DNA of 64,000 bases from positions 3,663 through 67,662 of the forward strand of contig JANQOZ010000020.1 in NCBI GenBank assembly GCA_028285525.1. Direction: 5' to 3'. The notes beneath the pieces were generated by a model. It had not been told where the DNA came from. It searched no databases and worked only from the letters and a program-made list of their open reading frames with translations. Shown piece by piece: positions 1 to 64,000 of this stretch (positions are counted from its first letter, which is position 1; every line of letters starts with the position of its first letter). The stretch comes from Lysobacterales bacterium (GTDB lineage: Bacteria; Pseudomonadota; Gammaproteobacteria; Xanthomonadales; SZUA-38). The position numbers and the translations under genes are program-made.

Positions 1-1380
1 GGCAAGGTGCTGGGCGGATCGAGCTCTATCAACGCCATGTGCTACGCCCGCGGCCATCGCGCCGACTACGATCACTGGGCGGACCTCGGCAATCACGGCT
101 GGAGCTACGCGGATGTACTGCCGTTTTTTGTCAAGGCGGAAAACCAGGAGCGCGGGGCCTCGGACTATCACGGCAGTGACGGTCCGCTCAACGTTCAGGA
201 CCTGCTGCACCACAACCCCTTGAGCGACGTTTTTCTGCAGGCGGCCCAGGAGTGCGGCTACACCGCCAACGACGACTTCAACGGACCAACCCAGCGCGGC
301 TTTGGCTACTATCAGGTCACCCAGAAAGGCGGCGCTCGCTGGAGCACGGCCGCCGGCTATCTGAACCCGGCCCGGCCCCGACCCAACCTCACCATCGCCA
401 CCAAAGCCCTGACCCATCGGGTGCTACTCGAAGGCCAGCAGGCGGTGGGTGTCGAGTTCTTCAAGGGTCGCTACCTGCAAACCGCGCGGGCGCGCTGCGA
501 GGTGCTGCTGAGTGCCGGCGCCATCAATTCACCCCAGCTGCTGATGCTGTCGGGTATCGGCCCGGGCCAGGTGCTGAGCCGCTGCGGCGTGCGCGTCAAC
601 CACGAACTGCCTGGCGTTGGACGCAACCTGCAGGATCACCTGGACATTTGCACGCTCTACCGCAGCAAAACCGACATCACCTACGATCGCACCAACGATC
701 TGGCGGTCGGCCTCAAATACATGTTGTTCCACCGCGGTGTCGGCACCTCAAACATCGCCGAGTCCGGGGGGTTTGTTGTGAGCGATCTGGCGGAAGACGA
801 CCGGCCCGACCTGCAGTTTCATTTTGTGCCGGCTATGCTCGACGACCACGGCCGGAACCGGCTTGCCGGCGCCGGCTTTACCCTTCACTGCTGCGCGCTG
901 CGGCCCGACAGCCGCGGCAGCATCGAAATTGTCAGCCAGGATCCCAAAAAGTATCCAGCCATCCAGGCCAACTATCTGAGCGCGCCTCAGGATATGGACC
1001 TGATGATCGAAGGCATTCGGCTGTCCCGCAAGATTCTCGGCGCCAAGGCGTTTGACGAGTATCGAGCTGACGAAATTTTCCCGGGTGCGGACGTGACCAG
1101 CCGCAGCGACCTGGAGGCGTTTGTTCGACGCAAAGCCGAAACCATCTACCACCCGGTTGGCACCTGCAAAATGGGATCAGACGACATGGCGGTGGTGGAC
1201 AGCGAGCTGAAAGTGCACGGCATCGAAGGCCTCCGCGTCATCGACGCGTCGGTTATGCCCACGCTGGTCAGCGGCAACACCAACGCGCCGACGGTCATGA
1301 TCGCTGAGCGCGCCAGCGCCCTGATCCGCAACATCGCCGGCTATCGCACCAGCCAGGAGCGGACGGACGCCGCCGCCTGA
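1..1380 (+). CDS. GMC-family oxidoreductase (choline dehydrogenase-like), 5' truncated by window edge
   Basis: Open frame from base 1; GKVLGGSSSINAM, LSAGAINSPQLLMLSGIG, GRNLQDH, YHPVGTC, GNTNAPT motifs. Confidence 0.9.
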   Translation, partial: GKVLGGSSSINAMCYARGHRADYDHWADLGNHGWSYADVLPFFVKAENQERGASDYHGSDGPLNVQDLLHHNPLSDVFLQAAQECGYTANDDFNGPTQRGFGYYQVTQKGGARWSTAAGYLNPARPRPNLTIATKALTHRVLLEGQQAVGVEFFKGRYLQTARARCEVLLSAGAINSPQLLMLSGIGPGQVLSRCGVRVNHELPGVGRNLQDHLDICTLYRSKTDITYDRTNDLAVGLKYMLFHRGVGTSNIAESGGFVVSDLAEDDRPDLQFHFVPAMLDDHGRNRLAGAGFTLHCCALRPDSRGSIEIVSQDPKKYPAIQANYLSAPQDMDLMIEGIRLSRKILGAKAFDEYRADEIFPGADVTSRSDLEAFVRRKAETIYHPVGTCKMGSDDMAVVDSELKVHGIEGLRVIDASVMPTLVSGNTNAPTVMIAERASALIRNIAGYRTSQERTDAAA

Positions 1381-1401
1381 CGCGCCGGTCGCCGGGCCGC
1401 C

Positions 1402-2247
1402 TCAGATGTTGGTGCGCAGCGCCAGCAGCTCCGGGTAGAAGCTTGTGTCCAGGGCTTGCTTGAGAAAGCCCACGCCGCTGGAGCCGCCCGTCCCTCGCCG
1501 GAAACCAATGATCCGCTGCACCGTGTACATGTGGCGGAAACGCCAGTTCTGGAAGGCGTCTTCGAGATCAACCAGCGTTTCGGCAAGTTCATAGAGGTCG
1601 TAAAAGCGGTCGCTGAAGCGGTAGACCTTCGTCCAGGCGGCTTCGACCGAGTCGTTGTGCTGATAGGGCTCACGCAGGTCGCGTGACGCGAGCTCCGGGT
1701 CGATGGCAAAGCCGGCGCGCACCAGCTGGGCGATAGCCGCATCGTAGAGGCTTGGCTTCGCAAGCAGCGCCTCGAGCCGTGCGGTGCAGCTCGGCCGGTC
1801 CTTGTGCACCCGAATCGCCTGGGCGTTCTTGTTGCCCAGTAAAAACTCCAGCGATCGATAACCCACCGATTGAAACCCTGAGGCATTGCCGAGGCTGTCC
1901 CGGAATTTCAGGTAGTCCACCGGCGTCATGGTGGCCAGAATCGACCACGACTGCTTCATCTGGTTCAGGATTTCCTTGACCCGGGCCAGCACCTTAAAAG
2001 CGCGTCGAAACTGCCCCTCGTCGATAAGCCGAATGGCGGCGGAGACTTCGTGAACGGCGAGCTTCAGCCAGAGTTCGCTGGCCTGGTGGATGACCACAAA
2101 CAGCATCTCGTCATGTTCTTCGGTCCGCATCTGCTGCGCGGAGAGAATCTTGTCGAGGTGCAGGTAGTCGCCGTAAGCCATGGCGTCTTTGAAGTTGGTG
2201 CGGATGTCGGACTCAACTTCCCGAAAGTTTGTGCTGGGGGTTTTCAA
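1402..2247 (-). CDS. kynA: tryptophan 2,3-dioxygenase
   Basis: YGDYLHLD, HDEMLFVVIHQASELW, ASGFQS, GTGGSSG motifs; TTG start with upstream GGAG. Confidence 0.95.
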   Translation of the reverse strand: MKTPSTNFREVESDIRTNFKDAMAYGDYLHLDKILSAQQMRTEEHDEMLFVVIHQASELWLKLAVHEVSAAIRLIDEGQFRRAFKVLARVKEILNQMKQSWSILATMTPVDYLKFRDSLGNASGFQSVGYRSLEFLLGNKNAQAIRVHKDRPSCTARLEALLAKPSLYDAAIAQLVRAGFAIDPELASRDLREPYQHNDSVEAAWTKVYRFSDRFYDLYELAETLVDLEDAFQNWRFRHMYTVQRIIGFRRGTGGSSGVGFLKQALDTSFYPELLALRTNI

Positions 2248-2286
2248 CGCTCTTCTCCCAAACGCGCAGGCGGCGGTTGTTTGCAG

Positions 2287-3648
2287 TCAGAAATTGAGCT
2301 GGTGGTGATTAGTGACCAGATCAAGCAGGAACTGCTGCACATCAGCGGATCGATCAGCATCTGCAACCCACGGCAGCGCCATCACCTGATCCATGATTTT
2401 CTGCTGGCGCACGCCGGCCGCCAGCGCTTCGCTGTAGCTGACCTCCGGCAGAAACGTCACCTGGGTGTAGAGCGGCACCCACAGTTCGGGATGAGCGCGA
2501 TGGAAATCGCGTTCGATGGTCTTCTGCAGCAGGAATTCCGGCTGGCCGGAGAGCTCGCTCATTTCGGTGAAATTTTGCATCGCCAGCTCGGACAGCGCAT
2601 CGGCGTTCGGCTTGCGGGCCGCCTCGTAGGCCGCGAGCGTAGGTGCCCAGCTGCCGTTGTGCTGAGCCAACAGGTCAGCGAAGGTCCGGCAGTCCTCAAA
2701 TCCACAGTTCAGCCCCTGGCCGTAGAAGGGCACGATCGCGTGCGCGGAGTCGCCAATCAGCGCGACACGCCCCCCAAACACCCAGCGCGACACCTTTGCC
2801 AGCGCCAGCATCGACGGCCGAGTGCCCAGAAAGCGCGCAACGGGTTGCTCCAGCAGCGGCCGGGCGTCCGGAAAATCCCGGTCGAACAGTGACTCGATGG
2901 CCTCACGGTCGGTCAGGCTTGCAAACGAGTTCTTCCCTTCGTCGGGCAAGAATGCGGTAGCCGTCATCGAGCCGTCGGGGTTAGGCAGCGCAATCAGCAT
3001 ATGGTTGCCGCGCGGCCAGATGTGCAGCGCGTCCGCGGCGACCGCGTGGCTGCCGTCCGGCGCCGGGGGCATAGTCAGCTCCAGATAGCTGTGACCCATC
3101 CGCCGCACGTCGACCTCCGCACCGTGATCTTCGGCCAGCAGCCGCCGAACCTTGGAGTTGGCACCGTCGGCGCCAAACAGGTAGTCGAACGACAGCTTCA
3201 GGTCGCTGTGCTCCGGCCGGGTAAAGGAGGCCTGTTGGCCAGGGACGTCGATCGCGGCCAGCACCGCTTCGAAGTGCACGGTGATGTTGGGCTCTTGATC
3301 CGCCAGGTCCAGAAGCACCTCGTTGACGGCCGCCCGGGACACCGACCAGATCGCCTCGCCGGGCTGACCATAAGGTTGGAGCGTGACGGCACCTTCTCGA
3401 TCGTGCATGGCTCGGGCCGACATCGGCAGGGATACCGCCCTGACCGCATCGTCGGCCCCGACCCGACTCAGCGCGAGCCAGCCGCGCTCGGACAGGGCAA
3501 TGTTGATAGAGCGCCCTTCATAGACGTCGTGGATGCGCGAGTCGGTGCGTGCCTCGAGCAGATCAACCTGCATCCCCTCGCGGGCGAGCATAATCGCCAG
3601 GAGCGTACCCACCGGCCCGGCGCCGACCACCACCACGCGGACGCTCAT
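2287..3648 (-). CDS. kmo: kynurenine 3-monooxygenase
   Basis: GAGPVG FAD motif, [48 protein letters not shown]; kyn operon context. Confidence 0.93.
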
Positions 3649-4925
3649 TGCTGTTCTTCGAGCAGGCGTCTCAGGATGGCGCCCAGCAGCCAGATATCTT
3701 CGAAGCGATTGTAAAAGGGTGTCGGGGCAAAGCGCACGACGTCAGGCTCGCGGAAATCCGCGCTGACGCCCTCGGCACGCAGTCGATCGAAAAAGGCCCG
3801 GTCCGTGCCCCCAAGCTGGACGGAGAGCTGGCAGCCACGCTGTGCCGGATCTTCCGGCGTGATCGACCGAAGCCCAAGCTCCGGGCGACGGCCAAACTCC
3901 TCCTGCAGCACGTACAGCAGATAGCCCGTCAGCCGCACGCTCTTTTCCCGCAGCGCGGCAAGCCCGACCTCGTCAAACATCGCGAGCGACGCGCTGAGCA
4001 TGGCGACCTCAACCACCGGTGGATTGCTCAGCTGCCACCCCTCTGCCCCGGGGATCGGCTGAAAACCCGGCTGCATGAGGAAGCGTTTTGACTCATCGTA
4101 GCCCCACCAGCCGGCGAAGCGCGGCCCGTCGAAGCTGGTGCCGTGGCGTTCGTGAACAAAAATGCCGCCTAGGTTGCCCGGCCCGGCGTTGAGGTACTTG
4201 TAGGTACACCAGGCGGCGAAATCCACGTTGTCGTCGTGAAGCGACAGCGGCACGTTGCCCGCCGCGTGAGCCAGGTCAAAACCGGCGATCGCCCCAACGC
4301 GATGCGCCGCCTCGGTCAGTGGCCGAATGTTGAACAGCTGACCGGTGTAGTAGTTGATGCCGCCCAAAAACAACAGGGCTAGCTGCTCGCCGCAGTCCTC
4401 GATCGCTGCCAGCAGGTCTTCCTCCCGGACGACGTGTTCACCCTCCCTCGGGCCGACCTCGACGATCGCCTCTGCGGGATCGAAGCCGTGGAACTGAACC
4501 TGTGTTTCCAGCAGGTATCGGTCGGAGGGAAACATGCCGGCTTCGCTGATGATCTTGAAGCGTTCGCCCGTCGGTCGGTAGAACGAGACGAACAGGAAGT
4601 GCAGGTTGGCGGTCAGCGAGTTCATGCAGACCACCTCGCTTTCCCGGGCGCCGACAATCCGCGCCATAGGTCCGGCAAGCTTCTTGTGGCAGGTGTACCA
4701 GGGGTCCTCAGGAGAAAAGTGTCCCTCGACGCCGAGCTTCGCCCAGCGGTTCAGCTCGTGATCGACCGCTTTGCGCGCCGTCAGGGGCTGAAGCCCGAGC
4801 GAGTTGCCCGTGAAATACAACAGTGGCTGGCCGTCCACCACCGGATGATGGAAAGCGGAACGCCACTGGGCCAGCGGGTCTTTTTCGTCGGTTTCCCTGG
4901 CGAACGACAGCGTGTTCTCAAACAT
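3645..4925 (-). CDS. kynU: kynureninase
   Basis: [46 protein letters not shown] (PLP Lys), GWQLSNPP. Confidence 0.95.
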
Positions 4926-4931
4926 ACGGGG

Positions 4932-5558
<627 letters not shown>

Positions 5559-5697
5559 TCAGTCGCCATCATAACGGGAACTGTGCGACAAAAGTGTGGT
5601 GGTGAAGGTGCGACTGGCTAAAGCTTGCGGGGGGCCTCGGCTGTGCTATTTTCGTTGCCCCGGTCCGCTCCGAGTCACATTCAGGAACCTCAAGTCC

Positions 5698-6519
5698 ATG
5701 TCCAGCCAACCCGCCGCGCCCGCGCGCAAACCGGTCACCATCACCACGCTGCAGAACATGAAGGGTAAGGAGCGGTTTTCCTGCCTCACCGCCTACGGCT
5801 ATAGCGAGGCGTACGCCGTCAGCGATGCCGGAGTTGAGGTGATTCTGGTGGGTGATTCGCTGGGCATGGTGATCCAGGGGCACGACAACTCCCTGCCGGT
5901 GACCATTGAGGACGTGGCTTACCACATCCGCTGCGTCCAGCGGGGCAATCAGGGCTCGCTGCTGATGGGCGACCTGCCGTTTATGACCTTCTATTCCGAA
6001 GAGGTCACGCTGGAAAGCGCCGCCGCTCTGATGCGGGAAGGCGCGCAAATCGTCAAGCTGGAAGGCGGCGCCTGGCTGGCTGAGTCGACGCGACTGCTGA
6101 CCCAGCGCGGCATACCGGTGTGCTGCCACATGGGCTTGATGCCGCAGTCGGTGAATCACCTGGGTGGATTTCGCGTGCAAGGGCGCGATCCGGCCAAGGC
6201 GCAGAGCATCATCGATGAGGCGCTGGTGCTGCAGGACGCCGGGGCGAGCATCGTGCTGCTGGAGTGTGTGCCCGCCGAACTGGGAGCACGGGTTACCGAA
6301 GCGCTCGACGTGCCGGTTATCGGGATCGGCGCCGGCCCGGAAACCGACGGACAGATCATGGTGCTGCACGACCTTCTGGGCCTCTACCCGGGAAGACCCG
6401 CCAAGTTCGTCAAAAACTTTCTGGCCGGCGAGACAGACGGCGTCCAGGGTGCCGTCAAAGCCTACGCCGAAGCCGTGAGAGCAGGAACCTTCCCGGGCCC
6501 CGAGCACTGCTACCAGTAA
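5698..6519 (+). CDS. panB: 3-methyl-2-oxobutanoate hydroxymethyltransferase
   Basis: ILVGDSLGM, DLPFM, KLEGG, IGIGAG, DGQIMVLHDLLG; ATG at 5698 chosen over upstream GTG. Confidence 0.93.
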   Translation: MSSQPAAPARKPVTITTLQNMKGKERFSCLTAYGYSEAYAVSDAGVEVILVGDSLGMVIQGHDNSLPVTIEDVAYHIRCVQRGNQGSLLMGDLPFMTFYSEEVTLESAAALMREGAQIVKLEGGAWLAESTRLLTQRGIPVCCHMGLMPQSVNHLGGFRVQGRDPAKAQSIIDEALVLQDAGASIVLLECVPAELGARVTEALDVPVIGIGAGPETDGQIMVLHDLLGLYPGRPAKFVKNFLAGETDGVQGAVKAYAEAVRAGTFPGPEHCYQ

Positions 6520-6528
6520 AGCGGCCGC

Positions 6529-7443
6529 TCAAGCGGCGGACGCAACCCTCAGCAGCGTACCGCGAAGCCAGTCCAGCGCCGGGTGCTGACCAAAGCGTCG
6601 GTGCCAGACCATGGAGGTGCGCGTAAACGTTTCGAGGGGTTGGAGCGGGCACGGCTGCTGAACCACGCTTGGGTCCTCACAAAATCGCTCAGCCACTCGC
6701 TCCGGAAGCGTCAGCACCAGATCCGAGTTCGCCACAATTTTGCCGGCCGGGGCAAAATGGTTGATCACCATGGCCACCTGGCGGGTCATCCCCTGACCGG
6801 CGAGAACCGTGTCCACCCAGCCCCGCGCGTCCCCCCGCGGGCTGACGAGCAGATGGCGGGCCTGAGCAAATCGTTTGACCGTCATACTGCCCTGCGCAAG
6901 CGGATGGTCCCGGCGGGTCAGCACCACATAGCCATCCTCAAACAGCTGTTCGTGGGCAAAGCGCGAGCCCAACTCGCCGAAAGCCGAGATCGCGAGCTCT
7001 GCCTCCTGGCGGTCGAGCATCTCCAGCGCGCGCCCTTCGGTAGGCTTGAGGTGAATACGCACGCCAGGCGCAATTTCGTCGAGATAAGCTGCCACGCGAT
7101 CCATCAGAACCGTGGTGAGGTAGTCGTGCGTAGCGATGGTAAAGCTCCGGTTCGATTCGGCCGGGTTGAACTCCGCTGGGTCCAGCGCATCTCGTAACGC
7201 CATGAGTGCGGCATTGATCGGCTCCGCGAGTTCAGCCGCGCGGGGCGTGGGCTGCATGCCCTGGGGGCCTTTCACAAAGAGCGGGTCTTTTAAGGTGTGC
7301 CGAAGACGCGTCAGTGCATGGCTCACCGCCGGCTGGGACAGGTAAAGGCGCTCGGCAGCCCGCGTCACGTTGCGCTCCAGCATCACGGCGTCGAACACGC
7401 GCAGGAGGTTCAGATCCAGCGCATCTACATTTATTTTGTGCAT
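6529..7443 (-). CDS. LysR-family transcriptional regulator
   Basis: LDLNLLRVF...ERNVTRAAERLYLSQPAVSHAL HTH; divergent from SDR gene. Confidence 0.92.
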   Translation of the reverse strand: MHKINVDALDLNLLRVFDAVMLERNVTRAAERLYLSQPAVSHALTRLRHTLKDPLFVKGPQGMQPTPRAAELAEPINAALMALRDALDPAEFNPAESNRSFTIATHDYLTTVLMDRVAAYLDEIAPGVRIHLKPTEGRALEMLDRQEAELAISAFGELGSRFAHEQLFEDGYVVLTRRDHPLAQGSMTVKRFAQARHLLVSPRGDARGWVDTVLAGQGMTRQVAMVINHFAPAGKIVANSDLVLTLPERVAERFCEDPSVVQQPCPLQPLETFTRTSMVWHRRFGQHPALDWLRGTLLRVASAA

Positions 7444-7445
7444 AT

Positions 7446-7458
7446 TGAAAATATTTCA
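7446..7458. promoter_or_regulatory. LysR-type T-N11-A palindromic operator (TGAAA-ATA-TTTCA)
   Basis: Dyad in AT-rich divergent intergenic region adjacent to LysR start codon. Confidence 0.6.
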
Positions 7459-7546
7459 TATTCATTTCATTTATACAATCGCGTTCCGTAGCCTGAACTC
7501 ACTGAAGCAAACGGCCCCCGGGCCCAGGTTTAAAGGAGCAACAATC

Positions 7547-8296
7547 ATGAGCAAATTGAACGGAAAAGTAGCGGTCATCACGGGCGGCAACAGCGGCCTC
7601 GGTTTGGCTACCGCGCAGACCTACATCGAGCAAGGCGCGAAGGTGGTGATCTTCGGGCGCAACGAGCGCAGCCTGAATGAGGCCGTCGAGACGCTGGGCG
7701 AGAACGCCACAGCGGTACGGGGTGACGTCACCAGCCTCGCAGATCTGGATCGGCTCGCCGAGGTCACTCGGCAGCAGCACGGCGGGATCGATATCCTGTT
7801 TGCGAACGCCGGTCTTGGGGTCTTTGCGCCGATCGAGCAGGTCGACGAGTCTGGCTACGACAAGCAGTTCGATATCAACGTGAAAGGCGCATTCTTTACC
7901 GTGCAGAAACTGCTGCCGCTGATCAAAGACGGGGCCAGCATCATCCTGACCGCCTCGGCGGTCCATGAGAAAGGTGTGGCGACCGGCAGCCTGTACTTTG
8001 CCAGCAAAGCCGCCGTCCGCTCGCTCGGGCGAACGCTGGCAGCGGAGCTGGCGCCGCGGCAGATTCGGGTTAACACGCTCAGTCCCGGCATCGTGCGCAC
8101 CAACTTTGCTGATCGGACGAACGTACCCGCCGCAGACTTCGAAGGCTTCATCGGGATGGTCGAAAGCCAGGCCCCGCTGGGCCGCGCAGGCACACCGCAG
8201 GATATGGCCAATGCTGCGCTGTTCCTGGCCAGCAGCGATTCGGCCTACATGACCGCCGCAGACCTGCTGATCGACGGCGGCTGGATGAGCGTCTGA
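7547..8296 (+). CDS. SDR-family oxidoreductase
   Basis: TGGNSGLG, FANAG, YFASK, RVNTLSPG; AAGGAG RBS before ATG 7547. Confidence 0.92.
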   Translation: MSKLNGKVAVITGGNSGLGLATAQTYIEQGAKVVIFGRNERSLNEAVETLGENATAVRGDVTSLADLDRLAEVTRQQHGGIDILFANAGLGVFAPIEQVDESGYDKQFDINVKGAFFTVQKLLPLIKDGASIILTASAVHEKGVATGSLYFASKAAVRSLGRTLAAELAPRQIRVNTLSPGIVRTNFADRTNVPAADFEGFIGMVESQAPLGRAGTPQDMANAALFLASSDSAYMTAADLLIDGGWMSV

Positions 8297-8350
8297 CCGA
8301 TCGTGCCCCATCCCGCCATCAGTGGCGGGGTGGGGTTTCGCCTACAGAAA

Positions 8351-9379
8351 TCAGGAAGACGGGCCTCCCGAAATCTCAGCTTCCGCGGCAAACCCCGCCG
8401 CCGCGCCCAACAGCCCGAGCTGATCGTGCGATGCAACCATCACCGGGATCTTCGCCATGTCCGACTGATAGCGCCCCTTGGCACAGAACTGTCGGAAGAA
8501 AGGCTCCTGACGCAGCGTCGGGGCCAGCCGGTTGGACAGCCCGCCGACCAGAACAACCCTTGAGGCGCCGTGGGCCAACGCCAAATCTCCCGCCACCGCG
8601 CCGTAGGCCCGACAAAACCGCTGGAGCGCCAGCGCCGGGAGGTCATCTTCGGGGTCCGGGTCCAGCGCCTGGGCCCAGAGCTCCGGATCATCCAGCGGCT
8701 GTATCTTCCGCCGCTCGATCCTGGCGATGGCGTGCGCTAAATGATTGAGACCCGGCCCGGACACGATGCGCTCCACCGATACCCGGAGAAACTGCTCGCG
8801 CAGCTGGCTGACGATCTTCGACTCCATTTCGTCCAGCGGGGCGAAGTCGATGTGCCCTCCTTCCGTTTCCAGAACCATCAGTCGTCCATGGCGGCGGATC
8901 AATATCGCCACGCCAAGGCCGGTTCCCGGACCGATGACCGTCGTGACGCCGTCCGCCAGCGGGTCAGCCGCCGGACCGCCCTGCTCGCCGCAAATCGGTT
9001 CGAGCTCATCCCCGCTGAGCTGCGACACACCGTAGGCCATCGCACCAAAGTCGTTCATCAGATGAATCTGGCTTACCCCCAGCTCCTCGGCCACGCGGTC
9101 GCGCTGGATCAGCCAGTGGCTGTTGGTGGCCTTGAGCGTCTGGCCCCTGACGGGTCCGGCAAAACATACCGATACCGCTTCGGTGGAAGGGTCTTCGAGT
9201 CGCGTCTGGCCGTGTCGGAGATAGCTTTGCCAGGCTGACGTGAGCCCGGCGAACTCGGCGGTTCGAAGCACCACCGGCTGACCGAGAATCGGCCGCTCCC
9301 CGGCGCGAAGCTCCGCCGGCGCGAAGCGTACGTGAGTGCCGCCAATGTCGACGGCGGTGATGCGACGAACCTTCGCCAT
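8351..9379 (-). CDS. glk: glucokinase
   Basis: DIGGTHVR, NDFGA, GPGTGLG, EGGHIDFAP, SVERIVSGPGL, GLLGAA. Confidence 0.9.
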   Translation of the reverse strand: MAKVRRITAVDIGGTHVRFAPAELRAGERPILGQPVVLRTAEFAGLTSAWQSYLRHGQTRLEDPSTEAVSVCFAGPVRGQTLKATNSHWLIQRDRVAEELGVSQIHLMNDFGAMAYGVSQLSGDELEPICGEQGGPAADPLADGVTTVIGPGTGLGVAILIRRHGRLMVLETEGGHIDFAPLDEMESKIVSQLREQFLRVSVERIVSGPGLNHLAHAIARIERRKIQPLDDPELWAQALDPDPEDDLPALALQRFCRAYGAVAGDLALAHGASRVVLVGGLSNRLAPTLRQEPFFRQFCAKGRYQSDMAKIPVMVASHDQLGLLGAAAGFAAEAEISGGPSS

Positions 9380-9381
9380 GG

Positions 9382-10296
9382 TCAGGACGCCTTGCTCACG
9401 GCTGCCGCCTTTGACAGGCTCTCGACGCTCGACGCCGACTCCCAGAACGTTTTGAGCAGCCGACCCTGCAGACGACTGTCCTGCGCAAACAGGCCGATCT
9501 CAATGGATCCAAGGCGCGGTCGCAGGGGCAGTACCCGAACCCGATCCGCCAGCGGGCTATTGTCCAGCACAATCTGGGGGACGACGCCCAGGCCGCGACC
9601 CAGGCTCACCATGCTGACAATGGCCTCGTTTCCGGCAACCTGGGCTGCGACCGCGGGCGTGACCCGCTGCTCACGCATCCAGGTGTCGATGCGCACCCGA
9701 CCGACGCCCCGCTCCGGCAGCACCAGCGATTCGTTGGCCAACTGCTTGGGACCGAAGCTGGCCGGGACTTCGCTGGCGTCCGCGGCCGCGATGAGCTGCA
9801 GGGCTGACTCGGCCAGGGGACGAAACGACAGTCCCACCGGCAGCCGATCCGGCCTCACGCCGATCGCAATTTCCTCCTGCCCTGACCGGACCCGGTCGGG
9901 CGCAAGCTCCGGGTCGCCGGTGCGCAGGCTGATTTTGACGCGCGGATGCTGGCCCAGAAAGCCGGTCAGCATCCGGTGCAGATAGCTGTAGCTGGCGGTC
10001 ACGGAGCAGTAGATGCGAATTTCGCCGCGCAGGCTCTCGGCGCCCTCGCGCAGATCCTGCCGCACCGAATCCCAGCCGGCCAGCGCCTGCAGCGCGTACT
10101 GCTGAAAACGCTCTCCGGCAGGCGTCAGCACCACTCGTCGGTTATTGCGCTCCAGCAGTTCGACCCCCACCAAACGCTCGAGCTGGGCGATGCTGCGGCT
10201 CAGCGTCGAGGGGCTGATATTGAGCTCGCTGGCCGCCCGGCCGAAGTGCAGCGTGCGGGCGAGCGCGGTAAAACTGGTCAGATGGCGAAAGTCCAT
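9382..10296 (-). CDS. ilvY: LysR-family activator IlvY
   Basis: LHFGRAASELNISPSTLSR, IYCSVTASYS, LRTGD, VAGNEAIVSMVSLG; divergent from ilvC. Confidence 0.9.
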   Translation of the reverse strand: MDFRHLTSFTALARTLHFGRAASELNISPSTLSRSIAQLERLVGVELLERNNRRVVLTPAGERFQQYALQALAGWDSVRQDLREGAESLRGEIRIYCSVTASYSYLHRMLTGFLGQHPRVKISLRTGDPELAPDRVRSGQEEIAIGVRPDRLPVGLSFRPLAESALQLIAAADASEVPASFGPKQLANESLVLPERGVGRVRIDTWMREQRVTPAVAAQVAGNEAIVSMVSLGRGLGVVPQIVLDNSPLADRVRVLPLRPRLGSIEIGLFAQDSRLQGRLLKTFWESASSVESLSKAAAVSKAS

Positions 10297-10343
10297 TGTT
10301 GTGGTTAGCGGTACAATACGGTGATTATATTTCATTTTTCTAA

Positions 10344-11423
<1,080 letters not shown>

Positions 11424-11440
11424 GATACGAAGCTGGAATG

Positions 11441-11484
11441 AAAAAACCGATCGGGCCAGCCCTTCCGTGGGCAGCCCGATCGGT
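11441..11484 (-). terminator. intrinsic terminator (probably also stops ilvC)
   Basis: ACCGATCGGGC/GCCCGATCGGT stem followed by T6 on minus strand, between convergent genes. Confidence 0.75.
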
Positions 11485-11534
11485 AGTCTTGATCGGGTCT
11501 CAGGCGGCGCCTGAGTCTTTCGGTATGGACTGCC

Positions 11535-11708
11535 TTAAATGGCCAGGTGCTTGATGGCGCTTTGCAGCTTGGCCCGCTTGGCCAGCAGCGTTTGATCGAT
11601 ATCCTTCTCGTCCTGGTTTTCCATCGCGATCTCGATCCGGCACAGTTCAACTGACAGGTCGTGGTACATTTCAACGCGGCTGACGCGCTTTGACTTTGCT
11701 TGGCTCAT
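11535..11708 (-). CDS. small hypothetical protein (57 aa)
   Basis: AAGGAG RBS before ATG 11708, own terminator downstream, helical charged sequence. Confidence 0.6.
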   Translation of the reverse strand: MSQAKSKRVSRVEMYHDLSVELCRIEIAMENQDEKDIDQTLLAKRAKLQSAIKHLAI

Positions 11709-11838
11709 GTCGTGTGCTCCTTGCTTGACTGCCGTTTCCATGGCGTCAATGTACCCAAAGCCTTGCCGCTTGTGTTTTAAGAAATGTTACGTCGGCCTTT
11801 TTTCCGTTAACGAATGTCAACTACCCCCTGGGCGTCTG

Positions 11839-13131
11839 CTAAAGCGCCGGTTCTGCTAGCAGCCGGTTGAGTTCCGCCTGCAGCTCAGCAAGCATCTCGG
11901 TGTGAAAATCCCCGGTTCCGGGGCCGGCAAAACCGCTGTGGATTCGCTGAACCCGATGCTCGCGGTCCAGGAACAGCGTGGTCGGGTAGGCAACCACCTT
12001 GTCCAGAAAGCCGAGGGTTTTCGCGGCCTCTTCCTTGTCGTTGACGCCGGCCAGCAGCAGCTCGTATTCGATCTCATGGCGATCCCGGAATCGGCTGATC
12101 ATCTCCCGATCGCGCTCGACGTCTCCGGTAAACTCAAACGCCAGCCCGATGATTTCCAGCCCATCGTCGCGGCGCTCTTTGTACCAGCGGCTCAGCACAG
12201 GCGCCTCGTCATTGCAGTTCGGACACCAGCTTCCGAAGAGATTGACTAGCACCACCTTCCCCTCAAAACGAGGGTCGTTGAGGGAAACCGTCTCACCCAG
12301 CAGATTTTGAAACGCAAAGTCGATACGGTCGCTGGCGGAACTCAGACTCACCTGCTCCCAGGCGTCGGGCAGAAACTTCTCTCCAGCGTCAGCCCGGCTC
12401 GCCTGCCAGGTTGCGTGATAGGTTTCCCGCGACCAGAAGTCGCCGCGCAGCATCCCGTCCTCACCCAGCTGTGCGTCGAACAAAAACACGTGGGCGCCGT
12501 CGAAGGCTGAGAGGCGCAGCCGGTTTTGCTCGAAGCTGCCGGCAAGAAAGCGATAGTCGCCGGTGGGGGTCAGAAAGGTCCCGGTCACCGCCTGACCATC
12601 TTGGACGAACTCACCCCGCGCGGGCTCGGTGCCGTCTTCATCGCTGAATTCGACGCGCCAGGTGCCGTCGATCGACGTGTCGGATTCAGCCGCTGTCGCC
12701 GCGGCCAGCGGCAGAAATCGGATTGCCATACCGCGGGTTGCGCTGAAGGGCAGCGAGGAGTCCACGCCTCCCTCGTGGGTTTTGCGCCAGCGCCCGCGCA
12801 TGACCGAGCCGTCGGAGGACAGCTCAGCGGTGATCTCCGAGTCGTACCACGGATAGCTCATCACCACCTGGCTGCCGCGGCGCTCGACGCTGCCGAAGTT
12901 CGCCTGCTCCTCACCGTTGACCACATAGCCGCTGGCCTGATCGTCTCCGATCACCAGCTCGAACGGCAGCTCGCCACCCGGGGAGGACAGCACCGCCCGC
13001 CAGCTCCCGGCGATGGTCGTGACGGCCGGCGGCTCCTTGGCGGTCGCTCGATCTGACGTCGCGGCACCCTCGTCACCGCAGCCAGTGAGCAAGATGGTCG
13101 CCAGCGCGACCGTCCCGATAACTCGATTCAT
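11839..13131 (-). CDS. TlpA-family thiol-disulfide oxidoreductase lipoprotein
   Basis: Lipobox LLTGC; two beta-rich N-terminal repeats; GSWCPNC and YPT cis-Pro motif. Confidence 0.88.
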   Translation of the reverse strand: MNRVIGTVALATILLTGCGDEGAATSDRATAKEPPAVTTIAGSWRAVLSSPGGELPFELVIGDDQASGYVVNGEEQANFGSVERRGSQVVMSYPWYDSEITAELSSDGSVMRGRWRKTHEGGVDSSLPFSATRGMAIRFLPLAAATAAESDTSIDGTWRVEFSDEDGTEPARGEFVQDGQAVTGTFLTPTGDYRFLAGSFEQNRLRLSAFDGAHVFLFDAQLGEDGMLRGDFWSRETYHATWQASRADAGEKFLPDAWEQVSLSSASDRIDFAFQNLLGETVSLNDPRFEGKVVLVNLFGSWCPNCNDEAPVLSRWYKERRDDGLEIIGLAFEFTGDVERDREMISRFRDRHEIEYELLLAGVNDKEEAAKTLGFLDKVVAYPTTLFLDREHRVQRIHSGFAGPGTGDFHTEMLAELQAELNRLLAEPAL

Positions 13132-14393
13132 GAAGTCTCCTCGGCTCTGGTGCGAACCAGCTTGATGTGGCTGCGCAAATGGTAAAGCTCGTCGGCGTAG
13201 GACAGCGGTGTGTCTACCTGCTTGACCTCGCGATCCAATGCCGCCACCTGACTCAGCAGCTCGGGACCCGCACCCTCTTGGTCAAGGCGCGACTCCAGCT
13301 GCCGCAGGTCTTCGTACCAGCGATAGATACGCGATCGAACCCGCCACCGATAGACCGGCGGGAACAGTCGGATCAGCGGCAGCAGCAGTGCGAGAAGCGG
13401 GATCACCATGACAATCAGCCGATCGATGAGCGTTGCCGCCCAGAACGGCAGGATACTCTGCAGAAACGACGGCCCGCGCTGGTGGAATCGCTGGGCTTCA
13501 TCAGCAAGCGGCAAAGACAGGTAGTCGGGCGAGGGAAACTGATCGCGCTGCTGAAACAGACCCGGCGCCCCGACCACCGTCGGTGAGGCCATCAGCAGCA
13601 GGTCCACCAGCGCGGGGTGAAGATCTTCTCTGGCGACAAGCATGGCGGCGACCCCAATCAGCCGACGATCCTCGGGCGGATTGTCGGTCGCCAGATTGAT
13701 CGCGCCGGCCGGCAGCTCCAGGGCGGACAGGTAACGACGATGCATCGGGTACGCGCTGGCTCGGGGCAGATCCAGCAGCCGTACCGCCGGATCGGCCAGC
13801 AGCTTTTGGACCCGAGGCGAGGACTCACCAGCCACCACAGCGAGCACGTCCAGCCTGCCTGCGACCAGCGCGCCGTCCGGATCGGCGGGTTCCGGCAGGG
13901 CCAGCGATGACAGGGTTACCCCGTTGAGCTCCAGAAGTTCGTCGACGAGGTCCCGGGTACCGCTGCCGGGAGCACCCCGGCTGATCCGCAGCGGCGCCAG
14001 CTCCTCCAGCTCCCGAGGCACGGGACTTAGCTCCGCACGATGAAAGAGCCAAAGCGGCTCAAAGTAGAGGCTGGCCAGCGCGTTAACCGCCACCTCGGGG
14101 TTGCTGTCCAGCTCAGTGCCGCCCTGCATCAGCGCCACGTCAACCTCACCGGCCGCCAAGATCGAGGCGTTTTCCTGACTGCCGGCGCTGGTCCTTAAGG
14201 TCAGCTCGATGCCCTCTTCGGCCAGAAGCTCGGCCAGCGCGAGGCCAAGCTGATGATAGGCGCCATCGGAACCGCCGGTCGCCATGATGAGCTGCTTTGG
14301 CGGCGCCGGCTCGACGAACTGATAGGCCAGGAGGAAACCGCCGGCGACCAGGGCCACGGCAAGACCACCGCCGCCCAGCAGGGGCCGGTTCAT
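13128..14393 (-). CDS. TAXI-family solute-binding protein with C-terminal membrane helix
   Basis: MATGGSDGAY, SAGSQEN, YFEPLWLF, GSGTR; C-terminal TM + YRWRVRSRIYRWY. Confidence 0.85.
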   Translation of the reverse strand: MNRPLLGGGGLAVALVAGGFLLAYQFVEPAPPKQLIMATGGSDGAYHQLGLALAELLAEEGIELTLRTSAGSQENASILAAGEVDVALMQGGTELDSNPEVAVNALASLYFEPLWLFHRAELSPVPRELEELAPLRISRGAPGSGTRDLVDELLELNGVTLSSLALPEPADPDGALVAGRLDVLAVVAGESSPRVQKLLADPAVRLLDLPRASAYPMHRRYLSALELPAGAINLATDNPPEDRRLIGVAAMLVAREDLHPALVDLLLMASPTVVGAPGLFQQRDQFPSPDYLSLPLADEAQRFHQRGPSFLQSILPFWAATLIDRLIVMVIPLLALLLPLIRLFPPVYRWRVRSRIYRWYEDLRQLESRLDQEGAGPELLSQVAALDREVKQVDTPLSYADELYHLRSHIKLVRTRAEETS

Positions 14394-14668
14394 GTGGCCT
14401 GCTCCGTCTTCGGGCCGGCCGTACCGTCCCGGTTCGAGCGAAGGCTGCTTACGAGACCCAGCAGGCTGATGCCCAGCCAGCAGGTTTCGATCACAAAAGC
14501 GGAGAGATTAAAGTCCACCCATAAAGACAGGAGAATCAGCCCGGCACCTGCGGCGTTGGCCGCGTAGTAGGGCCACGCTGAGGCGCTCCACCAGCCACGC
14601 TGCAGCGAAAGGTACGCCAGCAGCAGCAGCGCCACGCCAATCATGCCCACTCCGTCGTGAATTGCCAT
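14390..14668 (-). CDS. small membrane protein (CBU_0592-like)
   Basis: Three hydrophobic segments; YYAANAAGA...FNLSAFVIETCW pattern; 4-bp overlap with downstream gene. Confidence 0.7.
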   Translation of the reverse strand: MAIHDGVGMIGVALLLLAYLSLQRGWWSASAWPYYAANAAGAGLILLSLWVDFNLSAFVIETCWLGISLLGLVSSLRSNRDGTAGPKTEQAT

Positions 14669-14788
14669 TTGTGTTCAGCCCGTTTAGCCTGCTTCCGAAC
14701 CTGCTTTGGCAGCATAAGGTCCAGAAAAACGAACACGCATTCTATCCCACGGCCCGAACGCGCCGGCAATCGGTTATGGCCTTTCCGA

Positions 14789-16804
14789 ATGCTGCTCGGC
14801 CTGCTGCTGCTTGTAGTCGGCGGCGTCTGCAGTGCGCGCGTCGACTCCGTAAAGATTCGGGATCGGCAACTGATTCCGGCTACCGAGCAATACCCGGCCT
14901 ACGAGCGCCTGACCGGCACGGTTCGGTTTGCCATCGACCCGGCGCTGGCGGTCAACCAGCGCATCAGCGACATCTCCCTGGCCCGCACAACCCACCCGCA
15001 CGGCTGGGCCGTGGCCAGCGCAAACTTCATGATGCTGAAGCCCGCGCGGCAGCCGGAGGATCCGGTCGCGCTGCTGGAAATCTCCAACCGCGGCGGGATT
15101 GCCGGACTGCGCTACTTCCAGGGCGGCGACTACAGCCTCCAGCCGGCGCTGCCGGAGCACTTCGGTGACGGTCTGCTGATGCGCCGCGGCATGACGCTGA
15201 TCTGGGTCGGCTGGCAGTGGGACGTACCCAAAGACGGTCAGGGACGACTTCGCCTGGAGGTCCCCTACGCGCCGAGTCGCGATCCCGCAAACTACGGTCT
15301 GGTCCGGTCAGATTGGGTGGTGGATGAAGCCAGGGAGCTGCTGGCGCTGGCTCACCGCAACCATCAGGCGTACCGGCCGGCGCGCTCGGTGGATCCGCGC
15401 AACGTCCTGACGCGCCGTCGCGCCCGCCTTGGACCGAGAGAGATTGTGCCGCGCGAGCAGTGGGATTTTGTGATCGAACGCGATCCGCTCGGCAATAAGG
15501 CACCCCATCTAAAAATCGACGGCAAGGCGGAACCGGGCTTTATCTACGAACTCACGTATGTGGCCAAGGATCCCAAGCTGGTTGGGCTGGGGCTGGCGGC
15601 GATTCGCGACGTGGCCAGCTGGCTGAAGCATGGGGCGGACGACGGCATGCGTGTCGGGCACGTGCTGGGGTTTGGCGTTTCGCAGACCGGTCGCTTTGCG
15701 CGCCAGTTTCTTTATCAGGGTTTCAATCAGGACGAACAGGGCCGCCGAGCGCTCGACGGGCTGCTGATCCACTCCGCCGGCGGCGGTCGCGGCAGCTTCA
15801 ACCACCGCTTCGCCCAGCCGTCGCGTGACGGGCATCGGTATTCGGCATTCTTTTATCCCACCGACCTCTTTCCCTTCAGCGGCACCACACAGTTCGATCC
15901 GGTGAGCGGCCAGACGGACGGCCTGTTCGCAACCTATCAGGACCCGGCGCTGCTGCCGCGGATCATCTATACGAACACCGGCTATGAATACTGGGGACGC
16001 TCCGCTGCCCTGCTTCACGTCAGCCCGGACGGCGCGCGCGACGTGCCGCCGCTGGACAATGAGCGGATTTACCATCTCGCCTCGGGTCAGCATTTTGTCG
16101 GCCCACCGCCCGATCCGGCGCAGCCGCCCAGCGACGGAGTGTGGCGGAGCAATCCGCTCGATTTTCTGGTCAATTTACGCGCGCTGCTGCTGAAGCTTGA
16201 GGGCTGGGTCGTTCGCAACGAAGCGCCCCCGGAGAGCCGGTACCCGAAGCTTGCCGACGGCACGCTTCAGGCTTTGTCGGACTTTCGTTTTCCGACTTTG
16301 AATGGCGTACAGGCGCCGCAGGTGGCCCAGGAAGCGTACCGAGCCAACTACGGCCGGCGCTGGCCCCAGGGCATCATCGATCAACAGCCACCGGAGCTTG
16401 GGCCAGCCTTCCCTGTGCTGATTCCGGCGGTGGACGACTACGGCAACGAGCGCGGCGGCGTTCGCAATCTGGAAATTGCCGTGCCGGCCGCCACCTACAC
16501 ACCCTGGGCACTCCGTGAAGGCCTGCCCAACCCCGGCGAGCTCAAGGATTTTACGGGTCTCCTGGTGCCGCTGAGCGTCTGTCGGGTCGCTGGGGACAGC
16601 AGGCCCATGCTGACCGAGGCCGTGCCGGCGGACGACATCAATGCCGCCGCTGACGAACTGGTCCACCAGGGTTACGTCCTGCATGAAGATCGACAGCGCA
16701 TTATCGACAAGGCGCTGGATCGGCACCGCTGGGCACGCGGGCTGACGTGTTCAGAGTCGGACGCGGCGGTTGCCGGCATCTCGGAAACCGGTCCTAAACG
16801 CTAA
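14789..16804 (+). CDS. secreted alpha/beta-hydrolase domain protein
   Basis: Signal-like N-terminus; EISNRGG, VGWQWD, GVSQTGRF nucleophile elbow, EYWGR; start uncertain. Confidence 0.78.
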   Translation: MLLGLLLLVVGGVCSARVDSVKIRDRQLIPATEQYPAYERLTGTVRFAIDPALAVNQRISDISLARTTHPHGWAVASANFMMLKPARQPEDPVALLEISNRGGIAGLRYFQGGDYSLQPALPEHFGDGLLMRRGMTLIWVGWQWDVPKDGQGRLRLEVPYAPSRDPANYGLVRSDWVVDEARELLALAHRNHQAYRPARSVDPRNVLTRRRARLGPREIVPREQWDFVIERDPLGNKAPHLKIDGKAEPGFIYELTYVAKDPKLVGLGLAAIRDVASWLKHGADDGMRVGHVLGFGVSQTGRFARQFLYQGFNQDEQGRRALDGLLIHSAGGGRGSFNHRFAQPSRDGHRYSAFFYPTDLFPFSGTTQFDPVSGQTDGLFATYQDPALLPRIIYTNTGYEYWGRSAALLHVSPDGARDVPPLDNERIYHLASGQHFVGPPPDPAQPPSDGVWRSNPLDFLVNLRALLLKLEGWVVRNEAPPESRYPKLADGTLQALSDFRFPTLNGVQAPQVAQEAYRANYGRRWPQGIIDQQPPELGPAFPVLIPAVDDYGNERGGVRNLEIAVPAATYTPWALREGLPNPGELKDFTGLLVPLSVCRVAGDSRPMLTEAVPADDINAAADELVHQGYVLHEDRQRIIDKALDRHRWARGLTCSESDAAVAGISETGPKR

Positions 16805-16828
16805 AGTTTTTCCCGAATCGGCCGACCC
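16802..16828 (+). promoter_or_regulatory. putative sigma28 (FliA) promoter
   Basis: TAAAGTTT-N11-GCCGACCC versus consensus TAAAGTTT-N11-GCCGATAA, upstream of GGDEF-EAL gene. Confidence 0.5.
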
Positions 16829-17141
16829 CTAGTTTGATTTATGGGTGAAAGCCGTAAACGATTGTCACCTCAGCGGTTTATTCATCCACCCCCAAGAGTT
16901 TTGCGGATAGATTTATGTCAAAGTACCGATAGTGTCCTGTTTGGACACCAGGGGTCCAGACAGGAAGATGGAAGCATGGCGAGGACAGCAAAAATCCGGC
17001 CACGGAGCGGCGCTGACGGGGAAAGCCCGACCCTGCGGCTGCCCGCTGCTTCAGAAACCTGCGAAACCTTTGCTGGCGCCAGGCGGTTAGCGGCGCACCC
17101 TTCGATTATCCCGCCGCAATGCCGGCAGGAGCTCTTCTGAG

Positions 17142-19841
17142 GTGTCATCACAAACTCCCACAGGCGGCACCGGACGTCGACTGTTTCTGGCGTTTTTGCT
17201 GGTGGCGGCCGTCCCGGTCATCACGGTCAGCGTGTATGCGGTCGGGCATCTCACCGCTTCGCTTCAGCAGCAGCGACAGTCTGAGCTTGCAGCCATTGTC
17301 CAGTCACAGCGGGCGCTGCTTGCAACCCGGCTGGAGGAAGCACTGCTGCAGCTCCTGCGGTCGGAGACCGTGCTCGAAGGCGGCGCGTTCCAGTCTCTGG
17401 AAAACACGCTGGACGTTGCGCCCTCTGGTCCACGCGTTTCACTGGAAACCTCCGGTGACGGGGTCTGGTTGCTGCTGCGCGGCAACGAAACCGGCGTCCG
17501 CGCGTTGCTGGACCCAGCCTGGCTGTGGCGCGGAACGGTCACGTTGCCGCCCGGCGTTGTCCTGTGTCTCGAGTCGCTGGCAACCATTGCTCCCGTCTAC
17601 TGCGGCGATCGGGAGGGTTCAGCCCCCGAAGCCGCCCGGCTGCTCAATCGCCTCGACGAACAGGCCAACCGCACCTTCTCACCAGGTTTTGAGACCAGCA
17701 CGGCTGACCGTGTCCGCCAGAAGCTGGCGCTGAAGGACCCGTTAGCTGGCGCCGCACTGGAGCTTATCGCCATCAGAACCGACACCGGTGCTGTCGGAAA
17801 CCTGGGGCTGGGAAAACTTCTGGGCCTGCTGGCCTTGCTGTCGACCGTCATGGCGGCGCTGGCTGCATGGGTCATCCGCCGGCGACGGCTGAAGCCGCTG
17901 CAGGCGCTCAGCGAGGCCACGACGCGGGTAGGAATGGCCAACTTTGATGAGCCGGTTCAGCTTGGCGAGGCGGATGAACTCAGCGACCTCGGCCAGCGCT
18001 TCAATGTGATGATGGCGCAGCTTGAGGAACAGGTCGACCGCTACCGAAGCAACGCCGAAATCGATCGGCTGATCCTGCAGAGCGAATCGCCGGAGACCGT
18101 TCTCAACCTGATTCTCGGACGCGCATTCACCTTTATCGAGGCGGACTATCTGACCATCGGCATCGTCGATCCGGAGTGTCCGACAGAGGCGATTTGCCAG
18201 AGCACTCGCAAGAGCGACGGCAAGATTACGGATCTGTCGCGCGCCACGCTGAGCGAAGCTGACCTTGCGCTGCTGGCAAGCGCCCACCATCCGGTGGGCC
18301 TCGACCCGAAGTGGGCCGGCGCTGAATCGATGCGGAGCCTCGGCGGAAGCAATGGTCTACTCCTGGGCATTACCTGGCACGCCCGACCGCTCGGTTTTTT
18401 GCTGGCCGGAATGCCCGCGTCTGACACCTCAGAAGCGGAAATCCGCAATCAGGCGATGGAGCTCCGGGACCGTGTCGCCGTAACCCTGACCGCCGCCGAA
18501 AAAGAAAAAGCCCTGTTTGCGAAGGCGAACTTCGACTCGCTCACCGGCCTGCCCAACCGTCATCTTCTGGAGGATCGGCTTCGGCTGGCGTGCGACAGCA
18601 ACCTGTCGACCGGCGAGCCGTTCGCGCTGCTGTTTCTCGACCTGGACAACTTCAAGCTGGTGAACGACTCCGTGGGTCACGAGGGCGGCGACCAGCTGCT
18701 GCGCGAGGTTGCGGTGCGGCTCAACGATCTGTGCCAGCCGGGCGATGCGATCGCGCGCCAGGGCGGCGACGAGTTTGTCATGCTGCTCACCAGCTATCGG
18801 ACGCCGCAGGATCTCGACCAGCGGGCGCAGGAGGTGATCGCCGCCTTATCCGACGCCGTCACCATCGGCGGACACAGCACGGAGGTCAACGCGAGCATCG
18901 GGATTGCCATCTACCCGGAGGACGGGACAACGCCCGGTCAGCTGCTGCGCAACGCCGACGCCGCCATGTACCGGTCAAAGGATTTGGGCCGCAACCGCGT
19001 CACGTTCTTCACCGACGACATCAACCTGGAAATCACCCGCAAGTTCCAGATCCTCACCCAGCTCAGGCAGGCGCTCGCCGAAGACCGTCTGACCCTCGCC
19101 TACCAGCCTCAGCTGTCGCTCTCGAGCGGCGAGCTCTGCGGCGCCGAAGTGCTGGTGCGCTGGCCGGAATCCGACGTCAGTCCCGGCGAGATGATTCAGA
19201 TCGCGGAAGACTATGGCGTGATCAACGCCCTGGGACGCTGGGTCCTGGAGCGGGCATGCGCCGATTTTTCGCAGCTGGACGAAACGCTGCGACCGCCAAA
19301 GATCTCGGTGAACGTCTCGGCACGACAGCTCGCTGATCCGCAGTTTGTCGACTTTGTCTTGGATTGCCTGGCGAGACATGCGCTGAACCCGGTCAACCTG
19401 GAGCTGGAGATCACCGAATCGCTGCTGGTGAACGATAACGGCTGGGCGATCCGCCAGCTGCAGCAGCTCAAAGAAGTTGGGCTCAATCTCGCGCTGGATG
19501 ATTTCGGTACCGGCTATTCCTCACTGACCTACCTCCAGCGGCTGCCCGTCGACTCCATCAAGATCGATCGATCTTTTGTTACGCGGGTCGACAGCGACGA
19601 TACGCAGCAGGGGTTTGTCACCGCGGTGGTGCAGCTTGCCCACTCGCTGGGCAAACGGACGGTCGCCGAAGGCGCCGAGACCGATCTTGAGCTGCGAAAG
19701 CTCAAGGCGCTGGGCTGCGACGACCTTCAGGGCTATGTCTTTTCCGAGCCGTTGCCCGGGATCGATCAGCTCGCGGAGTTCATCGTGCGCCGGCAGTTCG
19801 AGCGCAGCAAGACCGCCGAACGCCACCTCGCCCAGGCCTAA
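17142..19841 (+). CDS. membrane-bound HAMP/GAF-like GGDEF-EAL protein
   Basis: Two TMs, HAMP (DELSDLGQRFN), DSLTGLPNR, GGDEF, EVL (EAL variant), DDFGTGYSSL. Confidence 0.92.
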   Translation: MSSQTPTGGTGRRLFLAFLLVAAVPVITVSVYAVGHLTASLQQQRQSELAAIVQSQRALLATRLEEALLQLLRSETVLEGGAFQSLENTLDVAPSGPRVSLETSGDGVWLLLRGNETGVRALLDPAWLWRGTVTLPPGVVLCLESLATIAPVYCGDREGSAPEAARLLNRLDEQANRTFSPGFETSTADRVRQKLALKDPLAGAALELIAIRTDTGAVGNLGLGKLLGLLALLSTVMAALAAWVIRRRRLKPLQALSEATTRVGMANFDEPVQLGEADELSDLGQRFNVMMAQLEEQVDRYRSNAEIDRLILQSESPETVLNLILGRAFTFIEADYLTIGIVDPECPTEAICQSTRKSDGKITDLSRATLSEADLALLASAHHPVGLDPKWAGAESMRSLGGSNGLLLGITWHARPLGFLLAGMPASDTSEAEIRNQAMELRDRVAVTLTAAEKEKALFAKANFDSLTGLPNRHLLEDRLRLACDSNLSTGEPFALLFLDLDNFKLVNDSVGHEGGDQLLREVAVRLNDLCQPGDAIARQGGDEFVMLLTSYRTPQDLDQRAQEVIAALSDAVTIGGHSTEVNASIGIAIYPEDGTTPGQLLRNADAAMYRSKDLGRNRVTFFTDDINLEITRKFQILTQLRQALAEDRLTLAYQPQLSLSSGELCGAEVLVRWPESDVSPGEMIQIAEDYGVINALGRWVLERACADFSQLDETLRPPKISVNVSARQLADPQFVDFVLDCLARHALNPVNLELEITESLLVNDNGWAIRQLQQLKEVGLNLALDDFGTGYSSLTYLQRLPVDSIKIDRSFVTRVDSDDTQQGFVTAVVQLAHSLGKRTVAEGAETDLELRKLKALGCDDLQGYVFSEPLPGIDQLAEFIVRRQFERSKTAERHLAQA

Positions 19842-19848
19842 TGTCCTG

Positions 19849-21783
19849 TCAGCCCCTTGCCGACAGGCTGGGCGGCATGGGGCAGTGCAGCGCCGCACAG
19901 ATCGCCCGCAGGAGCTCAACCTCCTCCAGCGTGACCTGACCATCGTGGGCCAGCGTGCTGATCGACGCTTCGATCAACGCCTGTTTGAACATGGGTTTGA
20001 GTTCGTCCACCTTGGTGAGCGCGTCGTCCAGCGTGGCCACCCAGTTTGCCGGGGCCTGGTAGCTCGCCGGATCCATGGGAAACAGGTGATTCATGCCGGA
20101 CGCGAATGCCTGGCGACACGCCGCCTCATCCTCGTGACCCACGCTGGCGAGCACCGCCAGCAGCGCTGAGGCTTCCTTCCGGCACTGCTTGAGACTCGCG
20201 TGTCCGTTGTCCACCGTGTCTGGCCGAATCGACTCTTCCAGGTACTGGCTGATGACCTTCGACAGCGCGTACTCGAAGACCGAGATATCGCCATCCGCCC
20301 TGATCAGCTGACCGATCACCTCCAGGTAGGTGCGGATCGCCTGACGCGGTCGACGTTTGACGGCCGGAAAGGCAAGCTCCACCAGCGGCAGCCGATGCAG
20401 GGCCGGGAGCGCGTCGGTTTCAGACAGATTTTCTTCGACCCGCTGCCGGTGGTTTGGACCCATGCCCGACTCGATAATCGCCAGCTGATGCTGACGCATG
20501 GCCGGATCGCGATCGAGCAGCAGCGCAAGCACAACGTCCACGGCGTGCTGCACCGAGCGGGCCTTGTCGAGCAGATCTTCGGGGATCGCGTCGATCAGCA
20601 GCTCGGCGTAGGCCACATGGTCCCAGCTCGGATTGCCCACCTCCGCCAGCAGTTCTTCGCTGTCGGCCGCGATCGCTGCCGTGCCGGCAGCCGCAAATCC
20701 CATCGCCGTCCCGGCAGCGTCCGCCGGCGCGGGTCCGGCGTCCATCGGCGGCGGCTCCAGCGCAATCCGTGCCGCCAACTCGCGGATTTCTTTCGGGTCA
20801 AACCGGGAGTCGATCGCTTTGATCCGTTCCTCCAGCGGCGGGTGGGTGGCGAACACCCGCCGGCCGACGCCGTCCGCAAAGAGCATGTGCCCGACCTCCT
20901 CGGGGTCTACCGCCTCGATCCGGCCATGTTGGGACACCGCCATAATCTTTTTCAGCGCCCCGCTGATGCCGCTCGGGTCGCGGGTGAACTGAACGGCGGA
21001 TGCGTCAGCCAGGTACTCCCGCTGACGCGACACGGCGGCCTGGATCAGGCGCCCGAAAAACAGCCCGACAAAGCCGATGACCATGAGTGACCCGCCGACG
21101 AATACCAGCGGCGCGCCGTCTTTCTTCGAGCCGCCGTGGTAGGTCACGCGCAGGATCTGGCGCCCGGCGAGACCGATCACCAGAATGCCGAAGAGCACGC
21201 CCATCAGCCGGATGTTCATCCGCATGTCGCCGTTGAAGATGTGACTGAACTCGTGGGCAATGACGCCCTGAAGCTCGCTTCGGGTGAGTGTTTCCAGACA
21301 GCCGCGGGAGACGGCGACCGCCGCGTCGCCGGGCGCATAGCCGGCGGCAAAAGCGTTGATTCCGCTTTCGCCCTCCAGCACGTAAACCTCGGGAACCGGC
21401 ACCCCGGAGGCCAGCGCAATTTCCTCCACGACATTGCAGAGCTGGCGGCGCTTGGGGCCGGTTGCGTCCGGCGACACCAGCGTCCCGCCCATGGAGCGTG
21501 CAACCACCCCACCCCCGCCGCGCAGCAGCGCCATCTTGAACAGCGTGGCGCCGCCGATCGACACCAGGACAAACAGTGACGACCACACCAGAAGCGTGGG
21601 GTTTTGCTTCAGCCACTCCCACGTCGGCATCGCCATATCCCGCTCGGAGCTGGAGATGCTGGCGGCCACAACCAGCACCACGGCATCCACCGCCAGCACG
21701 ATGCACACCACCGCCAGCAAAAATATGCCGATCAGCCCGCGGGTCTTTTTGCGGGCCTTGTCCTGCTGATCAAAAAAATTCAT
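19849..21783 (-). CDS. M48-family (HtpX-like) metallopeptidase
   Basis: MNFFDQQ N-terminus, INAFAAG, HEFSH, REYLADA, THPPLEERI; downstream of lemA. Confidence 0.92.
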   Translation of the reverse strand: MNFFDQQDKARKKTRGLIGIFLLAVVCIVLAVDAVVLVVAASISSSERDMAMPTWEWLKQNPTLLVWSSLFVLVSIGGATLFKMALLRGGGGVVARSMGGTLVSPDATGPKRRQLCNVVEEIALASGVPVPEVYVLEGESGINAFAAGYAPGDAAVAVSRGCLETLTRSELQGVIAHEFSHIFNGDMRMNIRLMGVLFGILVIGLAGRQILRVTYHGGSKKDGAPLVFVGGSLMVIGFVGLFFGRLIQAAVSRQREYLADASAVQFTRDPSGISGALKKIMAVSQHGRIEAVDPEEVGHMLFADGVGRRVFATHPPLEERIKAIDSRFDPKEIRELAARIALEPPPMDAGPAPADAAGTAMGFAAAGTAAIAADSEELLAEVGNPSWDHVAYAELLIDAIPEDLLDKARSVQHAVDVVLALLLDRDPAMRQHQLAIIESGMGPNHRQRVEENLSETDALPALHRLPLVELAFPAVKRRPRQAIRTYLEVIGQLIRADGDISVFEYALSKVISQYLEESIRPDTVDNGHASLKQCRKEASALLAVLASVGHEDEAACRQAFASGMNHLFPMDPASYQAPANWVATLDDALTKVDELKPMFKQALIEASISTLAHDGQVTLEEVELLRAICAALHCPMPPSLSARG

Positions 21784-21850
21784 GGACGCGGAGATCCCGG
21801 CGGGCGGGGCCGGCTAAGGCGCTGGCCGCAATCGCTGATGACCGGTCGGA

Positions 21851-22438
21851 TCAAAACTCGACTTTGGGGGCCTCCCGCACTTCGGGGTCCTCAATTTCCA
21901 GCAGGTCTGCAGGCTCAAAGTTGAATGAACCGGCAATCAAATTGCTGGGGAAGGTCTCGCGGGCGTTGTTGTAGTTCATCACCGAGTCGTTGAACGCCTG
22001 TCTCGCAAAAGCCACCTTGTTCTCAGTGCTTGTCAGCTCTTCGGTCAGCTGCATCATGTTCTGGTTGGCCTTCAGATCGGGATAGCTCTCGACCAGCGCA
22101 AACAGCTTGCCCAACGCTCCGGTCAACATGTTTTCCGCGCCGGAGAGCTGCTGCATGGCGCCTGGGTCCCCCGGATTGTTGATCGCCCCCTGCAGGCCAC
22201 TGACCGCCTGGTTCCGCGCCTGGATCACCGCTTCCAGCGTCTCGCGCTCGTGTTTCATGTAGCCCTTGGCCGTCTCCACGAGGTTGGGAATGAGGTCATG
22301 GCGGCGGGTCAGCTGTACATCGATCTGGGCAAAGGCGTTCTTGTACCGATTTCGTTTGGTAACCAGGCCGTTGTAGAGCGATATTGCAAAAACAATGGCC
22401 GCGATAATCAGGCCAAAAAAGATCCAACCCATGTTCAT
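21851..22438 (-). CDS. lemA: LemA family protein
   Basis: IDVQLTRRHDLIPNLV, HERETL, YPDLKAN, TENKVAFARQ. Confidence 0.95.
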   Translation of the reverse strand: MNMGWIFFGLIIAAIVFAISLYNGLVTKRNRYKNAFAQIDVQLTRRHDLIPNLVETAKGYMKHERETLEAVIQARNQAVSGLQGAINNPGDPGAMQQLSGAENMLTGALGKLFALVESYPDLKANQNMMQLTEELTSTENKVAFARQAFNDSVMNYNNARETFPSNLIAGSFNFEPADLLEIEDPEVREAPKVEF

Positions 22439-22588
22439 CTCCCGGGAAAACGGATAAACCGCAATTATGCCATGCGTGTTGCCCCCTGAAATGCGCTATG
22501 CGTCCCCCCTGTCAATAGTCATGCAAGTCGCTGACCGGCGTGGTTTTTGGCTGGCGGCGGGTGAGCCGGGCGGTTAAGCTGGCTCGCG

Positions 22589-23878
22589 ATGTCCGTCTCA
22601 GCAACACAGTTACCGCGCCGTCGGAACGATTCCTCCCAGCCCGACCGCGAGCGCCACAGGTCACGCCTCGCGCGCCGACTGCTGGGGCTGGGCGCGGCGG
22701 CGATGCTGACCGCCACGGGTGCCGGCAATGCGGCCGGGCTGGACGATGCGCTGGCAAGCCTGCAAGACAGCCTGGCGGTGCTCGATACGGCGCCGAATAT
22801 GCTGGGTCTGGGCGTCTGCGTGGCCGACGGCACCGAAACCCGCCTTATGCTGACCCAGGGTCGGCGCACTCTCGCCGGCGAGCCGCTGGATCCTCATACG
22901 CGATTCAGGCTCGCTTCCGTCTCGAAAGGTTTTGCCGCGACAACCGCGGTGATCCTGTCAACGCAGGGAAAGCTGGATCTAGGCACGCAGACCAAGACGC
23001 TGGTTCCCTACTTCACGCTGCCCGACCCGGGGGAGGTGGAGCGTGTCACTCTGACCCACGTGCTGAGTCATCGGCTGGGGTTGCCGCCCAACGCGTACGA
23101 CAATCTGCTGGAAGCCAGCCGTAAGCCCGAGGACATCGTGCCCCGCTTCGCGCAGGTCAAACCGCTGTGCCCGGCAGCCGACTGCTACGGCTACCAGAAT
23201 GTGGGCTTTAATCTGATCGCCGAGGCGATCGAGAAAACCACCGGTGTGGCCTACGAGGAACAGGTGGAACATCGGTTGCTCCGGCCGCTCGACATGCAGG
23301 ACGCCGGCTTTGGCCAGAGCCATCTGCGCACCGACGAAAACTGGGCCCGGCCTCACCGCGGTCGCGGGCGGTTTCTGCGGCAGAGCAAGGTCAACGACAA
23401 CTATTACCGGGTGCCGGCAGCGGCTGGGCTGAACGCGAGCACCAGCGACCTGTGCCGCTGGCTGAAGACGCAGCTCGGTGAAGCGCCGGAGGTGGTCAGC
23501 CCGCAGGTGCTGGAGATCCTGCGTACGCCGCAGGTGTTCACCCGAGCGGAAATGTACCGCGGCAAATGGCGTCGAACCCGCCTCAAGAGCGCTCACTACG
23601 GCCTCGGCTGGCGAATTTACGACTACGCAGGACAGGAAGTTATTTTTCACGCCGGCTCGGTGAGCGGGTACGGCGCGGTAGTGGCCGTGCTGCCCGACCA
23701 GCAGGTTGGCCTTGCGGCGGTCTGGAATTCCGAAAGCACCCGGCCCTGGGGCATTCTCCCCGCCTTTCTGGATGCCTACCTAGGCCTGCCCGAGCGCGAC
23801 TGGATGAAGCTCGACCCCTTGAGGCTCAGCGGCGAGCCCGCCGCGACCGGCGCCTACGCGCCTGAACCCCCGCCCTGA
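22589..23878 (+). CDS. serine hydrolase, class C beta-lactamase/AmpH-like
   Basis: FRLASVSK (SxxK), YQN (YxN), YGLGW, HAG. Confidence 0.88.
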   Translation: MSVSATQLPRRRNDSSQPDRERHRSRLARRLLGLGAAAMLTATGAGNAAGLDDALASLQDSLAVLDTAPNMLGLGVCVADGTETRLMLTQGRRTLAGEPLDPHTRFRLASVSKGFAATTAVILSTQGKLDLGTQTKTLVPYFTLPDPGEVERVTLTHVLSHRLGLPPNAYDNLLEASRKPEDIVPRFAQVKPLCPAADCYGYQNVGFNLIAEAIEKTTGVAYEEQVEHRLLRPLDMQDAGFGQSHLRTDENWARPHRGRGRFLRQSKVNDNYYRVPAAAGLNASTSDLCRWLKTQLGEAPEVVSPQVLEILRTPQVFTRAEMYRGKWRRTRLKSAHYGLGWRIYDYAGQEVIFHAGSVSGYGAVVAVLPDQQVGLAAVWNSESTRPWGILPAFLDAYLGLPERDWMKLDPLRLSGEPAATGAYAPEPPP

Positions 23879-23917
23879 CCCGGACCGATCGGAATTCCAT
23901 CCATAGTGTGTTTGCTC

Positions 23918-23932
23918 TAGGACGTAGTCCTA
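23918..23932. promoter_or_regulatory. palindromic operator TAGGAC-GTA-GTCCTA upstream of phasin-like gene
   Basis: Perfect 6-bp inverted repeat ~40 bp before start codon. Confidence 0.5.
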
Positions 23933-23972
23933 TCCTGACGCTATCAAATCATCGTGTCAGGAAGAAAAGACC

Positions 23973-24383
23973 ATGAAAAACGCATCACTGAACAAGTCGA
24001 TCAAACACGTCAACAGCGCGGTCAAAGAACTGCATCAGGCTGGCCTGGACATCGTGACCCAGCTCCGCAGCAACAGCACGAGCCTGTTTGCCGAGCTGGT
24101 GCAGGAAGGCGAAGCTGTGCAAAGCCGCGCCATCACCGCCGTCACAACGCCGGTGACCAGGCTGCGTCAGGAGCTGAGCCAGCGCGTTCAGCTTGCTCCG
24201 AAGGTTGATCAGGCGCGTGAGGTTGTCAGCGACAACGTTCAGCGGCTGGAAAACGTTTTCCAGGAGCAGTTCGGCAAGGTGCTGGATTTTGCCGGCCTGC
24301 CGAGCCAGGCTGAGCTGGATCGGCTGAACACCCGCCTCGCGTCACTGCGGCGAGAAGTGACCCGCCTGAAGCGCGCAGCGTAA
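23973..24383 (+). CDS. phasin (PhaI/PhaF-like PHA granule-associated) protein
   Basis: AGL...FAELVQEGE and LENVFQEQFGKVL..GLPSQAELDRL patterns. Confidence 0.7.
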   Translation: MKNASLNKSIKHVNSAVKELHQAGLDIVTQLRSNSTSLFAELVQEGEAVQSRAITAVTTPVTRLRQELSQRVQLAPKVDQAREVVSDNVQRLENVFQEQFGKVLDFAGLPSQAELDRLNTRLASLRREVTRLKRAA

Positions 24384-24604
24384 CGTTCCAAATCTGGGTG
24401 GCAGTTCGTCTGCCACCCTTCTCCTACCACCGCTGCTCAGCGATCGGGAACCGCGGAGCACAACTCCGGTCCAACACATCACCTTCGCGGGCCGCGCTTC
24501 GGGCGGCAGAGCGCAGCTCATCCGCGATCGCTATTCCTCGTTCGGCGCCCGGGAATGGCCGTGCCATGCTCTATAATGCCGCCTGATCTCGACCGAGCAG
24601 ATTT

Positions 24605-25939
24605 ATGACCGACTCCAGCCCCCTGGGTGGTGCCCTGACCCGCCGCATTCTGATTGGCATGGCCATTGGCGTGGTCGTTGGCGTTGCCATCAACGTCACG
24701 GACTGGGAGTGGGGCCAGCAAACGCTTGCGCTCGGGCTTTTCGACCTGCTGGGACAGATCTTTCTCAAGCTTCTGAAGATGCTGATGGTCCCGGTCGTGC
24801 TGGTTTCGCTGATCTGCGGCGTCACCTCGCTGGCCAATCCGGCGGAGCTGGGCCGGCTCGGCGGTAAAGCGGTGGGGCTTTACATGCTCACCACGGGGCT
24901 CGCGATTGCGCTGGCGATCTCGGTGGCGAGCCTGGTGGGACCCGGCGAAGGCTTTTCCCCGCCCGACCAGGCCTACACGCCACCCGCAGGTCAATCGCTC
25001 TTCGAAGTGATCTTGGGGATGATTCCTGAGAACCCCATCCAGGCGATGGCCGAGGCCAAAATGCTTCAGCTAATCGTGTTTGCCGTCCTGTTTGGATTGG
25101 CCATTTCACTGGCCGGTGAATCGGGCAAACGTATCCGGGGGATCTTCTCCGACCTCAATGAGGTGGTGATGATGCTGGTCACCATGGTGATGCAGACAGC
25201 ACCGATCGGCGTCCTCGCGCTGATGGCAAAGCTTTGCGCGACGCTGGACCTCAAAGAATTCTCCGAGGTCCTGACCTATTTCCTGACGGTTGTTGCCGTG
25301 CTGGCCATCCATGGCGCGGTCACCTACCCCATGCTGCTGAAGCTGACCACGGGACTGAACCCGCTGGTGTTTCTGAGCAAGATGCGAACCGCTATGGCGT
25401 TTGCGTTCAGCACCTCCTCGAGCAACGCAACCCTGCCGGTGACGCTGCGAACCACCGAGGAACGCCTCGGGGTCAACAATTCCGTTGCGTCCTTTACGGT
25501 CCCGCTGGGGGCTACCATCAACATGGACGGAACGGCCATCATGCAGGGCTGCGCCACCATCTTTATTGCCAACGCTTACGGGGTCGACCTGACGCTCGCG
25601 CAGCTGATGACCGTCGTGCTCATGGCCGTGCTGGCCTCGATCGGCGCCGCCGGCGTGCCCGGGGTGGGTATCGTGCTGCTCGCCACGGTACTCGAACAGG
25701 TGGGGCTCCCGGTGGAAGGGATCGCGCTGATCCTCGGCGTGGATCGGCTGCTCGACATGATGCGAACGGTAGTCAATATCACCGGCGATGCTGCGGTGAC
25801 CACGGTGGTGGCCTACACGGAAAACGAGATGGATACCGAGCGCTTCAACGATCCTGACGCCGGCGCGATCAACGGCGTGAAGGAGAGTTCGCACGAAAAG
25901 CTGGAGGAGAAACCTTCGCAGCAGCCCGCCGGCCCCTGA
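24605..25939 (+). CDS. dicarboxylate/amino acid:cation symporter (DAACS)
   Basis: AFSTSSSNATLP, PLGATINMDGT, GVDRLLDMMRTVVNITGD. Confidence 0.93.
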   Translation: MTDSSPLGGALTRRILIGMAIGVVVGVAINVTDWEWGQQTLALGLFDLLGQIFLKLLKMLMVPVVLVSLICGVTSLANPAELGRLGGKAVGLYMLTTGLAIALAISVASLVGPGEGFSPPDQAYTPPAGQSLFEVILGMIPENPIQAMAEAKMLQLIVFAVLFGLAISLAGESGKRIRGIFSDLNEVVMMLVTMVMQTAPIGVLALMAKLCATLDLKEFSEVLTYFLTVVAVLAIHGAVTYPMLLKLTTGLNPLVFLSKMRTAMAFAFSTSSSNATLPVTLRTTEERLGVNNSVASFTVPLGATINMDGTAIMQGCATIFIANAYGVDLTLAQLMTVVLMAVLASIGAAGVPGVGIVLLATVLEQVGLPVEGIALILGVDRLLDMMRTVVNITGDAAVTTVVAYTENEMDTERFNDPDAGAINGVKESSHEKLEEKPSQQPAGP

Positions 25940-25940
25940 G

Positions 25941-26822
25941 TTGCGCCGCCAGCTACCCCAACTGAACTTGCTGCTCGCGTTCGAGCGAGCGGCCTACCAC
26001 CGCAGCTTCAAGCTGGCTGCCGCCGAGCTGCACATTACGCCCTCGGCTGTCAGCCACCGGATTCGTCAGCTCGAGTCCGACCTGGGTATCCCGTTGTTTC
26101 AGCGGCTGCCGAGATCCATTCGGCTCACGGCCGCCGGCCAAACGTATTTCCGGGATATCCACCGGGCCTTCGCCCGCATCGAGAACGGGACGGAGCAGCT
26201 GAGTCATCAGTTTGGCCGCCAGGTGCTCAGGCTCCACCTGCTGCCGTTTTTTGCCACCGAGGTCCTGGTCCCGCGGCTGCAGAGCTTTCAGAGCCAGCAT
26301 CCGGACATCGACCTGCGGCTGGAGTCGTCTTTCGGCCGGAGCCAGACGCATCCGGATCACGCCGACCTGTCGATCGGCCTGGGTCAGGGAAGCTGGCCCG
26401 GCCTGGTTTCCATCCCGCTGATGGAGCTGGAGCTCCAGGCCATGTGCACGCCGGCGCTGGCCGCAACCATTCGGCCCGACCACGCGGAAGACGTGAACGA
26501 GCACACGCTGATCTACTTTGAAAGCAACCTGGATGCCTGGGAGCAGTGGGCCAGGGGCGTGGGCCTGAAGAAGTTTGAGCCTGCCAACACGCTGACGATG
26601 GACAGCATTTTCTCGGCGCTCCAGGCCGCCGAGCAGGGTCTTGGCGTGATCACGGCGGCGCTTCCGCTGACCGCCAACTGGCTGGAGCGGTCGCACCTCG
26701 TGCCGGCATTTCCGCAGCGGGTCAAGATTCCCGACCAGTACTACGTGCTGTATCGAAAAGGGGACGAGGTGCGACCCAACGTGCAGCAGTTTCTCCGCTG
26801 GCTCAGCGAGGAGTTTGGCTGA
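25941..26822 (+). CDS. LysR-family regulator (GcvA-like)
   Basis: MRRQLPQLNLLLAFE...SFKLAAAELHITPSAVSHRIR. Confidence 0.88.
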   Translation: MRRQLPQLNLLLAFERAAYHRSFKLAAAELHITPSAVSHRIRQLESDLGIPLFQRLPRSIRLTAAGQTYFRDIHRAFARIENGTEQLSHQFGRQVLRLHLLPFFATEVLVPRLQSFQSQHPDIDLRLESSFGRSQTHPDHADLSIGLGQGSWPGLVSIPLMELELQAMCTPALAATIRPDHAEDVNEHTLIYFESNLDAWEQWARGVGLKKFEPANTLTMDSIFSALQAAEQGLGVITAALPLTANWLERSHLVPAFPQRVKIPDQYYVLYRKGDEVRPNVQQFLRWLSEEFG

Positions 26823-27678
26823 CCAGCCGTTGGAGGAGGCTGGAGGTGTCCCAGCGGCCGCCGCCCAGCGCCTGTACGTCCGCGTAGAACCGGTCCACCA
26901 GCGCCGTCACCTCGAGCACCGATCCGTTGCGTTCAGCCTCCTCGAGCGCAAAACCCAGATCCTTTCGCATCCAGTCCACGGCAAAACCAAAGTTGTACTC
27001 ACCTTCCAGCATCGTCGCTGCGCGATTGTCCATCTGCCACGACTGCGCTGCACCTTTGGAGATCACGTCGACGACAGCCTGTCCGTCGAGACCCGCCCGG
27101 CGGGCGAAGTTGAGCCCTTCAGCCAGACCCTGCACCAGGCCGGCAATGCAGATCTGATTGACCATTTTGGCCAGCTGCCCCGAGCCGCTGGGGCCGAGCC
27201 GCGCGGCAGATCTTGCGTAGCAGTCCATGACCGGCTTCGCCGCCTCGAACGTGGACTGGTCGCCACCCACCATGATCGTCAGCTGACCCTTCTCAGCGCC
27301 GGCCTGCCCGCCGGAGACGGGCGCGTCGAGAAACGCAACGCCCGCCTCGTTGGACCTTGTTGCCATCTCGCGGGCAAGCTCGGCCGAGGTGGTCGTGTGA
27401 TCGATAACAACTGCGCCCGCCTTCAAGCCCGCCAGCACCCCGTCGGGCGGCAGGACCACCGAACGCACGTCGTCGTCGTTGCCGACACACAAAGCCACCA
27501 CTTCGGCATGACGCGAGGCAGCAGCGGGCGTCGGGGCACTCGCGCCGCCATACTCCGCAACCCAGCGGGCGGCTTTGGCTTCGGTTCGATTAAAGACCGT
27601 GACCTCGTGGCCCGCTCGCTGCAGATGGCCCGCCATGGGAAAACCCATGACGCCGAGGCCGATAAACGCCGTCTTCAT
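26803..27678 (-). CDS. 3-hydroxyisobutyrate dehydrogenase-family oxidoreductase
   Basis: FIGLGVMG, DAPVSGGQAGA, KMVNQ, FAVDWMRKDL. Confidence 0.9.
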   Translation of the reverse strand: MKTAFIGLGVMGFPMAGHLQRAGHEVTVFNRTEAKAARWVAEYGGASAPTPAAASRHAEVVALCVGNDDDVRSVVLPPDGVLAGLKAGAVVIDHTTTSAELAREMATRSNEAGVAFLDAPVSGGQAGAEKGQLTIMVGGDQSTFEAAKPVMDCYARSAARLGPSGSGQLAKMVNQICIAGLVQGLAEGLNFARRAGLDGQAVVDVISKGAAQSWQMDNRAATMLEGEYNFGFAVDWMRKDLGFALEEAERNGSVLEVTALVDRFYADVQALGGGRWDTSSLLQRLVSQTPR

Positions 27679-28520
27679 GCCGCCTGCGCCGGGCTGTTCT
27701 GCGGCTCCAGCTTATTCAGATGCACGTCCATCTGCGGATAGGGAATCGACACGCCTGCCTGATCGAAGCGCCGCTTGATCTGCTCGGTGATCTCAAATTT
27801 CACCTGCCAGTAGTCTTCCGTTCGGCTCCAGGGCCGGACCACAAAATTCACGCTGGAGTCGGCCAGCTCGGAGAGCGCAATGGTGGGTGCGGGGTCCTGA
27901 AGCACCTGCGGATGGCCGTTCACGACCTCTTCGATGACCTGGCGGGCCTGATCGATATCGTCGTCATACCCGATACCAAACACCATATCGACTCTCCGGG
28001 TCTCATTGGCTGAGTAGTTGGTGATCGAGCTGGCGATGATGTCCCCATTCGACACGATGACCATCTTGTTATCCGGAGTCTTGAGGCGGGTCCAAAATAC
28101 CGCCAGCTCCTCTACGCTCCCGGCGACTCCGGCCGCCTCTACGTAATCACCGGTTTTGAACGGGCGGAACAGGATCAGCATGACGCCGGCGGCAAAGTTC
28201 TTCAGCGAGTCCTGCAGCGCCAGGCCGACCGCAAGTCCCGCCGCACCCAGCACCGCCACCAGTGACGTAGTGTTGAGACCGAGCTGGTCCAGCGCAGCCA
28301 CCACCACCACTACGGTCAGCAGTGCAGCCATGATTGAACAGATGAAGTTGACCAGAATCTGGTCCATACCGGCGCGCTGCATCACCCGACGTACAACAGC
28401 CACGATCAGCTTCGCGACCCAGCGACCGACGACGTAGACCACCAGGGCGAGCGCCAGCTTGATCCCCCAGGGAATCGCGTATTCCTGAAGGAGATTGTTC
28501 CAGTCCAGTTCGAAGTTCAT
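27675..28520 (-). CDS. mscS: small-conductance mechanosensitive channel
   Basis: GAAGLAVGLALQ, RPFKTGD, ITNYS..TRRVD, IPYPQMDV. Confidence 0.92.
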   Translation of the reverse strand: MNFELDWNNLLQEYAIPWGIKLALALVVYVVGRWVAKLIVAVVRRVMQRAGMDQILVNFICSIMAALLTVVVVVAALDQLGLNTTSLVAVLGAAGLAVGLALQDSLKNFAAGVMLILFRPFKTGDYVEAAGVAGSVEELAVFWTRLKTPDNKMVIVSNGDIIASSITNYSANETRRVDMVFGIGYDDDIDQARQVIEEVVNGHPQVLQDPAPTIALSELADSSVNFVVRPWSRTEDYWQVKFEITEQIKRRFDQAGVSIPYPQMDVHLNKLEPQNSPAQAA

Positions 28521-28650
28521 GAGAGGTTCCCGTTCGGCAAAAAAAGCGGATGATACCCGAACCCTTCGGCTCGATTCGCCTCGGCTTTGGCCGGCGGGCG
28601 TGAAAGTCCATACCGGTCACGGAACTACCGCACGCGCGTGATAATATGCC

Positions 28651-28747
28651 GGGCGTTCCGGGGTCAGCCTGACCCCGCCCGGAGCGCTGTCGCGACTCGA
28701 CAACGTCAAAAACCAACCAGCTGATCGACGCTGGCGGCGGGAACGCC
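28651..28747 (+). ncRNA. candidate structured 5' leader / cis-regulatory RNA (family not recognised)
   Basis: Upstream GATAAT -10-like box; 8-bp 5'/3' closing stem and three internal hairpins; ends just before GGAGG RBS. Confidence 0.45.
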
Positions 28748-28763
28748 AAACGGAGGTTCACCA

Positions 28764-29798
28764 TTGAACGATGACATCAACGGCATCCGCGAGGACGTCG
28801 TGGCAACCGATACGCCGGAGCTTCAGGCGCTGGACCGGGCGCGCACCGCGCTGCGGGCCGGCGACGGCCCTGGCGGAGAAGCGGAGCTGGCCGAAGCACT
28901 GAGAATCAACCCGGAGCTGCCGGCCGCGCTGGAGCTGCGCGCGATCATCGCCTGCCAGAAAGGCGACTTTGATGCCGGCCGAAAAGACTTTGCCCGGATC
29001 ACAGAACTTCAGCCGGACAGCGCGGCAGCCTGGCTCAATCTCGGCAAGTGCCTGCGCGACAGCGGCGACCCGGCTGCCGCCATCGACAATCTCAAGCAGG
29101 CAAACGAGCTCGAACCGGAGCTGACCGACGCGCAGGTGCTTCTCGGCCTTTCTTACCGCGACAGCGATCAGCCGGACGAGGCGCTAGCCCAACTGGAGGC
29201 AGCAGTGCGCAGCGCGCCGGATAACCTCGCGGGGGTCAGTGCCCTGGCCCTTCAGTACCAGGAGATCGGGCAGCATGACCAGGCGATGGAGCAGTTTACG
29301 CGTGCCCGCGACCTGCGCCCGGACCTGCCGCATACGCACTTCAATCTCGGCCGCGCCCAGCTCACCGCCAATCAGCTGGCGGAGGCCGAAGAGTCGTTTC
29401 ACCACGCGCTGACGATCAACCACCACTACCACGACGCCCGGCTAGCGCTGGCGGAGCTGGCGGAAAAGCGCGGCGACGAAGACACCGCGATCAACATCTA
29501 TCGGCGCCTCACCCGCCGGGCCCCGCGGGTGCTGCATGCGCACGTGGCGCTGATGCGGCTGCTTGCGCAAACGCGACGCCGGTCGGACATGCGCACGCAG
29601 CTCAGCATCAGCGGCGAACTGCTGGCCGAAAGCGACTTTCCCGCTTTCTGGCAGGCCCAGCTGCTCGCGCTCAGTGGCCAGACGGAACAGGCCCTGGCGC
29701 AGCTTGAGCAGCTCGCCGCGAAAGACGAGCCCACGCTGGATCGCAGCGCGCTGGCCTCAGAGATCGAACGCGTCAAACAATCGCTCGAAACGTCATGA
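28764..29798 (+). CDS. tetratricopeptide repeat protein
   Basis: Tandem TPR pattern (AWLNLG...P); GGAGG RBS, TTG start. Confidence 0.85.
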   Translation: MNDDINGIREDVVATDTPELQALDRARTALRAGDGPGGEAELAEALRINPELPAALELRAIIACQKGDFDAGRKDFARITELQPDSAAAWLNLGKCLRDSGDPAAAIDNLKQANELEPELTDAQVLLGLSYRDSDQPDEALAQLEAAVRSAPDNLAGVSALALQYQEIGQHDQAMEQFTRARDLRPDLPHTHFNLGRAQLTANQLAEAEESFHHALTINHHYHDARLALAELAEKRGDEDTAINIYRRLTRRAPRVLHAHVALMRLLAQTRRRSDMRTQLSISGELLAESDFPAFWQAQLLALSGQTEQALAQLEQLAAKDEPTLDRSALASEIERVKQSLETS

Positions 29799-31531
29799 CC
29801 GAATCGACCCAAACAACGGCCACCGGCCGAACCACGCAGTCATCTCGTTCGGCCGGACTCCTGGCCCTTGCTGCCGCCGCGGCGCTGTCGTTGACGCTCA
29901 CCGGCTGCGGCTCTGCCAGCGATACGGCCGCGCAGCGTACGCCGGACAAGAGCGCTGGCGATACCGCGGAGCCTGACGAGAAGGCCGCCGCGCCGGTCGG
30001 CCAGGAGATTTACACCGAGGTCACCCTGCGTGCCGACCTCGACCACCTGTCAGCCAACCAGCGGAAGATGGTTGGCCTGCTGATCGACGCTGCCGACATC
30101 ATGAACGGGCTGTTCTGGCGGCAGGCCTACGGCGATCCCGAACCGCTGCTGGAGGCGATCGGCGATCCCGCGCTGCGACGCTTTGCCGAAATTAACTACG
30201 GCCCCTGGGACCGCCTCGACGCCAATCGACCGTTCCTGCCCGGGGTCGAGGAAAAGCCCGCTGGCGCTCGCTTCTATCCGCCCGATATGACCCGGGCAGA
30301 ATTCGAAGACTGGGAGCAGGCCGGTAAAGACGGGCTTTACTCGATGGTGGAGCGCAATCAGCAGGGCGAACTGCACCTCCACCCGTACAGCGAGGTCTTT
30401 GCTGACGAACTGGGGCGGGCGGCACAGCTGCTGCGCCAGGCGGCTGAGCTGGCGGAGGACGAGGGTTTTGCGAACTACCTCAGGCTGCGGGCCGACGCGT
30501 TCCTCAGCGACGACTACTTCGAGTCGGACATGGCCTGGATGGACAACAAGACCAACCCGGTAGAGCTGGTGATCGGTCCGATCGAAACCTACGAAGACCA
30601 GCTTTACGGCTACCGGGCGGCTTTCGAAGGCTACGTGCTGATCAAAGATCTGGCTTGGAGCGCCCAGCTGGCACACTTCGCTCAGTTTCTGCCGGAGCTG
30701 CAGCGCGGACTGCCGGTCGAGGACCGCTACAAGGCCGAGAATCCGGGCTCCGATGCGGACCTGAACGCTTATGACGTCGTTTATTACGCGGGCGACAGCA
30801 ACGCCGGCTCCAAATCGATCGCCATCAACCTGCCCAACGATGAGCGGGTCCAGCTCGCCAAAGGCACCCGGCGGCTGCAGCTCAAGAACGCGATGCGGGC
30901 CAAGTTCGACAAGATACTGCTGCCGATCAGCGAGGTGCTGATCACTCCCTCACAGCGCCCGCACGTGACGTTCGACGCGTTTTTCGCCAACACCATGTTC
31001 CACGAAGTGGCTCACGGCCTGGGAATCAAAAACACGCTGGACGGTTCGGGCACCGTACGCCAGGCGCTCAAAGAGAACGCCTCAGCGCTGGAAGAGGGAA
31101 AGGCCGACATCCTGGGGCTGTACATGGTCACCCGCCTGTTCGAAAACGGCGAGCTGGAGGGGCGGCTGGAGGACTACTACGTCACCTTCCTGGCCAGCAT
31201 CTTTCGCTCGGTGCGCTTCGGCGCAAGCTCCGCCCACGGCAGGGCCAACATGGTGCGGTTCAACTACTTTGCCGACAAGGGCGCGTTCACCTACGACCCG
31301 GTTGAGCGGGTGTACGCAGTCGACTTCGACGCGATGGCCTCCGCCATGAACGATCTGGGCCGACTGATCCTGACGCTGCAGGGTGACGGCGACTACGAAG
31401 GAACTCGGACGCTGCTGGCCGAACAGGGCGTCGTGGGTGAGGGCCTGCAGGCGGACCTCGACCGGCTGGCGGCTGCCGGCATCCCGGTCGATATCGTGTT
31501 CAAGCAGGGTAAGGCAATTCTGGGCCTCTAA
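29795..31531 (+). CDS. dipeptidyl-peptidase III (M49) family Zn hydrolase, lipoprotein
   Basis: Lipobox LTGC, INYGPWDRL, GPIETYED, AINLPND, HEVAH, EEGKAD. Confidence 0.88.
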   Translation: MTESTQTTATGRTTQSSRSAGLLALAAAAALSLTLTGCGSASDTAAQRTPDKSAGDTAEPDEKAAAPVGQEIYTEVTLRADLDHLSANQRKMVGLLIDAADIMNGLFWRQAYGDPEPLLEAIGDPALRRFAEINYGPWDRLDANRPFLPGVEEKPAGARFYPPDMTRAEFEDWEQAGKDGLYSMVERNQQGELHLHPYSEVFADELGRAAQLLRQAAELAEDEGFANYLRLRADAFLSDDYFESDMAWMDNKTNPVELVIGPIETYEDQLYGYRAAFEGYVLIKDLAWSAQLAHFAQFLPELQRGLPVEDRYKAENPGSDADLNAYDVVYYAGDSNAGSKSIAINLPNDERVQLAKGTRRLQLKNAMRAKFDKILLPISEVLITPSQRPHVTFDAFFANTMFHEVAHGLGIKNTLDGSGTVRQALKENASALEEGKADILGLYMVTRLFENGELEGRLEDYYVTFLASIFRSVRFGASSAHGRANMVRFNYFADKGAFTYDPVERVYAVDFDAMASAMNDLGRLILTLQGDGDYEGTRTLLAEQGVVGEGLQADLDRLAAAGIPVDIVFKQGKAILGL

Positions 31532-31542
31532 CGGCGACCGTC

Positions 31543-33561
31543 TCAGGCCGCAGCCAGCTCCGCCGGGTCGACAATCGGCGCGGAGCAGCGTGTTCCCTCG
31601 CAACGGTAGGCGGTAAAGCTGCCCTTCGCCGGATAGCGATCGATCAGCGAAGCGGGATCCAGTGCGTAGACCTGGTCACGCACGTTGCCGCGGGAACGCA
31701 GCGTTCTCTGAAGATCCTGCACCTGCTGGGCCTCGCCCCGCATAACTACCAGCGCCGGCGGGTTGAGCCACTCATCCAGCGCTTCGAGCATGGCGCCGCA
31801 GGCCTGGGGCGCTCGCTGCAGCTCGTCCCACGCGCTCTTGAGGGTGCGTTCGGCGGCGTTCACAAAAACCAGATTATCCAGCAGGCGACCCAGGCGCAGC
31901 AGGCTTCGGGCAGCAACGGCGTTGCCCGCCGGCGTCGCGTCGTCCTGCATGGGCCTCGGCCGCTGAATGAGAGGCTCATGATCGTTGGCGGTAAAAAAGA
32001 ACCCGCCCTGATATGGATCTTCAAAATGGGCCAGCAGCGCACGGGCGAGCTGCTTCGCAAAAGCGAGATCTGCTGGTCGGAAAGCAACGCTCAGGAGCTC
32101 CAGCACCCCGTCCAGCAAAAATGCGTAGTCGTCGAGGAACGCCATCTGGTAGCACCGCGAGCCCCGCGACACCGCCAGCAGACGGCCGCCCTCCCACAGG
32201 CGGGAGCGCACAAAGTCGAGCGAGCGCTGGGCAGCAGCCAGCAGCGCGGGGTCTCCCGTCGCGCGAGCCGCGGCCGCTAGCGCGCTGACGGTCAATCCAT
32301 TGACGCTGCTCAGCACCTTGTCATCACGATCCGGCGCGGGGCGAAGGCGGCGGTGTCCCAGCAGCTTTTTCCGGGCGTTGTAGAGACACTCCTCGGCCAG
32401 CGATCGGCCGATACCCATTCGCCGCGCCACCTTGCTCAGGGGTTTGCCCGACCCAAGGTGCCAGCGCTCGCCGTCCATATTCGCCGGCTGATCAAAGCCC
32501 CAGCAGGCACCCGCGATCTGGGCCTCGATGTCGCTGAGATTCGCAGCCAGCTCGTCCCGAGACCAGAGATAGTACTGGCCTTCTTTGCCCTCTGAGTCTG
32601 CGTCCAGCGCGGTGACAAAGCCGCCGCCCGACGACGCGAGCTCGCGCTCCATGAAGGCGGCGAGCTGGCGGGCGACCTCCACGAAGTCGTCGCGCTTGAA
32701 GCGTTCCCCGGCCATGGCATAAAGCCACAGCAGCTGCGCGTTATCGCTCGTCATTTTTTCGAAGTGCGGAACACTCCACGCGCCGTCTACGCTGTAGCGA
32801 AAAAAGCCGCCGCCCAGCTGGTCAAACAGGCCACCGCCGGCCATCCGTCCGAGGGTGTTTTCCAGCATCCGATCCGCCGCCGACTGCTGCTCCGGGTCAA
32901 ACGACGACCAGCTCAGCAGGAAGCGCAGCAGCGGCGGATTGGGAAATTTCGGCGCTGACCCGAAGCCACCGTAAATCGGATCATACTGGCGCTGGAGGTT
33001 GCTGAGCGCCGCGGACGCCGGGCTTATCGACAGCGCCCGGTCGGTCGCCGTCACCTGGGTTGACCGAGACAGAAAGTCCCGCAGCCGCTCCGTCTGGTCG
33101 TCGAGTTTTTCTCGCTTGGTTTCCCAGGCTTTGCTGATATTGGTCAGCACGTCCCGGAACCCCGGCACGCCGTCCCGCCCGCTCGACGGGAAGTAGGTTC
33201 CGGCAAAAAAGGGTGTCTGCGAGTGAGGATCCAGCACCAGCGTCAGCGGCCAACCGCCTGGATGTTCCGTGATCACCTGATGACTGAGCTGATAGATACG
33301 GTCCAGATCGGGCCGCTCTTCGCGGTCCACCTTGATGCACACGAAGTTTTCGTTAAGCACCTCAGCCGTGTCCGGGTCCTCAAACGACTCACTGGACATC
33401 ACGTGGCACCAGTGACACGCGGAATAGCCGATGGACAGCAGCACCGGGACGTCTTTTTCCCGGGCCGCCGCGAGCGCTTCTTTGCACCACGGCCACCAGT
33501 GCACCGGCTGACCCGCATGCTGCTGGAGGTAGGGGCTGGGCGAGTCGGCCAGACGATTCAA
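31543..33561 (-). CDS. YyaL/SPATA20-like thioredoxin-domain protein
   Basis: NRLADSPSPYLQQHA, GYSACHWCHVM, KVDREERPD, PHFEKM, DADSEG. Confidence 0.92.
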   Translation of the reverse strand: MNRLADSPSPYLQQHAGQPVHWWPWCKEALAAAREKDVPVLLSIGYSACHWCHVMSSESFEDPDTAEVLNENFVCIKVDREERPDLDRIYQLSHQVITEHPGGWPLTLVLDPHSQTPFFAGTYFPSSGRDGVPGFRDVLTNISKAWETKREKLDDQTERLRDFLSRSTQVTATDRALSISPASAALSNLQRQYDPIYGGFGSAPKFPNPPLLRFLLSWSSFDPEQQSAADRMLENTLGRMAGGGLFDQLGGGFFRYSVDGAWSVPHFEKMTSDNAQLLWLYAMAGERFKRDDFVEVARQLAAFMERELASSGGGFVTALDADSEGKEGQYYLWSRDELAANLSDIEAQIAGACWGFDQPANMDGERWHLGSGKPLSKVARRMGIGRSLAEECLYNARKKLLGHRRLRPAPDRDDKVLSSVNGLTVSALAAAARATGDPALLAAAQRSLDFVRSRLWEGGRLLAVSRGSRCYQMAFLDDYAFLLDGVLELLSVAFRPADLAFAKQLARALLAHFEDPYQGGFFFTANDHEPLIQRPRPMQDDATPAGNAVAARSLLRLGRLLDNLVFVNAAERTLKSAWDELQRAPQACGAMLEALDEWLNPPALVVMRGEAQQVQDLQRTLRSRGNVRDQVYALDPASLIDRYPAKGSFTAYRCEGTRCSAPIVDPAELAAA

Positions 33562-33737
33562 ACGGGTGCTTTCCTTGTGCCACGATGAGGACTACTGCCC
33601 CAGTATAGCGGCGGCAGACCCTGTTTCAGACCGGAAATCCGTCGCGACGTTCGATCGAGGCGACGCGCGGTGCTCCAACATGGGCCCTCAGCCCCTGGAA
33701 AGCATCGACGACCCGTAAACTCGGGTAGAATCGCGCG

Positions 33738-34589
33738 ATGCCGTTTCTCGTCGATTTTGACCCCGTAGCCGTTCAGCTCGGGCCCCTGAAGGTGCACTGG
33801 TACGGGCTGATGTACCTGCTGGGGTTTCTGACCTTTCTGCTGCTGGGCAACTACCGGGCCCGCCGGCCCGGCAGCGACTGGACCGAGGCTGAGGTCAGCG
33901 ATTTTCTGTTCTACGGCGTGCTCGGCGTGGTGCTGGGTGGGCGCATCGGCTACCTGCTGTTTTACGACCTGGGCGCGGTACTGGATGACCCGCACCGTAT
34001 CTATCAGATCTGGAACGGCGGCATGTCGTTTCATGGCGGTCTGATCGGCGTCGGCGTGGCGTTCGCGTGGTTCGCGAGAAAGACCGGCAAACCCTATCAC
34101 CGGATCGCCGATTTTGTGATCCCGATGGTCGCACCCGGGCTGTTTTTCGGCCGGATCGGCAACTTTATCGGCGGCGAGCTCTGGGGCCGGCAGAGCAACG
34201 TGCCGTGGGCGATGATTTTCCCGCAGTCCATCACGCCGGTACTCAGCCCCGACGCGCTTAAGGCTGAATACCTCGCCGGCAATCTCAACCACCTGGCTCG
34301 CCATCCGTCCCAGCTCTACGAAGCGCTGCTCGAAGGGCTGGTCCTGTTTATGATCGTGTGGGCCTATTCCAGCAAGCCGAGGCCACCGCTGGCGGTCACC
34401 GGCCTGTTTTTTGTCGGCTACGGCATTTTTCGGTCGGCGGTTGAGTGGTTCCGCGAGCCGGATCGGGATATCGGGTTCCTGGCCGGTGGCTGGCTGACCA
34501 TGGGGCAGCTGCTGTCCTGGCCGCTGATCGCTGTGGGCTTGGTCATGCTGGCGCTGGCGTTCCGACGTGCACCCCTGAAAACCCAATAA
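33738..34589 (+). CDS. lgt: prolipoprotein diacylglyceryl transferase
   Basis: [39 protein letters not shown]. Confidence 0.96.
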
Positions 34590-34596
34590 AAAAGTT

Positions 34597-35391
34597 ATGG
34601 ACACCTATCTCAAGCTTCTGAATCACATTGTTGAGCACGGCGAACAGCGGGGAGACCGCACAGGCACGGGGACTTTGAGCGTCTTCGGCTATCAGATGCG
34701 GTTTGATCTCGGCGAGGGATTTCCCCTCCTGACCACCAAGAAGCTGCATTTGAGGTCCATCATCCATGAGCTGCTCTGGTTCCTGCGCGGCGACGACAAC
34801 ATCACATACCTCAAAGAAAACGGGGTCTCAATCTGGGACGAATGGGCCGATGAGCAGGGAAATCTCGGGCCGGTCTATGGGTACCAGTGGCGCAGCTGGC
34901 CGGACTACAGCGGCGGGCACGTCGATCAGATTGCCCGGGTGCTGCACGACATCCGACATAATCCTGACTCACGGCGCCATATCGTCTGCGCCTGGAACGT
35001 GGCCCAGATCGAGCAAATGGCGCTGCCACCCTGCCACACGCTGTTTCAGTTTTACGTCGCCGGCCGCCGCCTGTCCTGCCAGCTATACCAGCGCTCGGCC
35101 GACGTATTTCTGGGCGTGCCGTTCAACATCGCGTCCTACGCGCTGCTGACCATGATGGTGGCCCAGGTGAGCGGCCTGAAGCCCGGGGATTTTGTGCATA
35201 CGTTTGGGGACGCCCATCTATACCTGAACCATCTGGATCAGGCCCGGGAGCAGCTAACGCGCACCCCGCGGGCGCTGCCGACGATGTCGCTGAACCCCGA
35301 GGTGGACGATCTCTTTGCATTCCGCTTCGAGGATTTCACGCTCGAGAACTACGACCCGCATCCACATATCAAGGCGCCGATCGCCGTGTAG
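34597..35391 (+). CDS. thyA: thymidylate synthase
   Basis: DRTGTGT, IWDEWA, MALPPCH, YQRSAD, PFNIASY, C-terminal IAV. Confidence 0.97.
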
Positions 35392-35412
35392 TCCCCCGGT
35401 GGGCCGAGCGGA

Positions 35413-36675
35413 TCAGGGGATGACCATCTTGCCTTCGAGCATGTCCTGGTAGCGCCGCCCCAGCGATAGGGCCAGCACGGCCCAGATCAGCGCCGCAAAC
35501 ATGCCGACAATCGAGATGGCGCTGAGTCCGCCGCCGGTCGCCATCATGCCGGTAAAGGTCCAGGCGCCCGTGCTGTCACCGGCGCGATACACGACGGTAT
35601 TGGCAAACTGCTTGAACTTGTAGCGCGACTGAGGCCCGACCACGGTAAAGAGCATGCCGACAGCCGGATTGTTAATCGCAAACAGCACCGCCCGACGCAG
35701 CGCCTGGATGACGGCAATGACGCCGAGCACCGGCGTTACGGCGATCACCCCAAACCCGACCAGGGCCAGCGCCGGCAGCAGCAGGAGTGTCAGGCCGAGA
35801 CCGAGCCAGCGAACAATGCCGGCGGTGAAAAGCAGCTGGATCACAATGGTGAGGGTGTTGGCCAGGAGGTCGAGCCGGGCGAACAGGCCGGTCATCGATT
35901 CGGTGCCCTCGAAGCGTTCAGCCACAACCTGGGCCTGCTCAAAGTACAGCAGGGAACCCGAGAAGGTCCCCAGAAACATGATCCCGCAGAACGCGGCGAG
36001 GTAGCCGTACTTAAACGGGAGCGTAAAGCCGGCGAAGATGCTGCCACCCATCGCTTCCTCCGGGTCGGGCCGGGTCCCCTGCACCGGTCGACCGCGCGAC
36101 CAGCGCAGCAGCCAGAACTGGCACACGAGCGCGAGCAGCAGCAGCGCCGCTGAAAGCAGCGGCAGCCCCGCCGTGCCGATCCGATCCACCAGCAGACTGA
36201 CCAGCAGCGGGCCGGTGATAGCGCCGATGCTGCCGCCCGCGGCGATGGCGCCGAAAAGCCGCCGTGCCTGGCCAGCCGCAAACAGATCGGCCATGAAGCT
36301 CCAGAACACCGGGACCACAAACAGATTGAAGATGCTCACCCAGACAAAAAACACCCGCGGCAGCCAGACGCTGTCCGGAAACGTCACAAAAGCCCAGTGG
36401 AGCAGCAGCAGGTTGAACACAAAAAAGCTGTAGACGATGGGCAGAAACTTGCGGCGCGGCAGGCGACTGGTCAGCCAGCCGTAAAGCGGCACGATGGCCA
36501 GCATGCAGACAAACGTCGCCGTGAAGAGATACTGCATCGAATCGACGCCGCCGCTGACGGCCAGCGCGTCTCGAAGGGGCCGTACGGTGTAGTAGCTGGA
36601 AAGGATAAAAAAGAAGTAGAGAAACGAGGCGGACGCCGGCAGCCATTCGTCCCGCCGGATATCCAGCAGCTTCAC
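35413..36675 (-). CDS. MFS transporter, NTT/TLC (ADP/ATP carrier-like) family
   Basis: ~12 TMs; YYTVRPLRD, FWSFMADLF..ARRLFG, YKFKQFANTVVYRAGD. Confidence 0.8.
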   Translation of the reverse strand: MKLLDIRRDEWLPASASFLYFFFILSSYYTVRPLRDALAVSGGVDSMQYLFTATFVCMLAIVPLYGWLTSRLPRRKFLPIVYSFFVFNLLLLHWAFVTFPDSVWLPRVFFVWVSIFNLFVVPVFWSFMADLFAAGQARRLFGAIAAGGSIGAITGPLLVSLLVDRIGTAGLPLLSAALLLLALVCQFWLLRWSRGRPVQGTRPDPEEAMGGSIFAGFTLPFKYGYLAAFCGIMFLGTFSGSLLYFEQAQVVAERFEGTESMTGLFARLDLLANTLTIVIQLLFTAGIVRWLGLGLTLLLLPALALVGFGVIAVTPVLGVIAVIQALRRAVLFAINNPAVGMLFTVVGPQSRYKFKQFANTVVYRAGDSTGAWTFTGMMATGGGLSAISIVGMFAALIWAVLALSLGRRYQDMLEGKMVIP

Positions 36676-37493
36676 GCCAGCGCCCCTTTGTAGCCGAGCG
36701 CCTTGATGATCCTCGGGTGACTGGCGTCATCGTCGATGGTGGCAACCTGTTCAAAGACGGGCGTAAACAGGTCCAGCAACGCCTCCCGCTGATCCAGGCC
36801 ATGCTCCAGCAGCAGGCTGCCGCCGCGCTGAAGGTGACGGGACAGTCCCTGAGCAATGGCGCGATAGGCTTCCAGGCCGTCGTCACCGCCGAGAAGCGCC
36901 AGCTCGGGTTCCCCACGGGTGGTCATCCGAGGGTCGCCGGGAACAACGTAGGGCGGGTTGGAGACCACCATGTCGAAACGGCGATCGCCGAGCGGTTCCC
37001 ACCAGGAACCCTGCAGCGTCTCGATCCGGGTACAGTCATGCTGCGCGAAGTTTTCGCGCGCCACGGCCAGGGCCGTGTCCGACAGGTCAACCGCGCAGAT
37101 CCTGGCATCAGGTCGGTGGACGGCCACGGCAACCGCAATCGCCCCGCTCCCCGTGCCCAGATCCACGAGCGTTCCACGCCATGCAGGCTCCGTGAGCTCC
37201 AGGACCGCTTCCACCAGCAGCTCGGTCTCCGGTCGCGGCACCAGCGTATCGACGGTGACCTTGAGCGGCAGCGAAAAGAACTCCCAGCTGCCGAGCAGAT
37301 AGGCCAGCGGTTCGCCCCGACGCAGTCTGACCAGATCCCCTTGCAGCGCGTCGGCTGTCGCCGACGGCACGGGATCCTCGCCGTGCGCATACAGCCAGCT
37401 GCGGGGCCGGCCCAGACGGTGGGCAAGCAGCCTTTCAGCGCTCAGCCGGTCGCGGGAACCGGCAGCGGCAAGCAGTTCAGCCGCCGTTGGCAA
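36672..37493 (-). CDS. prmC: release factor glutamine methyltransferase
   Basis: [35 protein letters not shown]. Confidence 0.93.
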
Positions 37494-39192
37494 GTCGGGC
37501 CTGTATGTCGGTCACCAGGGTGTCGAGCGGCAGAAACTGATTTTCCGAGTCGCCGCGCGCCCGGTATTCAACCTGCCCCTGGTCGAGACCCTTCTCACCG
37601 ACAACCAGCCGGTGCGGGACGCCGATCAGTTCCCAGTCGGCGAACATCACCCCGGGCCGCAGGCCCCGATCATCGAGCACCACCTCGATGCCGGCAGCCT
37701 GGAGGTCAGAGTAAATCTGCTCAACGGCTTCCCGCACCCGGTGCGACTTGTGGGCGTTCATCGGCAGCAGCGCCAGCTCAAACGGCGCGATGGCGACCGG
37801 CCAGCGGATGCCGGCATCGTCATGATGCTGCTCGATGGCCGCGGCGACGAAGCGGCTCACGCCGATGCCGTAGCAGCCCATCAGCAGGTGCTGGGCTTTG
37901 CCCTGCTCGTCCAGCACCGTGACGCCCATTGATTCAGAGTACTTGGTGCCGAGCTGGAAGATGTGCCCCACTTCGATACCGCGAGCCATGGCCAGCGTAC
38001 CGGCGCCGTCCGGGCTCGGGTCACCCGGCTCCACGTTGCGAAGATCCGCGGTCTCGGTGATCGACGCGTCACGCTCCCAGTTCGTGCCGACATAGTGAAA
38101 GCCGTTTTCGTTGGCGCCGCAGACGAAGTCGGCCATCACCGCCGCGCTGCGGTCGGCGATGACCGGCAGCGCCGTTCCGACCGGCCCGAGAAAACCGGGC
38201 TCGGCGCCGAACGCCTCCTGGATCTGCGCTTCGGTGGCCATGGCAAAACCCTCGGCAAAGCGGGCGAGCCGACCGAGCTTGATTTCGTTGAGCTGATGGT
38301 CGCCCCGCAGCACCAGCACGACCAGATCACCTTCGCTGTCCGCCACCACCAGCGTCTTCAAACACTGCGATGCCGGCACGTCGAGGTGCTCAGCGACCGC
38401 CTGAATGGTGCGCTGCGTGGGCGTGGCAACCTTGTCCAGCGACGCCGCGGGCGCCGGCCGTTCGGTAACCGACGGCACCGCTTCAGCGGTTTCCACGTTT
38501 GCGGCGTAGTCGCTGTCGGGGCAGTACGCAATGGCGTCTTCACCCGATTCGGCAATCACCTGAAATTCGTGGGAGTGGCTTCCGCCGATGGCGCCGGAGT
38601 CAGCCTGCACGGCGCGGTACTCGAGCCCCATACGCTGGCACATGCGCGAATACGCGTCGTACATCCGCTGGTACGTTTCGTCCATGGACGCCTGGTCCAG
38701 ATGGAAGGAGTAGCCGTCCTTCATAATGAACTCGCGCGCCCGCATGACGCCGAAGCGCGGCCGGATCTCATCGCGAAACTTGGTTTGGATCTGGTAGAAA
38801 TTCACGGGCAGCTGCTTGTAGCTGCGGATCTCGTCGCGCGCAAACTCCGAGATCACCTCCTCGTGTGTCGGGCCGAAACAGAACTCCCGCTCCGCCCGGT
38901 CCACCATCTTGAGCAGCTGAGGGCCGAAGACGTCCCAGCGGCCGGACTCACGCCACAGCTCCGCGGGCTGCACGGCCGGCATCAGCATCTCCAGCGCGCC
39001 GGCCCGGTTCATTTCCTCCCGCACGATGTTCTCCACCTTGCGCAGTACGCGAAAGCCAAGCGGAGTCCACGTGTAGATGCCGGATGTCAGACGCCGTATC
39101 ATCGCGGTCCGAAGCATCAGCTGATGGCTCGCGATCTCCGCATCGGCTGGAGTTTCCTTGACCGTGGTGATGTGAAATTGTGCCGCACGCAT
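37477..39192 (-). CDS. proS: proline--tRNA ligase
   Basis: [45 protein letters not shown]; ATG at 39192. Confidence 0.97.
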
Positions 39193-39235
39193 GGCCGAAC
39201 ACCTAAACCCAAAGGCGCGAATCTTACCACTGGAC

Positions 39236-40030
39236 ATGACTCGATACGTGATTGGCGATGTGCAGGGCTGTTTTGGCCCGCTGATGCGGCTGCTGAAACG
39301 GCTCAAGTTCGACCCGCAGCGCGATCGCGTCTGGCTGGCGGGCGACCTGGTGAACCGCGGTGGACAGTCGCTTGAGGTGCTTCGTTACGTGGTGGAACAT
39401 CAGCACGCGTTTCGAGCCGTGCTGGGCAATCATGACCTGCACCTTCTCGCCCATGCTGCTGGACTGATCGAGCGCCCGGAAAAGGAGCTGGCCCGGGTGG
39501 TCGATGCTCCCGACGGCCCGGTGCTGATCGACTGGCTGCGCCGTCAGAAGCTGCTGAAGGTCTTTCGCAAACACAACGTGCTTTTGGCCCACGCCGGCGT
39601 ACATCCCGGCTGGTCTGTGCCGATGGCCGAAGCGCTGGCGAATGAGGTAGAGAAAGGTCTGCGCGGACGCAATTGGGGCAAACACCTGGCGCGCAGCTAC
39701 GGCGGCAAGATCGGCTGGGATCCATCGCTGGAGGGCAGCCGGCGATTAAAAGCCATCACCGCCAGCCTGACCCGGATGCGTTATCTAACCGCCGGCGGCT
39801 CCTTCGACTCGGTCAATAAAGGCCCACCCGGGACGCAGGGCGCAGACCTCTTCCCCTGGTTTTCGCTTCCCAGCGTCCGCCCGACGCGCTGGCGGGTGCT
39901 CTTTGGCCACTGGGCCACGCTGGGGTACCTCGCCACCCCGCAGGCGGTCTGTCTGGACTCCGGCTGCGTGTGGGGCGGTCGCCTGACCGCCGTTAAGCTC
40001 AAGCAGCCCGACAAGCCTATCCAGGTTTAA
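39236..40030 (+). CDS. apaH: symmetrical bis(5'-nucleosyl)-tetraphosphatase
   Basis: [37 protein letters not shown]. Confidence 0.94.
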
Positions 40031-40809
40031 CCGATCGTGAGTCTCTGGGGACCGCTGCCCGGCGCTCGGCGCAGCTCACCCGCCGACTCGAGCTCGAGTT
40101 TGACCGTGGTGACGTGCCAGCCAAGTGAGCCGAGCGAGACCCGCTCCGCCTTGCTGAGCCTGCGGTCCACCAGCCCGGGCAGGTCCTTAAAGAGGACCGG
40201 GTCCTTTCGGCTGCCGACAACCGCCAGGATACGGTCGCGCAGCATCTCAAATTTCCAGGCTGGAATCCGGTTGGGTTTCTTCCCGATTGTCGGCGTCCGG
40301 CATAAGACCTTGTCGTCGACGACCCTCGGCAGATACTCGACGATCGAGAAGCCGTGCTCGTGCTTCAGGTCCGGGTCCTGTTCGCTCATGGCCCAGCCGG
40401 ACCAGCGCTTTGATGAGATTCGGGGAAACCAGGTATCAGCTCTCGCAACCCGGGTGTGCACGTGGGTGATCAGCAAACGACTGGCCTGGCGCAGCGTGGC
40501 CCGATAGATTTCGCCGCCGCCGATGACCATCACCTCGTCGGAGTCCGCCATCGCCAGCGCGCCACTCAGGGTAGCGGCCAGCAGACAGCCCGCTGGCGCG
40601 GTCTTCATGGATCGCGACAGGATCAGATTCTGGCGACGCGGCAGCGCCTTGCCCACTTCCTCAAAGGTACGGCGCCCCATCAGCACGGTCTTGCCGACCG
40701 TCGAGGACTTAAAGTGCTTGAGGTCCGCCGGCAGGTGCCAGGGCAATCCGCCATCGATACCGATGGCGCGCGCCTGGTCCATAGCGGCGATCAAAGTCAG
40801 TGTTTTCAT
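40027..40809 (-). CDS. folA: dihydrofolate reductase with ~95-aa C-terminal extra domain
   Basis: IG..GGLPWHLPADLKHFK, MGRRT, LPRRQN, VIGGGEIY, DTWFP; ORF continues ~95 aa past the DHFR end. Confidence 0.9.
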   Translation of the reverse strand: MKTLTLIAAMDQARAIGIDGGLPWHLPADLKHFKSSTVGKTVLMGRRTFEEVGKALPRRQNLILSRSMKTAPAGCLLAATLSGALAMADSDEVMVIGGGEIYRATLRQASRLLITHVHTRVARADTWFPRISSKRWSGWAMSEQDPDLKHEHGFSIVEYLPRVVDDKVLCRTPTIGKKPNRIPAWKFEMLRDRILAVVGSRKDPVLFKDLPGLVDRRLSKAERVSLGSLGWHVTTVKLELESAGELRRAPGSGPQRLTIG

Positions 40810-40835
40810 GATGTGTTTCGTCTGTGGGTGGGAGC

Positions 40836-42308
40836 TCAGGTGCCATCGGGCCCGGGGAAGACCTGGTTGCGGCCGGCGTCTTTTGCCCGATACAGGCGCC
40901 GATCCGCTTTGGACATCATCTCGGACCAGCCGCAGGTGCCCTGGTTGTCGGCCACGCCGATACTGATCGTGACGCTGAGACCGGTCTGCAGCTCATCCCA
41001 GCTCCTGCGTTCGACGGCCACGCGCAGCTTCTCACATGCTGTGACAGAGCCTGCCTCGTCGGTGCCGGGCATCACAAGCACAAACTCCTCGCCGCCAAAG
41101 CGAGCCAGGACGTCTTCGGTGCGTATCCGGTCTAGCAGCAGTTCAACCAGCTGCTTGAGCACCTCATCTCCAACGGTGTGCGAGTACCGATCATTGACCT
41201 GCTTGAAGTGGTCCAGATCCAGCACCGCCAGCGACAGCGGCGTGCCGTGACGCTCAGCGAAGTTGTATTCCTTGCCGAGACAGCTATCCAGATAGCGGCG
41301 GTTGTACGTACCGGTCAGCGGATCGCGGATGCTCAGCCGTTCAAGCTCCGCTTTCTGAGCCTCGACTTCCTGCAGCGCCTCGGCCAGCTCGACGTTCCGC
41401 AGGTGTGATACCGCTCGCTCCATCTGAGCACGTTCCAGATCACGCTGGTTCACCATCGACTGAACGCGTGCCGTTGCCAGTTCCTCGAGCATGTCGGTCT
41501 GAACCTGGTGATACGCCTTAAAATGTGCGAGGGCCGACTGGTGGTCACCCATATCTTCGGCCAGCTGGGCCAGCTTTTCATGGGCCCGGCCAACACCTGA
41601 GCGCGCGTTGACGGCCCGAAAGATACGCAGCGCGGAGTTCAGGTTTTCCAGCGCCTGCGTCTGATGGCCTAAGCTCGAGAGGTAGTCGCTGAAGTGCAGC
41701 AGGATCTCGGCCTCGCTGCGGGTTTCCTTTTCCTGGTGGCAGTGTGCAATGGCGCTGGCGAACCATTCGCCTGCCGCTTCCACGTCACCTTTGGCCGCAA
41801 GAGCCCGGGCACGCGCTCCCTCGATCCAGCCGAGCATCGCGTTTTCGCCGCTCTGCTCGGCCTGTCGCGCCGCCCGCTCGAGCTGCTTTAACGCGTCGTC
41901 GAACCGCCCTTCGCTCGCCATGGCGTCACCCATGTTGGCCAACACGCGCGCCTGCAGGCTGCGGTCTGCGGTGTGGTTGGCCAGGGCCAGGGCCTGTTCG
42001 TAGTTCTGGTATGCCTGCTGCAGGTCGCCCAGCTCTTCGTGGGCAATGCCGATGTAGTTGTGGGCGAAACCCGTTTCCTCGCGCTGGTCGTGCTCGAGAT
42101 GGAGATTGATCGATAGGCGGAGCGCGTCGAGCCCGTCGCGGTATAGGCCGAGCTGCACGAGCGCCGCCCCCTCCAGCGCCATCGCCTGCGCGGCGCGGGA
42201 AGGCTCGATGTCGTCCTGGGCCAGAAAACCACGCGCGGTCTCAGCCGCCTGCACAAAACGGGCTTCGTCAAAAGCGCTTCGGGCGGCGGCGAGCTTCGGC
42301 ATAGACAC
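40836..42308 (-). CDS. TPR-containing diguanylate cyclase
   Basis: N-terminal TPRs, coiled coil, DPLTG, DHFKQVND, RTED I-site + GGEEF. Confidence 0.92.
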   Translation of the reverse strand: MSMPKLAAARSAFDEARFVQAAETARGFLAQDDIEPSRAAQAMALEGAALVQLGLYRDGLDALRLSINLHLEHDQREETGFAHNYIGIAHEELGDLQQAYQNYEQALALANHTADRSLQARVLANMGDAMASEGRFDDALKQLERAARQAEQSGENAMLGWIEGARARALAAKGDVEAAGEWFASAIAHCHQEKETRSEAEILLHFSDYLSSLGHQTQALENLNSALRIFRAVNARSGVGRAHEKLAQLAEDMGDHQSALAHFKAYHQVQTDMLEELATARVQSMVNQRDLERAQMERAVSHLRNVELAEALQEVEAQKAELERLSIRDPLTGTYNRRYLDSCLGKEYNFAERHGTPLSLAVLDLDHFKQVNDRYSHTVGDEVLKQLVELLLDRIRTEDVLARFGGEEFVLVMPGTDEAGSVTACEKLRVAVERRSWDELQTGLSVTISIGVADNQGTCGWSEMMSKADRRLYRAKDAGRNQVFPGPDGT

Positions 42309-42390
42309 AATTATGCTGCGAGACGGCTCATTCGTCAGCCCGCCCCGCGCCAGAGGTTTCGTCGCTGATCAACAGACACGGCTTGGCCAC

Positions 42391-43704
42391 CTATTTGCCA
42401 AAGGACAACGTGGCGCGGAGACCACCCCCATCACGGCTCGCAACGTCAACGCTCCATTCATAGAGTTCGCAAAAGCGCTGCACGATGGCCAGCCCGAGAC
42501 CGGAGCCTTTCCCCTTCACCGTGCTGCCGCGATAGTGGCGCGTAAAGACTTTTCGCAGCTCGTCCTCGGCGAGCCCTGGCCCCGTGTCCTCGACCACCAC
42601 CTGGTTGTTCACCACGGTGATGTCGACGCTGCCCTGCGGCGTGTACTTAAACGCGTTGCCGATGAGATTGCCCAGCGCGACGGCAATCACAGACTCAGGC
42701 GCGCACACGAGAAACGAGTTGACGACTTTGACGGAGACCTCGACAGGCTTGCTGCCAATCTGCACCCGCTTGAAGTCGACCACCTCCTCGACAATGCGGT
42801 CGACGCGGAAGTACTCGCCGGTGGCGCGATCGACCCGCTCAGCGCGAACGAGGTGCAGCAGCGCCTCGGTGAGCTCCGTGGTCTGGCGGGCCGCGCGTTC
42901 GATACGATTGAGCCTGGTGCGTGTCTTTTCATCCACCTCCGGCTGAGCCAGCAGAAGCTCGGTCGCGCTCTTGATCACCGCCAGCGGCGTGCGCAGCTCG
43001 TGGCTGACGTCCGCGTTAAATTCCTTATCCCGCACCACCATCGCCGTGAGGCGTTCCGCGTACTCATCGAGTCCTCGCGCGAGCTGCCCGACCTCGTCGT
43101 CTGCGTAATTGGGCGCCAGCGGTTCCGGATGGGTGTCCTGCCCCATGGTTGAGACGCGACGGGCGAGGTCGGAGACGGGCCGAATGACCCGCTTGGATGA
43201 CCAGATCGCCAGCAGCAACATCAGAAGCGAGAATCCCACCGCGGCGCCACCCAGGAACCCGAATAGCAGCAGGTTTTCACGCGGATCCGGGGTGGTGTCG
43301 TAAACCACATAGCCCCAGGCCTCCGGCCGCTTGTTGACGGCAATTTTATACCGTCGGGTCTCGGTGGCCATTTCGTGGATGCCCGTGGGCAGCCCGACCA
43401 GCTCGATAACGCGCTGCCTTAAATCGGAGTCGTCGGGCAGCGCCGCCGGCATTGCCTGGAGCGCGAGGTCGCGGCGTCCGATCCATGCGTAGTAGCGGGA
43501 AGAAAAACCGGCGGCTCCGCTGTCGCCGCTCAGAACCTTATCGAGCTGATCGTCGAGATCTCTGACCAGGGTCTCGTCGATCAGCGCGTTTTCCAGGTAT
43601 TGCCGCATCCCGAGGGCGGTCACGGCAAACAAACCGCTCAGCAGCGTGCCGAACAGCAGGAAGGAGATAATAATCCGGGCGCGTAGCTTACGTCTGAACC
43701 GCAT
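42391..43704 (-). CDS. HAMP sensor histidine kinase (ColS-like)
   Basis: Two TMs, SHELRTPL H-box, NAFKYT, DTGPG, GLGLAIV; ATG 43704 overlaps regulator end. Confidence 0.92.
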   Translation of the reverse strand: MRFRRKLRARIIISFLLFGTLLSGLFAVTALGMRQYLENALIDETLVRDLDDQLDKVLSGDSGAAGFSSRYYAWIGRRDLALQAMPAALPDDSDLRQRVIELVGLPTGIHEMATETRRYKIAVNKRPEAWGYVVYDTTPDPRENLLLFGFLGGAAVGFSLLMLLLAIWSSKRVIRPVSDLARRVSTMGQDTHPEPLAPNYADDEVGQLARGLDEYAERLTAMVVRDKEFNADVSHELRTPLAVIKSATELLLAQPEVDEKTRTRLNRIERAARQTTELTEALLHLVRAERVDRATGEYFRVDRIVEEVVDFKRVQIGSKPVEVSVKVVNSFLVCAPESVIAVALGNLIGNAFKYTPQGSVDITVVNNQVVVEDTGPGLAEDELRKVFTRHYRGSTVKGKGSGLGLAIVQRFCELYEWSVDVASRDGGGLRATLSFGK

Positions 43705-44374
43705 CGGGGTGGACCAGCCGATAGCCGATGCCGTGGCGGGTCTGGATGAGCGCAACGTCAAACGGCTTGTCGATGGCAGCTCTCAGGCTGTGGATGTGAA
43801 CACGCAGGCTGTCGCTGTCGGGCAGCTCTTCACCCCATACCCGCAGCTCTAGCTCGTGCCTGGAAACCACGCGCGGCGAGGCCTCCATCAGTCTCTGAAG
43901 GAGCTTTAGCCCGGTCGGGTTCAGATTGATGTCTTTGCCCGCGCGATTGACCGTCAGGGTGTCGAGGTTGAACTCCAGGTCTCCCACGGTCAGCACCCGC
44001 GGCTCAACCGCCTTGCCGCGCCGGGCGAGCACCACAAGCCGTGCCTCAAGCTCCTGCAGTTCGAACGGCTTGACCATGTAGTCGTCGGCGCCGGTCTGAA
44101 AACCTTCCAGCTTCTGCTCCAGCGCGTCGCGCGCGGTCAGCATCAGGATTGGCGTGTTCTTGCGCGCCTCCTCACGGAGCTTGCGGCAGACGTCCAGTCC
44201 GTCCATGCCCGGCAGCATGAGATCCAGGACAATCGCGTCAAATTCATTGACCACGGCCAGGTGCAGACCGGTGACGCCGTCGCCGGCAAAGTCCACGACA
44301 TGACCACGGTCTTCCAGATAGTCGCCAATATTGGCGGCAATATCCGGATTGTCTTCAATGATCAGTATCTTCAT
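43688..44374 (-). CDS. OmpR-family response regulator (ColR-like)
   Basis: IIED, LDLMLPGMDG, GADDYMVKPF, SDSLRVHIHSLR, GIGYRL. Confidence 0.94.
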   Translation of the reverse strand: MKILIIEDNPDIAANIGDYLEDRGHVVDFAGDGVTGLHLAVVNEFDAIVLDLMLPGMDGLDVCRKLREEARKNTPILMLTARDALEQKLEGFQTGADDYMVKPFELQELEARLVVLARRGKAVEPRVLTVGDLEFNLDTLTVNRAGKDINLNPTGLKLLQRLMEASPRVVSRHELELRVWGEELPDSDSLRVHIHSLRAAIDKPFDVALIQTRHGIGYRLVHPDAVQT

Positions 44375-44528
44375 CAGCGTATTTTACCCGGGTGAGTGCA
44401 TTTCGGAGGAGACCCGCCGGGCTGGCGCGCTCTTTCAAGGCGCCGGGACCGTTTGTTGCTCCACCCGTTCAGGACCCGCCCGTACTGGCGGTCGAGTGAC
44501 TTAGTGAGGTATTTTTGGTGTTCTTACA

Positions 44529-44656
44529 TAAAGAAAGGGCCCAAGTAGGAGTGCTGACCAAACTCCTTGCTTGAGCCCTTGAGCTACTGCCCCGATTACC
44601 GTGACCCGATCTGCCAATCCCAGATCATGGGCCGTGGTTGTTTCGTTAGCGAGTGC
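44529..44656 (-). ncRNA. candidate small RNA (two hairpins, terminator-like 3' end); ends approximate
   Basis: Hairpin 44598-44638, linker GGGGCAGUAGC, long hairpin 44535-44580 followed by U-rich tract; -10-like TACTCT and phased operator upstream. Confidence 0.5.
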
Positions 44657-44668
44657 AGGGTCAGAGTA

Positions 44669-44729
44669 CTAACATTTGTATTAAGAATAAGTTAAACGAA
44701 GCGTAACTGCTCGTTAACATCTGCATTAA
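44669..44729. promoter_or_regulatory. array of six NTAA (four TTAA) boxes at 11-12 bp period, OmpR-family-type binding array
   Basis: CTAA 44669, TTAA 44681, TTAA 44692, GTAA 44703, TTAA 44714, TTAA 44726. Confidence 0.55.
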
Positions 44730-44838
44730 TTCGGGGCTTTTCTCCTTTTCGGCTTTCCATTCACCCTGAGCCCTAACCTGTTTGTCGATTTTTTGTGAGG
44801 ACTTTGTCGAAACCACGTGACAAGGACATCTAGTCAGG

Positions 44839-44868
44839 TTAATATATTCGCATACTTGAATATATTAA
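44839..44868. promoter_or_regulatory. ArsR-type operator, perfect 11-bp inverted repeat
   Basis: TTAATATATTC-N8-GAATATATTAA ending 11 bp before the ArsR start. Confidence 0.75.
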
Positions 44869-44879
44869 GGTTTTAAGTC

Positions 44880-45239
44880 TTGCCCAGCCGCGCGATTGTT
44901 GCCAAAGAGCTATCCCAGGTTCTGAAGACCATCTCGCACCCCGATCGGGTGCGGATTATTGAAGAGCTGCGGGGCCAGGAAAAAGACGTCAACACCATCG
45001 CCGAGGCGCTGGAACTCACCGCCACGAGAATTTCCCAGCACCTGAGTCTTATGAAAGCCCACCGCATCGTCGACGAGCGGCGCGAAGGGCGGCACCACTA
45101 TTACCACCTGGTCCAGCCGGAAATCGCAGACTGGATCGTCAACGGTTTGGCCTTCGTCGAAGGCCGCATGTCGGCGGTATCCGCCGCAGAAATCAAATCC
45201 GCCCGCAAATTGTGGGGCGCTGTTCCCGTACAGAAATAA
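44880..45239 (+). CDS. ArsR/SmtB-family regulator
   Basis: LKTISHPDRVRII, ISQHLSLMK, ERREGR..YY. Confidence 0.88.
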   Translation: MPSRAIVAKELSQVLKTISHPDRVRIIEELRGQEKDVNTIAEALELTATRISQHLSLMKAHRIVDERREGRHHYYHLVQPEIADWIVNGLAFVEGRMSAVSAAEIKSARKLWGAVPVQK

Positions 45240-45276
45240 CGGTTAACCCAAAGAGAATTTAAGGTCGAAGATAATC

Positions 45277-45951
45277 ATGCCTAAGTTTGCAGCTGGCGTA
45301 GTCCGATTCCAGAGCGAAGTATTTCCCGAGAAACAAGCGCTGTTTGAACAGCTGGCGCAAGGCCAATCGCCGGAGGCGCTGTTCATCACCTGTTCCGATT
45401 CCCGGATCGAAACGGCGATGATTACGCAGACGGAGCCCGGCGAGCTGTTTATCTGCCGCAATGCCGGCAACATCGTGCCGCCCCATCGGAGTAACGGCGG
45501 CGGCATGACGGCTTCTATCGAGTTTGCCGTTGCCGCGCTGAAGGTCCCGCATATCGTGGTCTGCGGCCACACCGAATGTGGCGCGATGAAAGGTGCCATG
45601 CACCCTGAAGGGCTGGACTCGCTGCCGCAGGTCCGTGACTGGCTGTCCCACAGCCGCGCCGCGGTAGAGGTGGTTAATGCACTTGGCGCTGACCTGGACG
45701 ACGAGACCCGTATGAAAATGCTGCTCGAACAGAACGTCAAGCTGCAGCTGCAGCACCTGCGTACCCACCCGTCGGTTGCGGCCCGCCTCGCGAAAGGTGA
45801 CCTGACGCTGCACGGCTGGATCTACGACATCAAAACAGGTGGCGTAAGTGCCTTGAACGAGAGCAGCGATGAATTTGTTTCGGTCGACGAGCAGTACAGC
45901 GAGGCGATCGCGTCGATGATGGCTCACGATCACGCTGCCTGCCACGCCTGA
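45277..45951 (+). CDS. beta-class carbonic anhydrase
   Basis: GQSP, CSDSR, RNAGN, HTECGAM Zn ligands. Confidence 0.95.
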   Translation: MPKFAAGVVRFQSEVFPEKQALFEQLAQGQSPEALFITCSDSRIETAMITQTEPGELFICRNAGNIVPPHRSNGGGMTASIEFAVAALKVPHIVVCGHTECGAMKGAMHPEGLDSLPQVRDWLSHSRAAVEVVNALGADLDDETRMKMLLEQNVKLQLQHLRTHPSVAARLAKGDLTLHGWIYDIKTGGVSALNESSDEFVSVDEQYSEAIASMMAHDHAACHA

Positions 45952-45965
45952 GGAGTAGGAACCCA

Positions 45966-47651
45966 ATGACTACCAAAACACAATCATCCGGGCGCACACC
46001 CTGGTTTGACTTCAGCAACATGAGAGGCGACATCTTCGGCGGGATCACCGCCGGCATCGTCGCCCTGCCGCTGGCGCTCGCCTTTGGCGAAGCGTCGGGC
46101 GCCGGTCCTATCGCCGGCCTCTGGGGCGCAATTATCGTTGGCTTTTTTGCCTCCCTGTTCGGCGGCACAGGATCGAACGTGTCCGGGCCAACGGGACCGA
46201 TGGTCGTCGTCTTCGCCGGCGTATTTGCCTCCCTCTCCGGCAATCCAGCGCTGGTCTTCGCCGCGGTTGTACTGGCAGGCCTCCTGCAGATCGCCTTCGG
46301 CGTGATGCGCTTGGGTCAGTACATCCGACTGGTGCCCTACCCCGTGGTTTCGGGCTTCATGAGCGGCATCGGCTGCATCATCATTGCGCTGCAGCTGTCG
46401 AGGCTCTTTGGCCACGAGCCGGAAGGCGGGGGCACCGTGCCCGCGCTGATTGCGATTCCCGGCGCCGTGATGGACCCGAACATCAGCGCGCTGGTGATCG
46501 GCCTGGTCACGCTGGGAGTCATTTTCTTCTGGCCGAAGACGCTCAATAAGTTTATCCCCGGCGCGCTGGCCGCGCTGATCATCGGTACGCTGCTCAGCCT
46601 CGTGCTGAAGGGTGCTCCGATTCTGGGCGACATTCCGACCGGCCTGCCGTCATTCATCATCCCGTCGTTCACCCAGGACACCTTCCTCATCGTGCTGGAG
46701 GCAGCCTTCATTCTGGCCCTCCTGGGTGCCATCGACAGCCTGCTCACCTCGCTGGTGGCCGACAACATGACCCGGACCCGTCACAACTCCGATCTGGAAC
46801 TGGTCGGCCAAGGCGTGGGCAACACGATTGCCGGCCTGTTCGGCGCCATTCCCGGTGCTGGCGCGACCATGCGGACCGTGGTGAACATTCGGACCGGCGG
46901 TCAAACCCGGATTTCCGGCATGCTGCACTCGCTGATCCTGCTGGCCGTTGTGCTCAGCCTGTCGCCGCTGGCCTCCCAGATTCCGCACGCCGTGCTGGCC
47001 GGAATCCTGATCAAAGTCGGCTACGACATCGTTGACGTCAGCTACCTGAAACGCGCCCACCAGGGACCACGCTGGGATCTGGCGCTGATGGTGATGGTGC
47101 TCGGACTGACCGTGTTCGTCGACCTGATCACCGCCGTAGCGGTCGGTGTGATCCTCGCCGCACTGGCTTTCGTCAAGCGGATGGCCGACAGGCAGCTCGA
47201 GTCATTCAAGAGCACCACCGGCGACATGACCACCTCGGAGGAACAACAAATCCTGGATCAGGCCAAAGGCAAGATCACGCTGTTCGACTTCGGGGGCCCG
47301 CTGAGCTTCGGCGCGGCGGCCGATTTGGGACATACCGTCCGCGAACGCGTCCGCGAGCACTCGGCCGCCATCGTGCTGGACTTCTCGAGAGTGCCTTTCA
47401 TGGACGTCTCCGCGGCGAGAGCCGTCGAGACGATCGCCTGCGACGCCCGTGCCGCGCACAAGACGCTTTACGTCACCGGCATGAGCGATGAAGTGAAGCG
47501 GGTGCTGACCGGCCTCAACGCTGATCACTGCATCCCGGGCGACACCACCCACGCAACCCGCCTGGAGGCGCTGAAGGCAGCGCTGGCTGAAGTCTCGGGA
47601 GCCGCCGGCGGCGACCCCGACCTGAAGCTGGCCGCTGCCGGCCAGGCTTAA
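45966..47651 (+). CDS. SulP-family anion (probably bicarbonate) transporter with STAS domain
   Basis: ALPLALAFG, SGPTGPM, IDSLLTS, GAGATMRT, C-terminal STAS; cotranscribed with CA. Confidence 0.93.
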   Translation: MTTKTQSSGRTPWFDFSNMRGDIFGGITAGIVALPLALAFGEASGAGPIAGLWGAIIVGFFASLFGGTGSNVSGPTGPMVVVFAGVFASLSGNPALVFAAVVLAGLLQIAFGVMRLGQYIRLVPYPVVSGFMSGIGCIIIALQLSRLFGHEPEGGGTVPALIAIPGAVMDPNISALVIGLVTLGVIFFWPKTLNKFIPGALAALIIGTLLSLVLKGAPILGDIPTGLPSFIIPSFTQDTFLIVLEAAFILALLGAIDSLLTSLVADNMTRTRHNSDLELVGQGVGNTIAGLFGAIPGAGATMRTVVNIRTGGQTRISGMLHSLILLAVVLSLSPLASQIPHAVLAGILIKVGYDIVDVSYLKRAHQGPRWDLALMVMVLGLTVFVDLITAVAVGVILAALAFVKRMADRQLESFKSTTGDMTTSEEQQILDQAKGKITLFDFGGPLSFGAAADLGHTVRERVREHSAAIVLDFSRVPFMDVSAARAVETIACDARAAHKTLYVTGMSDEVKRVLTGLNADHCIPGDTTHATRLEALKAALAEVSGAAGGDPDLKLAAAGQA

Positions 47652-47673
47652 TTCCGGCGCAGAAACCGGTAAC

Positions 47674-47705
47674 AAGGCCAGGCGCTGTGCGCCTGGCCTT
47701 TTTTT
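47674..47705 (+). terminator. intrinsic terminator
   Basis: AAGGCCAGGCGC-TGT-GCGCCTGGCCTT followed by T run. Confidence 0.9.
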
Positions 47706-47819
47706 ATGCACGAGAGAAAGTACCCGAACATCACAGCGCCCCGTGCACTTCGTCGACGGCCCGCGGGAAAGGCAGCTCGAAGAGCAGGACTGCTGATGTC
47801 ATTGGGTGGTAGTGGAAGG

Positions 47820-47893
47820 TGGAGCGGGTGATGGGAATCGAACCCACGTCATCAGCTTGGGAAGCTGAGGTTCTACCATTGAACTACACCCGC
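47820..47893 (-). tRNA. tRNA-Gly (CCC)
   Basis: GCGGGTG acceptor stem, anticodon loop TTCCCAA, GTTCGATTC T-arm, encoded CCA; 74 nt. Confidence 0.97.
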
Positions 47894-48040
47894 GAGGCGC
47901 GTTCCGGCACGGCACAACTATAGCGCCGAATCGGCTGGCGGTCAGCAGCGGGACGGTCCGCAGTCGTCAATCGGAAGGTATCCTCATCAACGGTCTTACC
48001 GGCTGGGCGATAAGCCTCTGCGGGCGGCACTGTATTTTTC

Positions 48041-49348
48041 TTAGCGGCGGGCGGCCTGGGCGAGTGATTCGCAGAGCGCCACGTTGTCGTTGGTGACGCG
48101 CTGAATCGGGATTTCTCCGGTTAATCCGAGCCTGCTGAGGTTATAGGTCACGGTGCCGGCAGTGCAGCCGGAAAACCTCACGGTGAGCGTGCCCTCGCCA
48201 GCCCCGTCGGTCTCGGGCGCTGGCTCAGCGCTGTCGAATACGCCGCCGGTGCTCGAAAAGATCGTCAGCGTACCCCCATTATCCTCGTAGGGTCCCTGCG
48301 CCGTGAGCCAGCGCTGCTGAGGGCCGCCCAGGGTGGCCGTGTTGCCAGGCTGCGTCTCGCTGTCGAAGGTAAACCACGCGACAAACATCTGCCCGAGATC
48401 GGGAAACACGCTGATCAGGAAGCCCTGGCCCGCGGTAGCCGGGTTAAACCAGGCGTCATTAAGTCCGGCGTTGATCACAAACGGATCACCAAGCGGACGG
48501 ATCACCACCGCGTTAGGCTGAATCAGCCCGTTGGTGCCCGACAAAATGAAGTCGCCAACCAGAGTCCCTGAGGAGCTATAACGCCGTACCGATGACGTTC
48601 CGCCGTTGCCGATGAGCAGATCGCCACCCGGCAGCTGCGCGATACCCTCGGGCTGGCTGAGCCCGGTGGCAAAGTTGCTGAGAATCGCGCCGCTGGCGTC
48701 GAACCGTCGGATGGCGCCGCCCTGCCAATCTAGCACCAGCAGATTTCCGCCGCTCTCAAACCACACGTTGGTAGGCCCCTGCAGGTTGCTGTTGATCAGC
48801 TCGCCAAGATCCGCCCCCTGGCTGCTGAACTGGCGCACGATGGCCTGATCAAAGGAGGCAACAACCAGGTTGTCGTCGATGTCCCAGTCCAGCCCGATGC
48901 TCTGCGATACGCCTGTCGTGGTGAAGTCCGGCGCCGGCGTGCCGTCGAGCTGATAGCGTTTGACGCGACCGGAGCCGGTCCACTGCAATACATAAAGAAG
49001 CCCGTCGGGTCCGATTCTCATGCGGGTCGGGCCGCTGGCGTCGGTCGCAAACGCGTCGATAAACGCGCCGGTGTCGGCGTTGTGACGGTTGATCCGATTG
49101 CTGTTCAGGTTGGAGATCAGCACCACACCCTGGTCCTCAAGAAACAGCAGGTCCTGGGGCCACGCCAGGTTTTCGTCGGTGAACAGCTCGGGGTTGTGGC
49201 CGTTTTGATCGAACTTGAGGATCTGCCAGGGCGGACTGCTGAGGCCACCCGCATCGCTGACGTAGACCTCAAAATCCTGAGCCTGTGCCGGCGCCAGCGT
49301 GACGGCAAGGCATCCGAAAAGCACTGCTGCTAGGAAACGATGAGGCAT
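48041..49348 (-). CDS. secreted NHL/beta-propeller protein with separate ~145-aa C-terminal beta-rich domain
   Basis: Signal peptide (AQA), ~41-aa repeats (P.G/GPT..LLV), CTD starting INAGLNDAWFNP. Confidence 0.78.
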   Translation of the reverse strand: MPHRFLAAVLFGCLAVTLAPAQAQDFEVYVSDAGGLSSPPWQILKFDQNGHNPELFTDENLAWPQDLLFLEDQGVVLISNLNSNRINRHNADTGAFIDAFATDASGPTRMRIGPDGLLYVLQWTGSGRVKRYQLDGTPAPDFTTTGVSQSIGLDWDIDDNLVVASFDQAIVRQFSSQGADLGELINSNLQGPTNVWFESGGNLLVLDWQGGAIRRFDASGAILSNFATGLSQPEGIAQLPGGDLLIGNGGTSSVRRYSSSGTLVGDFILSGTNGLIQPNAVVIRPLGDPFVINAGLNDAWFNPATAGQGFLISVFPDLGQMFVAWFTFDSETQPGNTATLGGPQQRWLTAQGPYEDNGGTLTIFSSTGGVFDSAEPAPETDGAGEGTLTVRFSGCTAGTVTYNLSRLGLTGEIPIQRVTNDNVALCESLAQAARR

Positions 49349-49578
49349 GGCGCGGGACCGGGCAGTCGAGGCTGTGAAACATACCGTCTCGCGACGTACG
49401 CCGCACGCCGCGGACCAAAAACAGCAACTTTCGCCAAATCGAAGGAAGCTAAGCCTCGGTAACGGCGAAAGAAGAACCGAGAAAATCTCCGCATCCGACC
49501 ATATCCGGACCGGACCACGGGCACGCCCGGATTTCGAGGTGCCGGGCCGGGTGATCTTCCGGACCGGCCTCGAAGCGG

Positions 49579-50880
49579 TCAGCCCTTAAGCTGAACCACG
49601 ACCAGGCACTGGTCGTCTGAGTTGTCGCGGCCGCGGCTGTGGTCGTCAACCGCCTCGCGAACCGCCTCGACAAGCTCCCGCGCATCCCCTTTAACGGCGC
49701 CGAGCGCCGCCTCGAGACGGGCCTCACCGAACTGCTCATTGCCTGCGCTCCGACACTCGGTGAGGCCGTCGGTATAGAGCACCGCCGCTTCGCCTGGCTC
49801 CAGCTGGGCCTCACCGCCGATGATCGCAACGTCCGGGATGATGCCTAGCGGCGGCCCACCGGCCGAATCGAGCCGCGCAACACGGCCGTTGCGTCGCAGC
49901 AGCAGCGCAGGACTGTGGCCGGCGTTGACGTACATGACCCGCCCCGTTTCCGGATAGATCCGCATGAAGAAGACGGTGACAAACGTCCCTCTCCCGAGAC
50001 TCTCGACAAACAGCCGGTTCACCTTCTCAACCACGTCGACGGTTGGGAGGTCCATGCCTCGAAAGATCATCATTGCGGTGCGCAGCATCGCCATCACCAC
50101 GGCGGCACCAGGCCCGTGACCAGCGACGTCGGCGATCACAAACCCTAATGATCCGTCGGAGAAAGTTCGAAAGTCGTAGTAGTCACCACCGGCATAGTCC
50201 GAAGGCCGATAGTGAACGGCCACGTCGAGCGCGGGATGCTGCGGAAGCTGATCCGGCAGGATGGCCTGCTGGGCTCCGGCAATCTCGTCGAGCTTCACCT
50301 CCAGACTGTCCCGCAGGTCGGAGACCTGGCGCGTCAGCTTGAGTTGATAAACGCTGCGCGACAGCATGTTCAGCACCGAAATGATGACCCGCAGCTGCAT
50401 CGGGTCCAGCGGGAGGCCAGGCTCCCGAAACAGGATCAGCCACTCGTTGATTTCTCCCTGCAGATAGACGGGAACGGCCAGCGCGTCCCGCGGACCGTCG
50501 ACCCAGTCTGCAAGTGTCGGGTCCTGAGCTGGATCGAGGTTCAAGCCAATCTTGGGCTGCCCGCCCGCGATGAGCGCACCGACCAGGCCGCCGTGCGTCA
50601 CGGGAACAGCATCCGACGGCTCATCCCAGCGACAGTTGGCGCGAATGCTCAAGGGAGAATCACCCGCCTTGGCAAGATCGATGCGGTCCATCACCCGGAA
50701 AGCGTCTGGCTGATCGGGCACAACCGCGAGATCGAGAATCTCGCTGACGCCGGCGATCTCGTGAAACCGTCGGCTGAACCCATAGACCAGCTCACCTTCG
50801 GTACGCGCCTGGCTCATGGCACGCTGCATATCGAGCACCACGCTCAGCGAAGGGGTGTCTTCCAGGGATCGGATGTGCAT
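49579..50880 (-). CDS. SpoIIE/RsbU-type PP2C phosphatase with GAF-like N-terminus
   Basis: GGDYYD, ADVAGHG, NAGH, YTDGLTE, DDQC. Confidence 0.9.
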   Translation of the reverse strand: MHIRSLEDTPSLSVVLDMQRAMSQARTEGELVYGFSRRFHEIAGVSEILDLAVVPDQPDAFRVMDRIDLAKAGDSPLSIRANCRWDEPSDAVPVTHGGLVGALIAGGQPKIGLNLDPAQDPTLADWVDGPRDALAVPVYLQGEINEWLILFREPGLPLDPMQLRVIISVLNMLSRSVYQLKLTRQVSDLRDSLEVKLDEIAGAQQAILPDQLPQHPALDVAVHYRPSDYAGGDYYDFRTFSDGSLGFVIADVAGHGPGAAVVMAMLRTAMMIFRGMDLPTVDVVEKVNRLFVESLGRGTFVTVFFMRIYPETGRVMYVNAGHSPALLLRRNGRVARLDSAGGPPLGIIPDVAIIGGEAQLEPGEAAVLYTDGLTECRSAGNEQFGEARLEAALGAVKGDARELVEAVREAVDDHSRGRDNSDDQCLVVVQLKG

Positions 50881-51045
50881 GGGCGGAACCTCAGGCGCGT
50901 CGCTTCACGTTAGCGCGCGCCGGCGGGACCTTCAATCCTTCGCCAAAACGGTGTCCATGGCATTCGAGCCGGGAGCCAGCATGTGGGTTAATCGAAGACT
51001 AAAAGCGGTAAGAAACTGCGTCAGGCTTACCGTTGACAACCGGAA

Positions 51046-51053
51046 TGTGAGGC
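51046..51053. repeat. 8-bp direct repeat TGTGAGGC, left copy
   Basis: Identical to 61337-61344; abuts the MFS stop codon. Confidence 0.45.
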
Positions 51054-52406
51054 CTAATGCTGAATAGCTTCTCCAGGCTCGCTGAAGGCATCGACTTCCG
51101 ACGTGGCCGAATGCCGCTGAAGCTTCCACAAGCACAGCATGGCGATGATGCAGGACCCGATCGAGAAACCTCGCAGCGCCGTCAGCACGCCGCCGTCATC
51201 GGGCTGCAGATCACTGAGGAATCCCACCAGCGTCGGGCCGAGTCCCAAGCCGACGATATTGATCATGAACACGTAAACCGCGGACACCCTGGCCCGGGTG
51301 ACCACCGGCGCCACTCGCATCACCGTGGCAGGCCCGGTACCCACAACGGTGCTCGACGCGAACTGAATCGCCCCGATAATGGCAAACAGCGCCCACGCCG
51401 TCTGCGCAAACAGCGAGATGATCACCAGCACCAGCGTAAGCGCTGCGCCAGACAAGAGCACTTTCTGATAGGCGGCTGAGACGCCGCGGCCTTGAAGCCA
51501 GTCTGCTGCCACTCCTCCAAACATAACCCCAGCCGGAGAAACCAGCAGCATCAGCAGCCCAAATCGGAACCCGATGTCCGGTAGCGCCCAGCCGTGCTCC
51601 CGGACCAGTATGGAAGGCATCCAGGTCATGTTGCCGTAGTTGACGGCTATCAGAAATGCATTCCCGACAAACAGCAGGCTGTAAATTTTCCACCTCAAGC
51701 GCAGCTCTGCGACGAGTCCCGAGGCGCGCTCCGGCCCTGCGGACTCGGCGGCCGGATCGAGCATTCCTCGTTGCGGTTCGCGAATCAGCAGCAGCAGAAC
51801 CAAGAACACGACTCCTGGCAAAGCCAACAGAATGAACGTGAGCTGCCAGGGCTCGAGCTGCGCGAGCATTGGCGTCGAAGTCAGGTCAACCCGCTCAGCA
51901 AACTCAAGGACCTTGCCGCCGGCCAGAAAGGCCAGCCCGCCGCCCAGCAGAGCACCCATCTGAAACAGGCTCAGCGCCGTGGCTAGCGATCGACGGGGCA
52001 CAATATCGGTCAACAGCGAATACCCAGCGGGCGCCAGCGCCGCCTCTCCAACACCGACGCCAACGCGGGCGCCAAGCAACGTCAGAAAACTACGCGCCAG
52101 CCCGCATAGTGCCGTCATAACGCTCCAGCAGGCGATGCCCCAGAAAATAATCCACTTGCGCGACCAGCGATCGATCAGCCAGGCGATCGGAATACCCATG
52201 GTGGCGTAGAACAGACCGAAGGCGACCCCGTGCAGCAGCCCAAGCTGAGTGTCACTGAGTCCGAGGTCAGCCTTGATCGGCTCGAACAGGAGCGACAGGG
52301 CGAAGCGGTCCACCAGAGAGAACGCCATGGCTGCCGACAGTGTGGCCACCACAAAAACGCGATAGCCGGTACCTGTGGATTCAGAGGGATCGGGTTCAGT
52401 CGACAT
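51054..52406 (-). CDS. MFS transporter (spinster-like)
   Basis: DRFALSLLFEPIKADLGLSDTQLGLL, RVGVGVGEA; alternative start 52421. Confidence 0.9.
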   Translation of the reverse strand: MSTEPDPSESTGTGYRVFVVATLSAAMAFSLVDRFALSLLFEPIKADLGLSDTQLGLLHGVAFGLFYATMGIPIAWLIDRWSRKWIIFWGIACWSVMTALCGLARSFLTLLGARVGVGVGEAALAPAGYSLLTDIVPRRSLATALSLFQMGALLGGGLAFLAGGKVLEFAERVDLTSTPMLAQLEPWQLTFILLALPGVVFLVLLLLIREPQRGMLDPAAESAGPERASGLVAELRLRWKIYSLLFVGNAFLIAVNYGNMTWMPSILVREHGWALPDIGFRFGLLMLLVSPAGVMFGGVAADWLQGRGVSAAYQKVLLSGAALTLVLVIISLFAQTAWALFAIIGAIQFASSTVVGTGPATVMRVAPVVTRARVSAVYVFMINIVGLGLGPTLVGFLSDLQPDDGGVLTALRGFSIGSCIIAMLCLWKLQRHSATSEVDAFSEPGEAIQH

Positions 52407-52495
52407 TACGACAGCCAGCATAGCCGCTGTAAGCGGCTGTCGCTAAGGCCTGGACGCCGAATTTGAACGCGAAACAACCGGCTCTGGCGGTGGGG

Positions 52496-54658
52496 TCAGT
52501 CAAGCCTTGCGGTGAACTCGATCCCGTAGGTTCTCGGAGCACCCCAGAGCACCTGGTCCGAGCCCTGAAACTGGCGGGCAAACTCCTTGTAGAGCTCGTC
52601 CGTGAGATTCCTGCCCCAGAGATAGACGCCGTACTGCCCGTTCCCAAACTCGTAGCCCATCCGCAGATCAAGGAGGGAATAGCCGTTCTCAACGTTGAAG
52701 GGACCGTTGTCGGGCTGCAGAAATGTTTCACCCTGATAGGAGACCTGAGGCGAAAAGCTGAATTCGCCGGCTCCTAATTCCCGGCGGTAGTCGATACCGA
52801 CGCTGGCAGTCCATTGCGGTGTTTTTTCCGTGGCGTTGCCCGTAAAATCAGCACCCGCCGCAGTTGCACCGGTGAAGTCGGTATATTCGCCGTCCAGGTA
52901 GCTCAACGCACCCGTGAACTGCCAGTTTTCGCCGGCCAGAACATTGAATTCAAGCTCCGCCCCGGAAATTTCGGATTCACCGGCGTTGCGCACAAACACC
53001 GTTGGCACCCCGTTCGCCGACTCAAACTGAGCCACTTGACGGTCTTTGTAGTCCGAGAAGAACACAGCGCCACTGATCCTTGCTATGCCGCCGATTTCTG
53101 CCTTCAGACCCAGCTCATAAGTCGTAACAAACTCGGGATCAAAGGTGATGTCTGCGGCAGTCAGAGGCGAGGGTGTCCCCAGCGGATCAACGTTGAACCC
53201 GCCAGACTTAAAGCCCCGCGAAACCGATCCATAGGCCGACAGGTCTTCGCTGAAAGTGTAGTTCAGCGCTGCCGTCCACGAAGGCTCCGTTGCGGAAATC
53301 TTCAGCCCGGGAATGTCTTTGTTGAACGGTGGCACGATAGCGCTGGTCTGGACGTAAGACCCTTCCTTAGTCTCGTCGGTGATCCGAAGACCGGTGGTGA
53401 GCGCCAGGTTGTCGGTCAGCTGGAAATCCACATTGCCGAAGAGCGCCAGCGCCTCCGTGTCCACGGGTCCGTCGGTAAAGAACAGAGGATTACCTTGCGC
53501 AAAGATCCTGCGCGAAGCGTCAGCGTCCTGGCGATAGTAGAACAGGCCAATCACGTAGTCGATCTGGCCGTCGTCCGTCGAGGCGAGCCGAACTTCCTGG
53601 GTGAACTGAGCCGCGTTGTCGGTAAAAGGACCGGAACGGAAAATGTCTACCGGCGTTTGGTCGATGTCGCTGAAAACGGTGATCTCAACGTCGCGCCACG
53701 CGGTGATGGACGTCAGCTCGTGTCCGGAACTGAAGGCATAATTGACGCTGAGGTCCAAACCGACCATGTCACGCTCGGTGGTATTCGGTTGGTCGGTGTT
53801 GACGAGAAATCGGTTTTCGTTGAAAAACGCTCCCCCGAAGGCAGCCGGTGAGCCGAGCTGATTTAAGATCGTATCCTGATCGTCTCGGGTAATATCAGCA
53901 CCGAAATTGATTTCCAGGTTGGCGTTCGGCGTATAGCGCAGCTGGCCCCGCGCAGATCGGCGCTCCTCGCTCTGGAGCTCCGAGCCATCGAAGAGATTGT
54001 CGAGGTAACCCTCCCGATCCCAGGTGGCAACGGTGACTTTGCCCGCAAGATTTTCCGACAGCCCGCCACTGACCGAACCTCGGAAACGGACCGCCCCATA
54101 GTTGCCGAAAGACAGGCTACCGTTGGCGCGAAACTCATCAGTCGGCTTTTTTGTCGTGATGTTGATGGCGCCTCCGGTGGTGTTTTTTCCAAAAAGTGTG
54201 CCTTGCGGCCCGCGCAGCACCTCAAGCTGGGCGATGTCGGCGAGGTCGATGTTGTAGGCGGATGTACGCCCGGCGTAAACGCCGTCGATATACATCCCTA
54301 CGCCGCTCTCTAGACCGATATTGCGAGCATCGCCCCCTACCCCGCGGATCGTTATTTCTGTCTGCAAGGCGCTGCGGTCCTGATAGTGAAGGCTGGGGAC
54401 CACGTTTTTGAGATCTTTCAGGCTGACAGCGGTAAGCCGTTCCAGCTGTTCCTCACTGAAGATGCTCATGGCAATCGGTACGTCTTGAAGCGTTTCGGCG
54501 CGCTTCCTGGCGGTAACCACCACCTCTTCCAGCACACCCTGAGCCTGGGCCGGGACTGAAAGCGAAAGAGCCACCGCAACTGCCAGTGACAATGCAGCCG
54601 CTCGCCCCGTCGCTTGCTGGGGTCTGGTTTCGCTGGAGCCTACGGTGCTGCCTGACAT
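52496..54658 (-). CDS. TonB-dependent receptor
   Basis: Signal peptide, LEEVVVTARKR TonB box, EVLRGPQGTLFG, GFKSGG, NLTD...PRTYG; GGAGG RBS. Confidence 0.94.
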   Translation of the reverse strand: MSGSTVGSSETRPQQATGRAAALSLAVAVALSLSVPAQAQGVLEEVVVTARKRAETLQDVPIAMSIFSEEQLERLTAVSLKDLKNVVPSLHYQDRSALQTEITIRGVGGDARNIGLESGVGMYIDGVYAGRTSAYNIDLADIAQLEVLRGPQGTLFGKNTTGGAINITTKKPTDEFRANGSLSFGNYGAVRFRGSVSGGLSENLAGKVTVATWDREGYLDNLFDGSELQSEERRSARGQLRYTPNANLEINFGADITRDDQDTILNQLGSPAAFGGAFFNENRFLVNTDQPNTTERDMVGLDLSVNYAFSSGHELTSITAWRDVEITVFSDIDQTPVDIFRSGPFTDNAAQFTQEVRLASTDDGQIDYVIGLFYYRQDADASRRIFAQGNPLFFTDGPVDTEALALFGNVDFQLTDNLALTTGLRITDETKEGSYVQTSAIVPPFNKDIPGLKISATEPSWTAALNYTFSEDLSAYGSVSRGFKSGGFNVDPLGTPSPLTAADITFDPEFVTTYELGLKAEIGGIARISGAVFFSDYKDRQVAQFESANGVPTVFVRNAGESEISGAELEFNVLAGENWQFTGALSYLDGEYTDFTGATAAGADFTGNATEKTPQWTASVGIDYRRELGAGEFSFSPQVSYQGETFLQPDNGPFNVENGYSLLDLRMGYEFGNGQYGVYLWGRNLTDELYKEFARQFQGSDQVLWGAPRTYGIEFTARLD

Positions 54659-54732
54659 GCCTGCGCCTCCCGATGTGCTGAACGTTCGGTTACGGTACGC
54701 ACTGGCCCAGACAGGAATCCAATGAGTTGTTC

Positions 54733-54748
54733 TTATCAGCTCAAATAA
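54733..54748. promoter_or_regulatory. LysR-type box TTAT-N8-ATAA upstream of TBDR
   Basis: Same motif at 55717 and 61227, similar distance to start codons. Confidence 0.6.
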
Positions 54749-54775
54749 GGAATTCTTGGGCGCACCCGGGCGCCA

Positions 54776-55711
54776 TCAAACGTGACAGAATTCCTGCGGG
54801 CAACTGGCGGCAAACTCCTTCGCCGAGCAACGCGCAAGATCCACTAGCCTTTCGACCATCGGGTCACCCGCGGTGGTTCGCATACATGCCGTTAAATCGA
54901 TAGTTGGCAGTGATTGAGCCACCGGCAAAATTCCCACCTCACCACGGGCGATCTCATCGGCCATGACAAACGGCGGGATCGCCATCACTCCGAGGCCGCT
55001 ACGAACAAGCTGGCATGCGGTCGCCAGCGAATAGGAGCAGTTCAGCCCTACCCGATCAGGGGACGCAGGGACGTTCCTGATGTCATGCGAGGTGAAATAG
55101 TCTCTGATCAGCTCGAAGCCGGACGTGCCCTCGCGATTCATGATCACCGGCAGACTCGCCAGATCGACGATATCCAGGGGCATCTCGCAGTCGAAGTGGT
55201 TGGGCGACGCCAGCCACTTCATCGGAAACGAGCAGATGGGTATGTTTTCAACGTGGGGTTCGTTGATGGGGCCCCAGACAAACACCAGGTCGAGCTCATT
55301 CCGGCACAAAAGGTCCACGAGCGCTGGCGACGTTTCCGTCGTGATGTCCAGCGTTGCGCCGGGCTCTTCGTCTCGAATCGACGCAACGAAGGCGGGAAGC
55401 CACGAAAGGGTGACAAATTCGATAATGCCGACTCGCGTTACGGCGTTCTCGGCGGCAACGGACACGAGTTCACGGTGCATCTCCCCCGATAGCTCGACAA
55501 TCTTTTCGGCAAAGGGAAGAAGGTGCCGTCCGGCTGCGGTCAGCTCAAACTGCTTGGCGCCCCGCACATAGAGTTTTCGCCCAAAAAGATCTTCCAGGGT
55601 GGAGATTCGCTGAGACACACCCGGCTGCGTGGTGTGGAGCTTCTCGGCCGCAGCGTTGAAGTTCTTGAGACGGGACAGCCAAACAAACGTCTCGAGGAAA
55701 CGAATATTCAT
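54776..55711 (-). CDS. LysR-family regulator
   Basis: MNIRFLETFVW...AAEKLHTTQPGVSQRI. Confidence 0.92.
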   Translation of the reverse strand: MNIRFLETFVWLSRLKNFNAAAEKLHTTQPGVSQRISTLEDLFGRKLYVRGAKQFELTAAGRHLLPFAEKIVELSGEMHRELVSVAAENAVTRVGIIEFVTLSWLPAFVASIRDEEPGATLDITTETSPALVDLLCRNELDLVFVWGPINEPHVENIPICSFPMKWLASPNHFDCEMPLDIVDLASLPVIMNREGTSGFELIRDYFTSHDIRNVPASPDRVGLNCSYSLATACQLVRSGLGVMAIPPFVMADEIARGEVGILPVAQSLPTIDLTACMRTTAGDPMVERLVDLARCSAKEFAASCPQEFCHV

Positions 55712-55716
55712 TTTAT

Positions 55717-55732
55717 TTATGTACGCCCATCA
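55717..55732. promoter_or_regulatory. LysR-type box TTAT-N8-ATCA between lysR and rraA-like gene
   Basis: Followed on + strand by TTGCCG-N17-TATGCT sigma70-like promoter. Confidence 0.55.
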
Positions 55733-55809
55733 GGAATGCCGTTTGCCGAGCCCGAATGACAATCCTATGCTGGCTCCGAACAAAAATGCCGACGGACGGA
55801 GCAGCAGCC

Positions 55810-56508
55810 ATGCCTATGTTACCCCAACGACAGGTCTATCAGGTTGAACCGATGCCCGCGCAGATTTCCGATAAACAGCGCAGCGCGCTGCTGGCGCTGG
55901 ACACGCCGACCATCGGGCATCATCTCGAGAGCGGATTTATGGATCCCGGAATCACCCAACAGATGCCCGGCACCAAGATCGCCGGCACGGCAATCACCGT
56001 GCGGGTCACGCTGCCGGATTCCGTCATGGCCCACTACGCCCTCAAATTTGCCCGACCGGGGGACGTGCTCGTCATCGACCGCGGCCAGGATCAGCGGACC
56101 GCCTGCTGGGGCGCAGCCACTGCTCATGCAGCCGCAGCCGTTGGGCTGGCCGGCCTGATTCTTGACGGCGCGGCGACCGACATTCCGGATGCGGAAAGGC
56201 TCGGCCTGCCGATCTGGTGCCGGGGCCTGAGTCCGGTGACCACAAAGTATCGCGGGCTAGGCGGCGAGATGAACGTGCCGGTGTCCTGCGGCGGCGTGGC
56301 GGTGAATCCCGGTGACGCTGTCTTTGCTGACGATAACGGCATTGTTGTCATACCCCCGCAGATTCTCGATGAGACCATCGAAGCAGGCGAAGCGTGGCAC
56401 GCGGCGGAACAGAACTTTCTGGAACGGCTAAAACGGGAGCCCGACCTTTGCTACCCGGATGTGACGGGTGCGTCAGAAATTGTCGAGAGCCGGCTACTCG
56501 GGCGGTAG
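55810..56508 (+). CDS. RraA/HMG-aldolase family protein
   Basis: AGTAITV, PGDVLVID, ACWG, DGAATD, NVPVSCGGVAVNPGDAVFADDNG; GGAG RBS before ATG 55810. Confidence 0.88.
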   Translation: MPMLPQRQVYQVEPMPAQISDKQRSALLALDTPTIGHHLESGFMDPGITQQMPGTKIAGTAITVRVTLPDSVMAHYALKFARPGDVLVIDRGQDQRTACWGAATAHAAAAVGLAGLILDGAATDIPDAERLGLPIWCRGLSPVTTKYRGLGGEMNVPVSCGGVAVNPGDAVFADDNGIVVIPPQILDETIEAGEAWHAAEQNFLERLKREPDLCYPDVTGASEIVESRLLGR

Positions 56509-57393
56509 TGTCTCAATCGCCGTATCGTCCCGGCTTCCCCACTGCGCCCACGACCCATCGTAGACCGCCGCAGAGCCCGCCCCGGCCTGCTCTGCCGCGA
56601 GCGCCAGCAGACAGGCTGAGATGCCGCTGCCGCAGGTCATCACCAAAGGCCTGCCGAGATCCACGCCAGCGGCGGCGAAGCGCGCACGCAGCGCCTCGCC
56701 CGCGAGCAGCGTTTCCCCGCTGTCGTCGAGAAGATCACTGTAAGGCAGGTTTCTCGCTCCCGGCATGTGGCCACTCCGCAGGCCAGGTCGAGGCTCTGGT
56801 TGGGTGCCTGCAAAACGACCCGCTGCTCGCGCATCGACAATTTGCGGTAGTCCGTCGCGAATCGCAGAGCGGATCTGCGAGAGCGAGTAGATCCGTTGGG
56901 GGTCTGGCGGCTTGGCAACCCAGTCTCCCGGTGATGCATTTCCACCTGCAGGGGCCTCTGAGGACTGAACGGCGCCACCCGCCGCCAGCCAGTGCGGCAG
57001 GCCGCCGTTGAGAATGGCCACACCGGCGTGACCGAAGAGATGGAGCATCCACCACGCCCGCGGTGAGGAAAACACGCCGACGCTATCGTAGACCACAACG
57101 CGGTCCGATCGATTAACGCCGGCCGCTTGAAGCGCCCGCGTAAAATCAGCCGCCGAGGGAACCATGTGCGGCAGATCAGACGAGTCATCGCTTAGCCCGT
57201 CTATGTCGAAGAAGACCGCGCCTGGTATATGGCGAGCAGCGTATTCTGCCTGCGCATCGCGGTTGCTGGTCGGCAGGTGCCACGACGCGTCGAAAATGAA
57301 AAGGTCGTCGGCACCGAGGTTCTGCTGCAGCCACTCAACGGACACAACAGACGACATCCCGTCTGTGGGCGCCGACTTCAAGGAGATGACCAT
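56494..57393 (-). CDS. sseA: 3-mercaptopyruvate sulfurtransferase (rhodanese)
   Basis: DASWHLP, HIPGAVFFDID, DARAAGRF.G..PEPR, CGSGISA active loop, YDGSW; alternative start 57357. Confidence 0.9.
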   Translation of the reverse strand: MVISLKSAPTDGMSSVVSVEWLQQNLGADDLFIFDASWHLPTSNRDAQAEYAARHIPGAVFFDIDGLSDDSSDLPHMVPSAADFTRALQAAGVNRSDRVVVYDSVGVFSSPRAWWMLHLFGHAGVAILNGGLPHWLAAGGAVQSSEAPAGGNASPGDWVAKPPDPQRIYSLSQIRSAIRDGLPQIVDARAAGRFAGTQPEPRPGLRSGHMPGARNLPYSDLLDDSGETLLAGEALRARFAAAGVDLGRPLVMTCGSGISACLLALAAEQAGAGSAAVYDGSWAQWGSRDDTAIETLPPE

Positions 57394-59093
57394 GTGGCGT
57401 CCGCCTTGTCTCGTCCGTAATGCTCGCGAGCGAACTCCAGCGTGGTTTTCTCTTCGAGGATATCGTCTCGTATCGCCTCGTCCCTTCGATCCTCGCAGGG
57501 GCCGTAACCCGCACCGCCCGGAGTCTCCAGCCGGATCGATGTACCTTTTTGGACTACTTTTCCGGGCTGGTTCGCCTTGAGGATTTCCTCTTCCGCAGTG
57601 CCTGGATTGACAATGATCCGGGCATTGGACCCATCCTTTCCACCCATCAGCCCCGTGGGGTGGATCACCGTTTTTTCCGAGTTAGCGTAAAAAAAAGTTC
57701 CCTCATCGAGCACACGGATTTCTCTGGCGATACCGAGTCCTCCGCGTTGTCTCCCCGCCCCGCAGCTGTCGGGAATCAAGCAATACTCCTCGACCAGCAG
57801 CGGGTATTCATTCTCCAGCGCTTCGGCAGGCAGGTTGGATGAGTTGGTGATATGGACGTGGGTCCCATCAGCGCCGTCAAGATCACACATGGACCCGGAG
57901 CCACCTCCAATGGTCTCGACGTAGACGTAGGTTCCTGGGCGTCGACGGGATTGTCCGGACACTACCAGTGCCGGCATGGCATCGTTCCCTGATGCCATTT
58001 GGCGGTCTGACGGCAGCAGTTCGTTAAATGCGCCGATGATCGCGCCGGAGAAAGGCTGTGCGGTACACGAGCGCATGCCTACGGCCCCTGGGAACTCGGG
58101 CTTCGCCAGGCTGCCGTCGGGGGCTTTGATCGTGACCGCCGCAGCCATTCCGTCATTAGGCAGCAGCTCCGGATCGAGCATGGTCTTGACGCAGTAGTAG
58201 ACCGTGGCATTCAGCGCCGCTTTTGGCATGTTGTAGGCGCCGCGCGCCTGCGGACCGGTACCCTCAAAGTCGACCGTCAGGTCGCTGCCGCTGACCGTCA
58301 CTGTCGCTTGGATTCGGACCGGGTCTCCGCCGAACCCGTCGTCGTCGAGCCATGTGGCAAAGGTGCTGGAGCCATCATCCAGAGCCGCAATCCGAGCTCG
58401 AAGACGCCGCTCCGTATAGGCGAGGAGATCGTCGACTGATCGCTCCACTTCCTCGATGCTGTGGGCCGAAACAAGGTCCTGCACCAGCCGCCGACCACGA
58501 TCGTTGGCCGCGATCTGGACTTTGAGATCAAACGCACGATCCTCGGGTTCCCGGCTGTTGGACGTTACAAAAGAAAGGACGTCTTCATCCAGCGTGCCGG
58601 CGCGCATGACCCGGACCAACGGAATCCGAAGACCCTCGTCGAAGATCGTTTGTGCCGTGGGCGACACCGAGCCCGGTGTCGATCCACCGACGTCCGAATG
58701 GTGGCCGAGGTTGGTGGCAAAAAAGCGCAGGCGACCACCGCAGAAGATGGGCGTGACGATGGTGATGTCTGGGGAATGGGTCCCGCCGGCGAGGTAGGCG
58801 TCGTTGCACATAAACACATCGCCGTCCCGAATGTCATCCAGCGAATATTTGGCCAGGATGGTCTCAACCCCTCCCTCCAGCGCGCCGAGATGCATGGGAA
58901 TATGGGACGCTTGGGAAATCAGCCGACCCCGACGGTCGAACAGCGCCACCGAACAGTCCTGACGCTCCTTGATATTGGGCGAAAACGAGCCCCGAATAAG
59001 CGTTATGCCCATTTCTTCAGTGATGGTCAGCAGGCGATTGGAGAATACCTCCATCGCTATCGGGTCGAACCCGGAGGGAGTGCCTTCAGGCAT
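57378..59093 (-). CDS. hydantoinase B/5-oxoprolinase subunit
   Basis: SPNIKERQDCS, HIPMHLG, GGTHSPD, HHSDVGG, ETIGGGSG, ETPGGAGYG. Confidence 0.92.
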   Translation of the reverse strand: MPEGTPSGFDPIAMEVFSNRLLTITEEMGITLIRGSFSPNIKERQDCSVALFDRRGRLISQASHIPMHLGALEGGVETILAKYSLDDIRDGDVFMCNDAYLAGGTHSPDITIVTPIFCGGRLRFFATNLGHHSDVGGSTPGSVSPTAQTIFDEGLRIPLVRVMRAGTLDEDVLSFVTSNSREPEDRAFDLKVQIAANDRGRRLVQDLVSAHSIEEVERSVDDLLAYTERRLRARIAALDDGSSTFATWLDDDGFGGDPVRIQATVTVSGSDLTVDFEGTGPQARGAYNMPKAALNATVYYCVKTMLDPELLPNDGMAAAVTIKAPDGSLAKPEFPGAVGMRSCTAQPFSGAIIGAFNELLPSDRQMASGNDAMPALVVSGQSRRRPGTYVYVETIGGGSGSMCDLDGADGTHVHITNSSNLPAEALENEYPLLVEEYCLIPDSCGAGRQRGGLGIAREIRVLDEGTFFYANSEKTVIHPTGLMGGKDGSNARIIVNPGTAEEEILKANQPGKVVQKGTSIRLETPGGAGYGPCEDRRDEAIRDDILEEKTTLEFAREHYGRDKADATWSSP

Positions 59094-61155
59094 TTTCAAG
59101 AGCCTCCTCGTGTGGGGCTGATCGAGTGATTATCAGGTTACCGAATTCATCAACAATCACCTGCTGGCTGGGATGAATTACGGTAGTCGAGCTCATTTCC
59201 TCGACGATAGCGGGCCCCTGGATTTCCATACCTGCCGGCAGCCTTTCGCGGCGCAATACGGGGGTCTGACGCCAACCGATCTCCCGGCCAAAAAACGCGT
59301 TTCGCTCCCCGGTCTTTGGGTCCTCGCCACCAACTCCTTCTAGACGGGAGTGGGCCTTTTCAATCCGGCCGACGGCTCGAACCCGGCAGTTGACGATCTC
59401 GACAGCCCGACCCTCGATATCGTAACCATACTCCCGTTTGTGTCGATCTTTGAATTCGGCGACGAAACCATCGACCGACAGTTTGGCGAGATCGCGAACG
59501 ACCACCGCTAATTCGTAGTTCTGGCCGTCATAGCGAGCGTCGATCATGGTCTCGATTCGGCGCTCCGAGTCCGGGACCAACTCTCTGGTGAGCCATGCCT
59601 CTGCCTTATCGTGCATACCTCGGAGAACAGCAATAACTTCTCGCCAGATGTCAGGGGTCGCGAGCATCAGTTCGCTGCGGACAAAGTCCATGGTGATATC
59701 GGACAGCAAAATGCCTCTGGCGCACAGGGTTCCGGGCTCACGGGGCACGATGATGGTATTGATGCCGGCTTCTCGAGCCAGGTCAGCGGCATGCAGTGGA
59801 CCGGCTCCACCGTAGGCAATCAGGGCAAACTCACGAATGTCGTGGCCCTTTTCGGTGGATACCGCATGAATTGCCCGATTCATATTGGCGGCAGCGATGC
59901 GCAATATCCCGTACGCGGCGTCTTCGAGATCGATACCCAGAGGACCGGCTACCTTATCCTGGATTACGGCCCTGGCGCCTGCCGCATTAATCAAGAGCCT
60001 GCCATCGAGCAGCGAATGCTGATCCAGCCGTCCGAGGACAATATTGGCGTCGGTGATCGTTGGCGCAGTGCCGCCTCGGTCGTAGGCTACCGGCCCGGGA
60101 ACGGCACCGGCGCTTTTCGGCCCAACCTTCAGGGATCCCGCGTCGTCCACTGCGGCGATGCTGCCGCCGCCAGCGCCGATGACGTGGATATCGACCATCG
60201 GTGTTCTGACCGGAAAACCCGCTACCGTCCGATCGGAGGCAAACAGCGGTTGGCCGTCGACAATAATCGAGACGTCGGTTGACGTGCCGCCGACGTCAAA
60301 CGTGACCAGGTTTCGGAAGCCAGCCGTCCGTCCCACCTCGGCGGCGCCGATCACGCCGGCCGCAGGGCCGGAGACACAGGTCCGTACCGGCATCTCGCGG
60401 ACCGTAGCGACGGACATCAGCCCACCATTGCTATGGACCGTATCGAGGTTGGCGCTGATTCCGAGACCCTTGACACGAGTCAGCAGCTTTTCCAGGTAGC
60501 GCTGCATTCGCGGCCCCATGTAGGCATTCAGCACCGTCGTCGAAAGCCGCTCAAATTCTCGAAACTCCGGCAGCACCTCGCTCGAAAGACTCACGTAAAC
60601 GCCAGGCAGCTCTTCGGCCAGGATTTCGCGGGCCCGGCGTTCGTGAGAGGGATTGCGATAGCTGTGCAAAAAACAAATTACGACCGCTTCGATATCGCTC
60701 TCAACGAGTCTCCGGGCAGCGGCCCGCACAGCGTTCTCGTCCAGGGGCCGGTGCACCGAGCCGTCAGCAAGGATGCGTTCATCAATTTCGAGCCGCAGAT
60801 GGCGCGGTATCAGTGGCTCGGGTCGGCGTACGCGATAGTTATAGAGGTGCGGCCGGGTCTGACGGCCGATCTCAAGCACGTCCCTGAAACCGCGCGTTGT
60901 CATCAGCCCGGTCCGCGCCCCTTTGCGCTCGATCGCCATATTGGTCGCGACTGTTGTGCCATGGCCTAAATGGGAAACCTGATCCGGTGAGATCTCGAGG
61001 TTTTCAATCAGACTGGCCAGCCCAGACTCAATCGCGGCCGAGGGGTCGTCAGGCGTTGAGGAGACCTTGAAGTAGTCAACGACGCCGCTTTCGTCATTGA
61101 TGATCGTAAAGTCGGTGAACGTTCCACCGACATCGAATCCAATTCGATAGCCCAA
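59086..61155 (-). CDS. hydantoinase A/5-oxoprolinase (ATP-binding) subunit
   Basis: DVGGTFTD, HGTTVATN, SGPAAG, DVGGTSTD, GAGGGS, GGAGPLH. Confidence 0.93.
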   Translation of the reverse strand: MGYRIGFDVGGTFTDFTIINDESGVVDYFKVSSTPDDPSAAIESGLASLIENLEISPDQVSHLGHGTTVATNMAIERKGARTGLMTTRGFRDVLEIGRQTRPHLYNYRVRRPEPLIPRHLRLEIDERILADGSVHRPLDENAVRAAARRLVESDIEAVVICFLHSYRNPSHERRAREILAEELPGVYVSLSSEVLPEFREFERLSTTVLNAYMGPRMQRYLEKLLTRVKGLGISANLDTVHSNGGLMSVATVREMPVRTCVSGPAAGVIGAAEVGRTAGFRNLVTFDVGGTSTDVSIIVDGQPLFASDRTVAGFPVRTPMVDIHVIGAGGGSIAAVDDAGSLKVGPKSAGAVPGPVAYDRGGTAPTITDANIVLGRLDQHSLLDGRLLINAAGARAVIQDKVAGPLGIDLEDAAYGILRIAAANMNRAIHAVSTEKGHDIREFALIAYGGAGPLHAADLAREAGINTIIVPREPGTLCARGILLSDITMDFVRSELMLATPDIWREVIAVLRGMHDKAEAWLTRELVPDSERRIETMIDARYDGQNYELAVVVRDLAKLSVDGFVAEFKDRHKREYGYDIEGRAVEIVNCRVRAVGRIEKAHSRLEGVGGEDPKTGERNAFFGREIGWRQTPVLRRERLPAGMEIQGPAIVEEMSSTTVIHPSQQVIVDEFGNLIITRSAPHEEALENA

Positions 61156-61226
61156 CGGTCCGGCCTCGCTGAAGAAGGTGTTCTGAGCCTACCGGTGCGG
61201 GTTGCACCCCGACAAATTGGATATCG

Positions 61227-61242
61227 TTATGACTGCTTATAA
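61227..61242. promoter_or_regulatory. LysR-type box TTAT-N8-ATAA upstream of hydantoinase A
   Basis: Followed on - strand by TTGTCG-N18-TAGGCT. Confidence 0.6.
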
Positions 61243-61336
61243 AGATTTTCGAACCCCGCCAGCAGCGGGGCTGACCGGCAGCAGCCCGCCACATCGAGCC
61301 AGCGGAAGCCGATCTCGAGTGCAGCGGCCATGGCGT

Positions 61337-61344
61337 TGTGAGGC
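61337..61344. repeat. 8-bp direct repeat TGTGAGGC, right copy
   Basis: Identical to 51046-51053; abuts the amn stop codon. Confidence 0.45.
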
Positions 61345-62130
61345 TCAGTACTGAAAGTGTTTGATCTTCTCGCCGGTTTTGCCGATGTCCGTCATCGACT
61401 CGATGCCGAGGTTCAGATGCATGTCCACCCAGTTCTGGGTCACCGCACGATCGGATTCCTCGGTCTTGACGCCGTCGGGCGTCGTCGGCACGTCCGACAC
61501 CAGCAGCAGGGCGCCGCGGGAGATTTCGTTCTTATGGCCGACAATAAATAACGTAGCCGTCTCCATATCGATGCCGATGCAGGTCATCTGCCGCAGCCGC
61601 TCGTGGAAGCCGTCGTCATGCTCCCAGACTCGCCGGTTGGTCGTGTAGATCACGCCGGTCCGGTAGTCCAGTCCGTGGGCCCGAAGTTTTTCCGATACAA
61701 ACTTGTGGAGCTTGAAGGACGGCAGCGCCGGCACCATCGGGTCGAGGTAGTCGTCGCTCGTGCCCTCCCCCCGGATGGCGGCAATCGGCAGGATGAAATG
61801 GCCGATCTCGGTCGATTTCTTGAGGCCGCCGCATTTGCCCAGAAACAGCACACCCTTGGGATGCACCGCCGTCAGCAGATCCATCATGGTGGCGGCGTTA
61901 GGCGAACCCATCCCGAAGTTGATGATGGTCAGGCCGTCACTGTTGGTCGCGGCCTGCATCGGACGCCCCTCTCCATAGAGCTCGCAGCTGAATCGCTCGC
62001 AGAAGGTGGTGACGTAGTTGGAGAAGTTGGTCAGCAGCACCCAGTCGCCAAACTTTTCCAGCGGCATGGAGGTATAGCGAGGGAGCCAATTGCGGGTGAT
62101 GTCGAGTTTATTGATCACAGGTTGTTCCAA
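61345..62130 (-). CDS. amn: AMP nucleosidase (short form)
   Basis: NWLPRYT, LLTNF, GMGSPNA, LGKCGGL, IRGEGTS, TTNRRVWE, DMETAT. Confidence 0.88.
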   Translation of the reverse strand: MEQPVINKLDITRNWLPRYTSMPLEKFGDWVLLTNFSNYVTTFCERFSCELYGEGRPMQAATNSDGLTIINFGMGSPNAATMMDLLTAVHPKGVLFLGKCGGLKKSTEIGHFILPIAAIRGEGTSDDYLDPMVPALPSFKLHKFVSEKLRAHGLDYRTGVIYTTNRRVWEHDDGFHERLRQMTCIGIDMETATLFIVGHKNEISRGALLLVSDVPTTPDGVKTEESDRAVTQNWVDMHLNLGIESMTDIGKTGEKIKHFQY

Positions 62131-62253
62131 AATTCTGGTGTATTGTAACGCAGCGCTTTCAGCCTGCGGCAGCAGCGTTACAATAGCGAGTCACGCAGCG
62201 CTGCCGGCGGCAACCCCGGATCGGCAAGCCCCGATAAGAAGCACCACCGACAC

Positions 62254-62976
62254 ATGAGGAAGGCAGCAGAACGACCCGCAATTCCGGCGCCCGGCGGCGG
62301 CGACAACAGCGGCCGGCGCACGGTACGGAGTTTCGTTTTGCGGGGTCGGACCACCGGCGCGCAGGAAGAGGCGCTGACCACCCACTGGCAGACCTACGGC
62401 CTCGAACCCGAGGCGGGGAAGCCGCTCGCTCTCCTCGCCTCGCCGTCCTCACCGGCCGTTATGGAAATCGGGATCGGCAATGGCGAGGCGCTGATCGCGA
62501 TGGCGTCGGCCGATCCTGGTTCCCTGTATCTCGGCGTTGAGGTTCACCGGCCAGGTCTCGGGGCCGCGCTGCTCGACATCCAGGCGCGCTGCCTTAAGAA
62601 CGTGCGGCTGCTGTGTCACGACGCCTGCGACCTGCTGGCCCATCACGTGCCGGCCGGCAGTCTGGCCGGAGTCAGACTGTATTTTCCTGACCCGTGGCCC
62701 AAGACCCGTCACCACAAGCGCCGGATTGTGCAGCCGGACTTCGTGCAGCACGTGGCCCGGGCGCTCGCGCCCGGCGGCCTGTTTCACCTGGCGACCGACT
62801 GGCAGCCCTATGCCGAGCACATGGTGGCGATCATCGAGCCCTCGAAGGAGCTCCGGAACCTGGCCGGGCCGGGGCAGCCATCGCCGCGACCCGAATGGCG
62901 GCCGGAGACGCGGTTTGAAAAACGCGGCCTGAAGCTGGGCCATCAGGTGACCGACCTGATCTACCAGCGCCGCTGA
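62254..62976 (+). CDS. trmB: tRNA (guanine-N7) methyltransferase
   Basis: VRSFVLRG, EIGIGNG, GVEVH, FPDPWPKTRHHKRR, ATDW, TRFE. Confidence 0.95.
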   Translation: MRKAAERPAIPAPGGGDNSGRRTVRSFVLRGRTTGAQEEALTTHWQTYGLEPEAGKPLALLASPSSPAVMEIGIGNGEALIAMASADPGSLYLGVEVHRPGLGAALLDIQARCLKNVRLLCHDACDLLAHHVPAGSLAGVRLYFPDPWPKTRHHKRRIVQPDFVQHVARALAPGGLFHLATDWQPYAEHMVAIIEPSKELRNLAGPGQPSPRPEWRPETRFEKRGLKLGHQVTDLIYQRR

Positions 62977-62979
62977 CCG

Positions 62980-64000
62980 ATGGGTGGCGACCTCGTCCTA
63001 ACCACCGAAATGATCCAGGTCCTGGCGGTGCTTGGCGTGACGGTCGTGCTGTTTGTCCTGGAAATCCTGCGGGTGGACGTGGTCGCGCTTTGCGCTCTGG
63101 TGGCCATCGGGCTGCTGGGGCTGCTGCCCTCCGACCAACTCTTCGCCGGATTCGCCAGTAACGCCGTGATCTCGATTATCGCGGTGATGATCATCGGGAC
63201 CGGTCTCGACCGGACCGGCGTGATGGCGGTCGTGGCGTCGATGATTTTGCGCCTCGGCGGCCGCACGGAAACGCGCATCATCCCGCTGGTCTCGGGCACG
63301 GTGGGCGTGATCTCCGGCTTTATGCAGAACGTTGGGGCCACCGCTCTCTTCCTGCCCGTGATCAGCCGCATCGCCAGCCGCAGCCAGATCAGCCTGAGCC
63401 GACTCCTGATGCCGATGGGCTTCTGCGCAATCCTCGGCGGTACGCTGACGATGGTGGGTTCCTCCCCGTTGATCCTGCTCAACGACCTGATCCAGAACTC
63501 CAATCGCAACCTGCCGCCCGGCGCCGACACCGTCACAACGTTCCACCTGTTTTCGGTCACGCCTATCGGGCTGATTCTCCTGGCCTCTGGGATCCTGTTC
63601 TTTCTGCTGTTCGGTCGCTTTTTGCTGCCCGCCAGCCAGGTGCTGGAGAAAACCCGGCCAGGCCGGACCCGCAGCTACTTCGCGCAGCTTTACGGCGTAA
63701 AGGGTGACGTTTACGAGCTGCTGGTGACCTCCGAGAGCCAGCTGGTCGGCCTGACCATTGGTGAGGCAGAGGTGCTGGAGGGCGCACCGTCGCTGGTGGC
63801 GATCCGCAACGGCGATGAGCAGCATCTGGCGCCGGCCTCCGAGGAAATGATCTGGGTCGGCACGGTGCTGGGGGCCATGGGAGAGCGCGAGCAGATCGGC
63901 GAGTTTGCCGAGGCCAACGAGCTTGTCGTGCGGCCACGTCTGGTGAGCTTCGGGGCCCTGCTCAATCCCTCCCGTGCAGGCATCGCGGAGAGCGTGATCA
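62980..64000 (+). CDS. SLC13/TrkA-C family permease, 3' truncated by window edge
   Basis: My translation from ATG 62980 (absent from ORF track): LFVLEILRVDVVA, GFASNAVISIIAVMIIG, FMQNVGA, ILGGTLTMVGSSPLI. Confidence 0.88.
   Translation, partial: MGGDLVLTTEMIQVLAVLGVTVVLFVLEILRVDVVALCALVAIGLLGLLPSDQLFAGFASNAVISIIAVMIIGTGLDRTGVMAVVASMILRLGGRTETRIIPLVSGTVGVISGFMQNVGATALFLPVISRIASRSQISLSRLLMPMGFCAILGGTLTMVGSSPLILLNDLIQNSNRNLPPGADTVTTFHLFSVTPIGLILLASGILFFLLFGRFLLPASQVLEKTRPGRTRSYFAQLYGVKGDVYELLVTSESQLVGLTIGEAEVLEGAPSLVAIRNGDEQHLAPASEEMIWVGTVLGAMGEREQIGEFAEANELVVRPRLVSFGALLNPSRAGIAESVI

Follow-up and report, generated by a model that had tools for sequence, protein, structure and literature searches.

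The window analysed here, a 64,000-nucleotide stretch of DNA from a Lysobacterales bacterium, carries a seven-gene block (Table 1) that our data support as a horizontally acquired, self-contained catabolic module. We put at about 0.55 the probability that it is an acquired catabolic islet, controlled by its LysR-type regulator, that breaks down a small cyclic amide of anionic (carboxylated) nature. No described precedent for the module was found in the literature searched, in agreement with the earlier note on this DNA, which did not recognise the gene set as a known pathway, and no NCBIfam equivalog-level match names a substrate for its catabolic assignment.

Table 1. Genes of the module (positions in the window)
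Gene product	Position	Strand	Length (aa)	Pfam match	Remark
MFS transporter	51054-52421	-		MFS_1, 134 bits	
TonB-dependent outer-membrane receptor (TBDR)	52496-54658	-	720	Plug + TonB_dep_Rec_b-barrel	
LysR-type regulator	54776-55711	-		HTH_1 + LysR_substrate	divergent from rraA
RraA-fold protein (rraA-like)	55810-56508	+	232	RraA-like, 127 bits	from Met19 of the 55756 ORF
SseA, 3-mercaptopyruvate sulfurtransferase-type tandem rhodanese	56494-57393	-	299		
HyuB, metal-containing hydrolytic subunit	57378-59099	-	573	Hydantoinase_B, 571.5 bits	
HyuA, ATP-binding subunit, hydantoinase/oxoprolinase family	59086-61155	-	689	Hydant_A_N + Hydantoinase_A + Hydant_A_C	

All seven genes lie where the earlier note had placed them, and the ORF coordinates bear out the overlapping hyuA-hyuB-sseA frames (14 nt between hyuA and hyuB, 16 nt between hyuB and sseA) as well as the divergence of rraA from lysR. 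The rraA-like gene is convergent on sseA, the two stops overlapping by 15 nt, and its start was set at 55810 because orthologues and the database record begin at MPMLPQR. Since a promoter and terminator scan found no more sites than in shuffled sequence, the three transcription units were drawn solely from gene order and overlaps. A common operator motif was looked for and none was found, which counts against shared regulation of the units. LysR orthologues, 50-71% identical, occupy the same place at loci L087/88, L089, L090, L095/L008 and L098.

The inserted block spans 50955-61344 (10,390 bp) and stands in place of 33 bp of G006, the closest same-genus genome, which served as the reference for the insertion. 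According to blastn, homology between the window and G006 covers 49512-50954 and 61345-62187, on either side of the block. In G006 the AMP nucleosidase (AMN) and SpoIIE genes are adjacent, about 110 bp apart; window and G006 are 98% identical in the former and 88% in the latter. The codon usage of the block is shifted, as had been suggested earlier: the seven genes have GC3 values of 0.66-0.73 (mean 0.693), against a mean of 0.770 (SD 0.047) for the 37 other long ORFs in the window, with values of 0.817, 0.809 and 0.749 for the flanking genes AMN, TrmB and SpoIIE. None of the 40 relatives searched, six of which belong to the same genus, yielded an orthologue of HyuB (E<=1e-100). The order hyuA-hyuB-sseA, convergent rraA, lysR-TBDR-MFS is repeated in the metagenome contigs L087/88, L090 and L095/L008, where HyuB is 70-79%, RraA 71-83% and TBDR 62-70% identical to the proteins of the window. 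Because the whole block recurs, with its order kept, in these unrelated contigs, we regard it as a self-contained mobile module, and the proposal of self-containment made in the earlier note stands.

The orthologous HyuB clade (17 rows, support 100 in the HyuB tree) comprises 10 distinct lineages, which formed the census of the module. Eight of the nine judgeable lineages carry the rraA-like gene, which in L006/L007/L009 sits between TRAP genes and hyuA, immediately before the latter. The pairing with HyuAB is not absolute, because L096/97 (HyuB 68% identical) shows TBDR-MFS-hyuA-hyuB, with neither rraA nor lysR in the 17.7-21.7 kb covered. In the HyuB clades that come next, at 50-56% identity, rraA and sseA are both missing. 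The sseA gene follows hyuB in five of the 10 lineages (the window, L087/88, L090, L094 and L095/L008) and is cleanly absent from five, including L089 (HyuB 78% identical, hyuB-rraA gap 112 bp) and L098 (gap 3 bp). HyuAB and its constant partner, the RraA-like gene, make up the core of the module; sseA is a variable accessory outside this core, found in about half of the lineages. The co-occurrence with hyuAB that the earlier note had set as a test fails for sseA in half of the lineages. The uptake genes differ between lineages, some carrying the TBDR and MFS transporter and others a TRAP system.

The persistence of sseA beside orthologous hyuAB had been named in advance as the test of a sulfur pathway, in which a sulfur-containing cyclic amide (2-oxothiazolidine-4-carboxylate-like, a thiohydantoin or a thiolactam) would enter the cell, HyuAB would open it to give cysteine or a mercapto-acid, this product would be converted to 3-mercaptopyruvate and then desulfurated by SseA, and the carbon would pass to pyruvate through an RraA-type aldolase. 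5-Oxoprolinase does open 2-oxothiazolidine-4-carboxylate, sseA overlaps hyuB within one operon and keeps its position in five lineages, and its product is a true MST-type protein: it shares tandem rhodanese domains and the CGSG active-site loop with SseA and human MPST, scores 257.9 bits against NF008557 (cut-off 250) and 232 bits against human MST (3olh), and the catalytic loop is retained in all four full-length module copies. However, besides the absence of sseA from half of the lineages, the copies are 48-55% alike at any module distance, do not follow the module tree and are as close to free-standing alphaproteobacterial MSTs as to one another. A single origin of the copies is neither demonstrated nor rejected (AU p 0.07). 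The host carries two MST-like genes besides this one, Arg-123 is missing from the RraA-like protein, and Pfam annotation revealed no C-S lyase and no aminotransferase in the module that would form 3-mercaptopyruvate. Its place as the last gene of a hyuAB operon, in half of the lineages, sets module sseA apart from SseA and human MPST, and no published cluster with this arrangement was found in the literature searched. We consider the sulfur pathway unlikely and weakly supported; the sseA-bearing variants may act on a sulfur-containing substrate, and what the modules have in common is not sulfur. The overall reading of the earlier note is partly supported: it holds for the self-contained module and for HyuAB, and does not hold as stated for the sulfur step and the RraA aldolase step.

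The ATP-dependent HyuA/B-type enzyme recognised earlier looks like a competent hydrolase. Among solved structures it is closest to N-methylhydantoinase (7hk5; 511 bits for HyuA, 257 for HyuB) and caprolactamase CapAB (6yra; 448 bits to CapA, 6yra_A, and 172 to CapB), which together with 5-oxoprolinase share with it the two-subunit architecture, Pfam domains, ATP motifs and an Asp-His-Asp-His metal site. The HyuA translation carries DVGGTFTD, DVGGT and GAVPGP, and in the alignment with CapB, the metal tetrad D41/H99/D102/H124 of the latter corresponds to D48/H108/D111/H133 of HyuB. It could be argued that HyuAB is instead an ATP-dependent ketone carboxylase of the acetone/acetophenone type, a member of the same superfamily; the solved structure related to the TRAP binding protein presumably holds a beta-keto acid, which would fit. 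The three HyuA motifs agree with the CapA ATP motifs quoted in the accessible part of PMC8453981, in which the metal tetrad is common to carboxylases and hydrolases. We find a carboxylase very improbable, since carboxylases score far lower than the hydrolases (119 and 61 bits for HyuB, the latter to acetone carboxylase; 321/265 for HyuA), HyuB (573 aa) is shorter than the alpha subunit of acetone carboxylase (776 aa), the block contains no gamma-subunit gene, and anion importers suit a carboxylated substrate, not a neutral ketone. Within the lactam and hydantoin hydrolases of the HyuA/HyuB family, module HyuB forms a clade of its own, and HyuAB reaches 602.6 and 252.5 bits against the caprolactamase equivalogs, whose cut-offs are 1000. 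In the alignment, Leu38 of the hydrophobic CapB pocket is replaced by Glu45, with Lys44 and Arg46 on either side. The module also differs from known ATP-dependent lactam/hydantoin hydrolases in the link to an RraA-fold gene and anion importers, for which no precedent was found in the literature searched.

The RraA-fold protein belongs to the same Pfam family as HMG/CHA aldolase/oxaloacetate decarboxylase (LigK, GalC), and its best solved relative is 3NOJ (88.8 bits), with which it shares the metal ligand Asp-124. In contrast to these aldolases, it has Thr at Arg-123 and Ala at Asp-102, and it stays below the cut-offs of both aldolase/decarboxylase equivalogs (105.7 vs 179 and 99.8 vs 304.5). 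Arg-123 is essential in HMG/CHA aldolases according to the accessible part of PMC5065237. Among the best 120 of 741 homologues, Arg-123 is replaced (N/S/T/H/C) in 120/120, Asp-124 is retained in 120/120, and DS..HY and TTK[YH]R, the latter with a new arginine, are invariant. By sequence, the protein belongs to a distinct, coherent subfamily without Arg-123, which argues against the pyruvate aldolase or oxaloacetate decarboxylase proposed earlier.

More distant relatives of this subfamily (38-45% identical) were sampled at 10 loci, a small set in which seven plasmid loci were hand-picked from 35 records; all are Arg-less. They are regularly partnered with C-N hydrolases: a nitrilase-superfamily enzyme precedes the RraA-like gene at 5/10 loci, an amidase-signature gene is adjacent or in the same cluster at 3/10, and at most loci there is a LysR gene as well, together with an anion or ABC transporter. 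The uncharacterised plasmid operons of alpha- and betaproteobacteria, LysR - transporter - 'carbon-nitrogen hydrolase' - 'RraA family protein' (e.g. Nitratireductor NZ_CP139722, Shinella NZ_CP015737 and Paraburkholderia caffeinilytica NZ_CP031468), are comparable to the module in combining an Arg-123-less RraA-fold protein with a C-N bond hydrolase, LysR and an organic-anion or ABC importer. Unlike the module, they use a 267-aa nitrilase-superfamily enzyme instead of ATP-dependent HyuAB, and their RraA-like proteins, only 39-45% identical to that of the module, lack the TTK[YH]R arginine.

Because Arg-123 is lost, the RraA-fold protein may be no enzyme; it could serve HyuAB as a third subunit with a regulatory or stabilising role, in the way RraA binds RNase E and DEAD-box helicases. 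The operon of L006/L007/L009, with rraA directly before hyuA, would suit such a subunit, as would the small extra subunits of carboxylase relatives of HyuAB mentioned in the accessible part of PMC8453981. Nevertheless, we judge this quite improbable: the invariant polar residues resemble an active site, the association of Arg-less relatives with two unrelated hydrolase families hardly fits one binding partner, in the window rraA is a separate, convergent transcription unit, and L096/97 does without the gene.

The uptake genes point to the charge of the substrate. The MFS transporter is nearest the anion:cation symporter (D-galactonate transporter) subfamily (TIGR00893, 97.9 bits, under the cut-off of 395). 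TBDR orthologues (60-70% identical) accompany the module in L087/88, L090, L095, L096/97 and L098, and at these loci MFS orthologues (48-65%) come after them. No NCBIfam model matches the TBDR at cut-off; its partial matches are best with models of siderophore receptors, which would suit a larger ligand and speak against a small substrate. In Comamonadaceae versions of the module, the TonB receptor and MFS are exchanged for a TRAP transporter, whose binding protein is 48% identical to PDB 4P8B (340.6 bits, Z 40.3); other 4P8B-like binding proteins have heterogeneous neighbourhoods. The swap of a TRAP system for an ACS-like MFS and the resemblance to 4P8B suggest that the substrate is likely an anion.

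The ligand of 4P8B, which we take to be (S)-2-acetolactate, is a tertiary alpha-hydroxy acid similar in shape to 2-hydroxy-5-oxoproline. The substrate might accordingly be an alpha-keto-acid amide in lactam form, with 2-hydroxy-5-oxoproline (cyclic alpha-ketoglutaramate) and its N-substituted forms, for instance deaminated glutathione, as candidates. HyuAB would then be an ATP-driven alternative to the Nit1/Nit2-type amidases beside RraA-like relatives, the RraA-fold protein would handle the alpha-keto/carbinolamine end, and a cysteine-containing leaving group would explain sseA. All four C-N hydrolases tested from beside RraA-like relatives match deaminated-glutathione amidase models best, yet with 175-195 bits they are far under the cut-off of 500. 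2-Acetolactate is among new TRAP ligands (review PMC5812351), RraA-fold enzymes bind alpha-keto acids via Mg (accessible part of PMC5065237), and 2-hydroxy-5-oxoproline is a natural plant leaf metabolite (accessible part of PMC9806585). On the other hand, opening of the lactam by HyuAB would leave no evident need for an RraA step, and a TonB-dependent receptor would be unusual for so small a metabolite; we regard this specific substrate as rather improbable.

For the broader reading, a small carboxylated cyclic amide, we infer the substrate class, the order of the steps and the role of the RraA-fold protein from the observed gene content, insertion, conservation pattern and active-site residues. 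The compound would cross the outer membrane via the TonB-dependent receptor and the inner membrane via the anion-type MFS transporter, or enter by TRAP in the Comamonadaceae versions. HyuA would activate the amide with ATP and HyuB would hydrolyse the ring at its metal site, on the model of N-methylhydantoinase, 5-oxoprolinase and caprolactamase. The RraA-fold protein may act on the amide or on the ring-opened product, probably an alpha-keto or alpha-hydroxy acid, and SseA may add optional sulfur handling.

The seven genes that the earlier note had described were all present as open reading frames, each with a clear match to a family in the Pfam and NCBIfam profiles, within 51054-61155 of the window. 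The hyuA and hyuB genes overlap by 14 nt and hyuB and sseA by 16 nt. The RraA-like gene points away from lysR and towards sseA, and the stops of the convergent pair overlap by 15 nt. The neighbours of the block are genes of an AMP nucleosidase (AMN) and TrmB on one side and of a SpoIIE-type phosphatase on the other. No substrate-specific model was reached at its cut-off by the TonB-dependent receptor (TBDR; e.g. TIGR01783, 171.8 versus 223.5 bits). A search of the three intergenic regions of the module for a common LysR box or operator gave nothing convincing, and a scan of the module for promoters and terminators remained at chance level.

Genes of the module, other features of the window and related loci (L numbers) on other contigs
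Feature	Position or locus	HyuB identity	Observation
MFS carrier	within 51054-61155		family match; nearest the anion:cation symporter group
LysR regulator	within 51054-61155		family match
TonB-dependent receptor	within 51054-61155		Plug PF07715 68.7 bits, barrel PF00593 138.6 bits
RraA-like protein	start 55810 (Met19 of ORF)		232 aa; start set by orthologues and database record
sseA, 3-mercaptopyruvate sulfurtransferase (MST)	within 51054-61155		NF008557 257.9 bits, cut-off 250
HyuB and HyuA	within 51054-61155		Pfam Hydantoinase_B; Hydant_A_N, Hydantoinase_A and Hydant_A_C
ArsR-like ORF	44880-45239
ORF with beta-carbonic-anhydrase motifs (by eye)	45277-45951
SulP/BicA-like transporter	45966-47651		NF050096 544.5 bits, cut-off 880
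tRNA-Gly(CCC)	47820-47893		the one tRNA of the window; 3 kb from islet end, not at the border
Module lineages	L087/88, L090, L095/L008	70-79%	complete gene order of the window
Module lineage	L094	75%	sseA start after hyuB, contig ends there
Module lineage	L089	78%	hyuB, 112 bp, convergent rraA, lysR; without sseA
Module lineage	L098	66%	without sseA, hyuB-rraA gap 3 bp; lysR-TBDR-MFS kept
Module lineage	L096/97	68%	TBDR-MFS-hyuA-hyuB; without rraA, lysR and sseA in the contig DNA covered
Two Comamonadaceae lineages	L006 group, L007/L092	61-63%	LysR, TRAP DctQ-DctM-DctP, rraA, hyuA, hyuB in the same direction; without sseA
Gamma-glutamyl cyclotransferase-like gene (GGACT), Limnohabitans MAG	L006:2202-2636		immediately before the LysR-TRAP-rraA-hyuAB unit, in the opposite orientation
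TetR, TonB receptor (67% identical), Amidohydro_3 unit	window's genome, contig C108 ~79669-84597; L090:554-7407		alone on C108; beside the module in L090
Plasmid loci L240-L243, L246	NZ_CP139722, NZ_CP015737, NZ_CP132960, NZ_CP121115, NZ_CP031468		LysR, transporter, nitrilase-superfamily C-N hydrolase, RraA without Arg-123
Dense N-heterocycle cluster L195	G683:C1:3970000-3989900		RraA-like gene without Arg-123 inside; AtzD/TrzD-type ring-opening amidohydrolase, two amidases, two Amidohydro_1, M20 peptidase, HbpS-like protein, ABC importer

Comparison with G006, the closest genome of the same genus, placed the block precisely. There, ~110 bp separate the gene of the AMP nucleosidase (98% identical) from that of SpoIIE (88%), and blastn gave breakpoints at 50954/50955 and 61344/61345, with homology on both sides (49512-50954 and 61345-62187) and 10,390 bp in place of 33 bp. 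A HyuB match at E<=1e-100 was found in none of 40 relatives (six of the same genus, eight more of the same family and 26 of the same order). The GC3 of the seven module genes is 0.66-0.73 (mean 0.693), compared with a mean of 0.770 (SD 0.047) for the 37 other long ORFs of the window and 0.75-0.82 for the flanking genes, which bears out by measurement the by-eye remark on codon usage in the earlier note. Missing from close relatives where the site is conserved, and deviant in composition, the block has these features of a genomic island. We saw no integrase, transposase or bordering tRNA at the islet, all seven ORFs belonging to catabolic, transport or regulator families, and the sole repeat at its ends is an imperfect one of 10 nt (by eye), with no long direct repeats. 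The AMN side of the site varies within the genus: AMN is adjoined by SpoIIE in G006 and by a SulP gene in two further genomes, G002 and G005 (loci L197-L202). In the window, GC falls to 0.52-0.54 at 44000-45500.

Chemically stable lactams and hydantoins are, to our knowledge, opened by few catalysts. HyuA/HyuB enzymes belong to these, and their substrate is known in only a handful of cases. The window's pair has the domains of this superfamily (HyuA: Hydant_A_N 203.8, Hydantoinase_A 314.7 and Hydant_A_C 37.8 bits; HyuB: Hydantoinase_B 571.5 bits), its ATP motifs and its Asp-His-Asp-His metal site. The HyuA translation carries DVGGTFTD, DVGGT and GAVPGP, corresponding to the ATP-binding motifs DxGGTxTD, DVGGT and GxxPGP given for the caprolactamase subunit CapA in PMC8453981; HyuB residues D48/H108/D111/H133 align with the CapB metal tetrad D41/H99/D102/H124, mutants of which are described there as inactive. 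Among solved structures, HyuA and HyuB are closest to a fused N-methylhydantoinase (7hk5; 511 and 257 bits, respectively), followed by caprolactamase (448 and 172 bits), and the caprolactamase equivalogs NF050156/NF050157 were not reached (602.6 and 252.5 bits versus a cut-off of 1000). The carboxylases of the superfamily scored far lower (HyuA 321/265 bits, HyuB 119/61 bits). With the acetone/acetophenone carboxylase models ApcC/ApcA/ApcD, the scores were 338, 232 and 124 bits, where 1250-1500 would be required. HyuB has 573 aa versus ~776 aa for the carboxylase catalytic subunit, and the block has no other small ORF matching a family that could encode the extra small carboxylase subunit. Leu38 of the hydrophobic CapB pocket aligns with HyuB Glu45, between Lys44 and Arg46, and this hints slightly at a substrate that is polar and charged. 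Four further HyuA-like loci (33-39% identical) are found in the window's genome, on contigs C25, C123, C83 and C68 (L002-L005), three of them with a HyuB-like gene alongside.

The closest solved relative of the RraA-like protein is the HMG/CHA aldolase 3NOJ (88.8 bits), whose numbering is used here. According to PMC5065237, Arg-123 of the aldolase is essential for stabilising the pyruvate enolate, R123A is inactive, the kcat of R123K is reduced 181-fold, and the metal ligands are Asp-124 and Glu-199. In the window's protein Arg-123 is replaced by Thr and Asp-102 by Ala, Asp-124 is kept, and the alignment stops at residue 194, short of Glu-199. The replacement of Arg-123 extends to 8/8 orthologues (T, S or N) and to the best 120 of 741 homologues counted at E<=1e-20 (N in 68, S in 20, T in 16, H in 15 and C in one). 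In the same 120 proteins, Asp-124 and a new Arg in a TTK[YH]R motif are invariant. From these residues, we conclude that the protein is not a canonical aldolase or decarboxylase. The corresponding equivalogs were likewise not reached (NF006731, 105.7 versus 179; TIGR02798, 99.8 versus 304.5), and a pyruvate aldolase or OAA decarboxylase step, activities that the earlier note names for the RraA family, is not supported in that form. The protein also falls short of the RNase E regulator RraA (NF006875, 72.3 versus 136 bits; 232 aa versus ~161 aa). Its set of invariant polar residues still looks catalytic, and the new TTK[YH]R arginine may, though it need not, take the place of Arg-123. The two other RraA-like genes of the genome retain VRD. 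Among 400 genomes sampled at class level and 401 at order level, no orthologue above 41% identity was found besides those of the source genomes, and Protein Atlas clusters describe the protein just as 'RraA family'.

Genome and metagenome contigs were scanned with HyuB, 80 loci being kept from each scan, and lineages of the module were defined by tblastn with the window's proteins and a HyuB tree; the layout in Comamonadaceae was taken from a Pfam run on L006 and L007. In the tree, 17 rows formed one clade (support 100), which represents 10 distinct lineages. The rraA gene is present in eight of the nine lineages that can be judged and sseA in five of the 10, and importers are exchanged between lineages. 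The next HyuB clades (50-56% identical) are without both rraA and sseA and have no common neighbourhood theme. The conserved theme of the module is HyuAB with an RraA-fold protein lacking Arg-123 and anion import, not sulfur. Next to the module, in L090, L096/97 and L098, genes for Amidohydro_3, a PQQ-dehydrogenase and a second TBDR recur; they were considered as parts of it and rejected, the proteins being just 39-48% alike; the TetR-TBDR-Amidohydro_3 set is treated as a separate unit because it also stands alone in the window's genome. The products of the cyclotransferase-like gene of the Limnohabitans MAG would be 5-oxoproline-type lactams; such a gene was not seen at the corresponding place in L007.

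The earlier note had proposed the breakdown of a sulfur-containing cyclic amide to pyruvate and sulfane sulfur. SseA itself is an MST by its NF008557 score, two Pfam Rhodanese stretches and a CGSGISA loop; a loop of the form CG[ST]G distinguishes MST from thiosulfate rhodanese, and CGSG is kept in all four full-length module copies. These copies are 48-55% identical mutually, whatever the distance between the modules, and the HyuB proteins of the same loci 68-78%. Database matches of the window's SseA lie at 57-59%, followed by a plateau at ~50% that includes free-standing alphaproteobacterial MSTs. Module copies did not form one clade in a FastTree tree of 125 rows or an IQ-TREE tree of 36 hand-picked rows, but a single clade was not rejected by the AU test (p 0.07; the rows include database matches without gene context). 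Two further MST-like genes are present in the host. The neighbourhood check was divided: sseA stands at one place after hyuB in five lineages but is absent from the other five. We read it as a recurrent but dispensable accessory, whose fixed position argues for some functional tie in the lineages that have it. What stands of the earlier interpretation is a real, mobile and so far uncharacterised catabolic module; sulfur is not its conserved core, and the sulfur pathway, attractive but weakly founded, is corrected here.

Both inner-membrane systems, the MFS carrier and the TRAP transporter, fit organic anions. The binding protein of the Limnohabitans-type TRAP system matches 4P8B with 340.6 bits and 48% identity, and its model superimposes on that structure with Z 40.3 and an rmsd of 1.8 Å over 308 residues. 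The ligand of 4P8B, which we take to be (S)-2-acetolactate, would suggest, and no more, a small alpha-substituted carboxylate as the substrate. A review lists 2-acetolactate among new TRAP ligands (PMC5812351); a literature search for 4P8B/H16_A1328 returned a sequence list only, with no ligand statement found. Proteins similar to 4P8B occur in 25/401 sampled genomes of the order of the Limnohabitans MAG, and hyuAB or rraA lay within 1.5 kb at none of these 25 loci besides L006 itself. The wider neighbourhoods are heterogeneous (5/6 loci, L238 left out; 55/67 ORFs).

More distant relatives of the RraA-like protein (38-45% identity) were examined at 10 loci, including seven plasmid loci hand-chosen for diversity from 35 records. 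The Arg-123 position is T in eight and C in two, and the KYR arginine is absent too. In five plasmid loci (from Nitratireductor, Shinella, Aminobacter, Roseinatronobacter and Paraburkholderia caffeinilytica) the gene lies directly 3' of a 'carbon-nitrogen hydrolase family protein' gene, with a transporter (TRAP, ABC or MFS) and LysR nearby, a layout that is a conserved, uncharacterised operon type. The best model for these hydrolases was deaminated-glutathione amidase in 4/4, at 175-195 bits against a cut-off of 500. An amidase-signature gene adjoins the relative in the genome loci L193 and L195, an amidase is present in the same cluster in Comamonas, and RidA adjoins the gene in Sulfitobacter; the 5.7 kb of L194 contain neither a C-N hydrolase nor an amidase near it. 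It therefore seems that the subfamily without Arg-123 generally accompanies amide hydrolysis, which argues for a metabolic rather than a physical tie. As these relatives accompany unrelated hydrolase families, binding of the RraA-like protein to HyuA or HyuB has a low prior.

These observations can be combined into a tentative reading, to which as a whole we give a probability of roughly 0.15. The module would follow an unrecognised two-part catabolic logic, in which an RraA-fold enzyme without Arg-123 always acts with a C-N bond hydrolase whose family follows the substrate: Nit1-like nitrilase-superfamily, amidase-signature, or the ATP-driven HyuAB for an amide held in a stable ring. Shared substrates would most likely be amides of alpha-keto acids and the corresponding lactams, for example 2-hydroxy-5-oxoproline/alpha-ketoglutaramate or, among N-substituted forms, deaminated glutathione. 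If this is true, the reaction of the RraA-fold protein, at the alpha-keto or carbinolamine end, would be a new one, and the occasional sulfurtransferase would handle a cysteine-derived leaving group. Among the papers listed by our literature searches, we found no described pathway joining RraA, older family names included, with a hydantoinase or oxoprolinase, none joining MST with oxoprolinase or hydantoinase clusters, and none joining ketoglutaramate or 2-hydroxy-5-oxoproline with RraA or an oxoprolinase, in agreement with the earlier note, which did not recognise the gene set as a described pathway.

Should the substrate prove to be 5-oxoproline or another common compound of this kind, the block would be an ordinary accessory catabolic islet. 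The HyuAB clade is accompanied by importers and a regulator of its own and by a conserved RraA-fold partner with the catalytic arginine moved or lost. Identification of the substrate would establish an ATP-dependent ring-opening activity that is new, would assign a first function to a widespread, unstudied RraA subfamily, and would test this subfamily as a general companion of amide hydrolases.
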